Shown in pieces: positions 1 to 64,000 of a DNA stretch of 64,000 bases. The position numbers and the translations under genes are program-made. Origin of the DNA: an uncultured virus (IMG/VR IMGVR_UViG_3300037237_000057). Its lineage: Duplodnaviria; Heunggongvirae; Uroviricota; Caudoviricetes. Numbering within the stretch: position 1 is the first letter of the stretch; every line of letters begins with the position of its first letter. The notes below the pieces were generated by a model, which did not search any database, was not told the DNA's origin, and was given only the letters and a program-made list of their open reading frames with translations. Location of the stretch: the IMG/VR virus record IMGVR_UViG_3300037237_000057. One strand, written 5' to 3'.

Positions 1-442
1 TAGCGTAGTTGTAGACATTCGTGCCCAATTCAAGCGGAGTGGCGAAAGTCCCCGCCGTTATTGTGTGTAAATCTAGCTGTGGGCTAGCAACCCCGCCGAT
101 ATTGACATTGCCTGTGGTAAGAGAAGCAGCTTTCACAGCCCCCGCTTGCGTCACTGTAAACGGATCAGCGGAAATCAAACCTGTAGTGGGATCAATTGTT
201 CCGTTACCAATGCCCACCGTTGCGTTCTGATCAACAGTCAGAACCGGGGTCGATGCGGTTCCTATTTGTATCTGATATGCCGGGGTGAAATCAGCAAGAT
301 CAGAGTCCAAGAATCCAGCGAATCCATACAGTTGATTAGCGTAGTTGTAGACATTCGTGCCCAATTCAAGCGGAGTGGCGAAAGTCCCCGCCGTTATTGT
401 GTGTAAATCTAGCTGTGGGCTAGCAACCCCGCCGATATTGAC
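1..442. repeat. Exact 106-bp direct repeat (1-106 and 337-442), period 336 bp, in frame in the fibre gene
   Basis: Base-by-base identity TAGCGTAGTT...GATATTGAC. The copy at 1-106 is cut by the window edge. Confidence 0.95.
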
Positions 443-1654
443 GATGTTGAAATTCTTAGATGGGGCACCACCGGGCGTAAGATCATAGATATTTTGATTA
501 GGATACGCGCTATTTGCGGAAAGTGGGTCCATCGCAGTTGTGACCGCAACACCGTTTCCCATAACGATATTTTGACACGCTCCGGTGTTTCCAGCACCAA
601 ACAACGCACACGTTGTATTGCTGTTAGCAACAGGAGTCACGGCGTCGAAAAATATCATGTTAGTGAATACATTACCTTGGATGGCCCCGGCACCTGCAAA
701 GTTCAACTCAACTCCAGTCCCTTCTAGTTGAACATTGTTGAAAACGTTACTGTCGATAAGGGTGTATCCTGCCGTCGCTGGCACAATAGACAAATCAACA
801 CCCGCATTTAGAACCATCCTGTTAAAAGTGACTCCGCTTATGTACCCCAAGCCAGATGAATTTCCGGTCGCACTGAGCGATACGCCACCATAAAGACCCA
901 CACAGGTAAAACCATCTACCGCATTCACAAGCTGTATAAACCCGTTGAGCGGGGGTGCCATGGAAAGGCAAGTTCCGCCAAGTGAGCCCTCTGCCGACCC
1001 GTCTATAAGTATATCTTGGATAGACAAGGGGTTTTCTGAATTGATGTTAGTTGTATCGGCAACCTGAATGACAAGCCCGTTATAGAGAGGAGTTGACGGC
1101 AAAACTACATGAAGCCCTTTAAGAATGCCCTCCCCAGTAAGTTTAAACATTACTGATGGGGGAGAACTGGTTGATGGTGCAAAGTAGGTTTCAGGACTCA
1201 AAATAAGAGTCCTGCTAGGATAAGCCCCGATAGCTACGGTTGCCGCAATCGTTTGACTTGTTGCTCCATAACTTCTACCGTCGCATACATTATAAACCGC
1301 TAGACACGCATTAATTTGCACATCTGCCGTTGCTCCCGCAAAAAGGGATGGGTTGCCGACAGAGTTGATGACAGGAGCATTCAGCGGCCCGGTCAGCGTG
1401 CCGCCAGTGAGGGGGAGGAATGAAGCCCCGCTACCTGAAACAGCGTGCCATGTGTAGACGCTGGATACTGGATAACATTGGTAGAGAATAGACGACCCGG
1501 AATCCGTATAGAACGCGCCGTTGTTGATCACAGCCGAGCATGTAGCAGAGGGTGCGCCAACGCCAGTCAACCACCCCACCTGATCAACAGAAATCTTCTG
1601 CCCGTATGCGGCCAATGAGAGCAACAAGAGCGTCAATAAGAAGATGTGCTTCAT
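2..1654 (-). CDS. Signal-peptide-bearing tail fibre/spike-like protein (partial, runs off left edge; not in ORF track)
   Basis: Manual translation from ATG 1654 (ATGA overlap with the upstream stop) gives MKHIFLLTLLLLSLAAYG-QKISV..., open for 551 codons to the window edge. It contains the fibre motif FLPLTGGTLTGPL, a beta-helix-like Asn/Gly-rich segment and an internal repeat with a 112-aa period. Confidence 0.85.
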   Translation of the reverse strand, partial: MKHIFLLTLLLLSLAAYGQKISVDQVGWLTGVGAPSATCSAVINNGAFYTDSGSSILYQCYPVSSVYTWHAVSGSGASFLPLTGGTLTGPLNAPVINSVGNPSLFAGATADVQINACLAVYNVCDGRSYGATSQTIAATVAIGAYPSRTLILSPETYFAPSTSSPPSVMFKLTGEGILKGLHVVLPSTPLYNGLVIQVADTTNINSENPLSIQDILIDGSAEGSLGGTCLSMAPPLNGFIQLVNAVDGFTCVGLYGGVSLSATGNSSGLGYISGVTFNRMVLNAGVDLSIVPATAGYTLIDSNVFNNVQLEGTGVELNFAGAGAIQGNVFTNMIFFDAVTPVANSNTTCALFGAGNTGACQNIVMGNGVAVTTAMDPLSANSAYPNQNIYDLTPGGAPSKNFNIVNIGGVASPQLDLHTITAGTFATPLELGTNVYNYANQLYGFAGFLDSDLADFTPAYQIQIGTASTPVLTVDQNATVGIGNGTIDPTTGLISADPFTVTQAGAVKAASLTTGNVNIGGVASPQLDLHTITAGTFATPLELGTNVYNYA

Positions 1655-4600
1655 TTCGCCTCCACTGTATAATTCGCGCCGTCACATCCAACCTTGGTGT
1701 AAGGTATAGCTGGAGTACCTGTTCCACTAACCGTTGCGCCCCACACCTGCGTCGTAGAATCGGTTACCCATGCCTCTAGACCCCCGTTACTAGCGCAAGG
1801 GAAAGCCGCTGCAAGCGTAGCGTAAAGGCCCGGAGTGATGGTGATTGTCGCGGGGCCAGCGCCGTTGAAAGTGCCAGATGGAGCCGTGATGGGCACTTCA
1901 AATGTAGCGCCTGTACTCAGGAAATAGGCCCACGGTACCCAGACGCTAGAACCATTCAGCGTTTCAAGTTCCGCTCCGGTAGGATATGGTGCCCACTGAA
2001 ATCCATTGCTGGCCGACAAATTTCCAGTGCTCCACCCATTCCACATTCCCTTGAACTTGCAGTTAACGCCCTGACCCGGGTTGTCGGCAATCGAGCAGTC
2101 GTTGTCGAAGTTGAGAATTGTCGGTTGCGCAGTCATACTGCTTGGGCCTTGAACGTTTGACCACACTCCAAGCGGAACGCCGACAGGCAAAGCGCCTGCG
2201 CCCGTATTCGACAAATCCCAAATAGACTGAGAAACGCTTCCTGCAAGGTTCATGCCGATGTTGTGCGCTGCCCCGGTAAAGTACCACGTCACAAAATCGG
2301 CGTGCTGTGTAGCGGGAGTGCGATAAGGATCACTGACCAGCACTGAGCCGTTCTCGCAGCATGCGGCATTGGTGATTGTCCCATTTAACACAGTGCCGTA
2401 GTACATATAGCGGCTGGCGCTCTTGCAAGTAAGAGTGTCCCAATTATGGCTGTTGCCCCCACTTCCACCACGTACAAGTTCGTTCAGGCATGTGCCGGAA
2501 ATGCCGGGGTAACCGGGACCGTTTGCTTGCCCAAGATCAAGCTGCGTTGTAACAGGCGCGCTCGTCTGACGCTGGTTCGCCGACTGTGGGAAGGTCTGCG
2601 CCTCGAAGAAGTCTGTCGCGTGGTAGCTGTATTCAGTTCCCCAGATGTTCGCCGCAAACCAGTCATCGAGTTTACTGCTGTAGGTCGAGAAGAAAGACAT
2701 ATTCGACTCAATCTGCGTGTTGAGGAAGCCGCCATAAATAGAAGACGTGTCCGTGCGTCCAGGCCACTGGCCGCCAATCACCATCGGAGCAAGAGCGATG
2801 CCGCTAAGGTTGTAGAGTTGCGAGCCTAAGTCAGTCGCCCCAAAATAGAGGCCGATACCCGTAGAGCCAGCCGCCGAGAAATCGATGTTGTAAATGGCTG
2901 CGTTTGAAATCGAAAACTGCCCGTACACACAGATAAAGCAACTCTGGAGAGTGAGGCCGTCGATCACCAAATTTGAGATTGATCCCTGCCCGAACAGCAC
3001 CGGCTGGTTATTGTCGAATGTGCTCAAATCCCACGCGCCAGCTACGTCAGAAGCCTGCCCATTTGTTCCTTCAAAACTTACCCCGGTAGCAAGCGGAACC
3101 TGCAACGGCAGGGTGGTTGGATTCAGCGGAGCAACGTTGGTGCATTGCAAATCAAACTTGGAGGTTCCAGAATCCCAGCAAGCAAAGTTTCCGAAGATGA
3201 TGGTTGATGCGCTTGAGCAACCGGACGGCGCTGTCGTCCATGCTCCGCTGGCCACGCCGCCGCCTGAATTGGTGGTGGCTATGCCAACGCCAGAAACGCT
3301 GATACCTGAGATGTTGTTGTATCCCGCAACCGGAGTGCAGCCGCCGCCGATTGAGAAGAATCGCAGCGTGACGGATGAGCTAGGAAGGTACCCACTGCCT
3401 GCGTTGGTGATTGTTGGAGTCGCACCGCCTGTGGTGGTTGTAGCCGTAGCACCGTCACCGCCGTGCGCCGTCACTGTAAGGGTGGGTGCGGATTGGAAGC
3501 CGTAGCCTGTATCAACTATCGTAGGCGTTCCGGTAATTACCCCAGAGCTATTCGATGCCACCGTGACCCAAGCGTAGCCGCAAGCGCCGCTGTCGTATCC
3601 CTGCAATCCGCAGCCGCCGGTGATGGCAGTCTGAAACGTGTTCGACGGCGTGTAACCAAAACCGCCCGCCGTGACGGCGCACGAATTGATTGCACCGGCT
3701 GAAATAGTGCAGGTGAGTGCCCCATCAGAGCCGCCTGCAGGCGTTCCGTAGCTGCCATCGTCGCCTGTGGTTGCGAACATATAGTACGGAACCGAGGCGA
3801 ATAGATAGTTGCCCGATGGAATCTGACATGACCCTTTGCTGCCAGTGGCAAGTACGGCGTTTTCGCAAGCTACCGCGGCGGGCACGTTGTCGGTTCCCCA
3901 CCAGATGTAAAAAGTGGAGAGCGTGTTGGCGAAGTTCTTGCTAAGGGTGACGTGTGAAGAGTCTGTGTAACCTGCGATAGTCGCCACATTGTAGGGAGCC
4001 GTAGCGAAGGGCAAACCGGGTGACCAGGCCACACCGTTATTGGTCGCCACCGCGTTCTTGCCTATATCGTCAGAAGCAAATCCAGCGCCCGGGCAAGTAA
4101 GAATGTTGCTCCCCGCCGTCGAACTGCATGTCTGCGAGTAGAACCGCGCGGGTTTGCGATCGGCAACGGCGCCAAATGCCGCGATGCTCAGCGTTGTGCT
4201 CGGTTGCGTGTTGGTTACGGTGATGCTTGACCCGGCCGCCGCGACACTCGTCCCATAGCCAGCAACCACACTAGGCGTTCCGGTGAGTCCATTGATGCTG
4301 GAAACACCGCCTCCGGTGGAGGAGCAGGTGCCATCAAACTTCAAATATCCGGTTGTGCAGGAGGTCCAAAGCCCCACCACATCACCAAAAGTAGGCGCAC
4401 GCCATGCTGATCCGGTTGATGCTCCAAGCCCCGCAGCCGGGTAAACCATACCACCGCCGCCGCCACCACCATATGCTCCCCAGTCATAAAGAACATCGGC
4501 CGGCTGCGATCCGCTGGCCGGTTGTGGGGCAGTGGCGAATGTAATGGTGTTGCCGACCAGCGTGTAACCAATCCCCTGAATTTGCGGGAAATTCTTCCAG

Positions 4601-5310
4601 ACAATGGCCTGCACCGCATTGCTTGGCAGCGCTGCCCCGCCGTTGGTTAAAGTGAATACTGTGTTTGTTCCATCGATAACGCCAGAGGGAATCCCTTGAA
4701 ATAGCGTAAGTCCTCCGCCTCCGCCGGAGAACGGCTGTGCGACATAAGCCCCGCTGATCCACAAATAAGGAACGATCACTGATGTGCGCTGGTCGAGGAT
4801 TGTGACCGCGGTATTGCCGCTGGCAGCCACAATCATGCCGGTAGTGCCGCCAAGGCGCTGCCAGTCGGGAGTGAGGAGGACCTGATAGGAAAGGACGCCT
4901 GCGTAGTTGATGGCCTCTTGCAGGCCTGCCGTGGCTGAAGTGAGATAGAAAGTATTGTGCTTATTGACCGGAGCGACTGTGATCGAGCAGCCCGCGCCGC
5001 TAATGTTGACCGCGCTTGGCGTCACGTTCTCAGAGTTCGCAGGCGTCCCCGTATCCACAATCCTGATCGGAGTACCCACCCTGAAAACGGGAACCAGGGG
5101 GATTCCGCTCGCCGTAGTGTTGCAAAACGAGGGGGCAGACCATGAGAATGGGCCGGTATTTCCCTGCGGCACGCTCCACTGGCCGAAGTTAGATGCCCAG
5201 AGAATGCCCGCGGTATTCCCCGGACCTGTGGTTGGAGTTCCACCACCCTGAGCGCAGCATGACACTGCCACGCCCAGAGCGAGGGAAATTGTGAAGAGGA
5301 GTTTTCTCAT
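1651..5310 (-). CDS. Tailspike/fibre-like protein with signal peptide and putative beta-helix depolymerase
   Basis: N-terminus MRKLLFTISLALGVAVSCCA-Q with an AGGAGG-like context. Contains a PSGVIDGTNTVFTL module, SIAAFGAVAD/GTDN pectate-lyase-3-like start motifs, ITNAGSGY-type repeats, poly-Gly linkers and a C-terminal VGCDGANYTV fibre-tip-like motif. Confidence 0.75.
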   Translation of the reverse strand: MRKLLFTISLALGVAVSCCAQGGGTPTTGPGNTAGILWASNFGQWSVPQGNTGPFSWSAPSFCNTTASGIPLVPVFRVGTPIRIVDTGTPANSENVTPSAVNISGAGCSITVAPVNKHNTFYLTSATAGLQEAINYAGVLSYQVLLTPDWQRLGGTTGMIVAASGNTAVTILDQRTSVIVPYLWISGAYVAQPFSGGGGGLTLFQGIPSGVIDGTNTVFTLTNGGAALPSNAVQAIVWKNFPQIQGIGYTLVGNTITFATAPQPASGSQPADVLYDWGAYGGGGGGGMVYPAAGLGASTGSAWRAPTFGDVVGLWTSCTTGYLKFDGTCSSTGGGVSSINGLTGTPSVVAGYGTSVAAAGSSITVTNTQPSTTLSIAAFGAVADRKPARFYSQTCSSTAGSNILTCPGAGFASDDIGKNAVATNNGVAWSPGLPFATAPYNVATIAGYTDSSHVTLSKNFANTLSTFYIWWGTDNVPAAVACENAVLATGSKGSCQIPSGNYLFASVPYYMFATTGDDGSYGTPAGGSDGALTCTISAGAINSCAVTAGGFGYTPSNTFQTAITGGCGLQGYDSGACGYAWVTVASNSSGVITGTPTIVDTGYGFQSAPTLTVTAHGGDGATATTTTGGATPTITNAGSGYLPSSSVTLRFFSIGGGCTPVAGYNNISGISVSGVGIATTNSGGGVASGAWTTAPSGCSSASTIIFGNFACWDSGTSKFDLQCTNVAPLNPTTLPLQVPLATGVSFEGTNGQASDVAGAWDLSTFDNNQPVLFGQGSISNLVIDGLTLQSCFICVYGQFSISNAAIYNIDFSAAGSTGIGLYFGATDLGSQLYNLSGIALAPMVIGGQWPGRTDTSSIYGGFLNTQIESNMSFFSTYSSKLDDWFAANIWGTEYSYHATDFFEAQTFPQSANQRQTSAPVTTQLDLGQANGPGYPGISGTCLNELVRGGSGGNSHNWDTLTCKSASRYMYYGTVLNGTITNAACCENGSVLVSDPYRTPATQHADFVTWYFTGAAHNIGMNLAGSVSQSIWDLSNTGAGALPVGVPLGVWSNVQGPSSMTAQPTILNFDNDCSIADNPGQGVNCKFKGMWNGWSTGNLSASNGFQWAPYPTGAELETLNGSSVWVPWAYFLSTGATFEVPITAPSGTFNGAGPATITITPGLYATLAAAFPCASNGGLEAWVTDSTTQVWGATVSGTGTPAIPYTKVGCDGANYTVEAK

Positions 5311-5317
5311 AGGAGGT

Positions 5318-6268
5318 TTACTTGCAGCTATACGTGAAGTAATACTGCGTCGACGCCACTGGTGCTGTTGTCGCCACGGTCACGGTCAGAATCCGCTGGA
5401 ATGTTGTCGTGGAACCGGTCGAGCTCATCGCGGAGGTAAACGTGGTGTAGGCATTTGCCCCACTCGAGGCCACGGTGCAGGTGCCTGCATACTGAGGTCC
5501 GCCAGCAGAGACCGCAGGCCAGGTCTCGGTAAACAGAGTCCCTGTCGTGGTCGCTGTTCCGGTAAGGACACTCGCCGTCCCGGTGATTGCTGTCGATGTA
5601 CCCAGATTTGAAACGGTTGGGACTGTTCCAGCGCCGGCGCCCGCCGCGATCGTCGGCGCCGTATTCTTCAATGTGTTGTTTGTTACGGTGTAGGCAGACC
5701 CAGACCACACATAAAAAGTGGCTGGAGCGGTTGTGATGTCCTCGAGCAGCACAGAGTAATTGCCGACCGCGGCGCCGAGGATGGTAGCCGCATTGGTCCC
5801 TGGGATTTGGTTGGCTATCGTCCACCAGTTCTTGTCAAGGATCAGCAAGGTCGGCCACGCACCCTGCCCAGTAAGAGTGTTGATGCCCTCCTGGAGCCCA
5901 CCAGTTCCCGACTTCAATTGAAACGTGTAGTGGCTATTCGATGGCGCGATGGTCACACCGCAGGATCCATTCGTATTCACGATCGCTGAGGGCGTCTTCA
6001 CTTCCGAGTTTGCCGAGTTCTGATCCGCAATCAGCACCGGAGCATTGGTATTGAACACGAAGAAGTTCAGATTCTGCCCTTGGCTGTTGCAAATGCTTCG
6101 GCCCTGGAAGGTGTACGTGTTTGCGCTTTGCTGGTTGAGTGACCACAGCTGAAAGCTGGTCGCATAATACTGCGAGGCTGTGAATGGGGTTGTGGCGGAC
6201 TGCGCTGATCCTACAGCCGCGCAGGCGGCAAGGGTGAGCGCGACGATGAGGCTGAAGGCTTTGCGCAT
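5318..6268 (-). CDS. Signal-peptide-bearing putative virion fibre/adaptor protein (paralogous N-domain to the 1219-aa protein)
   Basis: Likely start MRKAFSLIVALTLAACAAVGSA-Q at 6268, after AAGGAG. Thr/Ser-rich beta protein with a C-terminal ...YYFTYSCK. Confidence 0.7.
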   Translation of the reverse strand: MRKAFSLIVALTLAACAAVGSAQSATTPFTASQYYATSFQLWSLNQQSANTYTFQGRSICNSQGQNLNFFVFNTNAPVLIADQNSANSEVKTPSAIVNTNGSCGVTIAPSNSHYTFQLKSGTGGLQEGINTLTGQGAWPTLLILDKNWWTIANQIPGTNAATILGAAVGNYSVLLEDITTAPATFYVWSGSAYTVTNNTLKNTAPTIAAGAGAGTVPTVSNLGTSTAITGTASVLTGTATTTGTLFTETWPAVSAGGPQYAGTCTVASSGANAYTTFTSAMSSTGSTTTFQRILTVTVATTAPVASTQYYFTYSCK

Positions 6269-6288
6269 GGTGAAGGCTCCTTGTTGGG

Positions 6289-8013
6289 TTATTGGTGACA
6301 TTGGTACGAGAGAATTACACTCGATGATGGCGTACTCGTCATGCCGATGGTGACAATGTAAGGCAGATACGGGAATGCAAACCCCGCCTCAGATGCCGAT
6401 GCATTGGCGTGTGCGAAGGTGGCTTCAAACTGGGTTGTGCTCAATCCAGATGAGAGAACCACCATGGTCTGGCCATTGAGGAATGTGCTGGTGGGGAAGT
6501 TAAGAATCTGAACCGTGGTCGCAGCCGTCAGACCCGTAAACGCGCCAGTTGCACCTGTGAATGTGACCACGTTCGATACGATCGAGTACCCGGTGATCGC
6601 ATAGTTTAGCGGCGAGACATAGACCGGATAGGCGTCATTTGGGTCTGAACTGTTGGCGCTGCACGCCATTGGATGCGGATAAGTCCCACCAAATGCCAGA
6701 GTGAAACGTGGCGTCGTGGTATTGACCTGCACCAGGCCAGCGCCATCATTGAACCCAGCGAACGTATTCAACACTCCAGCACCGGTAATCGTCGGCACAT
6801 TGGCGTTGGGTCCAACAACCGCCGTATTACTCAAAGTGCAGTCGGTCGAGTTCAGACCTGGATCGTCGACGCACGCAACACCGGAATTGGTGCCCGGGAT
6901 GAGATTGAGCTTGGCTTCCTGCGGTTTCGAAGTCGAGCTAACCTGCACCGTCTGGTAGTAAATGCTTCCCAGCGTCGTCAGGAACGTGCAGAAGTTGTCG
7001 AGATACGTCCCATCCGAGCACAATGCCTGCCCAATCGTTCCAGCGCCACCGTTGAGCAAATATCCAGTCTTGGTGTTTATCACACCATTGGCACCGGCAT
7101 TCTCGTTGTCGATTCCCCAGCCGGGAGTCGCTGTTCCCACTCCCAACTTGCCAACCTGGGTCAAGTTGTAGCCGCCAAGACTCAATGGCCCAGAGATCGA
7201 TTGAACCCCGTGATTGGCTGGTGCCGAAAGAATCGGAACTGGATAGTAAACAACACCGTGGTAGTACGGCAGGCCATTCGAGAGATTGATCGTCGTCCCA
7301 GGTCCAATCAACTGCCATTGCATCGGGTATCCCGGAACTGGATTGCCGGATGAATCGGTTAAAGACACTTGATAGCCCGTGCCGGTCGGCCAGACCGCAT
7401 CATTGGCTGTGACCTGGCACAGAGTTGTGTTGCTTGAGGATGGCGATGCGCCGGAGATCAGGGCCGAGGCTTGGACGTATGACGCTGTGCCTGTTGTTTG
7501 ACCCTGAAGCGTCTCTCCACCGGATGTAGTTCCGATGAAGACGTCCATTCCCACAGCATTCGATGGAATGCCGCTCGATGGTGGATTGACGACCAGAGAG
7601 CCGGTAGTGCTGAGCGTTGTCGCCGTCTCCGGACTCGGAAGCGTGACGTGGCCGGCAGCGTCGTACCACTCGTAGACGGTGTAGTAGACACCGGAACCGA
7701 GTGATCCTGACCCGCTGGCGGTGTTGATCGTCGCTGTGAGGGGATTGGGAATGCCGACAACTGAGCCATCGGTTGACGTCCCGCAGGCTACCTGAGTGGC
7801 GAGATTGACTCCGCAACCGGCAATGTATCCCTGCTGGCTGGGTGCCAGCGTCATGGTGTAGTTCGATGACGGGATGCCATTGGCGCCGCGGAGATTGCCC
7901 GTCAGTGTGACCTGGGAATTGGTCACGCACGACTGGGAATGGGCTGCAATGGGATAGATCGAGAGCAGCAGAACAACTAAAGCCGCTTCGAACGATCTAC
8001 GCAGGAGGCTCAC
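6289..8013 (-). CDS. Signal-peptide-bearing tail fibre-like protein
   Basis: MSLLRRSFEAALVVLLLSIYPIAAHS-Q. Contains GKLGVGTATP and PQEAKLNLIPG fibre-like motifs, plus an Ig/FN3-like module resembling those in the 1023-aa tail protein. Confidence 0.7.
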   Translation of the reverse strand: MSLLRRSFEAALVVLLLSIYPIAAHSQSCVTNSQVTLTGNLRGANGIPSSNYTMTLAPSQQGYIAGCGVNLATQVACGTSTDGSVVGIPNPLTATINTASGSGSLGSGVYYTVYEWYDAAGHVTLPSPETATTLSTTGSLVVNPPSSGIPSNAVGMDVFIGTTSGGETLQGQTTGTASYVQASALISGASPSSSNTTLCQVTANDAVWPTGTGYQVSLTDSSGNPVPGYPMQWQLIGPGTTINLSNGLPYYHGVVYYPVPILSAPANHGVQSISGPLSLGGYNLTQVGKLGVGTATPGWGIDNENAGANGVINTKTGYLLNGGAGTIGQALCSDGTYLDNFCTFLTTLGSIYYQTVQVSSTSKPQEAKLNLIPGTNSGVACVDDPGLNSTDCTLSNTAVVGPNANVPTITGAGVLNTFAGFNDGAGLVQVNTTTPRFTLAFGGTYPHPMACSANSSDPNDAYPVYVSPLNYAITGYSIVSNVVTFTGATGAFTGLTAATTVQILNFPTSTFLNGQTMVVLSSGLSTTQFEATFAHANASASEAGFAFPYLPYIVTIGMTSTPSSSVILSYQCHQ

Positions 8014-8360
8014 TGGAGTTGATTTGCCCCGACCGCGGCGAGTTTGGGTCGATTGGCTTCTTCGACTGCAGCTTGCTCGGCCTCCAAACGCTTTTGGGCC
8101 TCGGCCTGTTCCTGCTGTTGCTGGACCGCGACCTGGTGCTGGTGCTCCTGGATGGCATTCTTGGTCTCATCCTGCCTGAGTTGGAACTCGGTCTGCAGCA
8201 TGTTGAGCACGCTGCCATGGATCTGGATTGAGTATGCCCGCAACCGCTTGGCTATCGCCAGATACTCGGTTTGGAGGTTGTTGATGGCTGTTGCAACCGG
8301 CACATCTGCGATTGCCTTCACCTTCTCTTGCAACGTTTCTGCCTGATTCTTCGAGTTCAT
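8010..8360 (-). CDS. Hypothetical coiled-coil protein
   Basis: Likely start at 8360 (ATGA coupling with the upstream stop). Gln/Glu-rich helical sequence, coupled to the downstream fibre gene. Confidence 0.6.
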   Translation of the reverse strand: MNSKNQAETLQEKVKAIADVPVATAINNLQTEYLAIAKRLRAYSIQIHGSVLNMLQTEFQLRQDETKNAIQEHQHQVAVQQQQEQAEAQKRLEAEQAAVEEANRPKLAAVGANQLQ

Positions 8361-8851
8361 GCTGCTTTGTCCTTTCGATACGTCACTCTTTGCCCGTCCT
8401 GCCCTCGTCCGTGTGGTTTGCATTCGAGATTACACTGCGGCCCCTGGTCGGGGTAAGCCCATAGACGAGCAAGACCTCTTTGCCTCTCACGGTAAGCCGT
8501 GGCTTCGGGTCCAAGGAGAGTGCGGCCACACACAGCACAACGGCGATACTCAACAGCGTACATAGAACCAGAACCCCCAGCACGGTGATCAGCGTCCACA
8601 TAGGCTTTCGCCTTCCTCCGCGATCTCAACCAGAAGCCCTGGGGCGTAAATGTAAGTGTAGAGGCTGAATCCCGGCCGCTGAAGTCTGACTCTGAAGCCT
8701 GCACGATAGAGAGCTCCACCCACCAAACCCGATTCAAAACCGGCAGGCTGCGATACTTCCGCATCCGCTCGTTGTGGATCTTGCGGCTCCTGCGTAACAG
8801 TTTCGACTCTGCAAATGGGTCGGTCCATCGGATTACCTCCCGCCTATTCAT
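8357..8851 (-). CDS. Hypothetical protein with Zn-finger-like CxxC...CxxxC
   Basis: 164-aa ORF in an operon chain; CAVCG...CNLEC. Confidence 0.55.
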   Translation of the reverse strand: MNRREVIRWTDPFAESKLLRRSRKIHNERMRKYRSLPVLNRVWWVELSIVQASESDFSGRDSASTLTFTPQGFWLRSRRKAKAYVDADHRAGGSGSMYAVEYRRCAVCGRTLLGPEATAYRERQRGLARLWAYPDQGPQCNLECKPHGRGQDGQRVTYRKDKAA

Positions 8852-8981
8852 CGTCTCAACCCGCCGTCATTTCTGCCGTGTAACTAGCCTCGCCGACCAT
8901 CCAGCAATCGCTCTCAGGTCATCCTGGAGCCTCATTTCATGCCAATAATCGTGCTTTTGGCATGTGTTGCCACAAGTTGCT

Positions 8982-9344
8982 CTAAACTAACTGCATTACC
9001 TTGACTCGCTCATTTCCGCTCGGCATCCCCTTCCAAACCCTCCCAAACGAGTAGCTCGCCACATTCCTCCCAGTGCCGATATACTTCAACACGCCATCCC
9101 GCACCAGCTGGTCGACCGCCTCGCGCGTCAGATGCGTGTGGTGACACGTTGGGCCGTGACACTCCTCGCCATAGCCCCAGTGCTCCATCAGCCGGCCTGT
9201 GTGGTGGCTCAACACACATATCCGGCGCCTCTCTTTGCTCGCTGGCCTCTGTTGTTTGGGAAGTTGCGGTGCGTACCTGAACACCCGGCCCCGTACATGC
9301 GTCTCCACCCGGCTGCCGGTCTGAACGTGCTCTATTTGAGCCAT
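8982..9344 (-). CDS. Hypothetical protein
   Basis: 120-aa ORF with a GAGG RBS; first substantial gene of the leftward transcript. Confidence 0.55.
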   Translation of the reverse strand: MAQIEHVQTGSRVETHVRGRVFRYAPQLPKQQRPASKERRRICVLSHHTGRLMEHWGYGEECHGPTCHHTHLTREAVDQLVRDGVLKYIGTGRNVASYSFGRVWKGMPSGNERVKVMQLV

Positions 9345-9540
9345 TTGCCTCAGTTTCAGGGATACCTATGACTTTGTGTGGCTTTGGTCTCTGATATTCG
9401 GCTCAGAGCAGCCAGATTGAACGGAGCAAGCCATAATGCTCATAATTGGCTTCAATCTCGGCCAGGTGGGATTGGCTTTCATCTCTGGCATCACGGGGGA
9501 TGGGTGGGGACGGGCTTTGGTTGAGCCCCCCGATCCCCCC

Positions 9541-9557
9541 TACAGTTCTGGACTGTA
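9541..9557. promoter_or_regulatory. Palindromic operator candidate overlapping the -10/+1 of the leftward promoter
   Basis: TACAGT-TCTGG-ACTGTA is a perfect 6-bp inverted repeat. Confidence 0.45.
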
Positions 9558-9580
9558 AAGCTGTTGGGTTGTGGTGTCAA
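9552..9580 (-). promoter_or_regulatory. Sigma70-type promoter for the leftward operon
   Basis: Minus strand reads TTGACA (9580-9575), 17 nt, TACAGT (9557-9552). Confidence 0.75.
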
Positions 9581-9586
9581 ATATAG

Positions 9587-9616
9587 TTGTGCGTTTGTTG
9601 CGATTTGTGCTATTGT
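9587..9616 (+). promoter_or_regulatory. Candidate rightward early promoter
   Basis: TTGTGC, 18 nt, TATTGT with an extended TGn, followed by an AGGAGG RBS and ATG at 9637. Confidence 0.45.
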
Positions 9617-9636
9617 TGCAAGTAGGAGGAATTCTG

Positions 9637-9861
9637 ATGAATACACTTGCAATCGAACTTGCAAAATCTCTTTGGTTACCCATTCTAGTCTTGGCTGGGT
9701 TGATCTACATCAACGTCCGCATCTTCCTGCGGTGCGCGCGCCTGGACAGACAGCTACAGCGCCAACGGCAGGAGCAGGCCTTGTTCGAGGCCATCTATGC
9801 CCCTACGCTGACGGATGAAGAGGTCGCGGAGTTTCACGCGACAAGATGGGATGGCGATTAA
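9637..9861 (+). CDS. Small membrane protein
   Basis: AGGAGG RBS. MNTLAIELAKSLWLPILVLAGLIYIN has one hydrophobic helix. Confidence 0.65.
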   Translation: MNTLAIELAKSLWLPILVLAGLIYINVRIFLRCARLDRQLQRQRQEQALFEAIYAPTLTDEEVAEFHATRWDGD

Positions 9862-10019
9862 TGCCGGCAATCCGAGTTGAGCTCGATCCTGATGTGCACC
9901 GCGAGCTGAAATCGTCGTGTGCTCTACGTGGTGTCACGATCCCGAAGCTGGTGTCTGACATCATCAAACGCTATTTGAGCCAAACCAGAAAGGTAAGGCA
10001 ATCCGATGAAAGTAAGTGA
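9861..10019 (+). CDS. Ribbon-helix-helix (Arc/ParG/CopG-like) DNA-binding protein (not in ORF track)
   Basis: Manual translation MPAIRVELDPDVHRELKSSCALRGVTIPKLVSDIIKRYL shows a beta strand, helix, G-x-T turn and second helix. Confidence 0.75.
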   Translation: MPAIRVELDPDVHRELKSSCALRGVTIPKLVSDIIKRYLSQTRKVRQSDESK

Positions 10020-10257
10020 TTTCTTGGGTGGTGATCGTGTAATGGACGCGCTGTTTATCGCGTTGGCAAGGCCTAGCCTGGACGCACCAGCGCACAAGTG
10101 CGTGATGGATCGCGTAACGGGCATGTGTGAGACCTGCTGCGTCGAGATGACGGAGTTGTGCTCCACGTGCCTGTGCCGTGGGCATCACTCGTTCTGGTGC
10201 CCGAAGCTGCTGGCGGACAGGATTGAGATTGAGAAATTGACTGGGGGTGGGCTGTGA
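10006..10257 (+). CDS. Cys-rich hypothetical protein
   Basis: 83 aa with several CxxC motifs; coupled to its neighbours. Confidence 0.55.
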   Translation: MKVSDFLGGDRVMDALFIALARPSLDAPAHKCVMDRVTGMCETCCVEMTELCSTCLCRGHHSFWCPKLLADRIEIEKLTGGGL

Positions 10258-10466
10258 GCGAGTGGATCAGCGTTGACGAGCGGTTGCCGGAGAATCGCAT
10301 CGCGCAGCTAGTGTGGGTTCCAGAACGCCGCAACATTTATGCAGCCTACTTCGACAAGGAAGTAGGAGACGGATATTGGCGCGTCTTTGGCTCTTACGGA
10401 CGCGCTATTGAGCAAGAGGTCACGCACTGGATGCCGCTACCAGATCCACCGGATGTGCAGCCATGA
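10254..10466 (+). CDS. DUF551-like phage protein
   Basis: MSEWISVDERLPE...VTHWMPLPDPP signature. Confidence 0.85.
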   Translation: MSEWISVDERLPENRIAQLVWVPERRNIYAAYFDKEVGDGYWRVFGSYGRAIEQEVTHWMPLPDPPDVQP

Positions 10467-10579
10467 AGGATCTTGAGACTTGGGTGTGGGGCCTCTTTGT
10501 CGGTGCCGTGGCTGGGTACGTGGGCGCCGTGTACTCGTACTGGCTGCTGTCGTTCTATGTGCCTGGATTCGGCAAGTGA
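10463..10579 (+). CDS. 38-aa membrane peptide (not in ORF track)
   Basis: MKDLETWVWGLFVGAVAGYVGAVYSYWLLSFYVPGFGK, with ATGA/GTGA coupling on both sides. Confidence 0.55.
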   Translation: MKDLETWVWGLFVGAVAGYVGAVYSYWLLSFYVPGFGK

Positions 10580-10758
10580 TCTGCCTGGCATGTAATGGCG
10601 CTGGGTGGCTGTTTAGGCGTGTGGATGTCTCACACATCTACGGCCACCCTCACACGGCCGAGGTCGCGCGTGTGTGCTGGTATTGCCATGGCAAGCGATT
10701 CGTGGAGCTGCTCGATGCGAGTTCAAAGATGGCTCAGGCGAATGATGCTGCCGACTAG
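10576..10758 (+). CDS. Small DnaJ-type Zn-finger-like protein
   Basis: Likely GTG start at 10576; CLACNGAG...CWYCHGK. Confidence 0.55.
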   Translation: MICLACNGAGWLFRRVDVSHIYGHPHTAEVARVCWYCHGKRFVELLDASSKMAQANDAAD

Positions 10759-10916
10759 CGCGGGCCGCCGAGCAAATACCAAAGCAGAAGGATGACTAGG
10801 ATTGCTCCCAATCCAATCCCACCACCACCACTCCATCCCCACCGGCTGTAGCCGTAATATCCGCCACCGCCGCCAAAGATCAGCACCAGAACCACGATAA
10901 GAACGATCAGTCCCAT
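10755..10916 (-). CDS. DUF3309-like small two-helix membrane protein (counter-oriented; not in ORF track)
   Basis: MGLIVLIVVLVLIFGGGGGYYGYSRWGWSGGGGIGLGAILVILLLWYLLGGPR, with a GAGG RBS upstream. Confidence 0.75.
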   Translation of the reverse strand: MGLIVLIVVLVLIFGGGGGYYGYSRWGWSGGGGIGLGAILVILLLWYLLGGPR

Positions 10917-10950
10917 TGGGGTACCTCGCGTTCGATGATAATCAGAGCTC

Positions 10951-10979
10951 TTGCATTTTGTAAAGGACGGTGGTAGCGT
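10951..10979 (+). promoter_or_regulatory. Sigma70-type promoter for the replication genes
   Basis: TTGCAT, 17 nt, TAGCGT with extended TG; followed by a ~120-nt hairpin-rich leader. Confidence 0.5.
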
Positions 10980-11097
10980 GTTGAGTGTCCGTTGCCTCCG
11001 CGATTGGACTCAGGGTGTCTGGCTGATCACCAGACCGCAAGTGGGGGGAGATGTCCTCAAGCGTCTCTCCTCAGCCTCACTTGAGGGAGTGAACGCA

Positions 11098-11922
11098 TTG
11101 AAGTGGCTTAAACACATGACCGCGAGTTGGGATGATGAGGGTCTTGCGCGCCTGATCTCTACAGGCGGAAAAGACGGCCTCGCACGCTATGGATTATGGT
11201 GGCGGGTCCTTGAAATTGTGGCATCCCAGATGGAAGGTCCAAGCCCCTCATGCACCGCTCAGTACCCAGTCACTAGGTGGTCCACTCTGCTGTCACTACG
11301 TGGGTCACTCGTATTCTCAACCCTCTCGACTTTGCTAGTGACAGGGGGGGTGACTGTGGAGCGACTCGATACTGACATACGAGTGACAATTCCTAACTTG
11401 TTGAAATATAGAGATGAATACACACGAAAGTCGGGACACTCTCCGGTCCAAGAAGTAGAAGGAGAACAGAAGGAGAGTAAGAAGGAGATACAGAAGGAGA
11501 AAAAGACGCCCGTGTCGCGGCAAGCCGCTCCTGTGATTGATCTCCCTGAGTGGGTTCCTTCTGGTCCCTGGAATGCGTTTATAGAAATGCGTAAAGATGA
11601 AAAGCATCCCCTGAAATCAGCCAAAGCTATAAGCCTGGCAATCAGTGCTCTTGAGAAGTTGCGCGATGCCGGCAACGACCCGGCCGCCGTCTTGAATCAA
11701 TCAACCATGCGCAGTTGGCGCGGACTCTTTGAAGTGAAAAACGGAGGTAGATCAAATGAAAACAGCAAGCACGAATCCGTTCTCGACACTGTTCAGCGGA
11801 CCCGAGCCAAAGCAGCAGCAGATCGAATGGGCGGTGGCCCTGCTCCGGGAGATGCTGGAAAAGCCACCAAACCCGAGACTGGCGCAGATTTGGGCGCAGA
11901 TTCTGGGGAACTGGACTTCTGA
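11098..11922 (+). CDS. Phage replication initiator (replisome organiser, O-like)
   Basis: TTG start after GAGGGAG (MKWLKHMT...). N-terminal winged-helix-like region, A/G-rich Glu/Lys linker and C-terminal WNAFIEMRK..PL domain typical of phage initiators. Confidence 0.7.
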   Translation: MKWLKHMTASWDDEGLARLISTGGKDGLARYGLWWRVLEIVASQMEGPSPSCTAQYPVTRWSTLLSLRGSLVFSTLSTLLVTGGVTVERLDTDIRVTIPNLLKYRDEYTRKSGHSPVQEVEGEQKESKKEIQKEKKTPVSRQAAPVIDLPEWVPSGPWNAFIEMRKDEKHPLKSAKAISLAISALEKLRDAGNDPAAVLNQSTMRSWRGLFEVKNGGRSNENSKHESVLDTVQRTRAKAAADRMGGGPAPGDAGKATKPETGADLGADSGELDF

Positions 11923-12373
11923 CGACCTGGCCGCGGCATTCAACCACGTCGCACAGACCAGCACGGGCTGGCCTACAATTGGCCATCTCACCGAGTTCAT
12001 CCTCGGCCAGCAATGGGCCAAGGACCTGCCCTGGCTGCTCCAGGCGCTGCGCATGCACGGCTGGGAGTGGAAAGCATACCCAGCCATCTATGGGCCCAAG
12101 TGGCGCAAGCCTGGTGCAAAGATGGATGACTGGGAGGATGCTCCGCTACTTGAGGATGCAATCCCGGCGCCCGAGATCCCGCCAGTGCTGGCTAGAGCCC
12201 TTGAGATATTCGGCGGCGGCCGGCTCGAGGAAGGGCTGAAGGAGTTAAACAAGCACCCATCGGTCCGCGCGATCGATTGGAATGCCGAGGAGGCGTCCAG
12301 GATGAAAGCGCAGATCGAGAAAGGATTCCACGCGGCATGGCTTGCCGCACGTCATGCTGAGATGGCGCACTAG
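11756..12373 (+). CDS. Hypothetical protein, possible helicase loader
   Basis: GGAGG RBS. Lies directly after (and overlaps) the initiator; WPTIGHL motif. Confidence 0.45.
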   Translation: MKTASTNPFSTLFSGPEPKQQQIEWAVALLREMLEKPPNPRLAQIWAQILGNWTSDDLAAAFNHVAQTSTGWPTIGHLTEFILGQQWAKDLPWLLQALRMHGWEWKAYPAIYGPKWRKPGAKMDDWEDAPLLEDAIPAPEIPPVLARALEIFGGGRLEEGLKELNKHPSVRAIDWNAEEASRMKAQIEKGFHAAWLAARHAEMAH

Positions 12374-12419
12374 CCCCGCATCGCCGGGGCAGCGCAGACG
12401 TGAAGCAGGGAGGCTCTGA

Positions 12420-13187
12420 GTGAGCGATTTCTTAGCAGTGTTGTGTGGAGGAGGCCGGAATAGCGCCATGCTCTTTGGCATGTACGAACGCGGAATCGTT
12501 CCTGACATCATCACCTTCGCGGATACTGGAGGGGAGAAGCCAGAGACGTATCAAGCGGTCGAACTTCTCTCGCAATGGTGCGACTCGCATCTTGGGCAAA
12601 CGATCCTGACGGTCGGTAAGTCAAGCATGTACTCCAGCCTTGAGGATCAATCACTCAGGACGCACACGCTTCCGTCAGCGGCCTATGGATGGCGTTCATG
12701 CTCCGACAAGTGGAAGATTCAGCCGCAAGACAAACTAATGACCAATTTCCCTCCCGCGCAGGATATTTGGGCAAGAGGACTGAAGATCACCAAGGCTCTT
12801 GGCTATGACGCTGGCGAGAGACGGCGCGGCGAGAGCATGAAGGAAAGCGACAAGTACCGCTTTTGGTTCCCGCTCAAGGAATGGAACTGGTACTTGAATG
12901 ATTGCATTGAAGCGTTCAAGCGTCACAGCCTCCCTGTTCCGCCAAAGTCTGCTTGCTTCTACTGTCCGTCGAGTACCAAGGTTGAAGTCAAGGCGCTGGC
13001 AAAAGAGCACCCCGAACTGTTCGCCAGAGCCGTAGAGATTGAGCGCAACGCAGAGAACTTGCAAACAGTCAAAGGATTGGGACGCCATTGGAAATGGGAA
13101 GAATTAGTCCAAATTTCAGACATGCAAATGAAGTTGCTGCCTGAAGCACCGCAAATGAACTGCACGTGCTTAGACGGCGATGAGTAA
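12420..13187 (+). CDS. PAPS reductase/PP-loop family protein
   Basis: GGGRNSA PP-loop-like motif, FADTGGE, KSACFYCP and a C-terminal CTC. Confidence 0.8.
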   Translation: MSDFLAVLCGGGRNSAMLFGMYERGIVPDIITFADTGGEKPETYQAVELLSQWCDSHLGQTILTVGKSSMYSSLEDQSLRTHTLPSAAYGWRSCSDKWKIQPQDKLMTNFPPAQDIWARGLKITKALGYDAGERRRGESMKESDKYRFWFPLKEWNWYLNDCIEAFKRHSLPVPPKSACFYCPSSTKVEVKALAKEHPELFARAVEIERNAENLQTVKGLGRHWKWEELVQISDMQMKLLPEAPQMNCTCLDGDE

Positions 13188-13219
13188 CCACCACGCCAGC
13201 AGGCGCAGCACTGAGGAGA

Positions 13220-13729
13220 ATGATGGCTGAGATACAGCGGTACACGCCAGTTCGGACTAGCATGTTCGGAGCGATGGCGGAGAATCTGAGTGGCGAATAC
13301 GTTACTCATGCTGACCACCTAGCCACCCTCGCCGCCAAAGACGCTGAATGGCAGACGGTGCTCGCCCAATCCATCGAGACCAGCAACGCCAACGTAGCGG
13401 CTGCGCAGGATGAGATTGCAACGCTGAAGAATCAGTGCGATCAATTGAGGCTGATGTTTGTTTTAGTTGATGCGGAACTGCCAGAAGACTTTGAGCCTGA
13501 TCTCGGCCAGATTGAGCGAGTAGATGCTTTCGCAAAGTCCTACGCCGCGCTCCGTGAGCAGATTGCCAAGCTGACGGCTCCGGTGAGTGATGAGGAAGTG
13601 TTTCAGCATCGAAGCCACGCAACCAATGGCGGCTACGGTCACAAGGATGGATTGCTCAACAGGACAGCTATCGACGCGCTCTTCAAGGCACGCGCCAAAG
13701 CAGCCGATGCGGTGAAGGAGCAACCATGA
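13220..13729 (+). CDS. Hypothetical phage protein (coiled coil)
   Basis: GAGGAG RBS; GEYVTHADH motif common in phage early genes. Confidence 0.6.
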   Translation: MMAEIQRYTPVRTSMFGAMAENLSGEYVTHADHLATLAAKDAEWQTVLAQSIETSNANVAAAQDEIATLKNQCDQLRLMFVLVDAELPEDFEPDLGQIERVDAFAKSYAALREQIAKLTAPVSDEEVFQHRSHATNGGYGHKDGLLNRTAIDALFKARAKAADAVKEQP

Positions 13730-13842
13730 CAATAGCATTCCAAGTCATTCCCAAGCGCCCATGGTGGCTAACTCCGATTGAGTTAGTCATCATCATCCTG
13801 GGCATCGTCTTAGTCGTAAGCGTGGCGATTTATCTACCATGA
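13726..13842 (+). CDS. 38-aa membrane peptide (not in ORF track)
   Basis: AAGGAG RBS; MTIAFQVIPKRPWWLTPIELVIIILGIVLVVSVAIYLP; ATGA coupling at both ends. Confidence 0.55.
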   Translation: MTIAFQVIPKRPWWLTPIELVIIILGIVLVVSVAIYLP

Positions 13843-14318
13843 CCGACCGTTCGACAATCCGATGCGCTAACTGCAGCCTGAATCAATACCTCACCGCGTC
13901 AGGCATCTGCCGGCGCTGCGGGAAGGCATTCTCCAGGCCTCAGCTTATCGAGTCAACAGCAGCAACAACAGATGGCGAACCCGCGTCAAACCCCAGAATG
14001 TTTTTCACCGAGAAGATCGGTCGCACCCTCTTAGAGTACCGGCACGCACGACACTTGAGCCAACGGCAACTAGCCGAGATCATTGACGTACCCAGAACCT
14101 ACATTTCCAAGTGCGAAAATGGGAACTCGCTGCCAACTATCGTGTCACTCAGGCGGTTCGCCAAAGCACTCGATGTGACTCTGTTTGCATTCCTTGGATG
14201 CGCCGAGGCCGAGCTATTCATGAAAGAGATCGCCCCGTATGTCCACCTACTCAGCAGAGCACAGAGGCGCGTCGTGCTGAATGCTGCAAGCCTGTGCGCC
14301 AAAGAAAAGGAGAATTAG
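13839..14318 (+). CDS. Zinc-ribbon + XRE helix-turn-helix regulator
   Basis: CANC..CRRC ribbon; LSQRQLAEIIDVPRTYISKCENG HTH_3 motif. Confidence 0.85.
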   Translation: MTDRSTIRCANCSLNQYLTASGICRRCGKAFSRPQLIESTAATTDGEPASNPRMFFTEKIGRTLLEYRHARHLSQRQLAEIIDVPRTYISKCENGNSLPTIVSLRRFAKALDVTLFAFLGCAEAELFMKEIAPYVHLLSRAQRRVVLNAASLCAKEKEN

Positions 14319-14322
14319 TCAA

Positions 14323-14580
14323 ATGTCAGACCGATGGGCGTCATCGTGTGTAGGGAAGAGGCACTACAACTCGGAGCGCCGGGCCGACGAGGCCGCCAAA
14401 GCGTCACAGATCGTCTACGGCGTGCCTATCCGCTCGTATCCTTGTGAATTCTGCAAGGGCAAATTCGTGGTCGGGAATACCTTCGCCACAAACGGGAAGA
14501 AGGCGCGCATGGAACGCGAGGGGGCCTCCGAGAGACCGGATGAAATAAAGATTGACGAGAATCCGCAAATAGGCGTATAA
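14323..14580 (+). CDS. Small Zn-binding phage protein
   Basis: AAGGAG RBS; C.GKRHY...YPCEFC. Confidence 0.6.
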   Translation: MSDRWASSCVGKRHYNSERRADEAAKASQIVYGVPIRSYPCEFCKGKFVVGNTFATNGKKARMEREGASERPDEIKIDENPQIGV

Positions 14581-14588
14581 GGGGATTC

Positions 14589-14801
14589 ATGCGGTACTAT
14601 TCCAAGCAAGATCTACTCGATGAACTAAAGCAGATGTGCGCTGCCAGTTCTCAGAGATGCGTCTCGGAAAGCCTTGGGTTCCGGCCAGCGTTCATCAATG
14701 ACGTGCTGCGGGAGCGACGGGGCATTACGGGGAACCTAGCGTCGGCGCTGGGCTACGTGAAGATGCCTGATCGATACGCGAAGAAAGAGGAAACCAATTG
14801 A
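14589..14801 (+). CDS. Cro/HigA-like HTH protein
   Basis: SQRCVSESLGFRPAFINDVLRERR HTH pattern; TTGACG-18-TATAAG promoter immediately upstream. Confidence 0.65.
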   Translation: MRYYSKQDLLDELKQMCAASSQRCVSESLGFRPAFINDVLRERRGITGNLASALGYVKMPDRYAKKEETN

Positions 14802-15817
14802 GTCTCTACGATGACAAGGAAACTTACGCAACATCGCGCAGCGGCGGGTTAGGGGGCACCGATGTCAGTGCGATCCTCGGCCTCAGCCCCTGGAAGAAAC
14901 CCATCGACATCTACGCTGGCAAGGTCGATCCGTCCAGCCAGCCGGAACTGGAAAAGGAACTGCTTTGGTGGGGTTCAAATCTGGAGCCTATTGTGCGCGG
15001 GCGGTACGCTGAGCGGTTCGGCATGGCAGTAACCGCGCCGGCGGACCTGGCTGCCATCTTCCCCAACTCGCGCCCCTGGCGGGATTCCACGCTGATCGTC
15101 GGCCCGGAGCCGTGGATGCTCGGCGCGCCCGACGGCTGGATACCATCAGCAAAGTCTGGACTCGAAATCAAGTGCAGCTCGCGCAAGGGCGATGATTGGG
15201 GGCCGGAGGGGTCCGACGAGGTTCCTGCCCACTATTTCGCCCAGGCAAGCTGGTACGCGGCAGTCTGCGACGCTCGCGGCTGGAACTTCGGCGTCCTGTT
15301 CTCCGGCAACACGCTGGCGCAGTACCGCATCGAGCGCGATCTAGCATTCGAGCGGGATATGGTCGAGGTAGCGCGGTCATTCTGGTTCGACAACATCGTC
15401 AAGCGCGTCGAGCCGCCCATCGACCAGTCCGAGTCTTACGGCCGCTATCTCGCCCGTAAGTTCAGTTTGAACACTGGCAAGATACTCCAGCCGACGCCGG
15501 ACATCATCCACTGGACGATGAGGATGAAGCTGGCCGACGACCAGGAGAAGGAGGCAGGCGAGAACAAGCAGTTCGCGAACAACCAACTTCGGGCGCTGGT
15601 GGGGGATGCGCAGAAGGTGGTAACTCCGTTTGGGACGTGTGGATGGGTGAGGCCCGAGAAGAAGCCTGTTACGGACGAGAAGGCGGCTATGATCGAGTTA
15701 GCCGCTCTCTACGACGACGCGCGCGCCGGGAATGCCATTTCTTCCGCCGATATCATCAAGAAGCACACGGAAGAGAAGCAAAACTCGGCATACCTCAGAG
15801 CGTGGTGGAAGAAGTAA
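14798..15817 (+). CDS. YqaJ-like viral recombinase exonuclease
   Basis: GLGGTDVSAILGLSPWK, WGSNLEP, APDG, LEIK and HYFAQASWY motifs. Confidence 0.9.
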   Translation: MSLYDDKETYATSRSGGLGGTDVSAILGLSPWKKPIDIYAGKVDPSSQPELEKELLWWGSNLEPIVRGRYAERFGMAVTAPADLAAIFPNSRPWRDSTLIVGPEPWMLGAPDGWIPSAKSGLEIKCSSRKGDDWGPEGSDEVPAHYFAQASWYAAVCDARGWNFGVLFSGNTLAQYRIERDLAFERDMVEVARSFWFDNIVKRVEPPIDQSESYGRYLARKFSLNTGKILQPTPDIIHWTMRMKLADDQEKEAGENKQFANNQLRALVGDAQKVVTPFGTCGWVRPEKKPVTDEKAAMIELAALYDDARAGNAISSADIIKKHTEEKQNSAYLRAWWKK

Positions 15818-15935
15818 GTTTGATTCCAGTCGCAGAGTCCCTCGGTTGGTCCTGCGCGGATAAGTCCCTTCAAAGCTGGTGCCGAGGACTGGCAGAATAG
15901 GGCAAAAACTCAACCCCGAAAGGCAAGGTGATTCA

Positions 15936-16832
15936 GTGGCAGAACAGCAGGCAGCACAGCAACAGCAACCATTAACTCAAACCACAACCCAAGCCCCACA
16001 GACCGTCGAGGCTGATGGGATTCTAGCTGCGGCCATCAAGGCCACTGAGTCTCGCTTGCCCGAGGTCCAGAAGTTTGAACTGCACCAGCGCCAAGCCCGC
16101 TTGTTCGCGCTGAGTGGCTTGTTCTCGGACATCAAAGGCACTAGCTTGGAGCAAGCTCTAGCACAGGCGTTCGTCAAGATCGACCTCGGCGAGAGCATGG
16201 GTCTCAGCCCCGCCGAAGCCATGACAGGCATTGATTTGATCCAAGGCCGCGTGGCGATCAGCGCTAACATTCGCGCGGCCAGGATGCAGCGGGCCGGGTT
16301 TAGTTGGGACATCCTCCAACTCGACGACAAAGGGTGCCGCCTGAGCCTGAAATACAAGGGCCAGCAGCTTTACCGCGAGGATGTGGACGAGAAGACTGGG
16401 GAAGTCACCAAGAGTCCAGCGGTTGTTTCGTTCACCGAGGCCGATGCTGCCCGTGCTGGGCTGTCGAGCAAGGATAACTACAAAAAGAACCCGCGTAATA
16501 TGTTCTTCGCTCGCGCCATCACGAACGCTCAACGGTGGTACGCTCCAGGCATCCTCAGCGTCAACATCCTCAGCACCGAGGAGGCGATGGACCTGAGTAG
16601 CATCGACCTCGAAACAAAGTCGGCGATCGACGCTGCGCCGACTAAGACCGATGCCGTCAAGGCCGTGGTGGCGAAGCGGGCGAATGCGGCGAAGGAGAAG
16701 GCGCAGCCCGAGACACATGCCACCCAACGCGAGACCGCTACCCAGGAGGCGGACACAGACCCGACACTTGGGACGAAGACGACGACGCATCCTTCAACGG
16801 CTCAGCCAGAGCAGGCACCAGAACTCTGGTAA
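15936..16832 (+). CDS. RecT/Bet-like single-strand annealing protein
   Basis: Follows YqaJ. Contains GESMGLSPAEAMTGIDLIQGR, FTEADAARAGL..KDNYKKNPRNMFFARA and an acidic disordered tail. Confidence 0.75.
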   Translation: MAEQQAAQQQQPLTQTTTQAPQTVEADGILAAAIKATESRLPEVQKFELHQRQARLFALSGLFSDIKGTSLEQALAQAFVKIDLGESMGLSPAEAMTGIDLIQGRVAISANIRAARMQRAGFSWDILQLDDKGCRLSLKYKGQQLYREDVDEKTGEVTKSPAVVSFTEADAARAGLSSKDNYKKNPRNMFFARAITNAQRWYAPGILSVNILSTEEAMDLSSIDLETKSAIDAAPTKTDAVKAVVAKRANAAKEKAQPETHATQRETATQEADTDPTLGTKTTTHPSTAQPEQAPELW

Positions 16833-16867
16833 CAAGTTCTGGCCTCCACTTCAATGTGGGCCGGAAG

Positions 16868-17031
16868 ATGCGCGGCGACATGCATGGGTTTAGTAGACCC
16901 GTAAGCGCATGGCACCCAAACCCGGAAGGTGATCAGTGCAGCGAGATACCCTCTAACCCATCGGTGAAATGATACGCGTTGGGATCGGAGGTCCTTCCAA
17001 GAGCTAGCCGGTAAAAGCCCGGCCCGCGCAT
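16868..17031 (+). ncRNA. Putative structured ncRNA with a tRNA-like acceptor/T-arm closure
   Basis: TGCGCGG (16869-75) pairs with CCGCGCA (17024-30), directly preceded by GCCGG-TAAAAGC-CCGGC. Internal stems are CATGC/GCATG, GGAAGG/CCTTCC and CCTCT/GGAGG. Confidence 0.45.
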
Positions 17032-17149
17032 TTAACAAGTTTCCCGGCCGCCGCAAGGCCACAGACGTTGCGCCCGTACTGGTTGCCGCCCACAGCCAAC
17101 CTAAACGGGCAGGCCGGGGATTCAAACGAGAGGAAAGAAAGGATATACG

Positions 17150-17869
17150 ATGTGCAAATTTGCGAGTTTTGTTCTCACCAAAGACAAGGTTTTTTGGCTC
17201 CCCGATAGCGATTCACATGAGAATATCATCACCAAGCATAACCTTCACGCCGATGGTATAAGGGGAACAAACATTCTCCGCGTTGAGATCACTCCGAGCG
17301 ACACTCAGATAGACTTTGCCGACTACGCATCGTGGGTCTATCGGATTGATCAAGATACAAGGCCGTCGTGGTTCAATGCGGAGTACGACGAAAAACGGGT
17401 AAGAGGGGAACTGATTGCCCGCGCGAAGGTCGGATTTAAGCTAATTGGTGCCACAGTCAATGACGTTATCCCACTCTGGCTCTATCCTTACCTCAAAAAA
17501 CATCGCGGAATCTTCGGCGGGAACCTCGAAGTCTGGGGCAGCGCGAAGCTCGACGCTCTGGCGCAGGTCGGCGGGAACCTCGAAGTTTTTGGCAGCGCGA
17601 AGCTCGACGCTCTGGCGCAGGTCGGCGGGAACCTCGAAGTCGGGGGCAGCGCGAAGCTCGACGCTCTGGCGCTTACCAAGGTCAGCGGGAACCTCGAAGT
17701 CTGGGGCAGCGCGAAGCTCGACGCTCTGGCGCAGGTCAGCGGGAACCTCGAAGTCGGGAGCAGCGCGAAGCTCGACGCTCTGGCGCTTACCAAGGTCGGC
17801 GGGAACCTCGAAGTCGGGGGCAGCGCGAAGCTCGACGCTCCACTACTGAAGAAGAAAGGCACGGCATGA
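17150..17869 (+). CDS. Phage protein with C-terminal LRR/receptor-L-like repeats
   Basis: MCKFASFVLTK...DSHENII N-terminal domain, then six GGNLEVxGSAKLDAL repeats. Confidence 0.8.
   Translation: MCKFASFVLTKDKVFWLPDSDSHENIITKHNLHADGIRGTNILRVEITPSDTQIDFADYASWVYRIDQDTRPSWFNAEYDEKRVRGELIARAKVGFKLIGATVNDVIPLWLYPYLKKHRGIFGGNLEVWGSAKLDALAQVGGNLEVFGSAKLDALAQVGGNLEVGGSAKLDALALTKVSGNLEVWGSAKLDALAQVSGNLEVGSSAKLDALALTKVGGNLEVGGSAKLDAPLLKKKGTA
17516..17840 (+). repeat. Six near-identical in-frame 54/60-bp tandem repeats
   Basis: Core GCGGGAACCTCGAAGTnnnnnGCAGCGCGAAGCTCGACGCTC is repeated six times. Confidence 0.95.
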
Positions 17870-17889
17870 AATTCAAGTGCGAAGTGAGA

Positions 17890-17953
17890 TATAATAGGGG
17901 TGTCGGGGCGCTAACCCCGGCAAAGCCTCATCGCCACAGGAGGGCGAATATGA
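17890..17953 (+). promoter_or_regulatory. TATAAT plus two hairpins, the second sequestering the RBS/ATG of the endonuclease gene
   Basis: TATAAT at 17890-95; TGTCGGGG/CCCCGGCA stem; TCGCC-ACAGGAG-GGCGA stem extended by TCAT/ATGA. Confidence 0.6.
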
Positions 17954-18606
17954 CACCCCTTGCAGAAGATTATCTCACTCTCACCGCTTTGCCGCAACGA
18001 GAACTACTTCCTCCGAAATCGAGTCTTCCGCCGCGTCCGTCCGAAAAGACTGTCGTTACCAATTGCTCTTATTGCGGAAAAGAAATGCTGCGTTACAGGT
18101 CCACAGTTCGCCTAGGGCGTGGTCGTCATTGTTCTCGTGCTTGCTCAAATGCTGACGCAACGTTGAGACGTAAACCTGAGCCAATACCACCTACACGCGA
18201 TTGCAAAGAGTGCGGGCAGACGTTTATTCCAACCACCCACCATCACATGTTTTGCTCAGTGAAATGCAATCATTCTTTCCATGAGAAAAATATGCCTGGA
18301 TGCTTTCTTGGGGCTTCAAAGGTGGTTAAGGGAGAGGTCGGAGAACTTCAGGTTGTCATCGATCTACTGTTGAGGGGATGGCATGTGTTCCGTCCGATGT
18401 GCTTCGGTTGCGGTTTTGACTTCTTAATTACGCGCGGAGATGAGATCAGAAAAGTGGAAGTGAAGATAGCTCACAAAAGCTGCAAGGGCGGCGCGCTTCA
18501 GATAAATCTTCGCAAAACAAACAACCCTCAATACGATGTCGTGGCAACAGTTTGGCATCGGGAGATACTCTACTCAGACAAGAAAGGCGAGACAGTATGT
18601 TTGTGA
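17950..18606 (+). CDS. Free-standing PD-(D/E)XK homing endonuclease-like protein with N-terminal Zn fingers
   Basis: Two CxxC...CSxxC fingers. GELQVVIDLLLRGWHVF...FDFLI...KVEVK resembles the group-I-intron-associated PD-(D/E)XK family. Lower GC than flanks. Confidence 0.75.
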   Translation: MTPLAEDYLTLTALPQRELLPPKSSLPPRPSEKTVVTNCSYCGKEMLRYRSTVRLGRGRHCSRACSNADATLRRKPEPIPPTRDCKECGQTFIPTTHHHMFCSVKCNHSFHEKNMPGCFLGASKVVKGEVGELQVVIDLLLRGWHVFRPMCFGCGFDFLITRGDEIRKVEVKIAHKSCKGGALQINLRKTNNPQYDVVATVWHREILYSDKKGETVCL

Positions 18607-20483
18607 AAAGTTTGCATTTGTATAACTGGCTTTCTCATGCGGACAACCTGCTTGAATTTGAAAAGCTAGTTTCCATTCGCGGCGAGAACGGCGCTGGCAA
18701 GTCCAGCATCGAGCAGGCCATCGAGATGCTACTCACTGGCCGCAGCGCGTCAACCGACGACAAGGGCTCGGGATCCCGTGACCTGATCCGCCGCGGTCTC
18801 GACAAGTGCGCGATTACCGCCGAGATCGAGGACGGGGCCCGCACGATCAAGATTCGGTGCTCGATCACCGAGAAATCCGGCCGCACCGTCATATTGAAGG
18901 ATCCAGCCGATGAATCCTGGACCGGCTCTGACTATGTGACCATGCTGGCCATGAAGCGGGAGGTACTCGATTGCCTAATCAATGGTCGTTACTTCATCGA
19001 CATGGACGATGCGCGGCAGAAGAAGCTGCTGGCGGGTATCGTCCTGCCCGTGTCTGTGGTCTGGGACGACTGGGTGGAGTCAGCAGTCAACCAGTGTGCC
19101 CTCCGTGTGGATTGGAGCCTCAAAGCATTCGACATCATTGCTTTGGCCTACGACCTGGCGTACAAGGAACGGACAATCATCAACCGCCTCATCAAGGAGT
19201 GGGTTGAGCCCGAGTCAGTGGCGCCTCCCGGGGAAGTGGATGCGGCTGCTATCAGGAACCGCCTCCAGGTCCGGCAGAACGAGCGGACGGATCTCGCGGT
19301 GAAGAAGCAAAAGGTTACAGACAAGTGGCAGAGGGCGCAGGATGCCAAGGCGAAAGCGACCGAGCGGATTGGTGGGCTTGAGATGCGTCTCGCTACCGAG
19401 CAGTCGCGCCGTGCCGACATTGCCAAGGGGCTGCTGTCGAAGAAGGCCTTCGGTGAGGCTGGCAAGCTGGCAGCTGGTGCGGATAAGGCAAAGGAGATTG
19501 ACGGCAAGATTCAGGCAAACGCCGGCACGCTTGCCGAGGGACGGCGCCTGCTGGCCAAGTTGAATGACCTGGGCGAGTCTGGCGTGTGTCCAACCTGCAC
19601 CCAGCCTGTCACAGACGCGGAGTTTGAGAGCATTACCAAGCCTCACATTGAGGCACAGAGCATCCTGCTCGACGCCGAGCGCAACCTCCAGGCGGAGCGT
19701 AAGGAATTGGGAGACTGGGAAGGCGCCGTCAGAGTCCTGGCCGACCACGAGCAGGCCGAGAAGACCCTGAAGCTGGTCGACGACCACATTACAGGCATCG
19801 AGAAAGACATCTCAGACCTCAAGAAGGAGACTCCATCAGACGAGTCCCAGCCCGATACGACCGAGTTAGACGCCAAGATTGCCGACTTAGACGCTCGGAT
19901 ACAGAAAGGGAATGCCGCGCTGACGGCAGCCGTTCAGGCCGAGACAGGACGCGAGCAGTATGCCAAGGCGATGGAAGCCAAAAAGAAGCTCGACGCCAAG
20001 AGGGACCTGCTGGAGCGCTTGATTGAGTATTTTGGGGCCAAAGGCATTCAGGCCAAACTGCTGGACGAGCATGTGGGAGGATTCCAGAAGTCGATGAATG
20101 CGGTGCTGGCCGGTTGGGGATTCGAGGCGCATCTCCAGTTTGAGCCGTTTGACTTCAGCCTGTCGTTCACAGGGAAAGAGAAGGTGTACAACCTGCGAAC
20201 GATCTCCAAGAGCCAGAAACATGCCTTTGCAATTGCATTCCAGGTGGCTCTGGCCAAGACTACGGGGCTCAATTTCATTGTGGTCGATGAGGCCGATGTT
20301 TTTATGGACGCCAACCGGAGCCAGATGTACCGGGCACTGGTGGGCGCAGGACTCGACCAGGTTATCGTGATGCAGTCGGACCTCAGGAGAGAGATTCCCA
20401 AGGTGCCGAATTCGGTTTTCTACATGCTCTCGCTCGACCGCTCCGGGGCTGTCCCGGCTACGGTGGTGGAGCGGCTGACGTAA
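18597..20483 (+). CDS. SbcC/Rad50-like SMC-type ATPase
   Basis: Walker [10 protein letters not shown], coiled coils with a central CPTC Zn hook, ISKSQ signature and Walker B IVVDEAD. Confidence 0.85.
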
Positions 20484-20577
20484 GCCATTGACCTTGCCCC
20501 ACGGGCAAGCGCGCGGGCGGGTATGCGAGGTACCAGCAGCCCGCCGCGCGTCACAATTCAACAGCAAGGAGAACGAT

Positions 20578-20784
20578 ATGCGCGGAACGGTAGTGTGGTT
20601 TTCTGCACCCAAGGGCTTTGGGTTCCTCAAGGGCATGGATGGCAAGGATGTGTTCTGCCACTTCACGGCGCTCCAGATGGACGGCTACAAGGCCCTCAAG
20701 CCTGGGCAGGATGTGGAGTTTGAGATTGTCGCTGGCGAGAAGGGTCCGCAGGCGGCTGACGTTGTGGTGCTGGAGAAGGAATGA
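20578..20784 (+). CDS. cspA: Cold-shock domain protein
   Basis: [17 protein letters not shown] (RNP1), DVFCHF (RNP2), [17 protein letters not shown]. Confidence 0.95.
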
Positions 20785-21341
20785 AGCCTCCCGGCATCGG
20801 CGCCCTATTCCCCAAAGTTGCCAAAAGCAACTTCATAAACCTCACGCGCACACGCTACGAGGCTATGATGAAGCGGCTGGCAAAGAAGAAGTCTATTGAT
20901 CCAGATATGCCGCCATTCTCGCTTAGTCAATACAGGGAGTTTGTGCTTGGAGGCATTGGGGGATTTGAAGACGGCGCACGGCAATGCCGGTACTGCGGGG
21001 GCTATTTCAATTATGAGGATCTCGCCACCGACCACGCCGTACCACTCAGTTGCGGGGGCTCGCCAGGATTAGATAACCTCGATCTTCCTTGCGCCGGGTG
21101 TAACGCACAAAAAGGCGAGACGACGCCGGATGAATGGCTTTCGCTTCTAAGGTTCCTGGAAGAGAAACTTCCACGGGCGCGAATTGGCATCTTGAATCGC
21201 CTGCAAACCTACAGTAAATTGATCGCGGGGATGCGCAGCGATGCTCCAATCAAGGGGGAACTAAAAGCGTCTGGTCAATGGCAGCAGGCGCAAACCATAA
21301 GAAGAATGCGGCAGAAGGAAAGCCACCTACCACCGTTTTGA
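20781..21341 (+). CDS. HNH endonuclease
   Basis: CRYCG...[10 protein letters not shown]...NL..C..CN..KG. Confidence 0.85.
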
Positions 21342-21352
21342 GGAGTTCAAGT

Positions 21353-21955
21353 ATGTCAATTTCACGTCTCACCAAGGAAACTCTTTACCTCCGCAAGGAA
21401 TTCACGGAGGCCGAGCGTCTGACAATGGCCACAGACTTGGCACAGGCGCATAATCGTATGCAGGCCATCGAGGACGAAGAGTCCGTGATGAAGGCGCAAA
21501 TCAAGGAGCGCAAAACCGCCGTCGAGCAGAGCGTTGGTTCGCTCTCGCGGAAGTTGATTGACGGCTATTACATGGAGAATGTGCTCTGCGAACTCCGTTA
21601 CGATTTCCCGAATGTGGGTGAAGTTACCTATGTCAGCGACGGCGAGCGCATCGAGAAGGTGCGGGCGATGACCACAGCCGAGCGCCAGGCAGAACTCCCG
21701 TTTGAGGAGAAGACGGACGAGCAGGCCGCAGTCGTGGTTGAGCAGTCGCAGGCGGCTGTCGAGGGATTCTTCCAGCAGCCAGCAGAAGCAGCGTTCCCGA
21801 TCGCCAAGGACCTGGACGCGGTGCCCGAGGCGACGGCGACTGACAATGCGGAGAACCCGCCAATCGAGACGCTTGAGCCTCCACCAGCGAAGCCATCAGG
21901 CCGCAAGCCCAAAGGTTTTGACAAGCCACTTAACCAGCCAGACGAGAAGTGGTAG
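21353..21955 (+). CDS. Hypothetical phage protein (coiled coil, acidic tail)
   Basis: GAGGAG RBS; RAMTTAERQAEL motif. Confidence 0.65.
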   Translation: MSISRLTKETLYLRKEFTEAERLTMATDLAQAHNRMQAIEDEESVMKAQIKERKTAVEQSVGSLSRKLIDGYYMENVLCELRYDFPNVGEVTYVSDGERIEKVRAMTTAERQAELPFEEKTDEQAAVVVEQSQAAVEGFFQQPAEAAFPIAKDLDAVPEATATDNAENPPIETLEPPPAKPSGRKPKGFDKPLNQPDEKW

Positions 21956-21988
21956 CCTAAACGAAGTTGTAACCACAGAGGTAGCAGC

Positions 21989-22309
21989 ATGTTGTTTAAT
22001 CAGCATCGGCAAATCATGGAAGCGATTGCCGAACTTCAGAAGGAGATACAAGCCATGGCAACAAATCCCCTCCCGGGACTGACCGCCCTCACGCAAGCTG
22101 TGAGCGACCTCACCGCTGCTATTTCAGCAGCCGCAACCGAAATCGGAGATGCCGTCGCTTCGCTTCAATCGAGCGAAGATCCCCAGGTCCAAACCGCAGC
22201 CGCTGCCATCGAAACGCAGGTTATCGCGCTCCAGACAGCAACTGCTAGCCTGCAGGCGGCTCTCAATCCCACACCAGTAACTCCCCCGGCCAGCAGCAGC
22301 CGGCTCTAA
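21989..22309 (+). CDS. Small Ala-rich coiled-coil protein
   Basis: GAGG RBS, with a second AGGAG + ATG at 22055. Confidence 0.6.
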   Translation: MLFNQHRQIMEAIAELQKEIQAMATNPLPGLTALTQAVSDLTAAISAAATEIGDAVASLQSSEDPQVQTAAAAIETQVIALQTATASLQAALNPTPVTPPASSSRL

Positions 22310-22315
22310 GGTCCC

Positions 22316-23635
22316 ATGAACGAGCAAGGCAATAACGAGCAAGGCAATTTCGATGTGCAGGCGGAAAGAGTCGTCTTGGGCTGCATCCTGCTAGAACAGA
22401 GCATGTATGTTGAAGCATCCGACCGTCTGCGCATCGATGATTTCTACCTCGCCTCGCACCGCATCCTCTTCGAACGGATGGGGGACCTCTACCGCAAGGC
22501 GCGATCTATTGATTTCGTAACACTCCAGCAAATCATGGGCCAGGATGAGATTGCCGCTGTCGGCGGGGTCTCCTACATCTGCGACCTTACCAACGGTCTC
22601 CCACGGCGTCTGGCCATCAAAGAGTATGCCGCCATCGTTGCCCAGAAAGCGTTACTGAGGCGCATCGAACAGACCTGCCAGCAGGCAGCTAACCGCGCGG
22701 CTGAGGAGAATGCTGACCCGGAGGCCATTCTCAACCAGACAATCCGCTCGCTCGAGGATGCCGTACTGACCAATCCAGCAGACTCAGACCTTGAATCAGT
22801 TGGCCAGTGGCTTGCGACCAATGACGTGTTTGAGGAGCGAATACCGGGGATATTTACCGGTCTTGAGGACTACGACGAGATCACATTCGGCTTGCACCCT
22901 GGGGAGTTGACGGTGTTTGCTGGGAGGACGGGCATGGGCAAGACCAGCCATTGCGGGACTATCGGCTACCAGATGGCGCTGAGGGGCAAGTGTGTAGCCA
23001 TCTTTTTGAATGAGCAGCAAAAGGCGTCTTTCTTGGGGCGTATGCTCTGCGGGCGTTCGGGCGTATCGTTCAAATCCTACAGGCGCGGACAGTTGGACAT
23101 GATCGAGAAAATCTACATCCAGGATGCAGTCGAGGAGTTCAAGAAACTCCCTATCTTCTGGGACCAGCGGGGCAGTATGAGTGTGGCATCGATCCGCGCC
23201 AAGGCTGCCAGACTGAAGCGGAATGGGGAACTGGACGTGATTCTGATAGATCAGCTGTCGAGGGTCTCGGGCGAGGGCATCTACCAGAAGGGGATGCGCG
23301 GGGACGAGGTTATAGGAGAGAAGGTGTCAGCCATCAAGGGTATCGGCGTGGACCTGGGCGTACCGGTGGGGCTCTACCACCAGCTAAACCGGGATACGAC
23401 ACGCAATGACGAGAGCAGGCCGACGCTTGCCAACCTCAAGGGGTCGGGAGCGATTGAGGAACATGCCGACAATGTGGCTATGTTTCACCGTACCGGGTAC
23501 TACAAACGGGACAAGGCGACGGAGAATGACGCTGAAATCGTAATCGCCAAACAGCGTGACGGCCAGACCGGGACCGTGCATTGCGAGTTTCTTGGGTACA
23601 ACTGCCGGTGGCAGGACAGGAGCAGAAAACCATGA
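22316..23635 (+). CDS. dnaB: Replicative DNA helicase
   Basis: N-domain AERVVLG...DFY..HR; Walker A GRTGMGKT; QLNR...RPTLANLKGSGAIEEHAD; IAKQRDG. Confidence 0.95.
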   Translation: MNEQGNNEQGNFDVQAERVVLGCILLEQSMYVEASDRLRIDDFYLASHRILFERMGDLYRKARSIDFVTLQQIMGQDEIAAVGGVSYICDLTNGLPRRLAIKEYAAIVAQKALLRRIEQTCQQAANRAAEENADPEAILNQTIRSLEDAVLTNPADSDLESVGQWLATNDVFEERIPGIFTGLEDYDEITFGLHPGELTVFAGRTGMGKTSHCGTIGYQMALRGKCVAIFLNEQQKASFLGRMLCGRSGVSFKSYRRGQLDMIEKIYIQDAVEEFKKLPIFWDQRGSMSVASIRAKAARLKRNGELDVILIDQLSRVSGEGIYQKGMRGDEVIGEKVSAIKGIGVDLGVPVGLYHQLNRDTTRNDESRPTLANLKGSGAIEEHADNVAMFHRTGYYKRDKATENDAEIVIAKQRDGQTGTVHCEFLGYNCRWQDRSRKP

Positions 23636-23949
23636 GCAAATTCCGACCTTTGGCAGACCGCATCCTAGTCCTGCCCAACCGTCCGCCCGTCAAAACTGGT
23701 GGACTCGCCGCGCCGCCGAGCCAAGAGGAGGAGCCGACGCAGGGGATTGTTGTGGCGGCCGGACCCGGTGCCGAGAAGACCATCAGCCGCGCTACTGTAT
23801 CCGGCTTCGATGTCCACAAGGGGAATCTTAACGGAGTGGCTGTCAGAGAAACCGTCCAGTGGGCTAAGTATGCAGGCCGCGACGTCGAGCACAACGGAGT
23901 TAAACACCGGCTGCTGAGGCTGGAGGAAATTGAGGGGGTTATCGAATGA
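23632..23949 (+). CDS. groES: Co-chaperonin GroES (Cpn10)
   Basis: FRPLADRILV, KTGGL mobile loop, GIVVAAGPG, KYAG..V; AGGAG RBS. Confidence 0.85.
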   Translation: MSKFRPLADRILVLPNRPPVKTGGLAAPPSQEEEPTQGIVVAAGPGAEKTISRATVSGFDVHKGNLNGVAVRETVQWAKYAGRDVEHNGVKHRLLRLEEIEGVIE

Positions 23950-24166
23950 AAGTCCTAACCGACAAGCAGAAGAACGATGTTTTGATGTGTGCGCTTGTTG
24001 CCGCGCTCAAACAAAGCCTCAACTGCGAAGAGGCTGTCGCGGTCGAGGCTGCTGTCCTACTATTCATCGTAACCAGGCAGGCAATGTTCCCGGAGGCATC
24101 CCATGAGCAGGTCCAATCGCTGATCGACCAGTTAGACGAGGTTCTGACGAAAGAAGAGAGGGCGGC

Positions 24167-24170
<4 letters not shown>
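23946..24170 (+). CDS. Hypothetical protein
   Basis: 74 aa, ATGA-coupled on both sides. Confidence 0.6.
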
Positions 24171-28026
<3,856 letters not shown>

Positions 28027-28605
28027 TTAGAAGTTCTTCCACTCGTCAGCGTCGATCGTGGGCGGCTCTGTAATCTTGCGCACGCGCTCCCGTATGACCT
28101 CATCATCAGGCGCGCGCTGAGTTACAACCTGGTGAGTCTCGGTGATCTGATGGGTAATGATGGTCTGTTCCTGAGCCCGGTAGATGCGCGGTGCCTCCTG
28201 CTGGGATGGGCCGCTCGATGCGTCTGGAACAAAGTTGCCGTCAATCAACAAGCCCACGCGCTGATAGCCAAGTTCAATGGCTTTGACCTTCGGTGTCGCC
28301 AGGGTGGGCGTCTCAATCAGCGTCTTGCGCGGGATCCGCACGACTTCCATGAGGCTCTTATCCAGCATCTCGACGTTGACCACCCTCTTCTTGGCGAGTT
28401 GCTTGTCCGCCTCCGCCGTGATGTTCCCCATCCTCTCGGTGATGAGTTCATGGATGGGCTTGCGGCGATAGAGTCCAACTCCTGCTTTCGAGGCGTAACC
28501 GGCTTCAACGGCTGCTTTCTCCACATCCCGGTATGAGCAGTAAGCGTCAACAAACTTGTATTCCTTAGCCGTGAGCGGCGGATTGTTTACTATGATCTCG
28601 CCCAT
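28027..28605 (-). CDS. terS: Terminase small subunit
   Basis: LTAKEYKFVDAY...AAVEAGYA HTH, immediately upstream of terL. Confidence 0.8.
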   Translation of the reverse strand: MGEIIVNNPPLTAKEYKFVDAYCSYRDVEKAAVEAGYASKAGVGLYRRKPIHELITERMGNITAEADKQLAKKRVVNVEMLDKSLMEVVRIPRKTLIETPTLATPKVKAIELGYQRVGLLIDGNFVPDASSGPSQQEAPRIYRAQEQTIITHQITETHQVVTQRAPDDEVIRERVRKITEPPTIDADEWKNF

Positions 28606-31600
28606 CAGATAACTCCCTTATCCTGTGCCGCCTCCGGCTGCTGGCTTGCCTCACCCATGGCCTTGTCGAACGCCTTGTAGAGTTTGTCCTGCTGTTCCTC
28701 GTCGGTCACTTTCTCGATGTCCCGCTCATGCCGATCAAGAATCGGCTCCATCTCCTCCCGCTCGTCCGCGGACGCCTTCTCCCACACGTTCAGCATTTGC
28801 TCAATTGTAAGGTTTTTGACGGCGCGGACAATAGGAGGCTCATCGGACTCCCGCTCAGCCCTGCGCACGTCCTTGTCTGTGACCTTGCCCTCGTCCACGT
28901 ACTTGTCAATCTGGGTTTGGTCTATGTCGCCGGTGCGGTACATCTCGGAGATGGCGTCGAGGGCTTGGTAGTGTGCGGTCTGCTCTGCCGTCTTGGTGCC
29001 GGGGGGTCGATTGGCCTGGTTGTACTCGCGGGCGGCATTGATGGCGGGACTGTTTTGAATGAATGCTGGCGCTGGCTGGAATCCGAGTTGACCGAGAGCG
29101 ACGTCGCCGGGGTGCTTCTTTGCTTCGGCCAGCATCTCTTGGAGCGATGGTCCTGAGCCCCGCTGCTGGAGAAGTTTCTCTGCGCCAGACACCGAGAACG
29201 GAATAGCTTGAGCCGCTGCCCAGCGGGAGAACTCGGCCAGTTGCTTCATAACTGGATCATCTTTGTGGCGAATCTCTGTTCCGTAGAAGTCTCGATTCTC
29301 GATAGCCTCGGCGGTCGCACCCCAGATTGGAGCCATCTTGTTGAGCACGGTCTTGCCTGGGGCGTTGGCGAAGGAGAATACATCCTTCATATACCCAGGG
29401 ATTGAGTGCCGCTCGCCGTTGGTTGTCTTCGGGTAGAAGTAGTCCTTCCATGTCTCCGGCTTCTTTCCAGTCCAGAGATAGTTCAGGACGCCGCCAAAGA
29501 GAGCGCTGACCAGAGGCAGAGCGATGCCGAATGCGAGGCGTGGAGTTACGCGCGGTATCTGTCCTGTGCCCGCACGTCCTGCGGCCTTGCCAACATCGGC
29601 CACCGCGCCACCTAGTTCCCGGTAGCTGCCAAAGTTCCACCCTACTGAGCGAGTCGAGAGGTTGAGAGCGTCTCTGACTCCCTTGTGCCAGAAGAGATTG
29701 TCATAGACCACCTGGCCAAAGCGGTTGTCGATCGAGTCCCACGCCTCCTGCATCCGCGAGCGCGTGAGGGTCTCAGTCCAGCCCTGCTTTTGTGCGCTGT
29801 CGAGAATGTCGTGGGCCATGCCGTAGAAGGCTCCGAGTTTCATCCGTGGCACATAGAAGTCCATGACGGGCGCGACCGCCGCATGGAGGATGGCTGCGGG
29901 GATCGGCGTGAGGCCTTCCAGTACCGCACCATTGCGCCATGCGTTGATAACCTTGTCGAGCGGTTTGAGTTCGATGGTGTTCTGGCGAATACGGCCGCCG
30001 GCTGATGCCAATGCTTTCGCTTCCTCGGCCATCTTTGCGTAGCTTCCGGGGGTCAGATATTCGCGCATGAGCCGGGAGCCATTGACCATCGTATGCAGCA
30101 GCGACGGAAAGACAGATGCGCCCTTGGCGAGCGATAACCCCGCGCGCAGGGGTTTACCCTCGGCGAGCTGTTGGATGCCCAAGGCAACGTCAGAGGTCGC
30201 GGCGTTGATGCTCGTGGTCGAAGCATGGAAGGCCGAGATGCCAAGCTGGAGAGCGTTAAGGTTCTGGTTGGCCCAGTTGAGCGTGTCGTAGATGGTGGAG
30301 CGGCCAGCCATGCCGCGAGAAACAAAGTTGTTGAAGATGCGCGCGGCCTCGGCGGGCGCGTAGTAGTGGCCGCGAATGTAAAGATGGCCCTCGTCGTCAT
30401 AGTTCTGGACGGTCCCGATGCGGTCGTCGAGCTGGGTCCAGCCCTCGGGTGGCTGCTTGCCAATGCGGACCATCTTCGCCGTGCCGGAGTCCTGCATCAT
30501 CTTCAATGTTTGGTGACCCATCAAGAACTGCGCCATCTCCGCGTACTTGGTCAGGAACGAATCGACGGGATTCCAACTGACCGGCTTGAATCCAAGGTCG
30601 ATACCGTCCTGCATGGTCGGGATGGTGCGCTGCTTGAGGAATGATCCTTTTCCCGCGAACGGCTTCTTGCCGGTGATGAGAGCCTTGATGGTGGCCGATA
30701 CCTGCGACGGGCGCTCCCAGATGTGCGGGAAGTAATTCTCGATGTAGTCTTGCAGGACTTCGGGCTTGAGCGCCTGGAGTTGGCCGCGCATGGAGTCGAA
30801 CGCGCCCTTGAAGAGATTGGCGAGAGCCTGGTCCCTGGGTGCCAGCGTGTCCACCCTGCCGGACTCGACGGCGTTCCAGAACTTCATGGAGTCGTCGCGG
30901 GTACGGGTGCGCCATTCCTTCGATGCGTCCTTGAGTTTGTGAATGGCGATAGCGACCTTGCGGTCCATCTCGCCGCGCGTCTCGCGCATCATGGCGCGCT
31001 GGGTGTCACCGTGGCCTGGGGCGTCGGAGAGCCAGTCGGCCATGCGGTCGCCAATGTCGGGGAATAGGCGGTTAAAGAGTTGGGGATCGGCAAAGCCGGT
31101 GTAGAACGTGCTACCAAGGTCGGACTTCTTTTGCTTGGCTTCGGCTGCGGACTTCTCCATGTTTGCAAGGTTCTCTTTCGCCGCATCAAGTTTCTCTTGA
31201 AGGAACTGCTTGTCTTTGGGTTCGGCGCGCTCCAAGTCCTGCTCGGTCTCTTCAATCTCTGCCTTGTACTGCCGCATCAGATTTGCGGTATCGAGTTCCT
31301 TTGGCGCGCGCGGCACAGATCGCGGCGTCGTTCCTGGGATGGTCGATGAGGGTTTCGAGAATGCCGCCGGGGCAGAGCGAAGTATCTTGTCGATGGCCGC
31401 TGGTTGGTTGAGAACAAGGAATTTACCATCACCGGGAACCTCGATGCGGATAAACTCGTCTGGGAATTTCTCTGGCCGCTGTTCTGGCTTCTTGAGATAC
31501 TCGTTCTTTTTGACGACAGCCTTCCAGTCGAGTACACCATTGACGCCGGGGACCGTCTCGTATTTTTCAAGCCACGCATCGCGTACAGGTTCAAGCGCCT

Positions 31601-34600
31601 TCATGAAATACTCGCCCTGATACTTCCACTTGTTCTGATCGGGATCGGTAACGAGCTTTTCTTCGGGCTCGGTGAGGGGCAACGCTTCACGGTGGGCGGT
31701 AGCCTCAACCTCATCATCATGCTGTTTGATTTCGCGCCGCAACTTTTCGGCTGTGTTGACTAAATTGTCCGCGCCACCCCATGAGTGAACTTCTTTCTTG
31801 ATCTCGTCGAGTTCTTTTCGTGCGGCGCTGAGTTCCTTCTTTTCAGATAATCCCATCAGAGCTTCGGCATTCCGAGTTGCCGTCTTCGTGGCTATCAACT
31901 TGCGAATCTCTTCCTGCCTGGAATTGTTCTTTTCGATGCGGCTCTCGATCTCGGCCAACTGTGCGACTCTCTGCTCATGCACCGACGGTCCATCCGTGCC
32001 TGGTGCGACTGCCTTAGCCTCGGCCTTCACTACCGCTGGAGCTATAGGCTTCATCCCCGCGCGCTCGCGCGCCGCCGCCGAGAATGTAGGCTTGGTGGGC
32101 GCAGGTTTCGCCTCCATCACCTTTGCATCATCTGGCGTCATGGCGGTTGCGCCGGAGCCGCGCATGGTCTGACTGAGAACCTTGGCTTTATCGAAGAGGT
32201 CTTTGTCTTTCTTAAGAGTCTCAACGTCCTTGGTCCAATCTGCTAGCGTCTGCAACCGGATAGCGCCAATCTTCGCATTTTCGAGGTTGCTGAAATTATT
32301 GCTGGCAACTAAGCCACTGGCCACGTGGGACACGTCGTAGGTTCCCTTGTTGACGATCGCCTTATGCGCAACCAGACCTCCTAGTCCCTCACCTTTGATT
32401 GGCGCCATCGCTCCCTTCGGACCCTGCGGAGTGAATGTCGTAGGTTTGAACTGCGCAGCCTTAAGTTTGTCCCGCATCTCTGCGGTGAATCGCGTCTGGA
32501 GTTCGGTAGTACGGGCACGCTCTTTGTCGGCGGTCTCGCGCTTGGCTAATTCATCCGCCTTGGTTGCCGCCTCGCGCTCAGACTTATCTTTGGCTCTTGC
32601 CTCGAACTCATCCTTGGCTGCTTTGTTGAATGAGGTCCAACGATCCTCTTTCTCGATGCCAGAACGGTCGAGCACACTCTCCCATCCCGCCTTGGCAAGA
32701 TCGTGAATCTTGCCGATCTTCAACCGTCCATTGTCCCACGTCATCTGATAGCGCCCATCGCGGATGATTAGCTGGTCGCCCTCAATGATGGCTGGCTTGT
32801 CTTTCTCCTGGTATGTGCGGAGGGTTCGCTCGATGTCCTCGCGCTGGCCGCCGCGTTCCGGCTGTGCAGAGCCGATGGTGATGTCTGAGGGTTCAGTTTT
32901 CTTGCCGCCGCCTTCATCGCCCTTCCGAACGGGTCGTCCTCCGGGTTCGTGTACTGGATGAACATCGCTCCCTGCATTTTCTTTCTCCTTCCCTTCAACC
33001 GACTGCGCGTAGTCGTGCTCCGTCTTGGAAACGACCCACTCCGTTCCGTCTGCACCGTGGATGCGATAGGACGGAACCTTGATGCCAGCCTTTTGCTGTG
33101 CGCGGAGTTCGTTGTACTTAATCGTGGTCGGATGGCTCTGGTTCCCGGTTGGCACTCCGGCCCGGCGCATCGCTCCCAGTTCGCGGTCCAACTTTCTCTC
33201 TGCTGCATCGTCCTGGACCTGCTTGATGGACGTGGTTCCCCCGCCCGCCATCCGTTCGTCGATGATCTGGCGACGGGTGAGAACTTGGCCGGATTCGCGC
33301 CTAACCTGGGTATCGAGGTACTTGTCGGCCTTCGCTTGCTGGGCGCGCTTGAACCGCTCAGTGAGAGATTCTGGCTTCTTCGGTGTGGACGCTACTGTCG
33401 GAGATTCATTGGACTTAGGTTCTCCGCCGCCGATTTGGTCTGTACGCGCCGGGCGCTCTGCAATCTTCGCCCGGGCCGTCTTCGAGAACTGCGGCCCCTT
33501 TTCCGCAATCTCAACAGGCTTTTCAACAGGGGCTACTTCTTCCTTGCGATTCTCTGCCCCGCCCGGCTTTTCGACGGCGCTTTCTCGGGGAGCTTCAGCC
33601 CCTTGCTGCTGTCCTGCCACTCCTTCGCGCCCGCCGCCCCCAGGGCTTTCTTTGCGCTCGGGGTGTACAGCCATCTCCGCTGGCTTTCCGACTTCGCTGG
33701 CATTGGCTTTTTCCTCCTTGGGAATGTTTGCAGTTGCACCGGCAGGCTGCTCTGGGCTGTTCCGCTGTTCATGTCCCGGCTCCTTCGCCAGAGTCCCGTC
33801 GAGATCCACGTAGAGAGCTTTCCCCGCTGGAACCTCCGGCATTTGAAACGGCTTATCTTGATTTGTCGATACGTTGACCTCGTTATCGAGCAGTGCGCCG
33901 AAGTCATGACCCTTGACGTTGGTTACGGGGATGTCGCCAAGCCCGTTCTTCTGGACCCACACGGTAACCTCGGGGTCGCCAGCGCGCGCAGTGAATATCT
34001 TGACGGGGATTCCCTTGGCCGCGAGAGCCTTGATCTGCTCTACGCGCGTGGTCAGCGCTGGGCCTGGGGGCGTCTGTGGGACGTTGGCGGTTGCATCGGC
34101 GGGCGTGATGTCCTTGCCGTTGGCTAGAACCGAACCCTTGAGCGTGTTGACCATCCACCGGCCGCCGTTGGGTTCGTTGGGGTTTCCGCCCTTGATGGTG
34201 CCTGCGGTGCCGTCCTTGAGGGTGACAGGCGTTCCCTTGGTGAGTGGCTTGGCTGGCGCAGGGTTGCCGAGTTGCGTTTGATCCTTGGACTCTGACAGCG
34301 CGGCGCGGCCTTGGTTCTCCGGTTGCTTGGCGTCCTGAGCCTTGGCTTTATCCATGGCGGCCTTGATCTGCGCGCCGAGGTCGTCAACCTCCTTCTGAGC
34401 GGCCTTGTGCTGCCAGGTTCCGGGCTTTGCCGCGTCAAGGTCTGCCTGCGCCTCTTTCTGCTGGGCGTAGAGGTCGTCCGTCTCCTTCATAGCCTTGGCG
34501 ACCGCCGGGCCCGGGATCACCTGCAACTCTGAAACCTGATTCGGTTCACCGGGCTTGCCGGTCTGCACGCCATATTGAGGGATGTCCAGACCGTTATTGT

Positions 34601-36224
34601 CGATCTTGTCCTTCTGGACCACCGGCAACTGAGACTCGATGGCCTGCTGGACAGCGGGCACAGCGTCGGGGTTCGGAGCGACCACGCGCACACCGAGATT
34701 GTCGATGTTGGTCTCGGGGGGCTTGCCGCGGTCGTCCTTGTTCTCCATCGAGTCTGTGGACTTCACGCGCGGGCCGACGACTTCGGCGCCGGGAACGGCG
34801 GCGGCCACCTGATGCGCGGCCTGCTCCAATACGGGTTTCTGATCTTGCGCCGACTGGCGGAGTTCGGCGGGTTCGCCGCTGGCCTGTACCGCTGGACGCT
34901 GGCCCGCTTCTGGAGCGGCTGGGGCGTTTGGCGCTACGGAGGGGGGAATGGTCACCGGGGGTGCCTGCGGCGCGGCCTGGGGCGATTCTGGGGCAGGTTG
35001 GATATTGGATGGCGGGGCAACCATCACGGCGGCGCTGTTTGGCTGCGGCGGGAGCGGCGGAGTTGGCACTGGCGGCGGAACGATCTTTGGGATGATCGGC
35101 TTGGCTTTGCCTGCTGTCTCCCGTGGAGCTGGAAGGCCGGGACGATTAATTAGAGCATTGCCCTCGGCATCGACCACGACGCCTTTGTCTGCGGGGATCT
35201 CTGCGGGAGGCATGAATTGTGTTGGCGGCGTGGTGCGCTCGACGGCGGTGCTGGGATTGACGGGGGGCGGTGAGTTCTGCGGATTCGGCGGAGCCTCGCC
35301 CGCAGTGGTCGCCGGGAGTTGCGGCGCGGCTGCTTTTGGTAGCGGCAGTGTCGGCGTGTCGTCCGGAAACTCTACCGGAGGCTTCGCTCCAGCTCCGAGT
35401 TGCAGCGGCTCGTTCGGAAACTCCACCGGAGGCGTGGAAGGCTCGCTGACAGATGGGCGGCCTGTGTCTACCGGGAAAGCGTCATGCAATGCACCGAATC
35501 CCGTCAGGACGGTCACAAGCGCGCCGAGTCCCGTCTCTACCGCAAACTTCGCCGCCTCGGGATTGTCGCCGTTCTTGTGGGCCTCATACGCGGCTTCGGC
35601 GCTGTCGTATGTTCCCTTAGCCGCCTGTGTCGAGTAGAGTGCCATCAGCGGCTTCGCTTCGGGCAGCGCCGCCAACTGAGCTAATCCAGAGTAGCTCGTC
35701 ATCGGCTGAATGAATTGGTTGGCCCCCTGAAGTCCCTTGACGACATAGGGGTTATCGCCAGACTTCAGGGCGGCAGCAACTCGTGGATGCTGTGCCGAGA
35801 ATTGAGCCTGAGTCTGCGCCGTTCTCGCTTGAGCCTCTGGCGTCTCCGCCATGTTTGTCGGCGCGGTTAAGGCGTCCGGCAACTGCGGCAGGGATTCTCT
35901 GTTCTGCTGGTAGGTTGGTGACGATTCAGATTCGGTAGGCTGGAGATGCAGCGCCTGAGCCACTCCCGGCATCTCGGTATTGATCGATCTGCCGATAACA
36001 CTATTTGCGATTGATTCCCGCGCGCGCTGAGACCATGTGAGCGGGGGCGCGGCGGAGACCGTATCCTGCGGGCGCATGGGAGTTGGATGCGTGGAGATGG
36101 ATGATGGCTGCGAGGTCGGAGCTGCTTTAGGCAATGGCATTGCCGTGCTGTCGTCGAACGTAACTCCAGCGCTTTGGATTGGAGTTGCTGTCGTCTCGTC
36201 AAACTGGACCGCGCTGGTTGACAT
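28605..36224 (-). CDS. Giant internal virion (ejection)/polyvalent protein with RelA/SpoT-like and permuted HAD domains
   Basis: 2539 aa, last of three helical Ala/Gln-rich ORFs after the tail genes. Has N-terminal xFDxx repeats, Pro-rich linkers, a helical C-terminal region and embedded enzyme motifs. Confidence 0.75.
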   Translation of the reverse strand: MSTSAVQFDETTATPIQSAGVTFDDSTAMPLPKAAPTSQPSSISTHPTPMRPQDTVSAAPPLTWSQRARESIANSVIGRSINTEMPGVAQALHLQPTESESSPTYQQNRESLPQLPDALTAPTNMAETPEAQARTAQTQAQFSAQHPRVAAALKSGDNPYVVKGLQGANQFIQPMTSYSGLAQLAALPEAKPLMALYSTQAAKGTYDSAEAAYEAHKNGDNPEAAKFAVETGLGALVTVLTGFGALHDAFPVDTGRPSVSEPSTPPVEFPNEPLQLGAGAKPPVEFPDDTPTLPLPKAAAPQLPATTAGEAPPNPQNSPPPVNPSTAVERTTPPTQFMPPAEIPADKGVVVDAEGNALINRPGLPAPRETAGKAKPIIPKIVPPPVPTPPLPPQPNSAAVMVAPPSNIQPAPESPQAAPQAPPVTIPPSVAPNAPAAPEAGQRPAVQASGEPAELRQSAQDQKPVLEQAAHQVAAAVPGAEVVGPRVKSTDSMENKDDRGKPPETNIDNLGVRVVAPNPDAVPAVQQAIESQLPVVQKDKIDNNGLDIPQYGVQTGKPGEPNQVSELQVIPGPAVAKAMKETDDLYAQQKEAQADLDAAKPGTWQHKAAQKEVDDLGAQIKAAMDKAKAQDAKQPENQGRAALSESKDQTQLGNPAPAKPLTKGTPVTLKDGTAGTIKGGNPNEPNGGRWMVNTLKGSVLANGKDITPADATANVPQTPPGPALTTRVEQIKALAAKGIPVKIFTARAGDPEVTVWVQKNGLGDIPVTNVKGHDFGALLDNEVNVSTNQDKPFQMPEVPAGKALYVDLDGTLAKEPGHEQRNSPEQPAGATANIPKEEKANASEVGKPAEMAVHPERKESPGGGGREGVAGQQQGAEAPRESAVEKPGGAENRKEEVAPVEKPVEIAEKGPQFSKTARAKIAERPARTDQIGGGEPKSNESPTVASTPKKPESLTERFKRAQQAKADKYLDTQVRRESGQVLTRRQIIDERMAGGGTTSIKQVQDDAAERKLDRELGAMRRAGVPTGNQSHPTTIKYNELRAQQKAGIKVPSYRIHGADGTEWVVSKTEHDYAQSVEGKEKENAGSDVHPVHEPGGRPVRKGDEGGGKKTEPSDITIGSAQPERGGQREDIERTLRTYQEKDKPAIIEGDQLIIRDGRYQMTWDNGRLKIGKIHDLAKAGWESVLDRSGIEKEDRWTSFNKAAKDEFEARAKDKSEREAATKADELAKRETADKERARTTELQTRFTAEMRDKLKAAQFKPTTFTPQGPKGAMAPIKGEGLGGLVAHKAIVNKGTYDVSHVASGLVASNNFSNLENAKIGAIRLQTLADWTKDVETLKKDKDLFDKAKVLSQTMRGSGATAMTPDDAKVMEAKPAPTKPTFSAAARERAGMKPIAPAVVKAEAKAVAPGTDGPSVHEQRVAQLAEIESRIEKNNSRQEEIRKLIATKTATRNAEALMGLSEKKELSAARKELDEIKKEVHSWGGADNLVNTAEKLRREIKQHDDEVEATAHREALPLTEPEEKLVTDPDQNKWKYQGEYFMKALEPVRDAWLEKYETVPGVNGVLDWKAVVKKNEYLKKPEQRPEKFPDEFIRIEVPGDGKFLVLNQPAAIDKILRSAPAAFSKPSSTIPGTTPRSVPRAPKELDTANLMRQYKAEIEETEQDLERAEPKDKQFLQEKLDAAKENLANMEKSAAEAKQKKSDLGSTFYTGFADPQLFNRLFPDIGDRMADWLSDAPGHGDTQRAMMRETRGEMDRKVAIAIHKLKDASKEWRTRTRDDSMKFWNAVESGRVDTLAPRDQALANLFKGAFDSMRGQLQALKPEVLQDYIENYFPHIWERPSQVSATIKALITGKKPFAGKGSFLKQRTIPTMQDGIDLGFKPVSWNPVDSFLTKYAEMAQFLMGHQTLKMMQDSGTAKMVRIGKQPPEGWTQLDDRIGTVQNYDDEGHLYIRGHYYAPAEAARIFNNFVSRGMAGRSTIYDTLNWANQNLNALQLGISAFHASTTSINAATSDVALGIQQLAEGKPLRAGLSLAKGASVFPSLLHTMVNGSRLMREYLTPGSYAKMAEEAKALASAGGRIRQNTIELKPLDKVINAWRNGAVLEGLTPIPAAILHAAVAPVMDFYVPRMKLGAFYGMAHDILDSAQKQGWTETLTRSRMQEAWDSIDNRFGQVVYDNLFWHKGVRDALNLSTRSVGWNFGSYRELGGAVADVGKAAGRAGTGQIPRVTPRLAFGIALPLVSALFGGVLNYLWTGKKPETWKDYFYPKTTNGERHSIPGYMKDVFSFANAPGKTVLNKMAPIWGATAEAIENRDFYGTEIRHKDDPVMKQLAEFSRWAAAQAIPFSVSGAEKLLQQRGSGPSLQEMLAEAKKHPGDVALGQLGFQPAPAFIQNSPAINAAREYNQANRPPGTKTAEQTAHYQALDAISEMYRTGDIDQTQIDKYVDEGKVTDKDVRRAERESDEPPIVRAVKNLTIEQMLNVWEKASADEREEMEPILDRHERDIEKVTDEEQQDKLYKAFDKAMGEASQQPEAAQDKGVI

Positions 36225-37811
36225 CTATTTCACCTGGCCGAGGTCTTTCTTTTGGCCGTCCCGGTAATGCCACTGACCATCGGAGCCGAACGCCATATCA
36301 GCCGCGCCCTGCGGCGGTGGTGCTGTCGGTGTCGGCGGGGCTGGCTTATTAGTCTGCGGCGTAGCAGTCGTCTTCCCAGCAGCAGCGGCCCTACGCGCAG
36401 CATCTCCGCTTGGCTTCCCTCCGCCAGCATCAGCCGCATTGAACCGGACACCGAGCTTCGCCATCTTCTTCTGGCCCAACTGCTGGTCGAGTTTTGTAGA
36501 GATGTCGTTCTTTTTGTCGGTGTACTCGTTTGGATTCAGCACATCGTTTGGATTGTTGGGGTTCACATACTCGTTGCGGCGCGGGTCGTAAGTGTATTTG
36601 TCCTGGAGAGTCTTGACCTCCTCCGTCGCCGCATCGATCATCGATTGCCGGAATTGGCTCTTGTCGCCGCCGTCAGCCGCCGCCTTATACTCAAACTTCT
36701 TGAGCTCAGTGGCCGCCATGGTCTTAGCCGCCCCATTGAGGGCTGCCTTGCGCGCTGGATCCTTCTCAAGCGCCGCAGCCGCAACAGTCGCCTCATAGCT
36801 GGTTGGCGTCTTCCCCTGGCCCTGGAAGTCGGCAACCTGCTGTTTAATGTCGGCAAGCTGGCCGGCAACTCGCGCCGTCTCCTGGCGCGCGCCCGCAATG
36901 TCCTCACGAGATTTAGCCGTCTCACCAGCCGCGTAGTTCTTGCCGATGTCGTTGATGGACGTGATGATGTCCTTGGCGCGCCCGGTATCTTCAGAGAATG
37001 TCTTCTCTGCTGTTGTCGCCTGCTGGTCAAGCGAGCCCTGCTGTGCGGCCTGCCGCTGGGCTGCGATCGAGAACTGGCGTGTGGGCGCGCTGTAGGGCGT
37101 AGCACCGACCGATGCTGGGTCGAGTGCCCCCTTCAGGGCTCCAAAGATGCCATGCTCGGACAATCCCTCAAGGCCTCCAACGATTCCGCGCACGATCCGG
37201 CGTCCGGCCGTGGGGGCATACTCGGGGTGATTCGGGTCAAATTCCTGTGGAGGCAGTGTCCGCTTCGCCTGAATAGGCGCTAGTGTTTGAGCCAGCGTAG
37301 GCTGGGCCTGGAGCTTTGAGGCAAAGTTTTCCGCCATCATTCCAGCCCGCTGGATGCCCTGCTGGTTCGGATCAGTGGCCGTTCCTGTCGGCGTAATCGT
37401 CGCCGGCACCGCTGGCGCACCGCTGTTATCTGTTGGCGGAGCGGTCTGGCTGCTTGCTGGTGCCTGCGACTGTGCAAGCTGTTGGCCAAGGCTGGAAGTA
37501 GCCGGCTGCGCGCCCGTGGGTGCCTGCTGGATGGACGATGTACCGGCAGTCTGGGGAGGCTTTGACTCCGGCGCTACCGTGGGCTGTGCCGTACCGGTCG
37601 CCTGGGCCATGGCGCTCATGTCGCCGGCGCTGGGCACAGTCCCGGCATTCTGACCAACTCCTGCGGGAGTGAATGGGACGCCCGCCCGCTTTGCCGCGAG
37701 ATACCCTTGCGGGTCCCCGGAGGCAAGCATCTCGTCAGGGTCAATGCCCATGGCCGCAATGGGCGATGCGGACGGAATTATAGACTGCAGATCATCGATG
37801 TCTGGTCCCAT
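36225..37811 (-). CDS. Internal virion (ejection) protein
   Basis: 528 aa, Ala/Gln-rich, Gly-rich amphipathic segment; position typical of a podovirus ejectosome. Confidence 0.65.
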   Translation of the reverse strand: MGPDIDDLQSIIPSASPIAAMGIDPDEMLASGDPQGYLAAKRAGVPFTPAGVGQNAGTVPSAGDMSAMAQATGTAQPTVAPESKPPQTAGTSSIQQAPTGAQPATSSLGQQLAQSQAPASSQTAPPTDNSGAPAVPATITPTGTATDPNQQGIQRAGMMAENFASKLQAQPTLAQTLAPIQAKRTLPPQEFDPNHPEYAPTAGRRIVRGIVGGLEGLSEHGIFGALKGALDPASVGATPYSAPTRQFSIAAQRQAAQQGSLDQQATTAEKTFSEDTGRAKDIITSINDIGKNYAAGETAKSREDIAGARQETARVAGQLADIKQQVADFQGQGKTPTSYEATVAAAALEKDPARKAALNGAAKTMAATELKKFEYKAAADGGDKSQFRQSMIDAATEEVKTLQDKYTYDPRRNEYVNPNNPNDVLNPNEYTDKKNDISTKLDQQLGQKKMAKLGVRFNAADAGGGKPSGDAARRAAAAGKTTATPQTNKPAPPTPTAPPPQGAADMAFGSDGQWHYRDGQKKDLGQVK

Positions 37812-37815
37812 GCTC

Positions 37816-38829
37816 TTAGCTCCCTGCTCCTACAAGTCTTTCGCCAATCTGGCCCCACCGCTCCATACTCACGAGGCGTTCAGCATCACCTACCCCCAAC
37901 GACCATAGGCCCTCGGCCATGTATGTATGTGACCCATCCGTGATTACGTTGTACACGGTATCCTCGCCGTCCTGGTCGATGTGCACCACCGTAGCCGCGC
38001 CGGAACTCGTCGAGATGGTCTTGAATAGAGACCTCGACGCCACGGTAAAGCCGCCCTTGGGCAGCGCAAACGCATGGACAGGAGAGCACCGGATGACATA
38101 TCCGCCGCTGACCTCGACGCGAATAACTCTGCTCTTTGCGGTCTGAATCTCCTCGATGACCTGAGATTCCCCATCGATGCCCTCGATCTCGTCTCCGACA
38201 ACAAGACTCTCCACCGCCCGGTGATTTCCGTCCGCCATCAAGTAGAGCGTTCCCTTGGCTGGGCAGAATGCCGTGATAGCCTGGCCGCCGCCAGTAATGA
38301 GTCCTTGACCCAACTCGTCGAGGAAGCTGGGTGTCTGCGCGGCCTGCTCGCCAACGCTGGCTTGTCCCTGCGCCTCATTTGCTTCCTGAGACCCAAGCGA
38401 ATTCTGTTCGGCAACGATCTGATTTCCGCCACTGAGCACGTCCTGGCCGTACTGGGCACCAGATGCGAGTCTGCTTTGAGTGGCTCCAGCCTCTTGCGTC
38501 CCCATGGTCCGCTGGGCCTGCGCGGCCTCAGCCTCGCCCGCAGCTACGCCGGCGCTGGCATTCTGGCCCGTGCGCTGCGCCTGCTGCTGGGTCTTCGCCG
38601 CCGCTCCCGCGGCTGTCGCATCAGCGGTCCCTGAAAGTTGCTGATTCTCAACCGTCTGCGCCTGGCCACCCTGCACGTAGGGATTGTTAGCCGCAAACTT
38701 GGCGAGCTGCGACTGCTGCGTCCCGATGTCGGCTTGCTCGGCTGCCTGCGATGCGTTTGCCGCCGCCGTCTCGGTTGCAGTGTTAGCCGTCTCGGTCGAT
38801 TCAATCTGTCCCTGCTGGGCTCGTGACAT
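37816..38829 (-). CDS. Internal virion (ejection) protein with C-terminal Hint domain
   Basis: 188-aa Ala/Gln-rich part, then CPAKGTLYLMADG...VESLVVGD (block A), CSPVHAF (block B) and VYNVITDGSHTYMAEGLWS (blocks F/G). Confidence 0.8.
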   Translation of the reverse strand: MSRAQQGQIESTETANTATETAAANASQAAEQADIGTQQSQLAKFAANNPYVQGGQAQTVENQQLSGTADATAAGAAAKTQQQAQRTGQNASAGVAAGEAEAAQAQRTMGTQEAGATQSRLASGAQYGQDVLSGGNQIVAEQNSLGSQEANEAQGQASVGEQAAQTPSFLDELGQGLITGGGQAITAFCPAKGTLYLMADGNHRAVESLVVGDEIEGIDGESQVIEEIQTAKSRVIRVEVSGGYVIRCSPVHAFALPKGGFTVASRSLFKTISTSSGAATVVHIDQDGEDTVYNVITDGSHTYMAEGLWSLGVGDAERLVSMERWGQIGERLVGAGS

Positions 38830-38833
38830 TGGT

Positions 38834-39265
38834 TTAACCCTCCAAATCCCTATAGAAGTGTGCCAGACGGTCATCGTTCTGGATGAATCCCGCCTTGTCG
38901 AGCGGCTTGCCAATCTGATCTCTTAGCCCAATCGGTACATCGCAGTGGATCCCGCGATAACCGAGCCACGAGAGCACGCCGACTAAACCATCTATATCCC
39001 GCCGCGCGAATGCCGTAGCCCTCGGGTCACAGCCCGCAAACATCAACTCAGCCCGGCGCTCTACCCAAATGGCCTGCACCGGGTCCTCGGACCCTTCCGT
39101 GACTCCCACCAGCGCAACCGGGACCTGCTGCGTAAGACAGCCGTTCCTGTCGAAGAACACGGGCAGCGGGTAATTCGTCCCATCCCGCTCGTTCTGTTCT
39201 TTATGAAACTGCCGGATGAGGCAGAGATTCTCCGGCTTGGCTGGTCTCAGTATGATCCTGTTCAC
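38834..39265 (-). CDS. Hypothetical, possibly GNAT-fold virion assembly protein
   Basis: IILRPAKPENL start and L..AGF end; sits before the ejection genes as in other podoviruses. Confidence 0.5.
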   Translation of the reverse strand: MNRIILRPAKPENLCLIRQFHKEQNERDGTNYPLPVFFDRNGCLTQQVPVALVGVTEGSEDPVQAIWVERRAELMFAGCDPRATAFARRDIDGLVGVLSWLGYRGIHCDVPIGLRDQIGKPLDKAGFIQNDDRLAHFYRDLEG

Positions 39266-39645
39266 TTGATCTGCCTCAAAGCACGGAGCATTTTGTATGG
39301 ACCATGGAAAGATACCTTGTATCCATCGGGAACCAGTGTCGCCAGTGGTCCAAGTTTAATAGGAACCCCGGAAGCTTGAGCGTGAGCCATAACCTTTACG
39401 TGGTTTGCCTCGAGTATCTTAATCTCTGCTTCGATGGCAGCCGCTAGGTCAAGCCCCCCAGCATCGTTCTTGTAGAACGCCCTGCCACACTCTCGGCATA
39501 CTGGCACATGCAGGAGGAGTTGGATGTTGTGCTCGCCGCCCGTGACCTGGTTGAATAGGTGGACGTTGTGGACGTGAGTTCTGCCGTCGATGTGATTGTG
39601 CTCCGGACCCTGCCGAAGCGCCCAATTACCCTGTGGTTCCGTCAT
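39262..39645 (-). CDS. Hypothetical protein
   Basis: Likely start at 39645; contains CRECG. Confidence 0.55.
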   Translation of the reverse strand: MTEPQGNWALRQGPEHNHIDGRTHVHNVHLFNQVTGGEHNIQLLLHVPVCRECGRAFYKNDAGGLDLAAAIEAEIKILEANHVKVMAHAQASGVPIKLGPLATLVPDGYKVSFHGPYKMLRALRQIK

Positions 39646-40702
39646 TGACCACCAACCTTCCACCATTTCCACCAATGTTTTGCCCGCCGCCTACCGATCC
39701 GCCAAATATGCCGCCGCTCACGCCTACAGGATAGGTCCCAGCCGTTCCACCTGTCCCCGCTGGCCCATTCGCAATCGAGATCAGCACGCCGGCTGTGATC
39801 GTCTGTCCACCAGGTGCGCCGCCTGCTCCAACCTGAATTGGAGGGGTAAGCGTTACCGGGTCACTGATGGCGTTGCCGCCAGAGACCACATTCCACGATG
39901 TCACACCGCCGCCGCCGCCGATCGTGACCGTTACCACAGGAAGCACTACCGCGCCGCTTCCGACCACACTGACCGCCCCTGTCGGCGTCATGCCATCCCC
40001 TAGGACCTCGGGGAGCGTCCTTCGCGCCTCGTAGTCGGCACCGTTGTAGCCAACAACCTGCTCGGTGCCGAACGGCACATTGATGATCGATGCTGAGGGG
40101 AGAATTGTTTCCACTCCACCCTTGACCGATGGGTACTGGGTATTCAATCCAGACTTGCCATAAACCCTGATATTGGCAGATGTGCCGGTCGAGTTAGAGG
40201 CGGAATCGACTGTCGCGTAATTGGTCTGATTCAGCACTGTTGCATTCTCGGACGCTGCCGAGGAGACAAGTCCGCTTGAAACCGCGCCCGGCTGCACCTG
40301 GTAGGAGTTCCAATTCGACTGATCGTAGCTAGACCTCAGCCGCCAGAATGCCGTAACCCCAGGTGCCGGCAGCGTGAACTGCGTCGAGGTCTGGACCGGA
40401 AGAGTGGTTGCTGGACCGATGAAACTTGCGACCGAGCAATAGCTTAACTGGTGGTAAATGGTCTTGTTGATCGACTGCGCGGCATTGGTAATCTGCCCAT
40501 TGAATGCCCCGTTTACTCCAGAAACGGTAAATGAGGCTAATGGGGGAGGCGCGCTTGCCGGCTGCTGGGGTGAGTTGGTCGGCTCCAGCACGCTGATCCC
40601 GAGGGCCTCACCCACAACAAGATGCTGGTTAAGCATTCCGAGCAATACGGTTCTGAGTCCAAAATCCTTGATGGCATTGATTTGCGAACGGGAGATGGCC
40701 AC
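39626..40702 (-). CDS. Putative tail protein (FN3-like, Gly-rich C-terminus)
   Basis: Likely GTG start at 40702; beta-rich; follows the nozzle-like gene. Confidence 0.6.
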   Translation of the reverse strand: MAISRSQINAIKDFGLRTVLLGMLNQHLVVGEALGISVLEPTNSPQQPASAPPPLASFTVSGVNGAFNGQITNAAQSINKTIYHQLSYCSVASFIGPATTLPVQTSTQFTLPAPGVTAFWRLRSSYDQSNWNSYQVQPGAVSSGLVSSAASENATVLNQTNYATVDSASNSTGTSANIRVYGKSGLNTQYPSVKGGVETILPSASIINVPFGTEQVVGYNGADYEARRTLPEVLGDGMTPTGAVSVVGSGAVVLPVVTVTIGGGGGVTSWNVVSGGNAISDPVTLTPPIQVGAGGAPGGQTITAGVLISIANGPAGTGGTAGTYPVGVSGGIFGGSVGGGQNIGGNGGRLVVNDGTTG

Positions 40703-43700
40703 TATGGGTTCTCTCCCGCCGTGCGCGCCTGGAACATCTGCGAGACAAACACGCAGGCATACTTCAACGAGAACCACGCATCTGGGATCGCCCCATTGGT
40801 GTATCTTGCCCTCCACCGCTCACTTAACCTTGACGGCGTATTGCGGCTGAGCCCCCTCATGGGGTTCAGTTCAAGTTGGAAGGGTCGAAGGTTGATCAGC
40901 CATGACTGTACTGGGTCTCCCGAGGTCCAATCGGTAATGCGCTTGGCTCCAGCGATGAAGGATACAAAGAGGCTGCCATTGCCGCGGGCATTCATGTTGA
41001 TGCCCTGGAGCTTGCAAAGCGTCATCATCTCCTGCGCCGCCACGCTCTCATACTGGCAATCGATTCCGGCGCCGTTGTCGTTGTAGACCCCGGGCGTGAT
41101 GGCCTGAACCGTCCCATCTGGACCCGATGAGGCAACCAGAAACTGCGAAAGGTACTGGCGCGCTGACTCTTCTGTGGTGCCGACTGGGCCCTCGTCCGGT
41201 ATCGGCTCGCCTGTAATCGTCCGATAGAGTCTGGCACCGACAAAGCCTTGAATCGAATCAACCGAGTATTTCCGGCACTGCTCGATCGTGATTTCCTTGC
41301 CCGAGTAGCGCGAGAATAGGAGCGGGTTGTTCCAGCCCTCCTCGTAATTAAGGGTTAGAACCACATTGGGCACCGTGCTGCTACCGACCGGGAAGCCCAT
41401 CTTTACCTCATGCTGCTCGACGTCGATTGCGCACCAGATGGTCCGCTGTGCCGCCCAATTGATCGTGTTCCACCAGCGCGGGAGTTCCTTCGAGACGAGT
41501 TCCGGGGCTGAACTCTCGTACTTATAGATACCGCTGGAGTGGACGAAGACCATAAACTGACCACAGACGTCGACGGCGCGCGGGCCGCAGGGTCCAGTCT
41601 TTGTCCAGCGATTCGTAACCACCCAGGTTGACGGGTCCCCGGTCGCCGGCGAGAGTTCGAAGCCGGAACGCTCTCTCAGGGAGTAGAGAACTCCTTGAAA
41701 CTCGCGCACGCACCAGGCGCGCTCTCCGTCATCGGTACCCACGGTGATGATGCTGGTGTCGCCGTAATAGCTCTCCGGGTCCGCCGCGAGCGAAACCCAG
41801 TGTCCTGAATAGAACCCGGGGACGCCAGACTGAAAGATTCTGTCAGTCGATGGCGAGTAATAGATGTCGATGCACTGCTGGGGCTGGATAACTCGCAGCC
41901 GGTCAGTATTGTCGGTCTCAGGGTTAGCTAGGAATTCATCGGTGAAGTTTATTGTGGCGCTCGATGTCCCATTCGGGAACATCGTGGAGGTCATTGAAAT
42001 GGTGTCAGAAACTACCGATTCCGGGATGTAGAAGAACGGGCCAACACTGAGACCGTCTGCCACACTCAAATTAAGGACGACGTTTTGAATGTAGTTGGGC
42101 CCTGTCGGCAGGTTGAAGACTGAGAGTTCCCATCCATTCTCATCCACAATACATTTGAACGCCGCGGCTGAGGTCATGCCCGAGAAGCTGTCAAACATAT
42201 CCTCATAGCAGATGATTCCCCACCGGTAGCCCTGGGTCCCGTTCGGGCCGCCCTGTGTCGTATCCTGCGCCACATTACCAGCCGTGCCGGTTGTATTGAC
42301 GATTGGAGGCGGTGCGCCAACTACCGAAGCGGTGACGGTGACGGTTGCGCCTGTGCCGTAAGTGCCGATGAGAGCGAAGTCTTGGAATTGTGGGAATGCG
42401 TTGCCGTCAAAGGTGGTTCCGGTCGGCACATCGCACTCGTAGAGGTTGATGCCTGTGAGGGCATAGCCCTGGGGGAACTGGGTTGTGACCACGATCGCAT
42501 CGTCCAAGAGCGTGTCGACGATGGAGTTTGCCGGGCCTGGGAGCGTCTCACCTGCTGAATTGAGGTAGGTCTGGAGTATGTAGACGTCGCGGCCTGCCGG
42601 GAATGTTCCACCGCCAGCCGCTCGCGCGATGATTGGCTCAACGTCAGGGGTGGGCAGCTGGCCGCCTGTGATGCGCGCGCTGTTGGTTGTTGGGGGGCTG
42701 ATGGCTGTGGGAGTAACGCTGGTAATCGAGGCGACCGCGCCGAGCATCCAAGGGTTTCCCGGCGCATTCGTGTACGTAGACAGTTGCGGAGGCGCGTCTC
42801 CGGTTGCCACGGAGGCAAAGTAGACGTTGGCTGAGGTTGGAACGTACTGCGCAGGGAGTCCGCGGATCCAGCCCGCCATCGACGCAAGGGTGGGAATCGT
42901 GATGTTGACGGTGGTGGACGCCGCTATGGTTGCGATCTTCGCGGAAAGCCCGGGAAGGCTCTCCCCCTGATTATTAAGCAGGGTGATGACGATATAGACG
43001 TCGAGTCCCGCTGCGATGAAGCCTGCGCCCGCAAGGGAGAGCACCGGTACGCCGGGCGCCGGGATAGCGTTGGCGAGTACCGGCGTCTGCTCTTTCCAGA
43101 TAGCCGTACCGTCATTAACCGTTCCACCCTCAAGGAGTGGCCAGATAGGCTGATTCTGTCCGCACGTCCCAGCCTGGGTGCAGATGTAGAGATGGCCATT
43201 CCCGATCGCCACAGTCACGCCGCTTTGAAGTTGCGACGAAGTGACGCACTCCCCGGCCAGAACCTGAGCGCCGGCGTACCAGCCGAAGCCTACCGGTTTC
43301 ATGCCGTAGGGATAAAGCTTCTTTGTAAAAAGATCGTAGACGGAGGGGAATGCTGTAGGGGTGAGGAGGTTCGAGAACCCCATCCAAGCACAATTATATG
43401 CCTGGGTGCCGATCATGTGAGACTGAGCGGGAAGGGTTACGAGCGGGCCCGTTATGCCTGTAGTGCGCCCGGTCCCTGTCGGATTCTCGATCTGGAGAGC
43501 GCCGGAATAGTCGTACAGCAATATGGCCTGAAAGTAGGCCTGTGTCGCGGCCTCTGGAGTGTAGGCACACCCCAAGAGTCCTGTGATGGGGCTCTGATTC
43601 TTCCCCTGGATTGCTGTCTGGAGTCCCCAGCGTGTCTCAACCTCGGTGAGATTGAACCGGCAGTTCTGCGCGAGGGCTGCACAGCCCATCGGTAGGTTTG

Positions 43701-43773
43701 TCGGATCATCCTCATCTACAAGACCGAGCCAGCGGGAGAATTCGACTTTCGTCGCGTTCCCGTAATTGGCCAT
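40702..43773 (-). CDS. Putative tail nozzle/hub (packaged-DNA stabilisation-like) protein
   Basis: 1023 aa with GLVDEDDP...ALAQNCRF start, beta-propeller-like blades (GPCGPRAV, WNTINW) and inserted Ig-like repeats; follows the adaptor. Confidence 0.65.
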   Translation of the reverse strand: MANYGNATKVEFSRWLGLVDEDDPTNLPMGCAALAQNCRFNLTEVETRWGLQTAIQGKNQSPITGLLGCAYTPEAATQAYFQAILLYDYSGALQIENPTGTGRTTGITGPLVTLPAQSHMIGTQAYNCAWMGFSNLLTPTAFPSVYDLFTKKLYPYGMKPVGFGWYAGAQVLAGECVTSSQLQSGVTVAIGNGHLYICTQAGTCGQNQPIWPLLEGGTVNDGTAIWKEQTPVLANAIPAPGVPVLSLAGAGFIAAGLDVYIVITLLNNQGESLPGLSAKIATIAASTTVNITIPTLASMAGWIRGLPAQYVPTSANVYFASVATGDAPPQLSTYTNAPGNPWMLGAVASITSVTPTAISPPTTNSARITGGQLPTPDVEPIIARAAGGGTFPAGRDVYILQTYLNSAGETLPGPANSIVDTLLDDAIVVTTQFPQGYALTGINLYECDVPTGTTFDGNAFPQFQDFALIGTYGTGATVTVTASVVGAPPPIVNTTGTAGNVAQDTTQGGPNGTQGYRWGIICYEDMFDSFSGMTSAAAFKCIVDENGWELSVFNLPTGPNYIQNVVLNLSVADGLSVGPFFYIPESVVSDTISMTSTMFPNGTSSATINFTDEFLANPETDNTDRLRVIQPQQCIDIYYSPSTDRIFQSGVPGFYSGHWVSLAADPESYYGDTSIITVGTDDGERAWCVREFQGVLYSLRERSGFELSPATGDPSTWVVTNRWTKTGPCGPRAVDVCGQFMVFVHSSGIYKYESSAPELVSKELPRWWNTINWAAQRTIWCAIDVEQHEVKMGFPVGSSTVPNVVLTLNYEEGWNNPLLFSRYSGKEITIEQCRKYSVDSIQGFVGARLYRTITGEPIPDEGPVGTTEESARQYLSQFLVASSGPDGTVQAITPGVYNDNGAGIDCQYESVAAQEMMTLCKLQGINMNARGNGSLFVSFIAGAKRITDWTSGDPVQSWLINLRPFQLELNPMRGLSRNTPSRLSERWRARYTNGAIPDAWFSLKYACVFVSQMFQARTAGENP

Positions 43774-43781
43774 CTACCTGC

Positions 43782-44150
43782 CTAGAGGCTCTGCTCGTTG
43801 TGGTCTAACTCCACAATGAAAACACCTGCCAGAATAGCCGCAGCATACGCAATGGCCGTCAACTCAGTGGTTCCGTTCCAGAGCGAGACGTCATACTGCC
43901 CTGCTGTTGCGGTAGGCTTCAACTGCATCTGCCAGCCGCCCGATTGCACACTCGACACGCGGGGAGGCGTCGAGGGGAATCCGTTGGGGCCGGTGATGGT
44001 CTGCGCGGTTGTGTTGAGCAGGTCCTTGGCAAGCAGGCTCAGAACCTCGCCCGGGTCGCCGGGATAGTTGGCAGCAAGGATGATCTGGACCACGGTTGTC
44101 TTGAAGTTCCTACCAGACTTCTGATAGAGAAAATTTGCGGTTGCTGACAT
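43782..44150 (-). CDS. Small beta-rich virion protein (decoration/fibre-like)
   Basis: AAGGAG RBS; 122 aa within the structural cluster. Confidence 0.5.
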   Translation of the reverse strand: MSATANFLYQKSGRNFKTTVVQIILAANYPGDPGEVLSLLAKDLLNTTAQTITGPNGFPSTPPRVSSVQSGGWQMQLKPTATAGQYDVSLWNGTTELTAIAYAAAILAGVFIVELDHNEQSL

Positions 44151-44173
44151 GGCGTTGCTCCTTGGTGAAAGTT

Positions 44174-44887
44174 TTAGATGAGCTTAAGGTAGAGGCCAAA
44201 ACCGCGCCACTCCCATCCCATATTTCCTTGAAGACTGAGATTCCAGCCGGTACGGCCGCGCTGGGAGTTTGCCCGATTCGGGCTGCCCAGACGGAATGTG
44301 TTGTGCTGCTGCTGTTGGACGAGCTTGCGGGCTATCTCATCCCACGCCGCCTGTCCCAGTTTCCCGTAGTTCAGAGCCCACCCATCATTAGGACGCTCCA
44401 CGCCGATCAATGCGCCGATAGAGTAAGCCAGCGCGTGAGCCGCGAGTGGGTGGACCTGCACAACATCGTCATCTTTGAGCAGGGGAACGGGCCGGAAGTC
44501 TCCCCGAACGCGAATATCGAACACTCCCGGCATGACCTGGGTGCATGTGTCGGGTAGGATGGTGCACTCCTGGACCGGCTTGTATCCAATGTTGGGTGAG
44601 CCTGCTATTTTGAAGTCCACATACCGTGGCTCGACCAGTTGCGCAAGGGGATAAGTGTTATTCGGGTTGGCATTTACCACCAGGTCAGATTCATCTATCC
44701 CCACCTGGACGCCTGGAATGACGACTACCCTTTCGATGAATGGCGAGCAGGACCCCTCGAGGTAGAGAATCGCGTCCTCGTAGGCGGTCTGGCAGAGTGG
44801 AGAGAAATACTCCGGCGTGAGCCAGTCGAAGTAAGGATCTCCGACCAGCCCCGCCACCTGCCCGTAAACATCTTTTCGGGTCTGCAT
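44174..44887 (-). CDS. Putative head-tail adaptor
   Basis: Helical N- and C-termini flanking a beta core (VAGLVGDP...HALAYSIGAL); position downstream of the capsid gene. Confidence 0.55.
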   Translation of the reverse strand: MQTRKDVYGQVAGLVGDPYFDWLTPEYFSPLCQTAYEDAILYLEGSCSPFIERVVVIPGVQVGIDESDLVVNANPNNTYPLAQLVEPRYVDFKIAGSPNIGYKPVQECTILPDTCTQVMPGVFDIRVRGDFRPVPLLKDDDVVQVHPLAAHALAYSIGALIGVERPNDGWALNYGKLGQAAWDEIARKLVQQQQHNTFRLGSPNRANSQRGRTGWNLSLQGNMGWEWRGFGLYLKLI

Positions 44888-45832
44888 TTAGTTTGCCCGT
44901 GCCTCAGTGCGGCGCTTCTGTTCTGCATTGGCTTTCTTCCACTGCTCGGCGTTCAGCGTGTTCATGCGGACGTGGGCGACGTCGATTTCTCCGCTCATGT
45001 AGGCCAACAGTGGATCAACGACATAGGAGCACTTGCACATGCCGGTCTTCGAGACATACTGCGCGTTGCACCGCGGGCAGCAATCCTCGGCCTTGAACTG
45101 GACGTTGCGCCAGGATGGGGCATTCTGAATCTGCTTCATGGTCAACATGAAGTCGGCAACCGTGTGCTGGTACTTCTGGATGTTCTTGCGCTTCAGCGGG
45201 TCATCGGCGTCGTGGTTTGCCTCCATCAAGACCGCATTGCAGTGGTTGTAGAGTTGCTCGTCGGCCTCGGCAAGCAAATCCTTCAGTTCGCGGTCCACAA
45301 AGTGTAAATACCGCTCGCCCTTACGGAACACGAATTCAGGGACTCTTACGACTGTTGACGGCTTGACTCCCTCAAGCGTGCCCTCAAAGACCACCACGCC
45401 GCCAGACTTAACTAATTTGTCCTCGTCGGTCTCACCGATGTACCAATGCTTGAATTCCATCAACTGCTCGACGGGGAGAAGAATCTTGACGTCATAGTTG
45501 GCGCGCAGGCTCTTGTCCGACATTTCCTGGTTGCCGCGGTAGATCGGAAAACTGCGGGTCCCTGTGACGGTGAGGCTTGAAAACGGCTTGGCTGTGTCGC
45601 GGGCCGGGACCTTGTAATCCCAGAGGCCGGTCTCTACCTTGAGTTCGAACGGTGAGCGGTTGAGGATGGTGGCCGGCTTGATCTCGCCGCGCAACTCTAA
45701 CTCGGTGAGCTTTCGTTCACGGATGCGCAGCCGCGACTGTGCCGCTTGACCGAGATGGCCCATATCTGGTTTGCCGCCAGACGCTAGCACTGAGTCGGCG
45801 CCGATGATCGGGGGTGTGATTATGCTTGACAT
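44888..45832 (-). CDS. Hypothetical protein with C-terminal Zn ribbon
   Basis: 314 aa; CPRC...CKC. Confidence 0.65.
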   Translation of the reverse strand: MSSIITPPIIGADSVLASGGKPDMGHLGQAAQSRLRIRERKLTELELRGEIKPATILNRSPFELKVETGLWDYKVPARDTAKPFSSLTVTGTRSFPIYRGNQEMSDKSLRANYDVKILLPVEQLMEFKHWYIGETDEDKLVKSGGVVVFEGTLEGVKPSTVVRVPEFVFRKGERYLHFVDRELKDLLAEADEQLYNHCNAVLMEANHDADDPLKRKNIQKYQHTVADFMLTMKQIQNAPSWRNVQFKAEDCCPRCNAQYVSKTGMCKCSYVVDPLLAYMSGEIDVAHVRMNTLNAEQWKKANAEQKRRTEARAN

Positions 45833-45872
45833 GGTGAAACTCTCCCTTTCTCCGAGAACTTGTCCCGCGAGG

Positions 45873-46568
45873 TTAAATGTGACTCGTCAGCCCTTGACGG
45901 TTGACGAGCCGATTGCGGAACCCGCTGAGTGCCGGATTCCCTTTAATTGACTCCAGATGCGACAGACGCTGGTAAGTTACCTCTTTCAGGAATGCATCGT
46001 ACTGAGCCTGCTCCCGCTCGTCCGCCTCCTCCATATCGTGCTTCATAGCCCTTGCAATCACTTCCTCGTCAACCGTGCCGTGCAGATGGGAGGAATTCTC
46101 CCACTGGGCAATGGCCCCCCTGATGTCCTCAAGTAGAGGAATCTGCGGCCACGGTCCCCCGCCCGACAGCATGAAGTAGCCGCCGCGCTCGGGATATGGC
46201 CCCATCATCGGGGTCACGTTGTCTTGAGAGAGAGCCGATTCCCATTGCTGGCGGGTGCCGAATGCTGATGGTGGAAACCACCGCTCGAGCACCCAGCCGG
46301 TGCAGGGGTACTTTGGAACCCAGAACATGCCGATACGGATTGCATCGGGCGCAATCTGCCGAGTTGTGTACCGAACGTCTTTGCCCACTGTCTCAAAGTG
46401 GACCTGCTCGGTATCCTCGGCAAACTCCGTCCACATGCCGGCGCGCTGGACTAGATGATTTTCAGCCAGAATGATGCGCCAGTTCGGATCGCCGTACTCG
46501 GTCTTACCGCCCCAGCGGAGGAGCTTGTCAGTCACTTCCGCTGGGGTGTCACGCAATGGGTTGTTCAT
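45873..46568 (-). CDS. Hypothetical protein downstream of capsid gene
   Basis: 231 aa, Trp-rich. Confidence 0.65.
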   Translation of the reverse strand: MNNPLRDTPAEVTDKLLRWGGKTEYGDPNWRIILAENHLVQRAGMWTEFAEDTEQVHFETVGKDVRYTTRQIAPDAIRIGMFWVPKYPCTGWVLERWFPPSAFGTRQQWESALSQDNVTPMMGPYPERGGYFMLSGGGPWPQIPLLEDIRGAIAQWENSSHLHGTVDEEVIARAMKHDMEEADEREQAQYDAFLKEVTYQRLSHLESIKGNPALSGFRNRLVNRQGLTSHI

Positions 46569-46570
46569 CG

Positions 46571-47875
46571 TTAGTTGCTGAACGAGGTCTGGATGCTGAG
46601 CCCGTAGATAACTCCGCTAGTCCAGTTGTTGCGGCTCGCATAGTTGACCGCATCGTACAGCCAAGCGTCCTTGTACGAGCTAGTGTTGTTCCCGCTCGGA
46701 CGTTGGAACCAGATGCCCTCAATCTGCCCTGGCACAAACTGCGGCGCGTCGTTGAAACGGCAGCGGATCATGCTGGAGCGGTCCATGAAGTAGAGCTTGT
46801 CGACTGCGGCCACTGTATCCAGAAGCCACTCGACGCCGGCAATCATCTCCATGGAGAAGGTGTCGGGTACGCCATCAAACTTGGGTGCCTTGCCTGTCGG
46901 CATGGTCACTTGCTGGATGGCAAAGCCCAACTGATTCCACGATGCCCGCTGCGCATTGTGCCCGTACCAGAAGTTTTTGGGCCGGTCGCGGTTGTACGTG
47001 GTGTTGCCCAAAGCCTGCTGCATACGGGTGAGGAACGTCTCCGCGATGCCCAGAGTGAGCAGCGAGTTGGCGTTGTATGCGGGGGATTGGACGTAAGACA
47101 GGCTGCGGTCCATGCCCAGGTACTCGCCAGTTGTATTCGGGCTGACGATGTACTGGATGCCGTTGAAGAATAAGGGCGAACCGGACGCCACGTTGTTGAC
47201 CATGACGTAATCGCCTGCGACCACGCCCGCGGGGACGGTATCGACGGTGACTTGGTTGCCGGTGCCGATGCCGTTCTTGGGAGCGTCGACGACAACTGCG
47301 GAGCCGCGAAGGGTGTAATTTCCATCACCCGACATGAACTGAATGGTGTCCTGGATGTCGATGAGCCTGGAGCCGAACGGGGTTGTTGCGAGAGAGATGG
47401 GGTTTGCACCGCCGCCTGCATATCCCGCTGCAACGGTCGCAATCTGGCCGGTATTGAAGCCCTGGAGCGACTGGTTGCGTTTCTTGGGCATCTTGGTGTG
47501 GGCGTCGGCCACGAGCTTGTCCACGGGGTTGACGGCAATAACTGTCTTGCCGCTGGACCCGATGCGCTTCTGGAGATCGGTCGCGGTGATGGCCAGCAGG
47601 ATCTCAACCGGGGTCATAATCCCCTCGTTGTAGGCCCCGCCAGTGCCGGTCGGGTAGTTGCCGCCATCGGTCGAGCCTGCGCCGAAGCTGCCTCCGTACT
47701 CATACTGGAGCATGACGCGGAACTCTTGAAGGCTGGTGATAGTCTGCGGTCCCATGGTGGAGAAACGCCGATCGAGTTCGGATTCCATGTTCTCGATGAC
47801 TTCCTTGGGAGGCGTGTAAGTCTGCAGCATGATTACGGAATCAGCGGCGGCGGTGGTGAAATTGGGTGCGGGCAT
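46571..47875 (-). CDS. Major capsid protein
   Basis: ATG 47875 after AAGGAG; ~434 aa, directly after the scaffold-like gene. FNGIQYIV and C-terminal beta pattern fit an HK97-fold coat with an insertion domain. Confidence 0.75.
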   Translation of the reverse strand: MPAPNFTTAAADSVIMLQTYTPPKEVIENMESELDRRFSTMGPQTITSLQEFRVMLQYEYGGSFGAGSTDGGNYPTGTGGAYNEGIMTPVEILLAITATDLQKRIGSSGKTVIAVNPVDKLVADAHTKMPKKRNQSLQGFNTGQIATVAAGYAGGGANPISLATTPFGSRLIDIQDTIQFMSGDGNYTLRGSAVVVDAPKNGIGTGNQVTVDTVPAGVVAGDYVMVNNVASGSPLFFNGIQYIVSPNTTGEYLGMDRSLSYVQSPAYNANSLLTLGIAETFLTRMQQALGNTTYNRDRPKNFWYGHNAQRASWNQLGFAIQQVTMPTGKAPKFDGVPDTFSMEMIAGVEWLLDTVAAVDKLYFMDRSSMIRCRFNDAPQFVPGQIEGIWFQRPSGNNTSSYKDAWLYDAVNYASRNNWTSGVIYGLSIQTSFSN

Positions 47876-48083
47876 GTGAATACACTCCTTCGCGCGCACT
47901 CGGGGTAACGAGGCGGCGGGTCAATTCTCGGTTAGGAGTGGGTGGTGCGCCTGGCGGCCAATGCCGGAGGCGGCTGGGGGCTGTGAGCGTCTCGCTTTTC
48001 TCTGCACCGGTTGGCCCGCCTCGGAGGGGGCGCTTGCTACTCCGATTGGTCCTCTGCAGGTACTGGACTGCGCTCGGTCGGTA

Positions 48084-49790
48084 CTATCCTGCTGCTAAAA
48101 CCTGTCTTTGGCGCCCGAAAATCTGACTCATGCGCTCGGTATCAGTTAAAGAATGCCAGTCTTTGTTCTCTTTGGCAAGTTGATTCTCTGCCGCTTTCCA
48201 TGCGTCAGCCGAGCTAAGTACCTGCGGTTTGACTGCTGGGCCCTGCGTGGGCTCCTTGCTGGCTGCGGGTGGAGTGTCCACTCTGCCGGCCTCGGCGGCA
48301 CCCTGAACCTCGGCACCGTGCTTGCGAACCAATTTGGTAACAATTCGGTTCAGGAGGCTTCTGCCGCTCTCGTCCCTTGATTGGAGTACGGCGTCAAATG
48401 CTTTGATCCTCTCCTGCATGTTCTCAGGCGTTGGGCTTGCCAGATACTGCAACTCCAACTGCTGCTGCTTGTTGGTCTCAAATGGGTCAGCCTTGATGTA
48501 ATTCTCGATCTCCATGCCAATGGCGTTATCAAAAGCACTATAGTTTTGGCCTGGGACCTTGGCATCCAACTGCCACTGCGGAATGACAGCGCCAGCCGCG
48601 CGAAGCTTCTCGACGATCTGCTTGGCCTGGGTAAAGGTGCGGTTGCCAGCTTCCGCGAAGAACTTAGCCGTTCCCTCTTTGTAGACCTTAGCGCGGTCCT
48701 GCTTGGCGCTCCCACCCGCCGTGGCTGCGTTGGCTGCCTCGATGCGCTTTGCCTCGTCCAGCCTTGCCTGGACCTCGGCGCGGGCATCTGGAGCGAGGCT
48801 AGAGAGGTCTGGATCAGCCTTGGGACTGGTTGAGGGGTGAAGGTCGTCTTTCACGATCGACAAAGCCAACTTCATGTCGTTGTCGCGCTCGCGCTCGGCG
48901 TCACTGCCATACTTGTTCGCAGCCAGACGAGACTCAACCTCTTCGAGCGTGTTGTTGGCGTAGCGATCGATTACATGCTCGGTGAACATATAAAGGTCGT
49001 CGCCGTATACGGGCTGGCCCTGGGCGTCCATGACCTGCTTACCGTCTGGACCGGTGACGGCAAACTCCTGCATAAATGAGTCAAAGGCCCCCGCCATGTT
49101 CTCAGGGGTCTCGGCCATGCGGAACTGGTTACGGAGCGCCACGGTGCGCGCTGAGGTCTCGCGGGAGAACTTGGCGGACTCGGCTGTCGGGAAGATGCCT
49201 TTGAACTGAGACAGTTCCGCGTGCTCCCGGGCGAGCTTCATAATTGCGCCCTTGGCTGCCGGGTTGGCTTCGATGGCTGCTTTGAGCGTTTCGTCCCCCT
49301 TGAGGATGTCATTCATCATCTGCGGGGTGATGGTCGGAGCTTCATCGAGCGAGTACGTCTCGGCTTCGGCTGCTGGGACTTCCGCCTCGGCTGCCTTGTC
49401 GTCGACCTTGGGAGCTTCGGCCGCGGGGGCGTCGGCTACCGGTGCAACCTCTGCCGGGGGCGCTTCGGTCCCGGCCCACGGTGAATCGTCCTTGATCTCT
49501 ACGCCGGGGTTTGCTGCCTTGAAATCTTCGAGTTGCTGCCGCCAGGTTACTTCGGCCTGGTAGGACTCAACCGCATTGCCGTACTCGCTTGCGTTGAGCT
49601 TTGCTGGAGGCTGAGGGCCTGCTGGCGCAGCTGGCGGGACGCCTGCCGCTGGTGTTGCCGTGGGTGGCGGCGATGCGACAGGCGCTGAGGTAGGGGCTGG
49701 GGGTGCTGCGGCTGCGGGTGCGGCTGGTGGAGCGGCCGGCGCCGGTGCTGCGGCTGCCGGCGCGCTGGGAACGACTGGAGTTGATGCCAT
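48084..49790 (-). CDS. Putative capsid scaffolding protein
   Basis: Pro/Ala-rich N-terminus, acidic helical body; lies between portal and capsid. Confidence 0.6.
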   Translation of the reverse strand: MASTPVVPSAPAAAAPAPAAPPAAPAAAAPPAPTSAPVASPPPTATPAAGVPPAAPAGPQPPAKLNASEYGNAVESYQAEVTWRQQLEDFKAANPGVEIKDDSPWAGTEAPPAEVAPVADAPAAEAPKVDDKAAEAEVPAAEAETYSLDEAPTITPQMMNDILKGDETLKAAIEANPAAKGAIMKLAREHAELSQFKGIFPTAESAKFSRETSARTVALRNQFRMAETPENMAGAFDSFMQEFAVTGPDGKQVMDAQGQPVYGDDLYMFTEHVIDRYANNTLEEVESRLAANKYGSDAERERDNDMKLALSIVKDDLHPSTSPKADPDLSSLAPDARAEVQARLDEAKRIEAANAATAGGSAKQDRAKVYKEGTAKFFAEAGNRTFTQAKQIVEKLRAAGAVIPQWQLDAKVPGQNYSAFDNAIGMEIENYIKADPFETNKQQQLELQYLASPTPENMQERIKAFDAVLQSRDESGRSLLNRIVTKLVRKHGAEVQGAAEAGRVDTPPAASKEPTQGPAVKPQVLSSADAWKAAENQLAKENKDWHSLTDTERMSQIFGRQRQVLAAG

Positions 49791-49838
49791 GGGTAACGCT
49801 CCTTGAATCTGCGAGGACTTGCCCCGTCAGGTTGAGAA

Positions 49839-51011
49839 TTACTTGTTGATCTGGCCGGTTGCGGTGTTGACCTTTCCGGCGAGTTGGGCTGCCTTACTGT
49901 CATCCGCGATCTGCTGATTCGTGGGCTGGATAGGCACCACGGTCGATCTCGGCATAGAAGAAGATACCGGCTCGTGGATCCGAGGGGCGACTGAAGTAGG
50001 GCCCTCCGTTGCCGGCTCGCCTCTCATCCCCGCCCGTTGCGCAGCCTCAACAGACGCCATGTTGGCTGGATTTTCTGGGAAAACAGGCAGCCCACCGCTC
50101 ACTGGACTTCCAGGGTATGCCGTCGGATAGTTTTTCCCGATTCTGACGAGGCGATCTCGAACGTAACCAGCGGAATCGCCGCCCTCAACGAAGAAGACTG
50201 GCCCACCCGCCTCGCTCTCCGGCTCGATTTTCACGATCTGGAGCAGGTTGGGATTTATCTTCCCGTCGCTCTCAATCACGCGGACCTGATCCCCAGCCTT
50301 CAACTGTGGACCCACATTGTAGGAGCCGGGGTAGTCAGTTCCGTCGCCGGTCTCGGTCCAATGATCGGCTCCGTCTGGATAGCGCAGACTGCCTGATCCG
50401 GGTTTTTCATTGACCAGCTTATCGACGACTGCGGTTGAGATCAGCGTTGCAGGTGGATGCTGGTGCGCGAGATTACGCAGCCGCGAATCCCTGTCGATGT
50501 CGCTTTCGAGCACTTGGCGCTGATCCAGAGGCACATGAATTCCCGGTGTGCCGACGAGTGCCGGATCGATGGCCGACACGGCCGGCCTGTTGTTGTATGG
50601 AGCAAAGCCAGCACGGCCGGCAGGAACTGGTGCCCCACCATATGCCTGCTCATGTCCCTCTGGATAGCCTCCCGAGCCTGGGGCTACCGAGCCCGGATGG
50701 TCACCTAAACGGTTGTTCCATTCCAAAGCATCCGCATGATCGGCAAGCAGTGCCGCGTGTGCGTCATTCACGGGAAGATCGAACCAACCGTAGCCGGCGC
50801 CTGCGTTGAGGGGAGGAACGCCAAGTTGGACAGTTCCAACCTTGCGGGTTGCGCCCGAAAGGACGAGTGTGGGTCCGCTGGTTGGGTCCGCGTACAGCAC
50901 GGAAAGAAATTCCCGGCCGTCTGCCTGTAACTGCGAGCTCACAACCAGCGCAGGAACTGCTACGCCGTTGCGAACGAGGACTACAAGGTCATTGAATCTT
51001 TTCTGTGCCAT
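49839..51011 (-). CDS. Hypothetical protein (SH3/KOW-like modules, Pro/Gly linkers)
   Basis: AAGGAG RBS; LKAGDQVRVIE motif. Confidence 0.6.
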   Translation of the reverse strand: MAQKRFNDLVVLVRNGVAVPALVVSSQLQADGREFLSVLYADPTSGPTLVLSGATRKVGTVQLGVPPLNAGAGYGWFDLPVNDAHAALLADHADALEWNNRLGDHPGSVAPGSGGYPEGHEQAYGGAPVPAGRAGFAPYNNRPAVSAIDPALVGTPGIHVPLDQRQVLESDIDRDSRLRNLAHQHPPATLISTAVVDKLVNEKPGSGSLRYPDGADHWTETGDGTDYPGSYNVGPQLKAGDQVRVIESDGKINPNLLQIVKIEPESEAGGPVFFVEGGDSAGYVRDRLVRIGKNYPTAYPGSPVSGGLPVFPENPANMASVEAAQRAGMRGEPATEGPTSVAPRIHEPVSSSMPRSTVVPIQPTNQQIADDSKAAQLAGKVNTATGQINK

Positions 51012-51022
51012 GTTGATTCTCC

Positions 51023-53611
51023 TTATTGCGGTGTTAGAAACTTTGCTACTTTGTCGACGAGCTCTTTTCCTGCACTTACCTGTCCAGCAATCGAGTCACT
51101 CGGTCCCAGCGGAGGCATCTTACTTTGCTTCGAGAGATTGGCCATCGCGCCCATTGCATCTTGGAGGGCTGCTGCTTCCAACTGCTGCACCGTTGGGTTC
51201 GGCTGCGGCGGAGGCGGCTGCCCTTCCTTCTGGGCCTGCATGGCCAACTTGTTCATGTATCCCTTAACTTGCGACTGGTAATCGATGGCAAGCCGTTTGA
51301 ATGCAATGATATTAGCCCATCCCATCGGATTTTGGGCCTTCACGTCGCAGTTTTCTGCACAGAATTGGTCAATGGTTGGAAGAAGAATCGAGTAATCCTC
51401 CACCCACTTGTTCGGCGCGATCGACGGCTGGAACATCGGAGAGCCATCGTCCGGGTCGGTCATCTGCTTGCCATTCGGCCCAATCTTCGGCGTGGGAGGC
51501 GTCTGGAGCAACCGGCGAATGTCCTGAAGGGTCTTCGAACGCTGTGCCGCGCCGGGAGCAACCGACCCAGGCAGGCCCCAGTAATCGTTGAGTAGTTGCT
51601 GGTTGGCGGTCTCATCGAGCCATGCAATTGCAGCCGGATTCTCTTTCTCGGCCATCTCCATGATGGTTTCGCACCACTGGCGCTTCTGCTCAGGCGTCAT
51701 CGGCAGGCCTTCATCGGTGTTGGCCTTGACTCTTACCCTGCCCTGCATTTCGTCCAGATGGACGTAGTTGTTGCGGAACTCTGACCCGTTCTCCTCAATC
51801 ACCGACCAGAGCGAGCCAGTGTAGCTCATATTGGCCTGGAGGCATTCAATCGCGTTCTGGCCGGCTGCCGCGTGCTCCTCCTTCATGGAGTCGTAGATGT
51901 CGCCAAGTGGGCCCATAGCCTGATCAAGCATCTGTTTCTGACCCTTGCCGGTCTCAACTCCCTCCTGTGTGCCGGTGCCAGAGACCTGTGGGGGGATGCC
52001 CGAGATGATCTGGCAATAATTCCAGAGACGGTCGAGATAGTTCATCAGCCCGGGGTCCATCTGGAACTGGAAATGAAAGATGGCATTTCCAAGGGGCTGC
52101 GTCACACCCTCACCGACTGATGGGGTGGGGTTGAGCACTCCACCAGTCAGAGGCTTCCCGCTCATCTCTCGAATGTCGATGCGGCGCGGATCGACGAGAG
52201 TGATGCCTGTCGAGCACCGCTCCATGTAGTCGTCGAGGATGTTGTTGATGGCGTTGAACCGCTCATTGAACGGGACCACGTTATCAGCCACGCTTGGCGG
52301 ATAGAGCCCGTAGCCGCGGTGCAGCTTGCAGCAGGACCATTCTTTGATGAGCACGGCAGGCTCGATGTTGAGCACCAGAGGCCCGTACATGGAAATCTTT
52401 AGGCCATAAGGGAATTTGGCCTGCAGGAGCCGGATAAACTCGTCGTCGTTGCGAATCCGGTAGTACGAATTCGGCTGGACCCAGATGAGCGAGTAGGTGC
52501 CGCGCGCCGAAAAGATGTCGGCAGTGACCGAGAATGAAGACGAGAAGACCATCGTTCGAACAAGCCTTTCGTAACTGGCATTGTCGTTTGTGGCGCTCTC
52601 TACGCCCTCCTCAATCTCGTTAGCCATGTCGGGGAAAGTGGCGCGAATGTCTGAAGCATCTGCCTCCCACTCAAGGGCCAGCAGGGGCACATCCTCCAAA
52701 TACTCTTTGGTGGGGTCGGTATCGATCTGGAGCGGGGAGTAGATGCTCCACTTGGGCAGCCCGTTCGGCTTCTTCTTGGTGCCGACCTGGCCAATGACGC
52801 TCGAGGTCTCGCCCTGCTGGAAGTCTTGGGGATTGAGCGGAGCTCCGCACTGCGGGCACTTCATGGACCCAGACTGCGCAACTGCGCTCTCGGGGCTGTC
52901 CTGACCGCAATTCAGACAATGGAAGTGATCTTGAGAGATTTGCGCCTGGACCGGGCCGTAGACAGGTTCGTCCTTGTAACCCACCCAGGTCCCGTCGACC
53001 ACGAAGCGGGTCCACTTGAAATAGACGCCATAGAGGAAGAGATATTGTGATTCCAGCCCGAGCAGGCCCTTGACCTTGTTTGCCTCCTCGATGATGCTGA
53101 TGGCCTCTTGGGCAGCTTTGGCTGTCGTCATGTCAGCCAGATTCTCGGCATTCTCGGGGCGAATGACTACCGGGGGCACCGCGCGCGCGACCGCGGAAGC
53201 AAAGTTGCGCCGGCAGGTCTGGGTGATGTTGTTGATGTACTTTTCGAGATAGCTGTAATCGGTCTCCTGATTGTTCTGCCGGTACCAGGCAACCGCATCG
53301 AAGTAGGTCCGGGAGATAGGGTCCCATCCAAGAATCTGCTTGCCTTTGTCGTACTCTGTGTTTTTCAACCAATTCGGCATCTTCATAATGCGATCGGTTG
53401 ACCATTGGGTACGGAATGGCGAGATGATCTCGGCTACAATCCTGTCCTCTTGCTCTTTGGTCAGCCCAGACTTCCGCGCTACGGCGTCCTTGTCGCCGCG
53501 CTGGGGATTCTGCGGGGTGCTCTCAGCGTTGACGAGGGGAGTCTGTTGCTGGCCTTGCATCTGTGGCATTCCGCCAGACTGCATGGTTAGAACGGGAGGG
53601 CTAGCCGCCAT
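51023..53611 (-). CDS. Portal protein
   Basis: 862 aa with YINNIT, RPENAENLADMTTAKAA, ISGIPPQVSG, ETGKGQ and a Gln/Pro-rich tail, resembling P22-like portals; carries a CxxC..CxxC insertion. Confidence 0.8.
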   Translation of the reverse strand: MAASPPVLTMQSGGMPQMQGQQQTPLVNAESTPQNPQRGDKDAVARKSGLTKEQEDRIVAEIISPFRTQWSTDRIMKMPNWLKNTEYDKGKQILGWDPISRTYFDAVAWYRQNNQETDYSYLEKYINNITQTCRRNFASAVARAVPPVVIRPENAENLADMTTAKAAQEAISIIEEANKVKGLLGLESQYLFLYGVYFKWTRFVVDGTWVGYKDEPVYGPVQAQISQDHFHCLNCGQDSPESAVAQSGSMKCPQCGAPLNPQDFQQGETSSVIGQVGTKKKPNGLPKWSIYSPLQIDTDPTKEYLEDVPLLALEWEADASDIRATFPDMANEIEEGVESATNDNASYERLVRTMVFSSSFSVTADIFSARGTYSLIWVQPNSYYRIRNDDEFIRLLQAKFPYGLKISMYGPLVLNIEPAVLIKEWSCCKLHRGYGLYPPSVADNVVPFNERFNAINNILDDYMERCSTGITLVDPRRIDIREMSGKPLTGGVLNPTPSVGEGVTQPLGNAIFHFQFQMDPGLMNYLDRLWNYCQIISGIPPQVSGTGTQEGVETGKGQKQMLDQAMGPLGDIYDSMKEEHAAAGQNAIECLQANMSYTGSLWSVIEENGSEFRNNYVHLDEMQGRVRVKANTDEGLPMTPEQKRQWCETIMEMAEKENPAAIAWLDETANQQLLNDYWGLPGSVAPGAAQRSKTLQDIRRLLQTPPTPKIGPNGKQMTDPDDGSPMFQPSIAPNKWVEDYSILLPTIDQFCAENCDVKAQNPMGWANIIAFKRLAIDYQSQVKGYMNKLAMQAQKEGQPPPPQPNPTVQQLEAAALQDAMGAMANLSKQSKMPPLGPSDSIAGQVSAGKELVDKVAKFLTPQ

Positions 53612-53921
53612 TGACTTCCTTCTTTATATGCAGGAGTTTGTCGCGTGCTTCTTGCAAGACCTTCGCCGGGCTTGGTCCACCCGTCTGCGATGCCTTGAAT
53701 GCGTCTCGATTGGCAATGCCGATGACGTTTGCAATGGTCGGCCTGCCGCCTATGGGCTGGATGGTTGAGAGATCCGTATTCTCGTCGAGAGCAAGGGGAG
53801 CCGGTTCGCGCTGGAGGTAATCGAGAAACTTCTGGCGCATGGATTCGAGTGCCTCCTCGGCCTTCTGCGCCCGTGTCCGTTCCTCGTCAAACCTCTCGCG
53901 CGAGACGAATGGGAATCTCAT
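53601..53921 (-). CDS. Hypothetical protein
   Basis: 106 aa starting MRFPFVSRERF; coupled to portal. Confidence 0.6.
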   Translation of the reverse strand: MRFPFVSRERFDEERTRAQKAEEALESMRQKFLDYLQREPAPLALDENTDLSTIQPIGGRPTIANVIGIANRDAFKASQTGGPSPAKVLQEARDKLLHIKKEVNGG

Positions 53922-54334
53922 TAGTTGTATTCCGTGACCAGCACGCTGGTTGCAGCCGCCGTGCCCGAGCGAAGCTGAATCATGGTTGTAGCCGCGGTGA
54001 GACCTGGGGGGTTGTTGCCGACAATCGGCTGCCCGAGTTGGCCGATAATCTCACCCTGATACATGCGCTGTGCAATCGCTGATCCGAGCGCAATGGGAAG
54101 TGAGCCTTCGGGACCCGTGGCGCGAAAGATGGTAGTGAATCCGAGCACAGAGTTGTCGTCGGGAATTCTGTAATCAATCACTCCCTGGGGCGTGCTGGCC
54201 ACTCCCTCGGCATTGATGGCGCTCTCTTTGATGAGGAGACCGCGCACCGTAGACTTGGCCAGCACGGAGACAAATGCTCCGGCGCTGCCGTTGAGATCGA
54301 GAATGTACTCGTTGCCTGCCTGGCCCTGGGGCAT
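53921..54334 (-). CDS. Hypothetical beta-rich protein
   Basis: 137 aa in an operon chain. Confidence 0.55.
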   Translation of the reverse strand: MPQGQAGNEYILDLNGSAGAFVSVLAKSTVRGLLIKESAINAEGVASTPQGVIDYRIPDDNSVLGFTTIFRATGPEGSLPIALGSAIAQRMYQGEIIGQLGQPIVGNNPPGLTAATTMIQLRSGTAAATSVLVTEYN

Positions 54335-54706
54335 CTATTTGCCTGCTTTCTTGGCCGTAATCCGCTTGCCCGGCCGCATCTGTCCCTTTTCCGGGACGTT
54401 GGTGGGGGTCTCGTCGGGAGCCTGAGAACTCTTGCCTGCGGGTTTCATCCAACTCTTTTTCATGGTTGCCTCTTTTTTCTCCCCTTTACGATTAACGTAC
54501 TCGCAGCAGCCGCCCGGGTCCACGACTACGCGCCCATTCTCAGTCTTCGGCAGCTTTGAGCGTTCCATCATCGTAGACTGGCCGCACGAGCCTTTCGAAT
54601 AGAATTCACAGTTGGAGCAAGAAAAAGGACCCTTTTCGGGTCCTTCATAGCCTGTACCGGCCTCGCCCTTTACGTGCGAGGAGTCTATCTGGATTTCCTT
54701 CAACAT
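54335..54706 (-). CDS. Small protein with HiPIP-like Cys pattern and basic tail
   Basis: Likely start at 54706; CSNCEFY....C...VDPGGCC. Confidence 0.5.
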   Translation of the reverse strand: MLKEIQIDSSHVKGEAGTGYEGPEKGPFSCSNCEFYSKGSCGQSTMMERSKLPKTENGRVVVDPGGCCEYVNRKGEKKEATMKKSWMKPAGKSSQAPDETPTNVPEKGQMRPGKRITAKKAGK

Positions 54707-55137
54707 GACGTGTTGAACAGAACAACCTCCCTGGCACGCCTCGCTGCGAGTCCTGCCGACTGAACTTCTACGCCCTTTACTTCTTCCCAATCCCATCGCG
54801 GCATCTGAACAGGGACTTGATCCCATCCATGAGAGAGCATCACCGCAAAGTTGGCGGGCCCTTCGTTGTAGCAGAAGTCAGCGCAAGCATCATACTGATT
54901 TTGATTGGCTGTGGGTGGAAGAAGTCGATTGAGTGTCGGCTCAAACCGCGTTGATAGATCGGCAATCAGGAGAGCAACAGCCGCTTGCTGCGTGATGCCG
55001 TTTGCATAATTCGCAGAGTCTCCCGCCTGTAGATCGTGACCGTAACCGATTTGCTGCTTGCTATTGTCCGCAGCGATCTTCAGTGAAAGACCTTCGCTGC
55101 TTTCGATCAGTTCCAGTCCAGTCTGGCTCGTCTTCAT
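54700..55137 (-). CDS. Endolysin, GH24 lysozyme
   Basis: MKTSQTGLELIESSEG, IGYGH, QNQYDA..DF.YN.G, GLAARRAREVVLF. Confidence 0.9.
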   Translation of the reverse strand: MKTSQTGLELIESSEGLSLKIAADNSKQQIGYGHDLQAGDSANYANGITQQAAVALLIADLSTRFEPTLNRLLPPTANQNQYDACADFCYNEGPANFAVMLSHGWDQVPVQMPRWDWEEVKGVEVQSAGLAARRAREVVLFNTSC

Positions 55138-55213
55138 CTGGCTCCCATTCGTCTCTAAGCATTCCAATGCAGAGGACCGCCAAAATCAGGAAGATCGCGG
55201 CGATCCCCTTCAT
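55061..55213 (-). CDS. 50-aa membrane-anchored peptide overlapping the lysin start (not in ORF track)
   Basis: MKGIAAIFLILAVLCIGMLRDEWEPDEDEP... Confidence 0.35.
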   Translation of the reverse strand: MKGIAAIFLILAVLCIGMLRDEWEPDEDEPDWTGTDRKQRRSFTEDRCGQ

Positions 55214-55219
55214 TGTCTA

Positions 55220-55462
55220 TTATCCAACCGTTTCAGCGATCAGCGCGGAAATCTTGCCTTTCACGGTTTCGGCCGATATGAAAAACGGGGTATTCATCAC
55301 TTGGATGGTAAGCGTCGGGTCAATGTAGTGCCACTGAACCTGAACGCCGAACTTGCTGGCTTGGCCGCTTTCTCCCACAATGGGCACTCCAGCGGCTTGA
55401 GCCTTGGCAACAAGCGCAGCATATTGCGTGGGGTTAATGGTGAATACCTGTGGGGCGTTCAT
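55220..55462 (-). CDS. Hypothetical protein
   Basis: 80 aa, coupled to the upstream gene. Confidence 0.6.
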   Translation of the reverse strand: MNAPQVFTINPTQYAALVAKAQAAGVPIVGESGQASKFGVQVQWHYIDPTLTIQVMNTPFFISAETVKGKISALIAETVG

Positions 55463-55980
55463 TAGACCTTCGCCACGCCCAGCGTTGGATTTGCGGCAGA
55501 TGCATCATTCCATGTCTTCTTGTACTGGCTCTCAGGTGAGTGGAAGATGCTGCGCTTGAAGCTCGGGACGAGTACCTGAACCTTGGCTGTCGTCTCCGCA
55601 ATCACTTGCGCAGCGTACATGGCCTGCGTCTCTTCATGCACAGGTACGCCAGCGGGAGGAGCCGGTGCCGGGGAGTTGCCGGTCACAATCCCAATCACGG
55701 TTATGATGCCGCCGAGGATGATGTTGACGAACAGTTGATCCACATCGGGAATGGGCAGCAGTTTGACGGCACCCTGGAAATCTCCGAGGAGTTCGATGAC
55801 CTCTTGCGCCACGGTTCCGCTCTGCCAGTTCTGCAAAGCTGCGAGGGCGGCATTGTAGGCTGTTATGACAGCAATGCCAGCCGTCGTGTTGGTGAGTTTG
55901 GTTGCGGCGAGAATCGAGACTAGAGTCGGCTCGATGCCTTCCATCATTGCGATTGCTGTTTTGACCGCTGCTACACACAT
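55462..55980 (-). CDS. Putative membrane protein in lysis cluster
   Basis: ATG 55980 after AAGGAG; hydrophobic LFVNIILGGIITVIGIV. Confidence 0.6.
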   Translation of the reverse strand: MCVAAVKTAIAMMEGIEPTLVSILAATKLTNTTAGIAVITAYNAALAALQNWQSGTVAQEVIELLGDFQGAVKLLPIPDVDQLFVNIILGGIITVIGIVTGNSPAPAPPAGVPVHEETQAMYAAQVIAETTAKVQVLVPSFKRSIFHSPESQYKKTWNDASAANPTLGVAKV

Positions 55981-55996
55981 GATGATTCTCCTTTTC

Positions 55997-56293
55997 TTAA
56001 AGTGCCGACAGTTCTTGAATTTGGCGCAATCTTTCACGAAGATCCTCATAATAGCAATCATTCTCTGCGCACCTGTATACCTCAACATCATTCCCCATGC
56101 CGGAAAGAGTCAAGGTGCCAACCTGGATGCAGTTGACGATACCGTTATACCTGCGTTCTTCACACCCGACGCCGTGAACCGGGCCAGACTCAACTTCGGG
56201 CAGCTTTACGTGTTCCTTGCCACCCCAGAAGAAGTGATCTCCAACTTCCAATTCGGAAAAGCGAAGAGTCTTGGGATGATGCTGTTTTGGCAT
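55997..56293 (-). CDS. Hypothetical protein
   Basis: AGGAGG RBS; FSELEVGDHF motif. Confidence 0.55.
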   Translation of the reverse strand: MPKQHHPKTLRFSELEVGDHFFWGGKEHVKLPEVESGPVHGVGCEERRYNGIVNCIQVGTLTLSGMGNDVEVYRCAENDCYYEDLRERLRQIQELSAL

Positions 56294-56301
56294 AAAGCCT
56301 C

Positions 56302-56544
56302 CTATTTATTGCGGTCATAAAGGAAATCATCAACTGCTAACTGCCGTTTCCCGAAGTCTGGGTGCATATCGCCTCTCCATGCACTTGGTTGGCCTTGATG
56401 AGCCTCCCCTAAAATCAGCAGCACAGCGCGATAGATCATCGGTTTCCAGCTAGAAAACCAACAACAGCTAGGATTGGCCAGCACCATGGCGGCTCTCGTT
56501 AGGCCGTCTTTATAGCCCCGCTCGTATTCTATCGCCGCTTTCAT
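56302..56544 (-). CDS. Hypothetical protein
   Basis: YERGYKDG motif; ATGA coupling. Confidence 0.55.
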   Translation of the reverse strand: MKAAIEYERGYKDGLTRAAMVLANPSCCWFSSWKPMIYRAVLLILGEAHQGQPSAWRGDMHPDFGKRQLAVDDFLYDRNK

Positions 56545-56915
56545 TCTGTCGGCTCCTTGACTGCCGGGGGCGGCAAGATCACTGTGGTCCTCGACAGCGT
56601 TGTAGCTACCGCCGTAGCTTCCGATTCATTCGGTAACGGAGATTTTACGAGAACCGATGCAGGCCCAGCGGAGGCATCAGAAAGAATGTTCTTTGCCGCG
56701 CCTTGGCTTGAGCTGTCACGGCTATATTTCATAATGATTCCGGCAATCAATATCACGTTGGCGATGATCTTCGGGTGGTGGACGAAAGCAGAAACGAGCA
56801 GACTGCGTACCTGTTCGTCAGAGGTGATGAGGGTCGCCCCGGCGATTAAAAAGGCGACGATAGTGTGACTCGTAATGTTCTTAGACTTAAACCAAGCAAC
56901 AATGCTGTTCATCAC
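56541..56915 (-). CDS. Putative holin (two TM helices)
   Basis: WFKSK N-terminal motif and two hydrophobic helices; in the lysis cluster. Confidence 0.55.
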   Translation of the reverse strand: MMNSIVAWFKSKNITSHTIVAFLIAGATLITSDEQVRSLLVSAFVHHPKIIANVILIAGIIMKYSRDSSSQGAAKNILSDASAGPASVLVKSPLPNESEATAVATTLSRTTVILPPPAVKEPTE

Positions 56916-57688
56916 GCCGCCTTCATTGCCGCCACAAGGCTGTTGAGGTTGATACCCAGCGGGTCCACGTTCTGTTGGTTGAGGAAGGTATCAGAGACCA
57001 CAATATAGCCCTCGTCGATGTAACTCCCCATGAAGCCAGCCGACGCCGGGATAAATAATCCCCAAGAGCGCATCTTTGCGCCTTGCGATCCCTCACCCGC
57101 CTGATCGATGCAGTGGCCCCCAGCGGATGGCAGTCCGGGCGCAAAGTTCCAGTTTGTTGTATCGTCCTCGCATTGCTGTGGACATTGAATGCCCAAGTAG
57201 CTGCCCCCGAAGGTATATGCCGCCCAGCGCATCAGAGCGAAGCTGGAAATATCGAGCGATGCCCATCCAACTATCTGGCTTAACCGGCTCTTGCCTGAGC
57301 GCGTGGTGACCTCGAAGCCGGTATTCTTCCAATAATCAAGCGCGATAGTCAAAACGCCGCCGTTGTCGGTTGGATTGTTTCCTGATGGCCCTGCGTTTGG
57401 ATCGAACCCCGTCACGGCACTGTAGAGAGCGAGTGCCTGAGCCGTGGTGGGCACAATCGGGTCTGACGGGTCGGCATTGTTGCTCTGTATCTGAGCAAGA
57501 CCGTAGGCACCCGCAAATGGACAGTCGCCCCAAAGATCGTTTCCGAGCACGCTCATCTCCGATTGCGGTACCGCGAATTCCCATCCCTGAGCAGGCACCG
57601 GAGGCCAAGTGGCAACCGCCGTCATGTGGTCAGACAGCGCAACGTGGGTTGGTTTGTGAACTGGGGCGAGCTTGCCAAGTTTAAGCAT
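56912..57688 (-). CDS. Papain-like cysteine peptidase
   Basis: GNDLWGDC (Cys), GGHC (His) and SWG motifs; AGGAGG RBS. Confidence 0.65.
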   Translation of the reverse strand: MLKLGKLAPVHKPTHVALSDHMTAVATWPPVPAQGWEFAVPQSEMSVLGNDLWGDCPFAGAYGLAQIQSNNADPSDPIVPTTAQALALYSAVTGFDPNAGPSGNNPTDNGGVLTIALDYWKNTGFEVTTRSGKSRLSQIVGWASLDISSFALMRWAAYTFGGSYLGIQCPQQCEDDTTNWNFAPGLPSAGGHCIDQAGEGSQGAKMRSWGLFIPASAGFMGSYIDEGYIVVSDTFLNQQNVDPLGINLNSLVAAMKAA

Positions 57689-57698
57689 TTCTATCCTC

Positions 57699-58088
57699 CT
57701 AATGTGAAGATTCTACTGCTTCCGGGGGCTTCGGGGTGTGGGAACTCTCAGCCGATGGCATATCAGCGGCGTATTGCTGAAATCCATGACTGAATTCAGG
57801 CTGCACCGTCTTCTTCGCTGCCATCAGGTCGCGGACCAGCCGCTGCGTCTGGGCAGGCTGCACCACATTGATTACCTTGACTTGAGCGCTTAGGGTGTCG
57901 ATCTGGCGCTGGAGGTCTGTCACGCGCTGGTCATGCTGCGTTGCGGTTGCGGTAATCTTCGCATCCTCTTCCGCAAACTTGCTGTTGAGCCATACCGCAC
58001 CGCCCCAGACTGAGCCTCCAAAGCCGCCAAGGATTGTCACCACGGCAAGGATAAGGGGGATCTGAGACGTGTTGGCCCGTGTGGTCAC
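57699..58088 (-). CDS. TM + coiled-coil protein (possible inner-membrane spanin)
   Basis: GTG start at 58088; IPLILAVVTILGGFGGSVWGGAVWL followed by heptads. Confidence 0.45.
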   Translation of the reverse strand: MTTRANTSQIPLILAVVTILGGFGGSVWGGAVWLNSKFAEEDAKITATATQHDQRVTDLQRQIDTLSAQVKVINVVQPAQTQRLVRDLMAAKKTVQPEFSHGFQQYAADMPSAESSHTPKPPEAVESSH

Positions 58089-58282
58089 TTGTTTTCGCCT
58101 CTCTTGTTCAGCCTGTCGCAAAGATCATAGGCCATCTGACCGGGGTTAATCTCCGCTGGCATGGACGCCCAAAATGATGCTACGGTCTGATTCGGCTCGG
58201 GCGCATACTGGGTGTCCCGCACATCCCACCAGTCGTTACCGTCTTTGACCGGCTTGGTCACGATATACCGCTGCGTGGTCAT
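58085..58282 (-). CDS. Hypothetical protein
   Basis: 65 aa, coupled; CDRLN end typical of small phage genes. Confidence 0.55.
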   Translation of the reverse strand: MTTQRYIVTKPVKDGNDWWDVRDTQYAPEPNQTVASFWASMPAEINPGQMAYDLCDRLNKRGENK

Positions 58283-58443
58283 GTGGTCAGCCCTCTCTCT
58301 TTCCGTTGGTATTTCTGCGCAATGGCCAGCAGCTCAGCTTCTTTCTTGAGCCATGCTTGATACTCAGCGTGGGTCATGGTGCTGCCAGTGGCGACGGCGA
58401 CCAGAGGGCCTGTAGGATAGCCGGGTTTGGTTGGCTGGATCAT
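58279..58443 (-). CDS. Hypothetical protein
   Basis: Likely ATG at 58443 (ATGA coupling at both ends). Confidence 0.45.
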   Translation of the reverse strand: MIQPTKPGYPTGPLVAVATGSTMTHAEYQAWLKKEAELLAIAQKYQRKERGLTT

Positions 58444-58667
58444 ATGTGAACTCCGCTGGCATGAAGGATCATATCCGCTATGATAGTAGCGAAAATTCCT
58501 ACAAGCAGCCAAACCATTTTGCTGAGATTTGAAGAAATTCCAGATATCGTAACTTCAGTCAACGTGACGCGAGTAGCGAGAGAAGGTTCACTCTTGCCCC
58601 TGTCAATCATCACAAAGTCGTGAAGTTTCTCGAATTCTCGATTTAGATGTTCCAAGTCCGCCACCAT
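58440..58667 (-). CDS. XhlA/holin-like protein (coiled coil + C-terminal TM)
   Basis: SLATRVTLTE...KMVWLLVGIFATIIA. Confidence 0.55.
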   Translation of the reverse strand: MVADLEHLNREFEKLHDFVMIDRGKSEPSLATRVTLTEVTISGISSNLSKMVWLLVGIFATIIADMILHASGVHI

Positions 58668-58673
58668 GTCCCC

Positions 58674-59579
58674 CTAGTTCACCAGTTGAGGTTGAGAAAT
58701 CTGGTCGCCGGTCGCTGAACCATTGGCGTCGATCACAAAGCCACTATAACCAGTAGTGTACGGCGAAGATGAATCAGTCACAGTACCACAGAGTACACCA
58801 TTGCGATAGACACTGATTGCAATAGACTTTTCTGCCACAATCACCGCGCTGGCCCTGAAGACGCTGGTGGCCGTAAAGCCTGCGCTGCAGACGGCGGTGC
58901 CGATGGATTTGCATACCCCGGCTGTGCATTTGGTAACTTGCTGGTTGTCGCCGGAATTGTTGAGACTGACCGAGTATCCGTTGCCTGCAGCGGTCGTTGA
59001 AAGCAATCCCTGAATCGCGCCAAGACCGTCAACCGCAGCCACGGTGAACTGAATAGAGGGCGTCAGCGATGCCGGGCAGGATGTGAGGATAGCCCCGCCG
59101 CCGCGATATTTGGCATTAGCCTGCGCGACGCCAAGATCTTGCACCACACTGCCCCCGCCGATTGAGAACCCGGCAGGCTGCGTCCAGTTGGCGGAATTTA
59201 GAGCCGCCCCCAAGGCCCCGCTGAACGGATCGGTGAAGGGGGCGCAGGTGCCAGGTGGAGGCGGTGGAGGCGGAGGCGTGGTGCCGGTAGGGTAGGTGAT
59301 TGTCACTGTTCCCGAAACTGGCATATTCCCGCTGATGTCTGTTCCTGAGACGCCCAGCGCTCCTGAGAGAGTTCCGGTAACGGTCGCTGTCGCCGGCGGG
59401 GATGCAGTGCCGGTTGGATATGTGACCGCTACGGTCCCCGAGACGGGCATACTCCCGGTAACACCAGTACCTTGAACGGTCAGTGTCCCCGTGAGGATCC
59501 CAGTAACGGTCGTCGTCTGGGCGTGAGCGATAGCAGCGAACAGAAACAAGCCTGCGAGTATCTTCATGGGTATCCTCAT
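58674..59579 (-). CDS. Signal-peptide-bearing protein: two Thr/Gly beta repeats, poly-Pro linker, lectin/ConA-like domain
   Basis: MRIPMKILAGLFLFAAIAHA-Q; ATGA coupling; C-terminal VYRNG...VTDSS.PYTTGYSG. Confidence 0.75.
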   Translation of the reverse strand: MRIPMKILAGLFLFAAIAHAQTTTVTGILTGTLTVQGTGVTGSMPVSGTVAVTYPTGTASPPATATVTGTLSGALGVSGTDISGNMPVSGTVTITYPTGTTPPPPPPPPGTCAPFTDPFSGALGAALNSANWTQPAGFSIGGGSVVQDLGVAQANAKYRGGGAILTSCPASLTPSIQFTVAAVDGLGAIQGLLSTTAAGNGYSVSLNNSGDNQQVTKCTAGVCKSIGTAVCSAGFTATSVFRASAVIVAEKSIAISVYRNGVLCGTVTDSSSPYTTGYSGFVIDANGSATGDQISQPQLVN

Positions 59580-62500
59580 TGAATCGTCACGCTTCCAGTG
59601 ATCTTGACCGGGCCGGTGATCGTCACCGAAGACGGCGCCGAAACTGGCGAAAATGTAGCGCTCACGGCGCAAGCGTTATTCGGCATCGAGAACGTGTAGG
59701 GATTCCCAGAACCGCCGCAAGTTCCGGTGATACTAGAAGTGACGTAACCAGCGTTTGGAACTGGCGTGCAGGAGACAGATGTCCCATAGTTTTTAGCGCC
59801 TGTCGAGCAGCCCGTTATGGTTCCATTGCTCGGTGCATTGACTGTAAGCGTCCAGCTATTGAGCGCGAATGACGCGGTGGTGGTCACATTGCTGCTGCCG
59901 ATAGTGCCTGCGCACACATTGCCTGTTATCGTGCCAGGGCAGAGCGTGATGCTGGAGAAGGTGCTTCCGATGCCTGCCGTTGCCGTTGAAGAGTAGCTTG
60001 CCCCCGTCGCTAGCCCGCTTGCAGGACAGTTTGTGCCTGAGTATGTGCCTGTCCCTGTTCCAGTCTTTGTCGGGGTGCAGGAGTAGGTCGGGGCCGTTAT
60101 GGTGTACGCGGCAGAGCCCACTGAGGAATCAAGATAACCCGTTCCCCCCGCCACTGCATAGAGGGTTTCGCTGGCTGAGACGGACACTGGGCTTGTGTAA
60201 AGTGTCCCAGTTGTGCAACCAGTCGTCCCATTCGTTGCCGGTGAGCCGGTGGTGTTATAGCAGATTACGCCCCCACTAGATGTGGAGATTGCCACGTTCT
60301 GGGTACTTGAGTACGTGCCAGCCACTGGGCTAAAGGTCGGCGTTCCTGCTGTGGGTGTTCCACCACTAGAGTCTTCGGCACCAATGTCCAGCGGGTGCGT
60401 GCGGGCCGTGAGCTGGCTGGTGGACACGTTATAGCCGTAGCGCACAGGCAATTGCGCGGCAAGCCCGGTCAGCGCGGAACCGGCCCCGATAGCCGCAGAG
60501 CCGGATTGCGGGATCATGGTGGTGGAGTTGTAGGGCTGCGTAGCCGTGTTGAGGAAGTTGCCGTTCGTCAGCCCGTAGATGTGGGTATTCATGGGAGCAG
60601 ACAGCGGCCAGAGGCAAGTCAGGTCGCAGCTATTTGGCCACCCAAAAGCGTATCCGCTCGAATAGCTGACGGTCGCTGAAATGGGAATTGGGTTGGCGAT
60701 GTACGAATAGCTCGATGGCAGCGTGGTGAGCAGGTTGGTCGTCGCTGACAGCACGAGCGTCTGAAAGTCGCCCATCTGTATGGTGGAGTTCAGGCCGGAA
60801 GTTCGCGTTGACCAGAAGATGTTATTCCATGTGTTGACGTGGGAGGTCAGGTACGGATCGTAGCCATCGTTGTTCTCTCCAATGGCAAATGCGACAGCGG
60901 CATTGTCCAGCGTGTTGTTGTAGAAGTAGAGGAAGCCGTTGCGGTCGGTCATGTCACCGATATTGTCTTCCGCGTAGTGGATCTGATCGAGGGCCGAAGC
61001 TCCATAGAGCATGTTTCCGTAAACGAAGTCCTTTTGTTTACTCTCTTGATACCACGTCAGATTCGGCCCCAGACGGTCGCCGTAGAAGTACATTCCTGAG
61101 TTTGCCAAGTAGTATTCAAAGGCTACATACTGCGCGGCATCTTGAACCTCAACCATATCGACAACACGCTGCGCTCCGGTGCCGATGTAGTTGTAGCGGA
61201 TGATCCCTTCAACGCCGCGCCACTTGAGCATTGACCCTGTTGCCGTGGCGTTGTAGTTGTCGATGCGGTTGCCTTCCAACATGCAATAGAAGCACTGAAC
61301 GTAAAGCTGATGATAAGTCGCGCTTCCGGCAACACCAGAGTTCTGAATGTGATTGCCGCGAATCGTGACATTAGTTGTCGTGACGACAAACCCACTGTTG
61401 TCTGAATTCTCGGCAAGGAAGGTGCCATTCGAGTTGTTGTCGATGTCGTTGCCGTCGAAATCAACATAGATGCCGGAGCGAAGGTTGATGCCCGCCGCGC
61501 CCGCTACCCATCCGCAAGTAGTGTGCGTTCCTGAGCCGTCGGGGCAGACACCAGAGATGCCCCCAGGCTGAGTGTAGTTGTTCCCCGGTCGCGCATTCTT
61601 AACGTGCAACCCGGTGATCAGCACATAGGCCGGAGCCATGACGGAGTTGCCGTCTCCAGAGTAGGGCGTGATAGCGTCCTGCCAATAGCCGTAATGGGGC
61701 TGTGCCATCCAGAGACTCATCACGCCGTAACCGGCCGCCGCGCCAATTGAGATGGAAGCGTCTGAGGATGTGGCGTTGTTGCCGTCCATGATGGGAAGAT
61801 TGCCCAGCGAATCAGGGACGCCGCAAAAGATGATGGGCTGAGTTGCAGTTCCCGATTGCTGGATCTGAAAATACTCAGGAAATGTGGATGGACTCAATCC
61901 TGTTGTGTCGGTGTTGACTAGCTGATACATCGTCCCCGGAGTGATGCCTGTGATAACAGGTGTGCTGCCGATTGTGGTGTAGGCTTTGCCGGCGCCTATC
62001 TGATAGAAGCCTCCCGTCAGAGCCGGATCGCGGTAGCATTCGCGCGGTGCGGTCTGTTCGGCGTTGCCAGCCGTGGCCCATGAAGGCATCGCATTGGGAC
62101 TGACGTAGACGATGGCCGTGTTGGAGCCGGAGTTGCAGTTGTCTGCATACTTGATGCCGTAGCGCCCGGTCACGCTGGCTGTGAATATTGTGTCGCGGTT
62201 GGTTGTGTCAGAGAGTGTGCCGTTGCCGCCCGCTGGCTGACTCGTGATTGACCATGTTCCTGTCTCATCTACGCAGCCCACCACCCACGATTGCAGGCTC
62301 ATAGGCTGGCTCTGAAACGCCTGCTGATAGGCCGGAGCAACGATGACCGAGTTCTGCCCGTTGGGAAGCGTGCTGGTTGAATTGGCGCATACGTTGAATT
62401 TGTAGGTCGCGCTCTTGGTCGTATCGTCCACAGATTGGGCTGTAACCGTCACCACGCCGGTAGAAGCGAACGTGTAGGGACCAGCGTTGCCCGGCCCCGG

Positions 62501-64000
62501 CGTCACGGTGCAGGTCCCCGCGGTGCTCCCGATATTGACCTGCATGACAGGCAATCCGCCCGAGATGGACGATACCGCGCTGTGGGTCGGGTCAGTAAAT
62601 GTGGCGCTTGTGCCACCCGTACCCGATGCAGTCCAATTGACGGTGCAACTACCTGTTCCAGACGTGCATTGCGTGCCGCTGATGGTGATGTTGGCATTGA
62701 TCGTGCGCTGCGATCCGGGCAAAACGCCGAAGGGGAATGCTGGCACATTGGCTGTGATGGCTACGGTACCGCCTCCGGAGATTGTGTAGACCGCGCTGCC
62801 CACAGCGCTGTCGGTGTAGCCGGGGCATCCATGCACGTAGGCATAGAGAGTAACCGCCGTGGTGACAGAGTACGTGGTTTGGTTGGTGGTCGGCGTGGGG
62901 TTGGTGTCGAAGTAGATGTACGAGCTGCAACCGCTGGTGCTAGTGGAGGCTGTCACGGTCGTTGGGTTAGATACCGCGCCTGCCACTGGAGAGAAGGTTG
63001 GCGTGGACGCTGAGCCGCCACCTGATGAGGACTTGGGATATACCCAAAGTTCATGCTGCCCCGAGGATGTGGGGTCGGTAGCCGTATAGAAGCTGTCATC
63101 CCAAGGGCTGATTGCTATTTGCTTATCGCTGGCCTGTTCACCCGAAGGCAAGCCTGTGGAGAATATACTCCAAGTCACCCCGCTATCAGTCGATCGATAG
63201 ATGTTGGAGTTCCAGCCGCCAAGATACTCGCCTGCTACCACGTTTCCATACAGAGCGTGGTTGCTGATTTTGTTGTACGTTCCGCCTTGACTGAGGTCAG
63301 TCCAGGTGTTCGTGGACACCACATACCGCGATATCGAATAGGGACCACTTGAAAGGATTCGGCTCACTGCAATCAGGTAAGTCGGGGAGGTACTGGCGTT
63401 TCCGTCGCCAACAATAACCTGTGCGTTACCGCCATACCCGGCAGCAGTGGTTGCCCACATGGCAGTGCCGCTGGACATATTCGCGGGGGACTTCATGTAC
63501 GCTCCCTCACCGCCCCAGTACATCTGCCCATTGTACAGCGCCATTGCGTAATTGTAGCCACTCGTATAGCCGAAGCCAGTGTAGGCATCAGTGACCAAAG
63601 AACTGAATGTGGACCCGCCGTTGGTGGACTCCCAGAAATCAGCGGAGAGATCGCTCAGGTATATGTTGTTGCTGGCGTCCACCTGAAGGTTGCGCAGTTG
63701 CGTTTTGGTGCCGGATGGGTTGGAGGAGAAGGACCACGTAGACCCATTCCATTTTCCAACGACGCAATAAGAGCATCCTAGTCCGGGGCCGACACTGCCG
63801 ATTCCGGCATAGATATTACCCGCAGAGTCTTGCGTCCAGCTATTCACTTCCGCAGTTCCGGAGTTCTGTGTGGCCGCAGGAAACCCTGAATCAATCTCCG
63901 TCCAATCACCTGCAGTTGTCGGATGATCCCGAAGGTCAGACACTTTGGCTTCCCATGTGCCATTGCCGATCATCGACACGTACAGATAGCAGTTGCTTGA
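59576..64000 (-). CDS. Large multidomain glycan-binding/depolymerase-like protein (partial, open to right edge)
   Basis: The frame has no stop up to 64000. Contains Asp-box propeller motifs (STNGGSTF, STDSGVTW), two TPTFSPVAG chitobiase/FN3 modules, an Ig-like domain, a right-handed beta-helix and InlB-B-like repeats. Confidence 0.8.
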   Translation of the reverse strand, partial: SSNCYLYVSMIGNGTWEAKVSDLRDHPTTAGDWTEIDSGFPAATQNSGTAEVNSWTQDSAGNIYAGIGSVGPGLGCSYCVVGKWNGSTWSFSSNPSGTKTQLRNLQVDASNNIYLSDLSADFWESTNGGSTFSSLVTDAYTGFGYTSGYNYAMALYNGQMYWGGEGAYMKSPANMSSGTAMWATTAAGYGGNAQVIVGDGNASTSPTYLIAVSRILSSGPYSISRYVVSTNTWTDLSQGGTYNKISNHALYGNVVAGEYLGGWNSNIYRSTDSGVTWSIFSTGLPSGEQASDKQIAISPWDDSFYTATDPTSSGQHELWVYPKSSSGGGSASTPTFSPVAGAVSNPTTVTASTSTSGCSSYIYFDTNPTPTTNQTTYSVTTAVTLYAYVHGCPGYTDSAVGSAVYTISGGGTVAITANVPAFPFGVLPGSQRTINANITISGTQCTSGTGSCTVNWTASGTGGTSATFTDPTHSAVSSISGGLPVMQVNIGSTAGTCTVTPGPGNAGPYTFASTGVVTVTAQSVDDTTKSATYKFNVCANSTSTLPNGQNSVIVAPAYQQAFQSQPMSLQSWVVGCVDETGTWSITSQPAGGNGTLSDTTNRDTIFTASVTGRYGIKYADNCNSGSNTAIVYVSPNAMPSWATAGNAEQTAPRECYRDPALTGGFYQIGAGKAYTTIGSTPVITGITPGTMYQLVNTDTTGLSPSTFPEYFQIQQSGTATQPIIFCGVPDSLGNLPIMDGNNATSSDASISIGAAAGYGVMSLWMAQPHYGYWQDAITPYSGDGNSVMAPAYVLITGLHVKNARPGNNYTQPGGISGVCPDGSGTHTTCGWVAGAAGINLRSGIYVDFDGNDIDNNSNGTFLAENSDNSGFVVTTTNVTIRGNHIQNSGVAGSATYHQLYVQCFYCMLEGNRIDNYNATATGSMLKWRGVEGIIRYNYIGTGAQRVVDMVEVQDAAQYVAFEYYLANSGMYFYGDRLGPNLTWYQESKQKDFVYGNMLYGASALDQIHYAEDNIGDMTDRNGFLYFYNNTLDNAAVAFAIGENNDGYDPYLTSHVNTWNNIFWSTRTSGLNSTIQMGDFQTLVLSATTNLLTTLPSSYSYIANPIPISATVSYSSGYAFGWPNSCDLTCLWPLSAPMNTHIYGLTNGNFLNTATQPYNSTTMIPQSGSAAIGAGSALTGLAAQLPVRYGYNVSTSQLTARTHPLDIGAEDSSGGTPTAGTPTFSPVAGTYSSTQNVAISTSSGGVICYNTTGSPATNGTTGCTTGTLYTSPVSVSASETLYAVAGGTGYLDSSVGSAAYTITAPTYSCTPTKTGTGTGTYSGTNCPASGLATGASYSSTATAGIGSTFSSITLCPGTITGNVCAGTIGSSNVTTTASFALNSWTLTVNAPSNGTITGCSTGAKNYGTSVSCTPVPNAGYVTSSITGTCGGSGNPYTFSMPNNACAVSATFSPVSAPSSVTITGPVKITGSVTIQ

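Follow-up and report, generated by a model that had tools for sequence, protein, structure and literature searches.

Nine consecutive fibre- and spike-like genes of an uncultured phage carry predicted Sec leaders and may encode an exported receptor-binding apparatus

A run of nine consecutive genes in an uncultured tailed phage encodes fibre- and spike-like proteins that all begin with a predicted Sec-type leader. The analysis covered a 64,000-nucleotide stretch of DNA (virus record IMGVR_UViG_3300037237_000057), referred to here as the window, together with its relatives. Sequence comparison strongly indicates that the leaders are kept by selection together with positions -1 and +1 of the cleavage site. 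Based on this conservation across relatives and on the even cysteine numbers of the mature proteins, the run proteins are very probably exported and disulfide-folded, so that folding would occur outside the cytoplasm, as had been proposed in the original prediction. We judge the chances to be evenly balanced that the nine genes represent receptor-binding and glycan-binding or -degrading proteins that are exported and join the particle at lysis. A broader proposal, which we favor a little less, is that of assembly in two compartments, with head and tail made in the cytoplasm and the whole receptor-binding apparatus passing via Sec through the periplasm and docking at lysis, in two or more mutually unrelated podovirus lineages of Acidobacteriaceae. 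If true, some tailed phages are assembled in two compartments. Tailed phages assemble in the cytoplasm and, to our knowledge, there is no precedent for exported phage fibres; our literature search found no paper describing a leader-bearing fibre set.

Four leader-bearing genes with glutamine at +1 had been described at positions 2-8013 of the window and a fifth at 58674-59579. All are present as described, the first four (A, B, C, and D) being confirmed by their open reading frames on the minus strand, and the run is in fact larger. Positions 1-1700 and 62000-64000 match a near-identical virus record at 100%, from which it follows that the two ends of the window lie 5.8 kb apart on one genome. 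In that record the gap contains the rest of A, three further leader-bearing genes, G (~705 aa), H (304 aa), and I (618 aa), and the leader-bearing N-terminus of F, the 1467-aa gene beside E in the window. The run of nine therefore extends over ~19 kb, relative to a genome of roughly 70 kb.

All six run genes within the window are on the minus strand. Gene A (2-1654; leader of 18 aa, 1601-1654) is cut by the window start, encodes 811 aa in the near-identical record, and contains a tandem repeat of 336 nt, with 1-106 and 337-442 among its copies. Gene B (1651-5310; 1219 aa) has a 20-aa leader (5251-5310), an N-terminal domain shared with C (the N-domain, ~4711-5250), and a long variable C-terminal part. 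Gene C (5318-6268; 316 aa), whose true start is 11 codons inside the longest open reading frame, has a 22-aa leader (6203-6268), the N-domain (~5669-6202), and a C-terminal beta-sandwich. Gene D (6289-8013; 574 aa) has a 26-aa leader (7936-8013), a conserved anchor (residues 27-345, 6979-7935), and a variable C-terminus. Its start overlaps by 4 nt the stop of the last of three small conserved minus-strand genes (120, 164, and 137 aa; 8010-9344) that precede D in relatives; among 12 loci fetched with D, the 120- and 164-aa genes were each found in 10 and the 137-aa gene in eight. Gene E (58674-59579; 301 aa) consists of a 20-aa leader (59520-59579), two repeats, a poly-Pro linker, and a C-terminal domain. 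Gene F (59576-64000) runs past the window end and encodes ~1526 aa in full, its leader being seen in locus L085.

Leaders were called by our own rule-based heuristic and by eye. In A to E a basic n-region is followed by an uncharged hydrophobic core, small residues at -3 and -1, and then glutamine (AYG-Q, CCA-Q, GSA-Q, AHS-Q, and AHA-Q, respectively). The Sec-type pattern was found in all nine run proteins, seven of which have Gln at +1 (H has Thr and F has Val). When 75 non-overlapping window open reading frames were scanned by rule, A to D were the only large soluble proteins with the pattern (E was left out by the overlap filter and its leader was read by eye); besides these, the scan flagged the spanin and small peptides of membrane type. 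A heuristic of the same kind flagged 42 of 345 open reading frames (12%) in 400 kb of a host-type genome, and at that frequency nine leaders in a row are far beyond chance. Tat substrates were considered and rejected: the sequence Arg-Arg-Ser-Phe occurs only in the n-region of D, is missing in many D homologs, and is found in none of the other eight leaders.

Conservation of the leaders extends to hundreds of uncultured relatives and to prophages in genomes of Acidobacteriaceae, and it holds in all three sets of homologs compared. For C, 239 relatives were found, with conservation over the full length; in an alignment of 39, Ala at -1 and Gln at +1 are invariant while the remaining leader sequence drifts and its layout is kept. 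With a profile of the N-domain, 718 clusters scored at E<=1e-3; among the top 150 the domain always begins at residue 2-57, with a hydrophobic leader in 143 and [AGSC]-Gln after it in 140. For D, with residues 1-345 as query, 320 relatives were found, and 109 of 120 have the leader; the other 11 look like truncated or mis-started gene calls. It might be argued that these N-terminal segments do not serve export, being false leaders, uncleaved tethers, or pieces removed by a phage protease from fibres that assemble in the cytoplasm as usual, and capsid proteins of Porphyromonas gingivalis phages do have apparent leaders that were taken, in the available text, to be cut by the prohead protease (PMC10367356). 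We give this very little credence, as the arrangement of n-, h-, and c-regions is canonical, the N-side being positively charged, -1 and +1 are invariant amid drift, and the feature recurs on nine different proteins and in two phage lineages unrelated to each other. Nor was any conserved internal Met able to give a leaderless isoform seen in the C alignment, and even cysteine numbers would be unexplained by folding in a reducing cytoplasm.

Cyclization of the +1 glutamine to pyroglutamate is the Q-rule of Bacteroidota, which the original prediction had invoked. This was borne out in part: Gln at +1 is near-universal in the two phage protein families, but not in the host sample, where by a crude heuristic applied to a small sample (400 kb of one Acidobacteriaceae genome) it occurs in six of 42 leader-like open reading frames by strict call and in ~13 of 42 when nearby A-Q sites are counted by eye (14-31%). 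The low frequency suggests that the host is without a Bacteroidota-style rule. A glutaminyl-cyclase family, PF05096 (Glu_cyclase_2), scored over cut-off in all three host-type genomes, in open reading frames with leader-like N-termini, and also in three of 14 control genomes. The string "Acidobacteri" does not occur in the accessible text of the Q-rule paper PMC5837995; PMC10653852, of which part was available, also deals with the Q-rule.

The mature cysteine counts in the run are 10, 4, 26, 10, 6, 6, 16, 6, and 30 (the last in the product of F), even in all nine. Parity is similarly skewed in the homologs, with 119 even and one odd in the C family, 131 and 19 among N-domain representatives, and 98 and 16 in the D family, compared with nine even and six odd among leaderless, Cys-containing window proteins. 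Alignment of the C family identified four conserved cysteines, of which Cys60, Cys103, and Cys264 never vary, while at least 90% of the sequences keep Cys315; the N-domain has two invariant cysteines. The original prediction had instead contrasted Cys-rich fibre-like proteins with Cys-free ejection proteins. The 2539-aa and 528-aa proteins do have no Cys, however the leaderless virion protein p1023 and the portal are rich in it (19 and 13, respectively), and Cys parity is the better signal than presence versus absence.

That the run genes are phage genes rather than host flank, and are fibre/spike-like, is supported by several features. The fibre and tailspike motifs noted previously are all present, LPLTGGTLTG in A, LGVGTATP in D, and FGAVAD and IDGTNTVFTL in B. 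The window proteins A to E have no match in Pfam, PHROG, or NCBIfam, and no sequence match to PDB chains was obtained. Homologs of D, by contrast, end in Gp53-like_C (a tail-fibre tip; 35.9 bits against a cut-off of 24.9), in K1-lyase_C (31.2 against 27) with Beta_helix, or in Laminin_G_3. By Pfam, F has CHB_HEX_C and InlB B-repeat domains; we also read BNR-like motifs and a beta-helix-like region in F, and the C-terminal domain of E looks lectin-like, in both cases by our own reading and not by a Pfam call. The AF2 model of C has a pLDDT of 88. For residues 33-254 of D every one of the top five VIA matches is a phage virion part, at Z 7.7-9.0, although Z 7-9 is the range where chance arrangements are common; among them are whole small chains from the tail tip of Ur-lambda, the neck fibre of cyanophage A-1(L), and the neck of XM1; Foldseek comparison of the models with the PDB gave nothing at E<=0.001. 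By predicted fold, the D N-terminus is weakly similar to the fibre anchors found on the necks and tail tips of phages.

A constant N-terminal module with exchangeable C-termini characterizes both leader-bearing families. Relatives of D match mostly residues 1 to ~340, those of B match residues 1-236 or 1-202 at 59-63% while the remainder diverges, and the N-domain precedes chains of ~150 to 2196 aa; the other six run proteins (A, G, H, I, F, and E) show neither module, which speaks against reading the nine genes as encoding particle proteins. In the podophages T7 and P22, the leaderless fibre gp17 and tailspike gp9, respectively, have an N-terminal particle-binding domain. The same design, a constant N-terminal anchor with exchangeable C-terminal binding or depolymerase modules, is found in these proteins, in the phage K1 lyase (7w1c), and in AP22 gp53-type tips (PF21882), and the Gp53-like_C and K1-lyase_C end domains are common to known leaderless fibres and spikes and D homologs. 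The difference is that leaderless fibres and spikes fold in the cytoplasm, whereas every member of the window run has a leader and paired cysteines.

The remaining virion and packaging genes are leaderless and lie on the minus strand at 26467-53611 in T7-like order: the portal (862 aa), then genes of 390, 568, 442, 231, 314, 237, 122, 1023, 396, 137, 143, 365, 528, and 2539 aa, TerS, and TerL; on the plus strand are genes for replication and recombination, together with chaperonin genes. The T7-like fibre position, between the 2539-aa gene and TerS, is empty, and no leaderless fibre candidate was found in the phage. Gene E closes the run and is followed directly by a presumed lysis cassette (56541-58667, minus strand) of small membrane-type genes, a spanin-like gene (57699-58121, minus strand; phrog_7686 Rz-like spanin, E 1.2e-4), and a 258-aa gene. 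In T7 the fibre gene adjoins the holin.

Under our preferred reading, the nine proteins would be fibres and spikes for receptor binding, glycan binding, or glycan degradation. A Sec-type leader under selection and exclusively paired cysteines suggest that they would cross the inner membrane unfolded via Sec, be cut by signal peptidase I, and fold oxidatively in the periplasm, with cyclization of the exposed N-terminal Gln to pyroglutamate being possible. They would meet the leaderless head-tail particle only once holin lesions and lysis merge the two compartments, and would dock to it by the constant modules at their N-termini (the anchor of the D type and, in B and C, the N-domain of ~170 aa); surplus protein would be released as free enzyme.

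A less probable but serious alternative is that the proteins are exported and never on the particle, being free or envelope-anchored enzymes or adhesins of the infected cell, and the related alternative of the original prediction, surface display by the infected host, is a live rival. Possible roles would be trimming of capsule, EPS, or LPS so that progeny escape without re-adsorbing to debris, receptor destruction or masking (superinfection exclusion), or stripping of neighboring cells after lysis, and host recognition by the particle would then fall to the conserved tail proteins p1023 and p396. Leaders and paired cysteines indicate export and nothing further; CHB_HEX_C, the InlB B-repeat, a sub-threshold choice-of-anchor Q, and, in homologs, Laminin_G_3 and beta-helix are typical of secreted bacterial proteins; and the run adjoins the lysis genes and in prophages is interleaved, by our own reading, with a putative endolysin-type gene.

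There are also bacterial and phage precedents for export alone. The mosaic adhesive trimeric (MAT) fibres of Bdellovibrio bacteriovorus, a multigene family, have a signal peptide, a conserved beta-rich N-terminal domain of ~130 aa, and variable phage-tail-fibre-like parts, and in the available text were found in predator vesicle preparations and not presented as virion parts (PMC10769870). This architecture implies that a constant N-domain could anchor to the envelope instead of to a tail. MAT fibres are, however, encoded by a predatory bacterium and not a virus, their likeness to the window N-domain is at the level of architecture, and the S74 chaperone-protease domain reported in 13 of 21 of them (PMC10769870, in part) was not found by Pfam in the window proteins. 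WceF of Pantoea stewartii is a trimeric glycan hydrolase of tailspike fold with a cleavable export signal, but according to the portion of text available it is a chromosomal product exported folded by a Tat signal, acting on the cell's own exopolysaccharide (PMC7949094). Phages of P. gingivalis have leader-bearing genes in which the predicted signal-peptidase cut exposes Gln, considered by the authors an adaptation to the host secretion system and read as envelope modifiers; as far as the available text goes, this set comprises five genes without known function, carried by siphovirus-type prophages of Bacteroidota, and is not a fibre set (PMC10367356).

Export without attachment would, however, leave the phage without any variable receptor-binding protein. 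Four relatives have the leaderless p1023 along its whole length at 71-80% (one of them in two pieces) and a fifth has it at 40-44%, and the protein is conserved end to end in relatives in which the D and B C-termini are swapped. Export alone would also mean that ~19 of roughly 70 kb are spent on accessories. D and N-domain proteins are present in each of the seven related virus records compared (the window, G001, and G005-G009), and export alone accords poorly with the true tail-fibre-tip and tailspike-lyase end domains of D homologs and with the weak likeness of the D N-terminus to fibre anchors. We infer attachment to virions, as in the preferred reading of export followed by docking, from the lack of a leaderless fibre candidate, the core-gene status, and this weak fold likeness.

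The host would be a member of the Acidobacteriaceae, and relatives are prophages in long contigs of this family; the phage is a soil phage of Acidobacteria. The prophage state raises the question of whether the run genes are morons in the manner of lambda Lom, that is, lysogenic-conversion genes for surface adhesins or enzymes that benefit the host independently of the lytic cycle and are irrelevant to the particle. A portal homolog was found in the fetched stretch of 39 of 63 genome loci, and in some of these a leader-bearing N-domain gene lies right before the portal or between capsid and connector genes, a genomic context that supports the preferred reading. The varying position of such genes within the structural module (e.g., in L024, between capsid and connector genes) speaks for morons. 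Lom shows that a gene with a leader can lie among tail and fibre genes (PMC12309495, in part), but its product is one outer-membrane beta-barrel made in lysogens, and Lom is not fibre-like and not a core gene. We consider there to be little chance of this explanation being correct: the run genes overlap or abut in one long co-directional series, with promoter-like and terminator-like sites not above shuffled expectation (window 1-11000), both families are core and not sporadic, and the close relatives of C are mostly on contigs <70 kb, consistent with free phage genomes. In addition, no integrase or recombinase is annotated in the Acidobacteriaceae phages Tunturi 1 and 2, according to the text available (PMC11924767).

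The Tunturiibacter phage Tunturi 2 (PP885685), a cultured podovirus of ~63 kb with an Acidobacteriaceae host, likewise has a run of large fibre/spike-like genes that adjoins a tail gene and precedes the endolysin. Sec-type leaders are present on all four of gp12, gp13 ("tail fiber protein"), gp14 ("pectin lyase"), and gp17 ("virion structural protein"), and Gln is at +1 in three; the mature cysteine counts, by our own reading of the N-termini, are all even (20, 10, 20, and 34). Small modules are common to Tunturi 2 and the window proteins F and G, but Tunturi 2 has no detectable portal or C-family similarity to the window and is without the N-domain; by sequence it is an independent case, in a phage unrelated to that of the window. 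In the searched text of the Tunturi paper, signal peptides are not mentioned and no virion proteomics is reported (PMC11924767). In Tunturi 3 and 4, whose host genus is the same, the fibres are leaderless, and thus the host does not demand leaders. Tunturi 1 and 2 both carry the leader feature.

The original prediction of a Sec-type leader followed by Gln in four genes at 2–8013 and in a fifth at 58674–59579 was borne out by reading of the sequences. Genes A (2–1654), B (1651–5310), C (5318–6268) and D (6289–8013) each open with a basic n-region, then a hydrophobic core free of charged residues, and Gln comes after small residues at -3 and -1; the same layout was read by eye at the N-terminus of gene E (58674–59579). 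In our own rule-based scan of 75 non-overlapping ORFs the leader pattern on large soluble proteins was restricted to A–D; the overlap filter of the scan left out E, whose leader was read separately. G001 (63,617 nt), a virus record nearly identical to the window, matches its positions 1–1700 and 62000–64000 at 100%, on the same strand and with 5.8 kb between the two matches, from which it follows that the two ends of the window belong to one run. The intervening 5.8 kb (in L085, the G001 stretch that spans the gap) encodes the rest of A (811 aa), G (~705 aa), H (304 aa), I (618 aa) and the N-terminus of F, and a leader is present on each. The observation is thus both confirmed and enlarged from five genes to nine, consecutive over ~19 kb in the order D, C, B, A, G, H, I, F, E, with neighbors overlapping by 4–13 nt or separated by a gap of 7 nt. 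The +1 residue is Gln in seven of the nine proteins, Thr in H and Val in F. Downstream, the run gives way first to small genes of membrane type and a gene resembling a spanin, and after these to the portal operon. By the same kind of heuristic, 42 of 345 ORFs (12%) in 400 kb of host-type sequence bear a leader, and nine leaders in succession are therefore not a chance occurrence. We also considered that the genes at 2–8013 might represent the bacterial flank of a prophage, and rejected this as the run, followed via G001, reaches F and E and then the lysis genes; the identical gene order in relatives opposes it as well.

The predicted conservation of the signal peptides held in related viruses. 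Relatives of D were found at 12 IMG/VR loci and of B at three, and the genes there keep their leaders. Relatives of C numbered 239, and most of the 120 listed are on contigs of <70 kb. In an alignment of 39 C sequences the leader itself varies, while Ala at -1, Gln at +1 and three Cys never change; conservation of a fourth Cys is at least 90%. Directly behind the leader is a module of ~170 residues, here termed the N-domain, which B and C share with a further gene of relatives and which is marked by two invariant Cys and the motif H...SGT.GLQE. Its profile matched 718 clusters at E ≤ 1e-3 in a search of 1.84 billion representatives; among the best 150 of these, the module begins at residue 2–57 of proteins of about 150 to 2196 aa, with a hydrophobic leader in 143 and Ala, Gly, Ser or Cys followed by Gln behind the leader in 140. 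The representatives that have no leader look like truncated or mis-started gene calls. Residues 1–345 of D have 320 relatives, with a leader in 109 of the 120 listed. In G006 and G009, two related records judged complete, every large protein outside the core set likewise bears a leader. The n-region of D (7990–8013, minus strand) contains Arg-Arg-Ser-Phe, recalling the twin-arginine motif; among the homologs of D, some have Ser-Arg-Arg-Thr-Phe and many lack the Arg pair.

The leader-bearing proteins had been contrasted, as rich in Cys, with Cys-free ejection proteins, and only part of that contrast stood. The 2539-aa (28605–36224, minus strand) and 528-aa (36225–37811, minus strand) proteins have zero Cys and are without a family match, but the leaderless p1023 (1023 aa) and portal contain 19 and 13 Cys, respectively, and so equal the leader-bearing proteins. 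We therefore rejected Cys richness as a discriminator between the classes and took parity instead. The mature forms of the nine proteins have 10, 4, 26, 10, 6, 6, 16, 6, and 30 Cys, all even counts, for which the chance expectation is 1 in 512 by our own arithmetic. Even and odd counts number 119 and 1 in the C family, 131 and 19 in the N-domain representatives, 98 and 16 in the 114 members of the D family with a recognizable cut site, and 9 and 6 in the leaderless Cys-containing proteins of the window. The conserved leaders and +1 residue and the even Cys lend good support to the predicted export and periplasmic disulfide folding: the sequences show or strongly indicate that Sec would take up the nine proteins, that cleavage would fall before the conserved +1 residue, and that folding, with all Cys paired, would follow outside the cytoplasm. 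A Glu_cyclase_2 protein with a leader-like N-terminus is encoded in all three host-type genomes, making cyclization of the exposed Gln possible. The Bacteroidota Q-rule did not hold as a host-wide rule in the 400-kb host-type sample, with Gln at +1 in six of 42 leader-like ORFs by a strict call and in about 13 when counted leniently.

The N-domain is also present in bacterial genomes, at 63 loci, of which 60 are titled Acidobacteriaceae, Terracidiphilus or Terriglobales and three Verrucomicrobia or Opitutaceae, the latter on contigs of ≤24 kb; many of the 63 are on contigs of 0.1–2.5 Mb. At 39 loci the fetched stretch includes a portal homolog, with homologs of p568, the capsid protein and p231 after it in most cases, and these loci are prophages of a wider family; no portal homolog was found within the fetched stretch at the other 24. 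In some prophages one leader-bearing N-domain gene is located between the p137b and p106/portal genes, and one locus (L024) has a further such gene between the capsid and connector genes.

The window represents most of a divergent tailed-phage genome. TerS (28027–28605) and TerL (26467–28026) were recognized by Pfam and PHROGs, TerL having only distant matches among cultured phages (best identity 28%). The minus-strand late genes encode the portal (862 aa) and proteins of 390, 568, 442, 231, 314, 237, 122, 1023, 396, 137, 143, 365, 528, and 2539 aa, followed by TerS and TerL. This order is T7-like, and with T7 as the yardstick, no gene stands at the position of its fibre gene among the late genes of the window.

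All of the fibre motifs quoted in the original prediction were found in genes of the window. A–E had no family match in Pfam, PHROGs or NCBIfam; F has CHB_HEX_C and InlB-B-repeat domains (Pfam), and I a sub-threshold choice-of-anchor Q match. Homologs of D keep the N-terminal region and differ in their ends, which are Gp53-like_C (a tail-fibre tip domain, over the cut-off in a D homolog), K1-lyase_C with Beta_helix, or Laminin_G_3. This constant N-terminus with differing end domains amounts to module swapping of the type seen in receptor-binding proteins. The four relatives in which p1023 is conserved over its full length at 71–80% (as two pieces in one of them; 40–44% in a fifth relative) differ in the C-termini of D and B. 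B, p1023 and p396 had no sequence match in the PDB, and a look-up of D in the ESM Atlas gave only unnamed viral clusters. The AF2 model of C (pLDDT 88) shows the leader as disordered, followed by the N-domain and, at the C-terminus, a beta-sandwich; that of D is good only at residues 33–250. Foldseek searches of the PDB with both models gave no match at E ≤ 0.001, and a BFVD fold search gave only uncharacterized Caudovirales proteins. Weak VIA matches to C (Z ≤ 7.2) liken its sandwich to carbohydrate-binding or Ig-type domains and residues 37–123 of its N-domain to parts of phage K1 lyase and the JBD30 and Chi tail tips. For D, phage virion parts take all five top places among the VIA matches (Z 7.7–9.0), with complete small chains from the Ur-lambda tail tip, cyanophage A-1(L) neck fibre and XM1 neck among them; we regard this modeled likeness as a lead and not as proof. 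A complex prediction for D residues 28–345 with C residues 24–316 scored 0.00 ("no answer") and weighs neither way.

We infer that the leader-bearing proteins may be the receptor-binding proteins of the phage and that, once exported, they would attach to the leaderless particle at lysis, as the compartments merge. This reading is favored because there is no leaderless candidate, both the D and N-domain families are core genes, the D anchor (residues 27–345) looks like fibre anchors, and the run, beside the lysis genes, keeps the fibre–holin adjacency of T7-like phages. Virion attachment is plausible, and we would put its chances at about even. Three known systems speak against attachment: the Bdellovibrio MAT fibres, which resemble the window proteins in having a leader, a conserved N-domain and a fibre, came from vesicle preparations of the predator and not from a virion (PMC10769870), Pantoea WceF is an exported enzyme with a tailspike fold (PMC7949094), and leader-bearing Q-rule genes of P. 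gingivalis phages were read as envelope modifiers (PMC10367356). If the window proteins acted likewise, about a quarter of a phage genome would be given to exported glycan-active proteins, which would itself be unusual.

Tunturi 2 (PP885685), a 63-kb podovirus isolated on Tunturiibacter psychrotolerans (PMC11924767), provides a second, independent example from culture. Leaders are present on gp12, gp13 ("tail fiber protein"), gp14 ("pectin lyase") and also gp17 ("virion structural protein"), with Gln at +1 in three of the four and 20, 10, 20, and 34 mature Cys, respectively (N-termini read by eye). Small modules are common to Tunturi 2 and window proteins F and G. No similarity to the window was detectable in its portal or in the C family: tblastn of the window portal and C against cultured phages, Tunturi 2 included, gave no match. 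Tunturi 3 and 4 have annotated fibres that are leaderless and contain few Cys, which argues that the leader is a lineage-specific trait and not forced by the host. The wording "signal peptide" is absent from PMC11924767, and we found no published description of leader-bearing fibres. As Tunturi 1 and 2 share the feature and are cultured with their host, virion attachment is directly testable.

In the textbook view, tailed-phage assembly is entirely cytoplasmic. Should attachment be true, both the host range and the infectivity of a burst would hinge on the secretion, signal-peptidase and disulfide machinery of the host, and these pathways would form a new type of host factor and a possible target for defence. 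The fibres could bear periplasm-only modifications, stabilizing in acid soils, and receptor-binding proteins would be mislabeled by annotation pipelines in which a signal peptide counts against virion status.

Gene A contains a tandem repeat with a 336-nt (112-aa) unit, seen as exact 106-nt copies at 1–106 and 337–442 and, in the near-identical record, as three copies at about 2700–3750 of L085. The C-terminal part of the G001 B homolog (L085 1–1534) is in two overlapping frames (1–552 and 407–1534), either by frameshift or sequencing error; B of the window is intact. In G009, the 127-nt "direct terminal repeat" is inside a 1389-aa leader-bearing gene (L111–L114) and so looks like a circular or permuted assembly overlap and not the physical genome ends. 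The 2539-aa and 528-aa proteins occupy the place of the T7 internal core proteins, and the G009 homolog of the Cys-free large protein has 3891 aa. The 365-aa protein (37816–38913, minus strand) has a sub-threshold match to Hom_end_hint (a Hint domain; 26 bits, cut-off 32.1). The plus-strand replication/recombination block (10951–26477) encodes an HTH regulator, YqaJ exonuclease, SMC-type ATPase, HNH protein, DnaB and a Cpn60/GroEL-type chaperonin (24759–26477; Pfam Cpn60_TCP1, E 2.9e-58), just upstream of which an ORF (23581–23949, plus strand) has a start resembling a GroES co-chaperonin by eye. No tRNA genes were found in the window. Of the terminator-like hairpins in the late region, the strongest (54624–54646, minus strand; 9-bp stem, T-rich tail) is inside a nominal 163-aa ORF (54335–54826) in the stretch from the lysis genes to the portal operon, where it might divide transcription into two units. 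The region 9344–9571 is intergenic and separates divergent genes, the minus-strand run (genes of 120, 164, and 137 aa, then D onward) on one side and plus-strand genes on the other; a promoter-like site there (9580 to 9552, minus strand, 10 of 12 matches) suggests that the leader-bearing run may be switched on from this region.

Follow-up and report, generated by a model that had tools for sequence, protein, structure and literature searches.

We identified a circularly permuted, capless HAD domain, with the strand that carries the predicted nucleophile at its C-terminal end, inside a 2,539-residue polyvalent protein of an uncultured virus of the class Caudoviricetes. The HAD superfamily is among the largest known for enzymes, and its members are described as beginning with this strand. 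We regard the permutation of the domain as virtually certain. The first-pass annotation had claimed a natural circular permutation with the nucleophile strand last, and this claim is supported by the sequence (a two-piece profile match in swapped order), by conservation, by selection, and by two structural models. The features on which the argument draws lie in the window, by which we mean the whole 64,000-nt stretch of DNA that was analyzed:

28605..36224, minus strand: host ORF of the HAD domain, encoding the 2,539-residue polyvalent protein
26467..28605, minus strand: terminase small and large subunit genes, directly downstream of the giant ORF
34305..34862, minus strand: RelA/SpoT small-alarmone-synthetase-fold domain (aa about 455 to 640), upstream of the barrel
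34092..34241, minus strand: SH3/Tudor-like beta barrel (aa about 662 to 711; model strands and profile), directly upstream of the HAD domain
33786..34070, minus strand: circularly permuted capless HAD domain (aa 719 to 813), in the order flap-return/helix, II, III, IV, linker, I
33984..33998, minus strand: motif II, IFTAR (aa 743 to 747), with Thr745 and Arg747
33912..33926, minus strand: motif III, VTNVK (aa 767 to 771), with Lys771
33882..33893, minus strand: motif IV, LLDN (aa 778 to 781), with Asp780 and with Asn781 where the normal-order family has Asp
33816..33881, minus strand: linker from the old C-terminus to the old N-terminus, with 27 residues from the motif IV Asp to the motif I Asp
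33786..33815, minus strand: displaced motif I strand, LYVDLDGTLA (aa 804 to 813), with Asp807 as predicted nucleophile and Asp809 as predicted acid/base
33533..33703, minus strand: nested 56-codon gene in the +1 frame (longer start at 33772), with an AAGGAGG Shine-Dalgarno sequence, starting about 80 nt past motif I

All four motifs lie in the order II-III-IV-I and at the positions that the first-pass annotation had given. Across all six reading frames, the 69,211-nt genome (one contig) that carries the giant ORF contains each of them only here, and together they form a short folded island with low-complexity sequence on both sides. When a profile built from 8 normal-order relatives was compared with the giant protein, profile positions 36 to 110 aligned to aa 722 to 791 (E = 3.4e-15) and positions 15 to 32 aligned downstream of them, in swapped order, to aa 805 to 822 (2.0 bits, E = 0.01). 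An hhalign comparison of the normal-order family with the HAD domain gave a probability of 99.4 across motifs II to IV. Given its motif order, we class the domain as a permuted HAD homologue and not as a regular member of the superfamily. Because the domain is cut directly after D-x-D-x-T-L-A, its new N-terminus begins in the flap, and the flap in which the new chain ends sit is presumably the C1 cap insertion site of HAD anatomy.

The low score of the second profile piece taken alone would fit an assembly error or a chance motif. We consider this explanation refuted and its remaining probability negligible, since the order is found in 32 distinct sequences, the pattern [VI]D[LF]DGT appeared in 0 of 2,000 shuffles of the giant protein, and independent assemblies keep the order; the misassembly that the first-pass annotation had named as fatal to its reading thus did not occur. 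Positions 33300 to 34600 are present unbroken and with 0 differences in a 22-kb contig from another study; a contig of 473 nt, from a third study, spans the HAD domain, and a variant contig with 18 differences retains the motif order. No assembly joints fell across the HAD stretch in 4 of the 4 runs examined, and the contigs of one RNA run (X15) cover only pieces of it. Peat and permafrost metagenomes were the best sources of matching DNA.

Structure prediction agreed with a permuted HAD core. The AlphaFold check proposed in the first-pass annotation yielded, from a 12-row alignment, an AF2 model of the segment with pLDDT 89.5 and pTM 0.81 (three of the five models were at 73 to 75) and with strands at residues 28 to 31, 62 to 66, and 90 to 94, where the segment number plus 713 gives the protein number. 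HADs headed the list in an order-dependent VIA search with this model. The best match was BT0820 (Z 4.8, rmsd 3.1, 79 residues aligned) and the second was the T4 Pnkp phosphatase (Z 4.5), with MDP-1 and Scp1 also listed. Nearly all of the matches ended at model residues 75 to 88, short of motif I. Their Z-scores are low (<5), which speaks against the reading, but low values are expected, since an order-dependent search cannot match the central strand, and the values of up to 4.8 over model residues 1 to 88 support the predicted Rossmannoid core fold. Foldseek, the other structural check that had been proposed, returned nothing from the PDB or the viral models at E ≤ 0.001.

We also modeled residues 1 to 77 and 78 to 107 as separate chains with Mg. 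This two-piece model scored 0.88 (best control, 0.02), a result that may arise from likeness to solved HADs and that speaks for compatibility of the pieces rather than proving the fold; of 157 solved pairs, 116 come up to the mark for this score, as do 2 of 215 mismatches, both counts being approximate. The runs agreed in at least 89% of contacts, with a partner pLDDT of at least 79, and the pLDDT of the first piece, 88-90 with its own partner, dropped to 57-60 with unrelated partners. Residues 90 to 94 touched residues 28 to 31 and 63 to 67 in parallel register, between the motif II and motif IV strands, Asp780 was in contact with Asp807, and N-terminal residues were in contact with the end of motif I. 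The permuted domain is thus predicted by modeling to fold into a normal HAD core with the motif I strand in the middle of the sheet. A DLDGT strand lying outside the Rossmannoid core, which would have undermined the earlier reading, was not what the model gave, as the strand packs into the sheet. That the pieces dock as separate chains also fits complementation between molecules, in which motif I of one would complete the core of another by domain swapping, and activity would then depend on oligomerization. We consider this highly improbable, since the linker is long enough for closure within one chain and AF2 folds the single chain confidently.

The permutation is not confined to one sequence. 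A search with the HAD segment gave 22 candidates, 8 of them normal-order small HADs, and the family is covered by 87 representatives. Profile scans found 20 loci in the viral collection (18 permuted and 2 normal) and 14 in metagenomes (10 permuted and 4 normal), some contigs being common to both collections. The pooled set held 252 core matches, 231 of them distinct, and 34 had motif I only downstream; removal of two tandem copies left 32 permuted domains. In the two that were removed (P0035 and P0068), the first motif I of the tandem is worn, and P0069, an unrelated repetitive protein, was left out as well. Motif I occurred within 150 aa upstream of the core in 0 of the 32 permuted domains. 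The spacing from motif IV to motif I was 27 residues in 25 of them (linker type A, that of the window's domain) and 29 in the other 7 (type B). All 8 matches among proteins of 1,396 to 4,444 aa were permuted, a count biased by the use of a permuted query.

Database searches located the relatives of the domain among small phage proteins. The permuted domain had no match among GenBank phages, and hence no cultured relative there, and the normal-order family is present in 16 to 22 GenBank records. GTDB genomes contributed 2 loci, which align to motifs II to IV only. Pfam and NCBIfam hold no family for the domain, the sole trace being one sub-threshold Cof match on motif I, and the NCBIfam scores of its relatives were far below the cut-off. 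An Atlas search with the domain returned unnamed viral clusters and weak Hydrolase_3 leads (<0.9). PDB sequence searches with a three-domain alignment and with a relative, P0118, gave no meaningful match, and the only PDB sequence match of the normal-order family was 1xpj (E = 5e-4).

The closest sequences belong to a family of small capless phage HADs of about 110 to 150 aa (PHROG 1238-like), which share 38 to 54% identity with the window's domain over motifs II to IV. Its members include a Burkholderia phage BcepSauron gene annotated "HAD hydrolase" and proteins of Ralstonia phage phiRSL1 and Rhizobium phages. They have the G-x-P flap return, FTAR, TNxK, and motif IV in common with the window's domain but carry motif I first, whereas the window's domain carries it last. 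We know of no function for this family. The nearest sequence family is formed by these small HADs and not by PNKP, which the first-pass annotation had named among HAD domains. In fold the domain also resembles the capless phosphatases BT0820 (PDB 2obb), VC0232 (PDB 1xpj), and EcbF-BcbF, which are standalone and of normal order. Among normal-order HADs, we also observed fusions to a polyvalent-type inorganic pyrophosphatase (P0028, P0035, P0041, P0068, and P0086) and to Clp protease and NUDIX domains (P0083 and P0095), and the L043 copy has motif I changed to YDVDGS and motif II to FTAK.

Normal and permuted forms occur at the same locus in closely related phages. A normal-order protein of L046/L048 aligned with the permuted, DD-type protein P0017 at 44% identity from the upstream domains into the HAD domain, interrupted by a gap of 22 residues that coincides with motif I; the gapped motif I piece aligned to the C-terminal end of P0017. 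Permuted L023 and normal-order L048 matched in 155 of 177 residues of their RelA/SpoT-fold domain and were 76% (TerS) and 80% (TerL) identical in their terminase subunits, and the cassette genes of both precede terS. Since two close phages thus carry the same cassette gene with one normal and one permuted HAD, the two forms look interchangeable. Normal-order HADs also share the cassette in P0090, P0118, P0119, P0188, and L048. The idea that an internal position requires the permutation was rejected, as several permuted domains end their protein 28 to 41 residues past motif I and normal-order copies lie inside other large proteins.

We infer that the permutation began with a tandem copy of the HAD within the cassette, after which the first copy would have lost motif I and the second motifs II to IV. 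Tandem double HADs make up 11 of 209 family proteins, and their spacing from motif IV to the next motif I (31 to 32 residues) is close to that of the permuted linkers, which would fit duplication and trimming. The composition of the type B linker may fit as well: by eye, it reads as a normal C-terminal tail followed by a stretch resembling the L048 sequence ahead of motif I. In the tree, the tandem proteins do not group as sisters of the permuted ones, so the route has a precedent but no direct intermediate. The permutation may have had one or two origins. When all permuted rows were constrained to group together in trees of the 75-column core, the constraint was not rejected (p-AU 0.45 with 18 versus 20 rows and 0.35 with 19 versus 9 rows). 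With the small normal-order proteins included, the window's clade stood apart from the DD-type permuted clade; without them, the two joined (94/99). Ten tandem double-HAD proteins of 224 to 260 aa were noted (P0027, P0101, P0103, P0104, P0106, P0107, and P0109-P0112), several of which have Glu for the nucleophile Asp in the second copy. The receiver (CheY-like) and HAD folds, both of the aspartyl-phosphate kind, are described as circular permutations of each other. That cut is ancient and gives the order IV-I-II-III, whereas the one in the window is recent and gives II-III-IV-I, with both forms in living sister phages.

The giant protein is large and multidomain, lies in the late gene block, and carries swappable conflict domains, which places it among the polyvalent proteins. 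A variable middle is followed by a conserved LPD38-like C-terminal region (aa about 1700 to 2530); an Atlas search with the C-terminal 830 residues scored 0.97, with 14 of 30 matches in LPD38 clusters and a recognition of 2147, below the 2300 mark. This region had no match in a Pfam search or among GenBank phages. The Pfam scan, which took 23 ORFs of the window, found no family in the giant protein and, in particular, no kinase or ligase domain. In the accessible text of Iyer et al. 2017 (PMC5512222), LPD38 is listed as phage-type only, and phage polyvalent proteins are likewise large late-gene proteins with variable domain cargo and an LPD38-like end. The main text of that paper mentions no HAD domain, phosphatase, or permutation. 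The label "ejection protein" used in the first-pass annotation is inferred from context. Since the gene lies just before terS/terL and has an LPD38-like end, entry of the HAD domain into the host with the phage DNA is plausible on sequence grounds.

Several other features of these genomes were recorded. A near-identical phage (L006, 7862-16345; 99% over aa 1 to 1709) has about 289 residues inserted near aa 1703 to 1709 of the giant protein. The window also encodes a Cpn60/GroEL-type chaperonin (24759-26477, plus strand; Pfam E = 2.9e-58), which is unusual in a 69-kb genome, and an ORF at 37816-38913 (minus strand) with a weak Hint-domain match over aa 217 to 268. Within window positions 1 to 360, the first 20 nt of the contig are repeated at position 337, which suggests a repeat near the contig start.

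Two small ORFs are nested in the giant gene in the +1 frame. The 56-codon gene listed above is conserved in L007, L009, L011, L012, and others. In comparisons with L043 and L045, 15 of 23 and 17 of 26 differences, respectively, are at third positions of the codons of the nested frame, so selection acts on the nested small protein. The second ORF, of 69 codons (32768-32977, minus strand), has an AAGGAG site and no PHROG or Pfam match. In L043-L046 and L048 (489-2552), the nested small gene is embedded in the first part of the cassette gene, here a standalone one, before the 2H and RelA/SpoT-fold domains.

The HAD domain belongs to a recurring cassette in the late gene block, ordered RelA/SpoT-fold domain, optional 2H domain, SH3-like barrel, and HAD, which also occurs as a separate gene of 400 to 690 aa. 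The first-pass annotation had mentioned neither the RelA/SpoT-fold nor the SH3-like neighbor, nor the change at Asn781. The barrel of the window's protein matched PHF19 in VIA (6wau, Z 8.0, rmsd 1.8 over 51 residues), and the RelA/SpoT-fold domain matched 5dec (Z 11.6, rmsd 3.9 over 162 residues), RelP in Foldseek (E = 2.9e-4), and a profile (E = 6.6e-12). R-x-K, D-x-x-G-x-R, and E-x-Q, which we take to be the RelA/SpoT synthetase motifs, are present in the window's domain, and the two histidines of intact-looking relatives are missing, so that it looks degenerate, as in the rest of its clade. Of the 23 permuted proteins with room for a RelA/SpoT-like domain upstream, 21 have one; the SH3-like barrel was detected in 17 of 31, and the 2H domain in 14 of 28 proteins (two of them weak or partial), the window's protein being without it. 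Relatives also carry ART, GGDEF, SNF2, and methylase domains. The recurring neighbors (RelA/SpoT fold, 2H/Acb1-like, InPase, NUDIX, and GGDEF) are nucleotide-handling domains.

We then asked whether the catalytic residues of the permuted domains are preserved. D-x-D, the motif II Ser/Thr, the Lys, and the motif IV Asp are kept in 32 of 32, although these rows were picked with the motif I pattern, so that conservation of D-x-D is partly built in. The 9 core-only rows comprise 8 normal-order sequences and 1 truncated one, and none is a permuted domain whose motif I is broken. In the window's domain, Asp807-Leu-Asp809-Gly-Thr811 matches the motif I signature D-x-D-x-T. The displaced motif I strand is the best-conserved part of the domain, with pN/pS of 0.12 over 12 residues, compared with 0.38 for the core and 0.58 for the linker (91 pairs, 14 sequences). 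Other positions have shifted. Motif IV reads DN in 18 of the 32 permuted domains, the window's included, versus 2 of 188 normal-order ones, and DD in 14 of 32 versus 184 of 188. Motif II Arg is Glu in 10 of the 32, and Arg747 is kept in the window's domain.

With Asn in place of the Mg-binding Asp, the enzyme of the window's clade may be weakened or dead, and the DN and Arg drift could reflect changed or lost catalysis. The permuted fold would then be real but serve as a binder of phosphorylated ligands or as a structural module, to which the degenerate state of the neighboring RelA/SpoT-fold domain would also be suited. We consider this rather unlikely, given that the window's domain keeps D-x-D, Thr, Arg, and Lys and that its motif I strand is under the constraint described above. 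Asn also occupies the equivalent position in human Scp1, which is described as an active HAD. The literature searched, including the accessible part of PMC7281111, did not contain confirmation of this precedent. On balance, we lean slightly toward a catalytically active HAD domain in the window's clade.

If the domain is active, its substrate is probably a nucleotide or RNA. A comparison with the T4 Pnkp 3'-phosphatase (PDB 5uj0 and 1ltq) bears on this point, as it has the catalytic set D-x-D, S/T, K, and metal ligand in common with the window's domain; its Mg ligands include Asp165 and Asp278 (PMC3592404). By motif alignment, Asn781 occupies the Asp278 position, and PHROG 415 gave a weak match. 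T4 Pnkp, however, has the normal order, a kinase fusion, and Asp278, whereas the window's domain is permuted, has Asn, and has no kinase partner that the Pfam scan found in its protein. Because of this likeness and the nucleotide-handling neighbors, a ribose phosphate on a signaling nucleotide or an RNA end is our best guess. Alternatively, the domain could be an active phosphatase on phosphoproteins or small sugar phosphates, like MDP-1, Scp1, and BT0820/EcbF, with the SH3-like barrel at the cap site choosing the target. The absence of a cap, the rank of BT0820 as top fold match with MDP-1 and Scp1 also listed, and the single PDB sequence match of the normal-order family, 1xpj, are in keeping with such an activity, but the recurring neighbor domains handle nucleotides, and we judge it quite improbable.

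Our overall reading, held with about even confidence, is that the permuted capless HAD is a likely Mg-dependent phosphatase acting on nucleotide or RNA-end phosphates after probable injection. The Asp807 strand is predicted to insert between the motif II and IV strands and so rebuild the active site, with the new chain ends at the flap, the usual insertion point of HAD caps; the site would be open, since there is no cap. By analogy with HAD chemistry, Asp807 would attack and take the phosphate with Asp809 as acid/base, Thr745 and Lys771 would hold the transition state, and the metal would be held by Asp807, the Asp809 carbonyl, and the motif IV residues Asp780 and Asn781. Alongside the other cassette domains, the enzyme may trim a 3' (or 2') phosphate from host signaling nucleotides or RNA ends.

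A broader and unlikely possibility is that injected phage polyproteins repeatedly rewire enzymes in this way, placing the catalytic first strand last and the chain ends at the cap site, and that the cassette is an undescribed injected kit for rewriting ribose 3'-phosphates on host alarmones, cyclic signals, or tRNA ends. If so, the SH3-like barrel and flanking chain would be a swappable cap, and the enzyme could switch on only after its last strand had been threaded out and folded.

The permuted HAD is apparently an undescribed topological variant of a well-known enzyme family, with a predicted function. A literature search that covered open papers found no natural permuted HAD, and the accessible parts of PMC2575518, PMC7824862, and PMC9503650 contain nothing on one. 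Because such domains are invisible to Pfam and Foldseek, they are missed in annotation. The cargo of polyvalent proteins gains a HAD domain and a recurring nucleotide-handling cassette. Since the permutation is recent and has living normal-order sisters at the same locus, it offers a clean natural experiment on the origin of permutations and on whether they change folding, activity, or delivery, and the sister phages that carry normal and permuted copies of one gene make any benefit of the rewiring directly testable.
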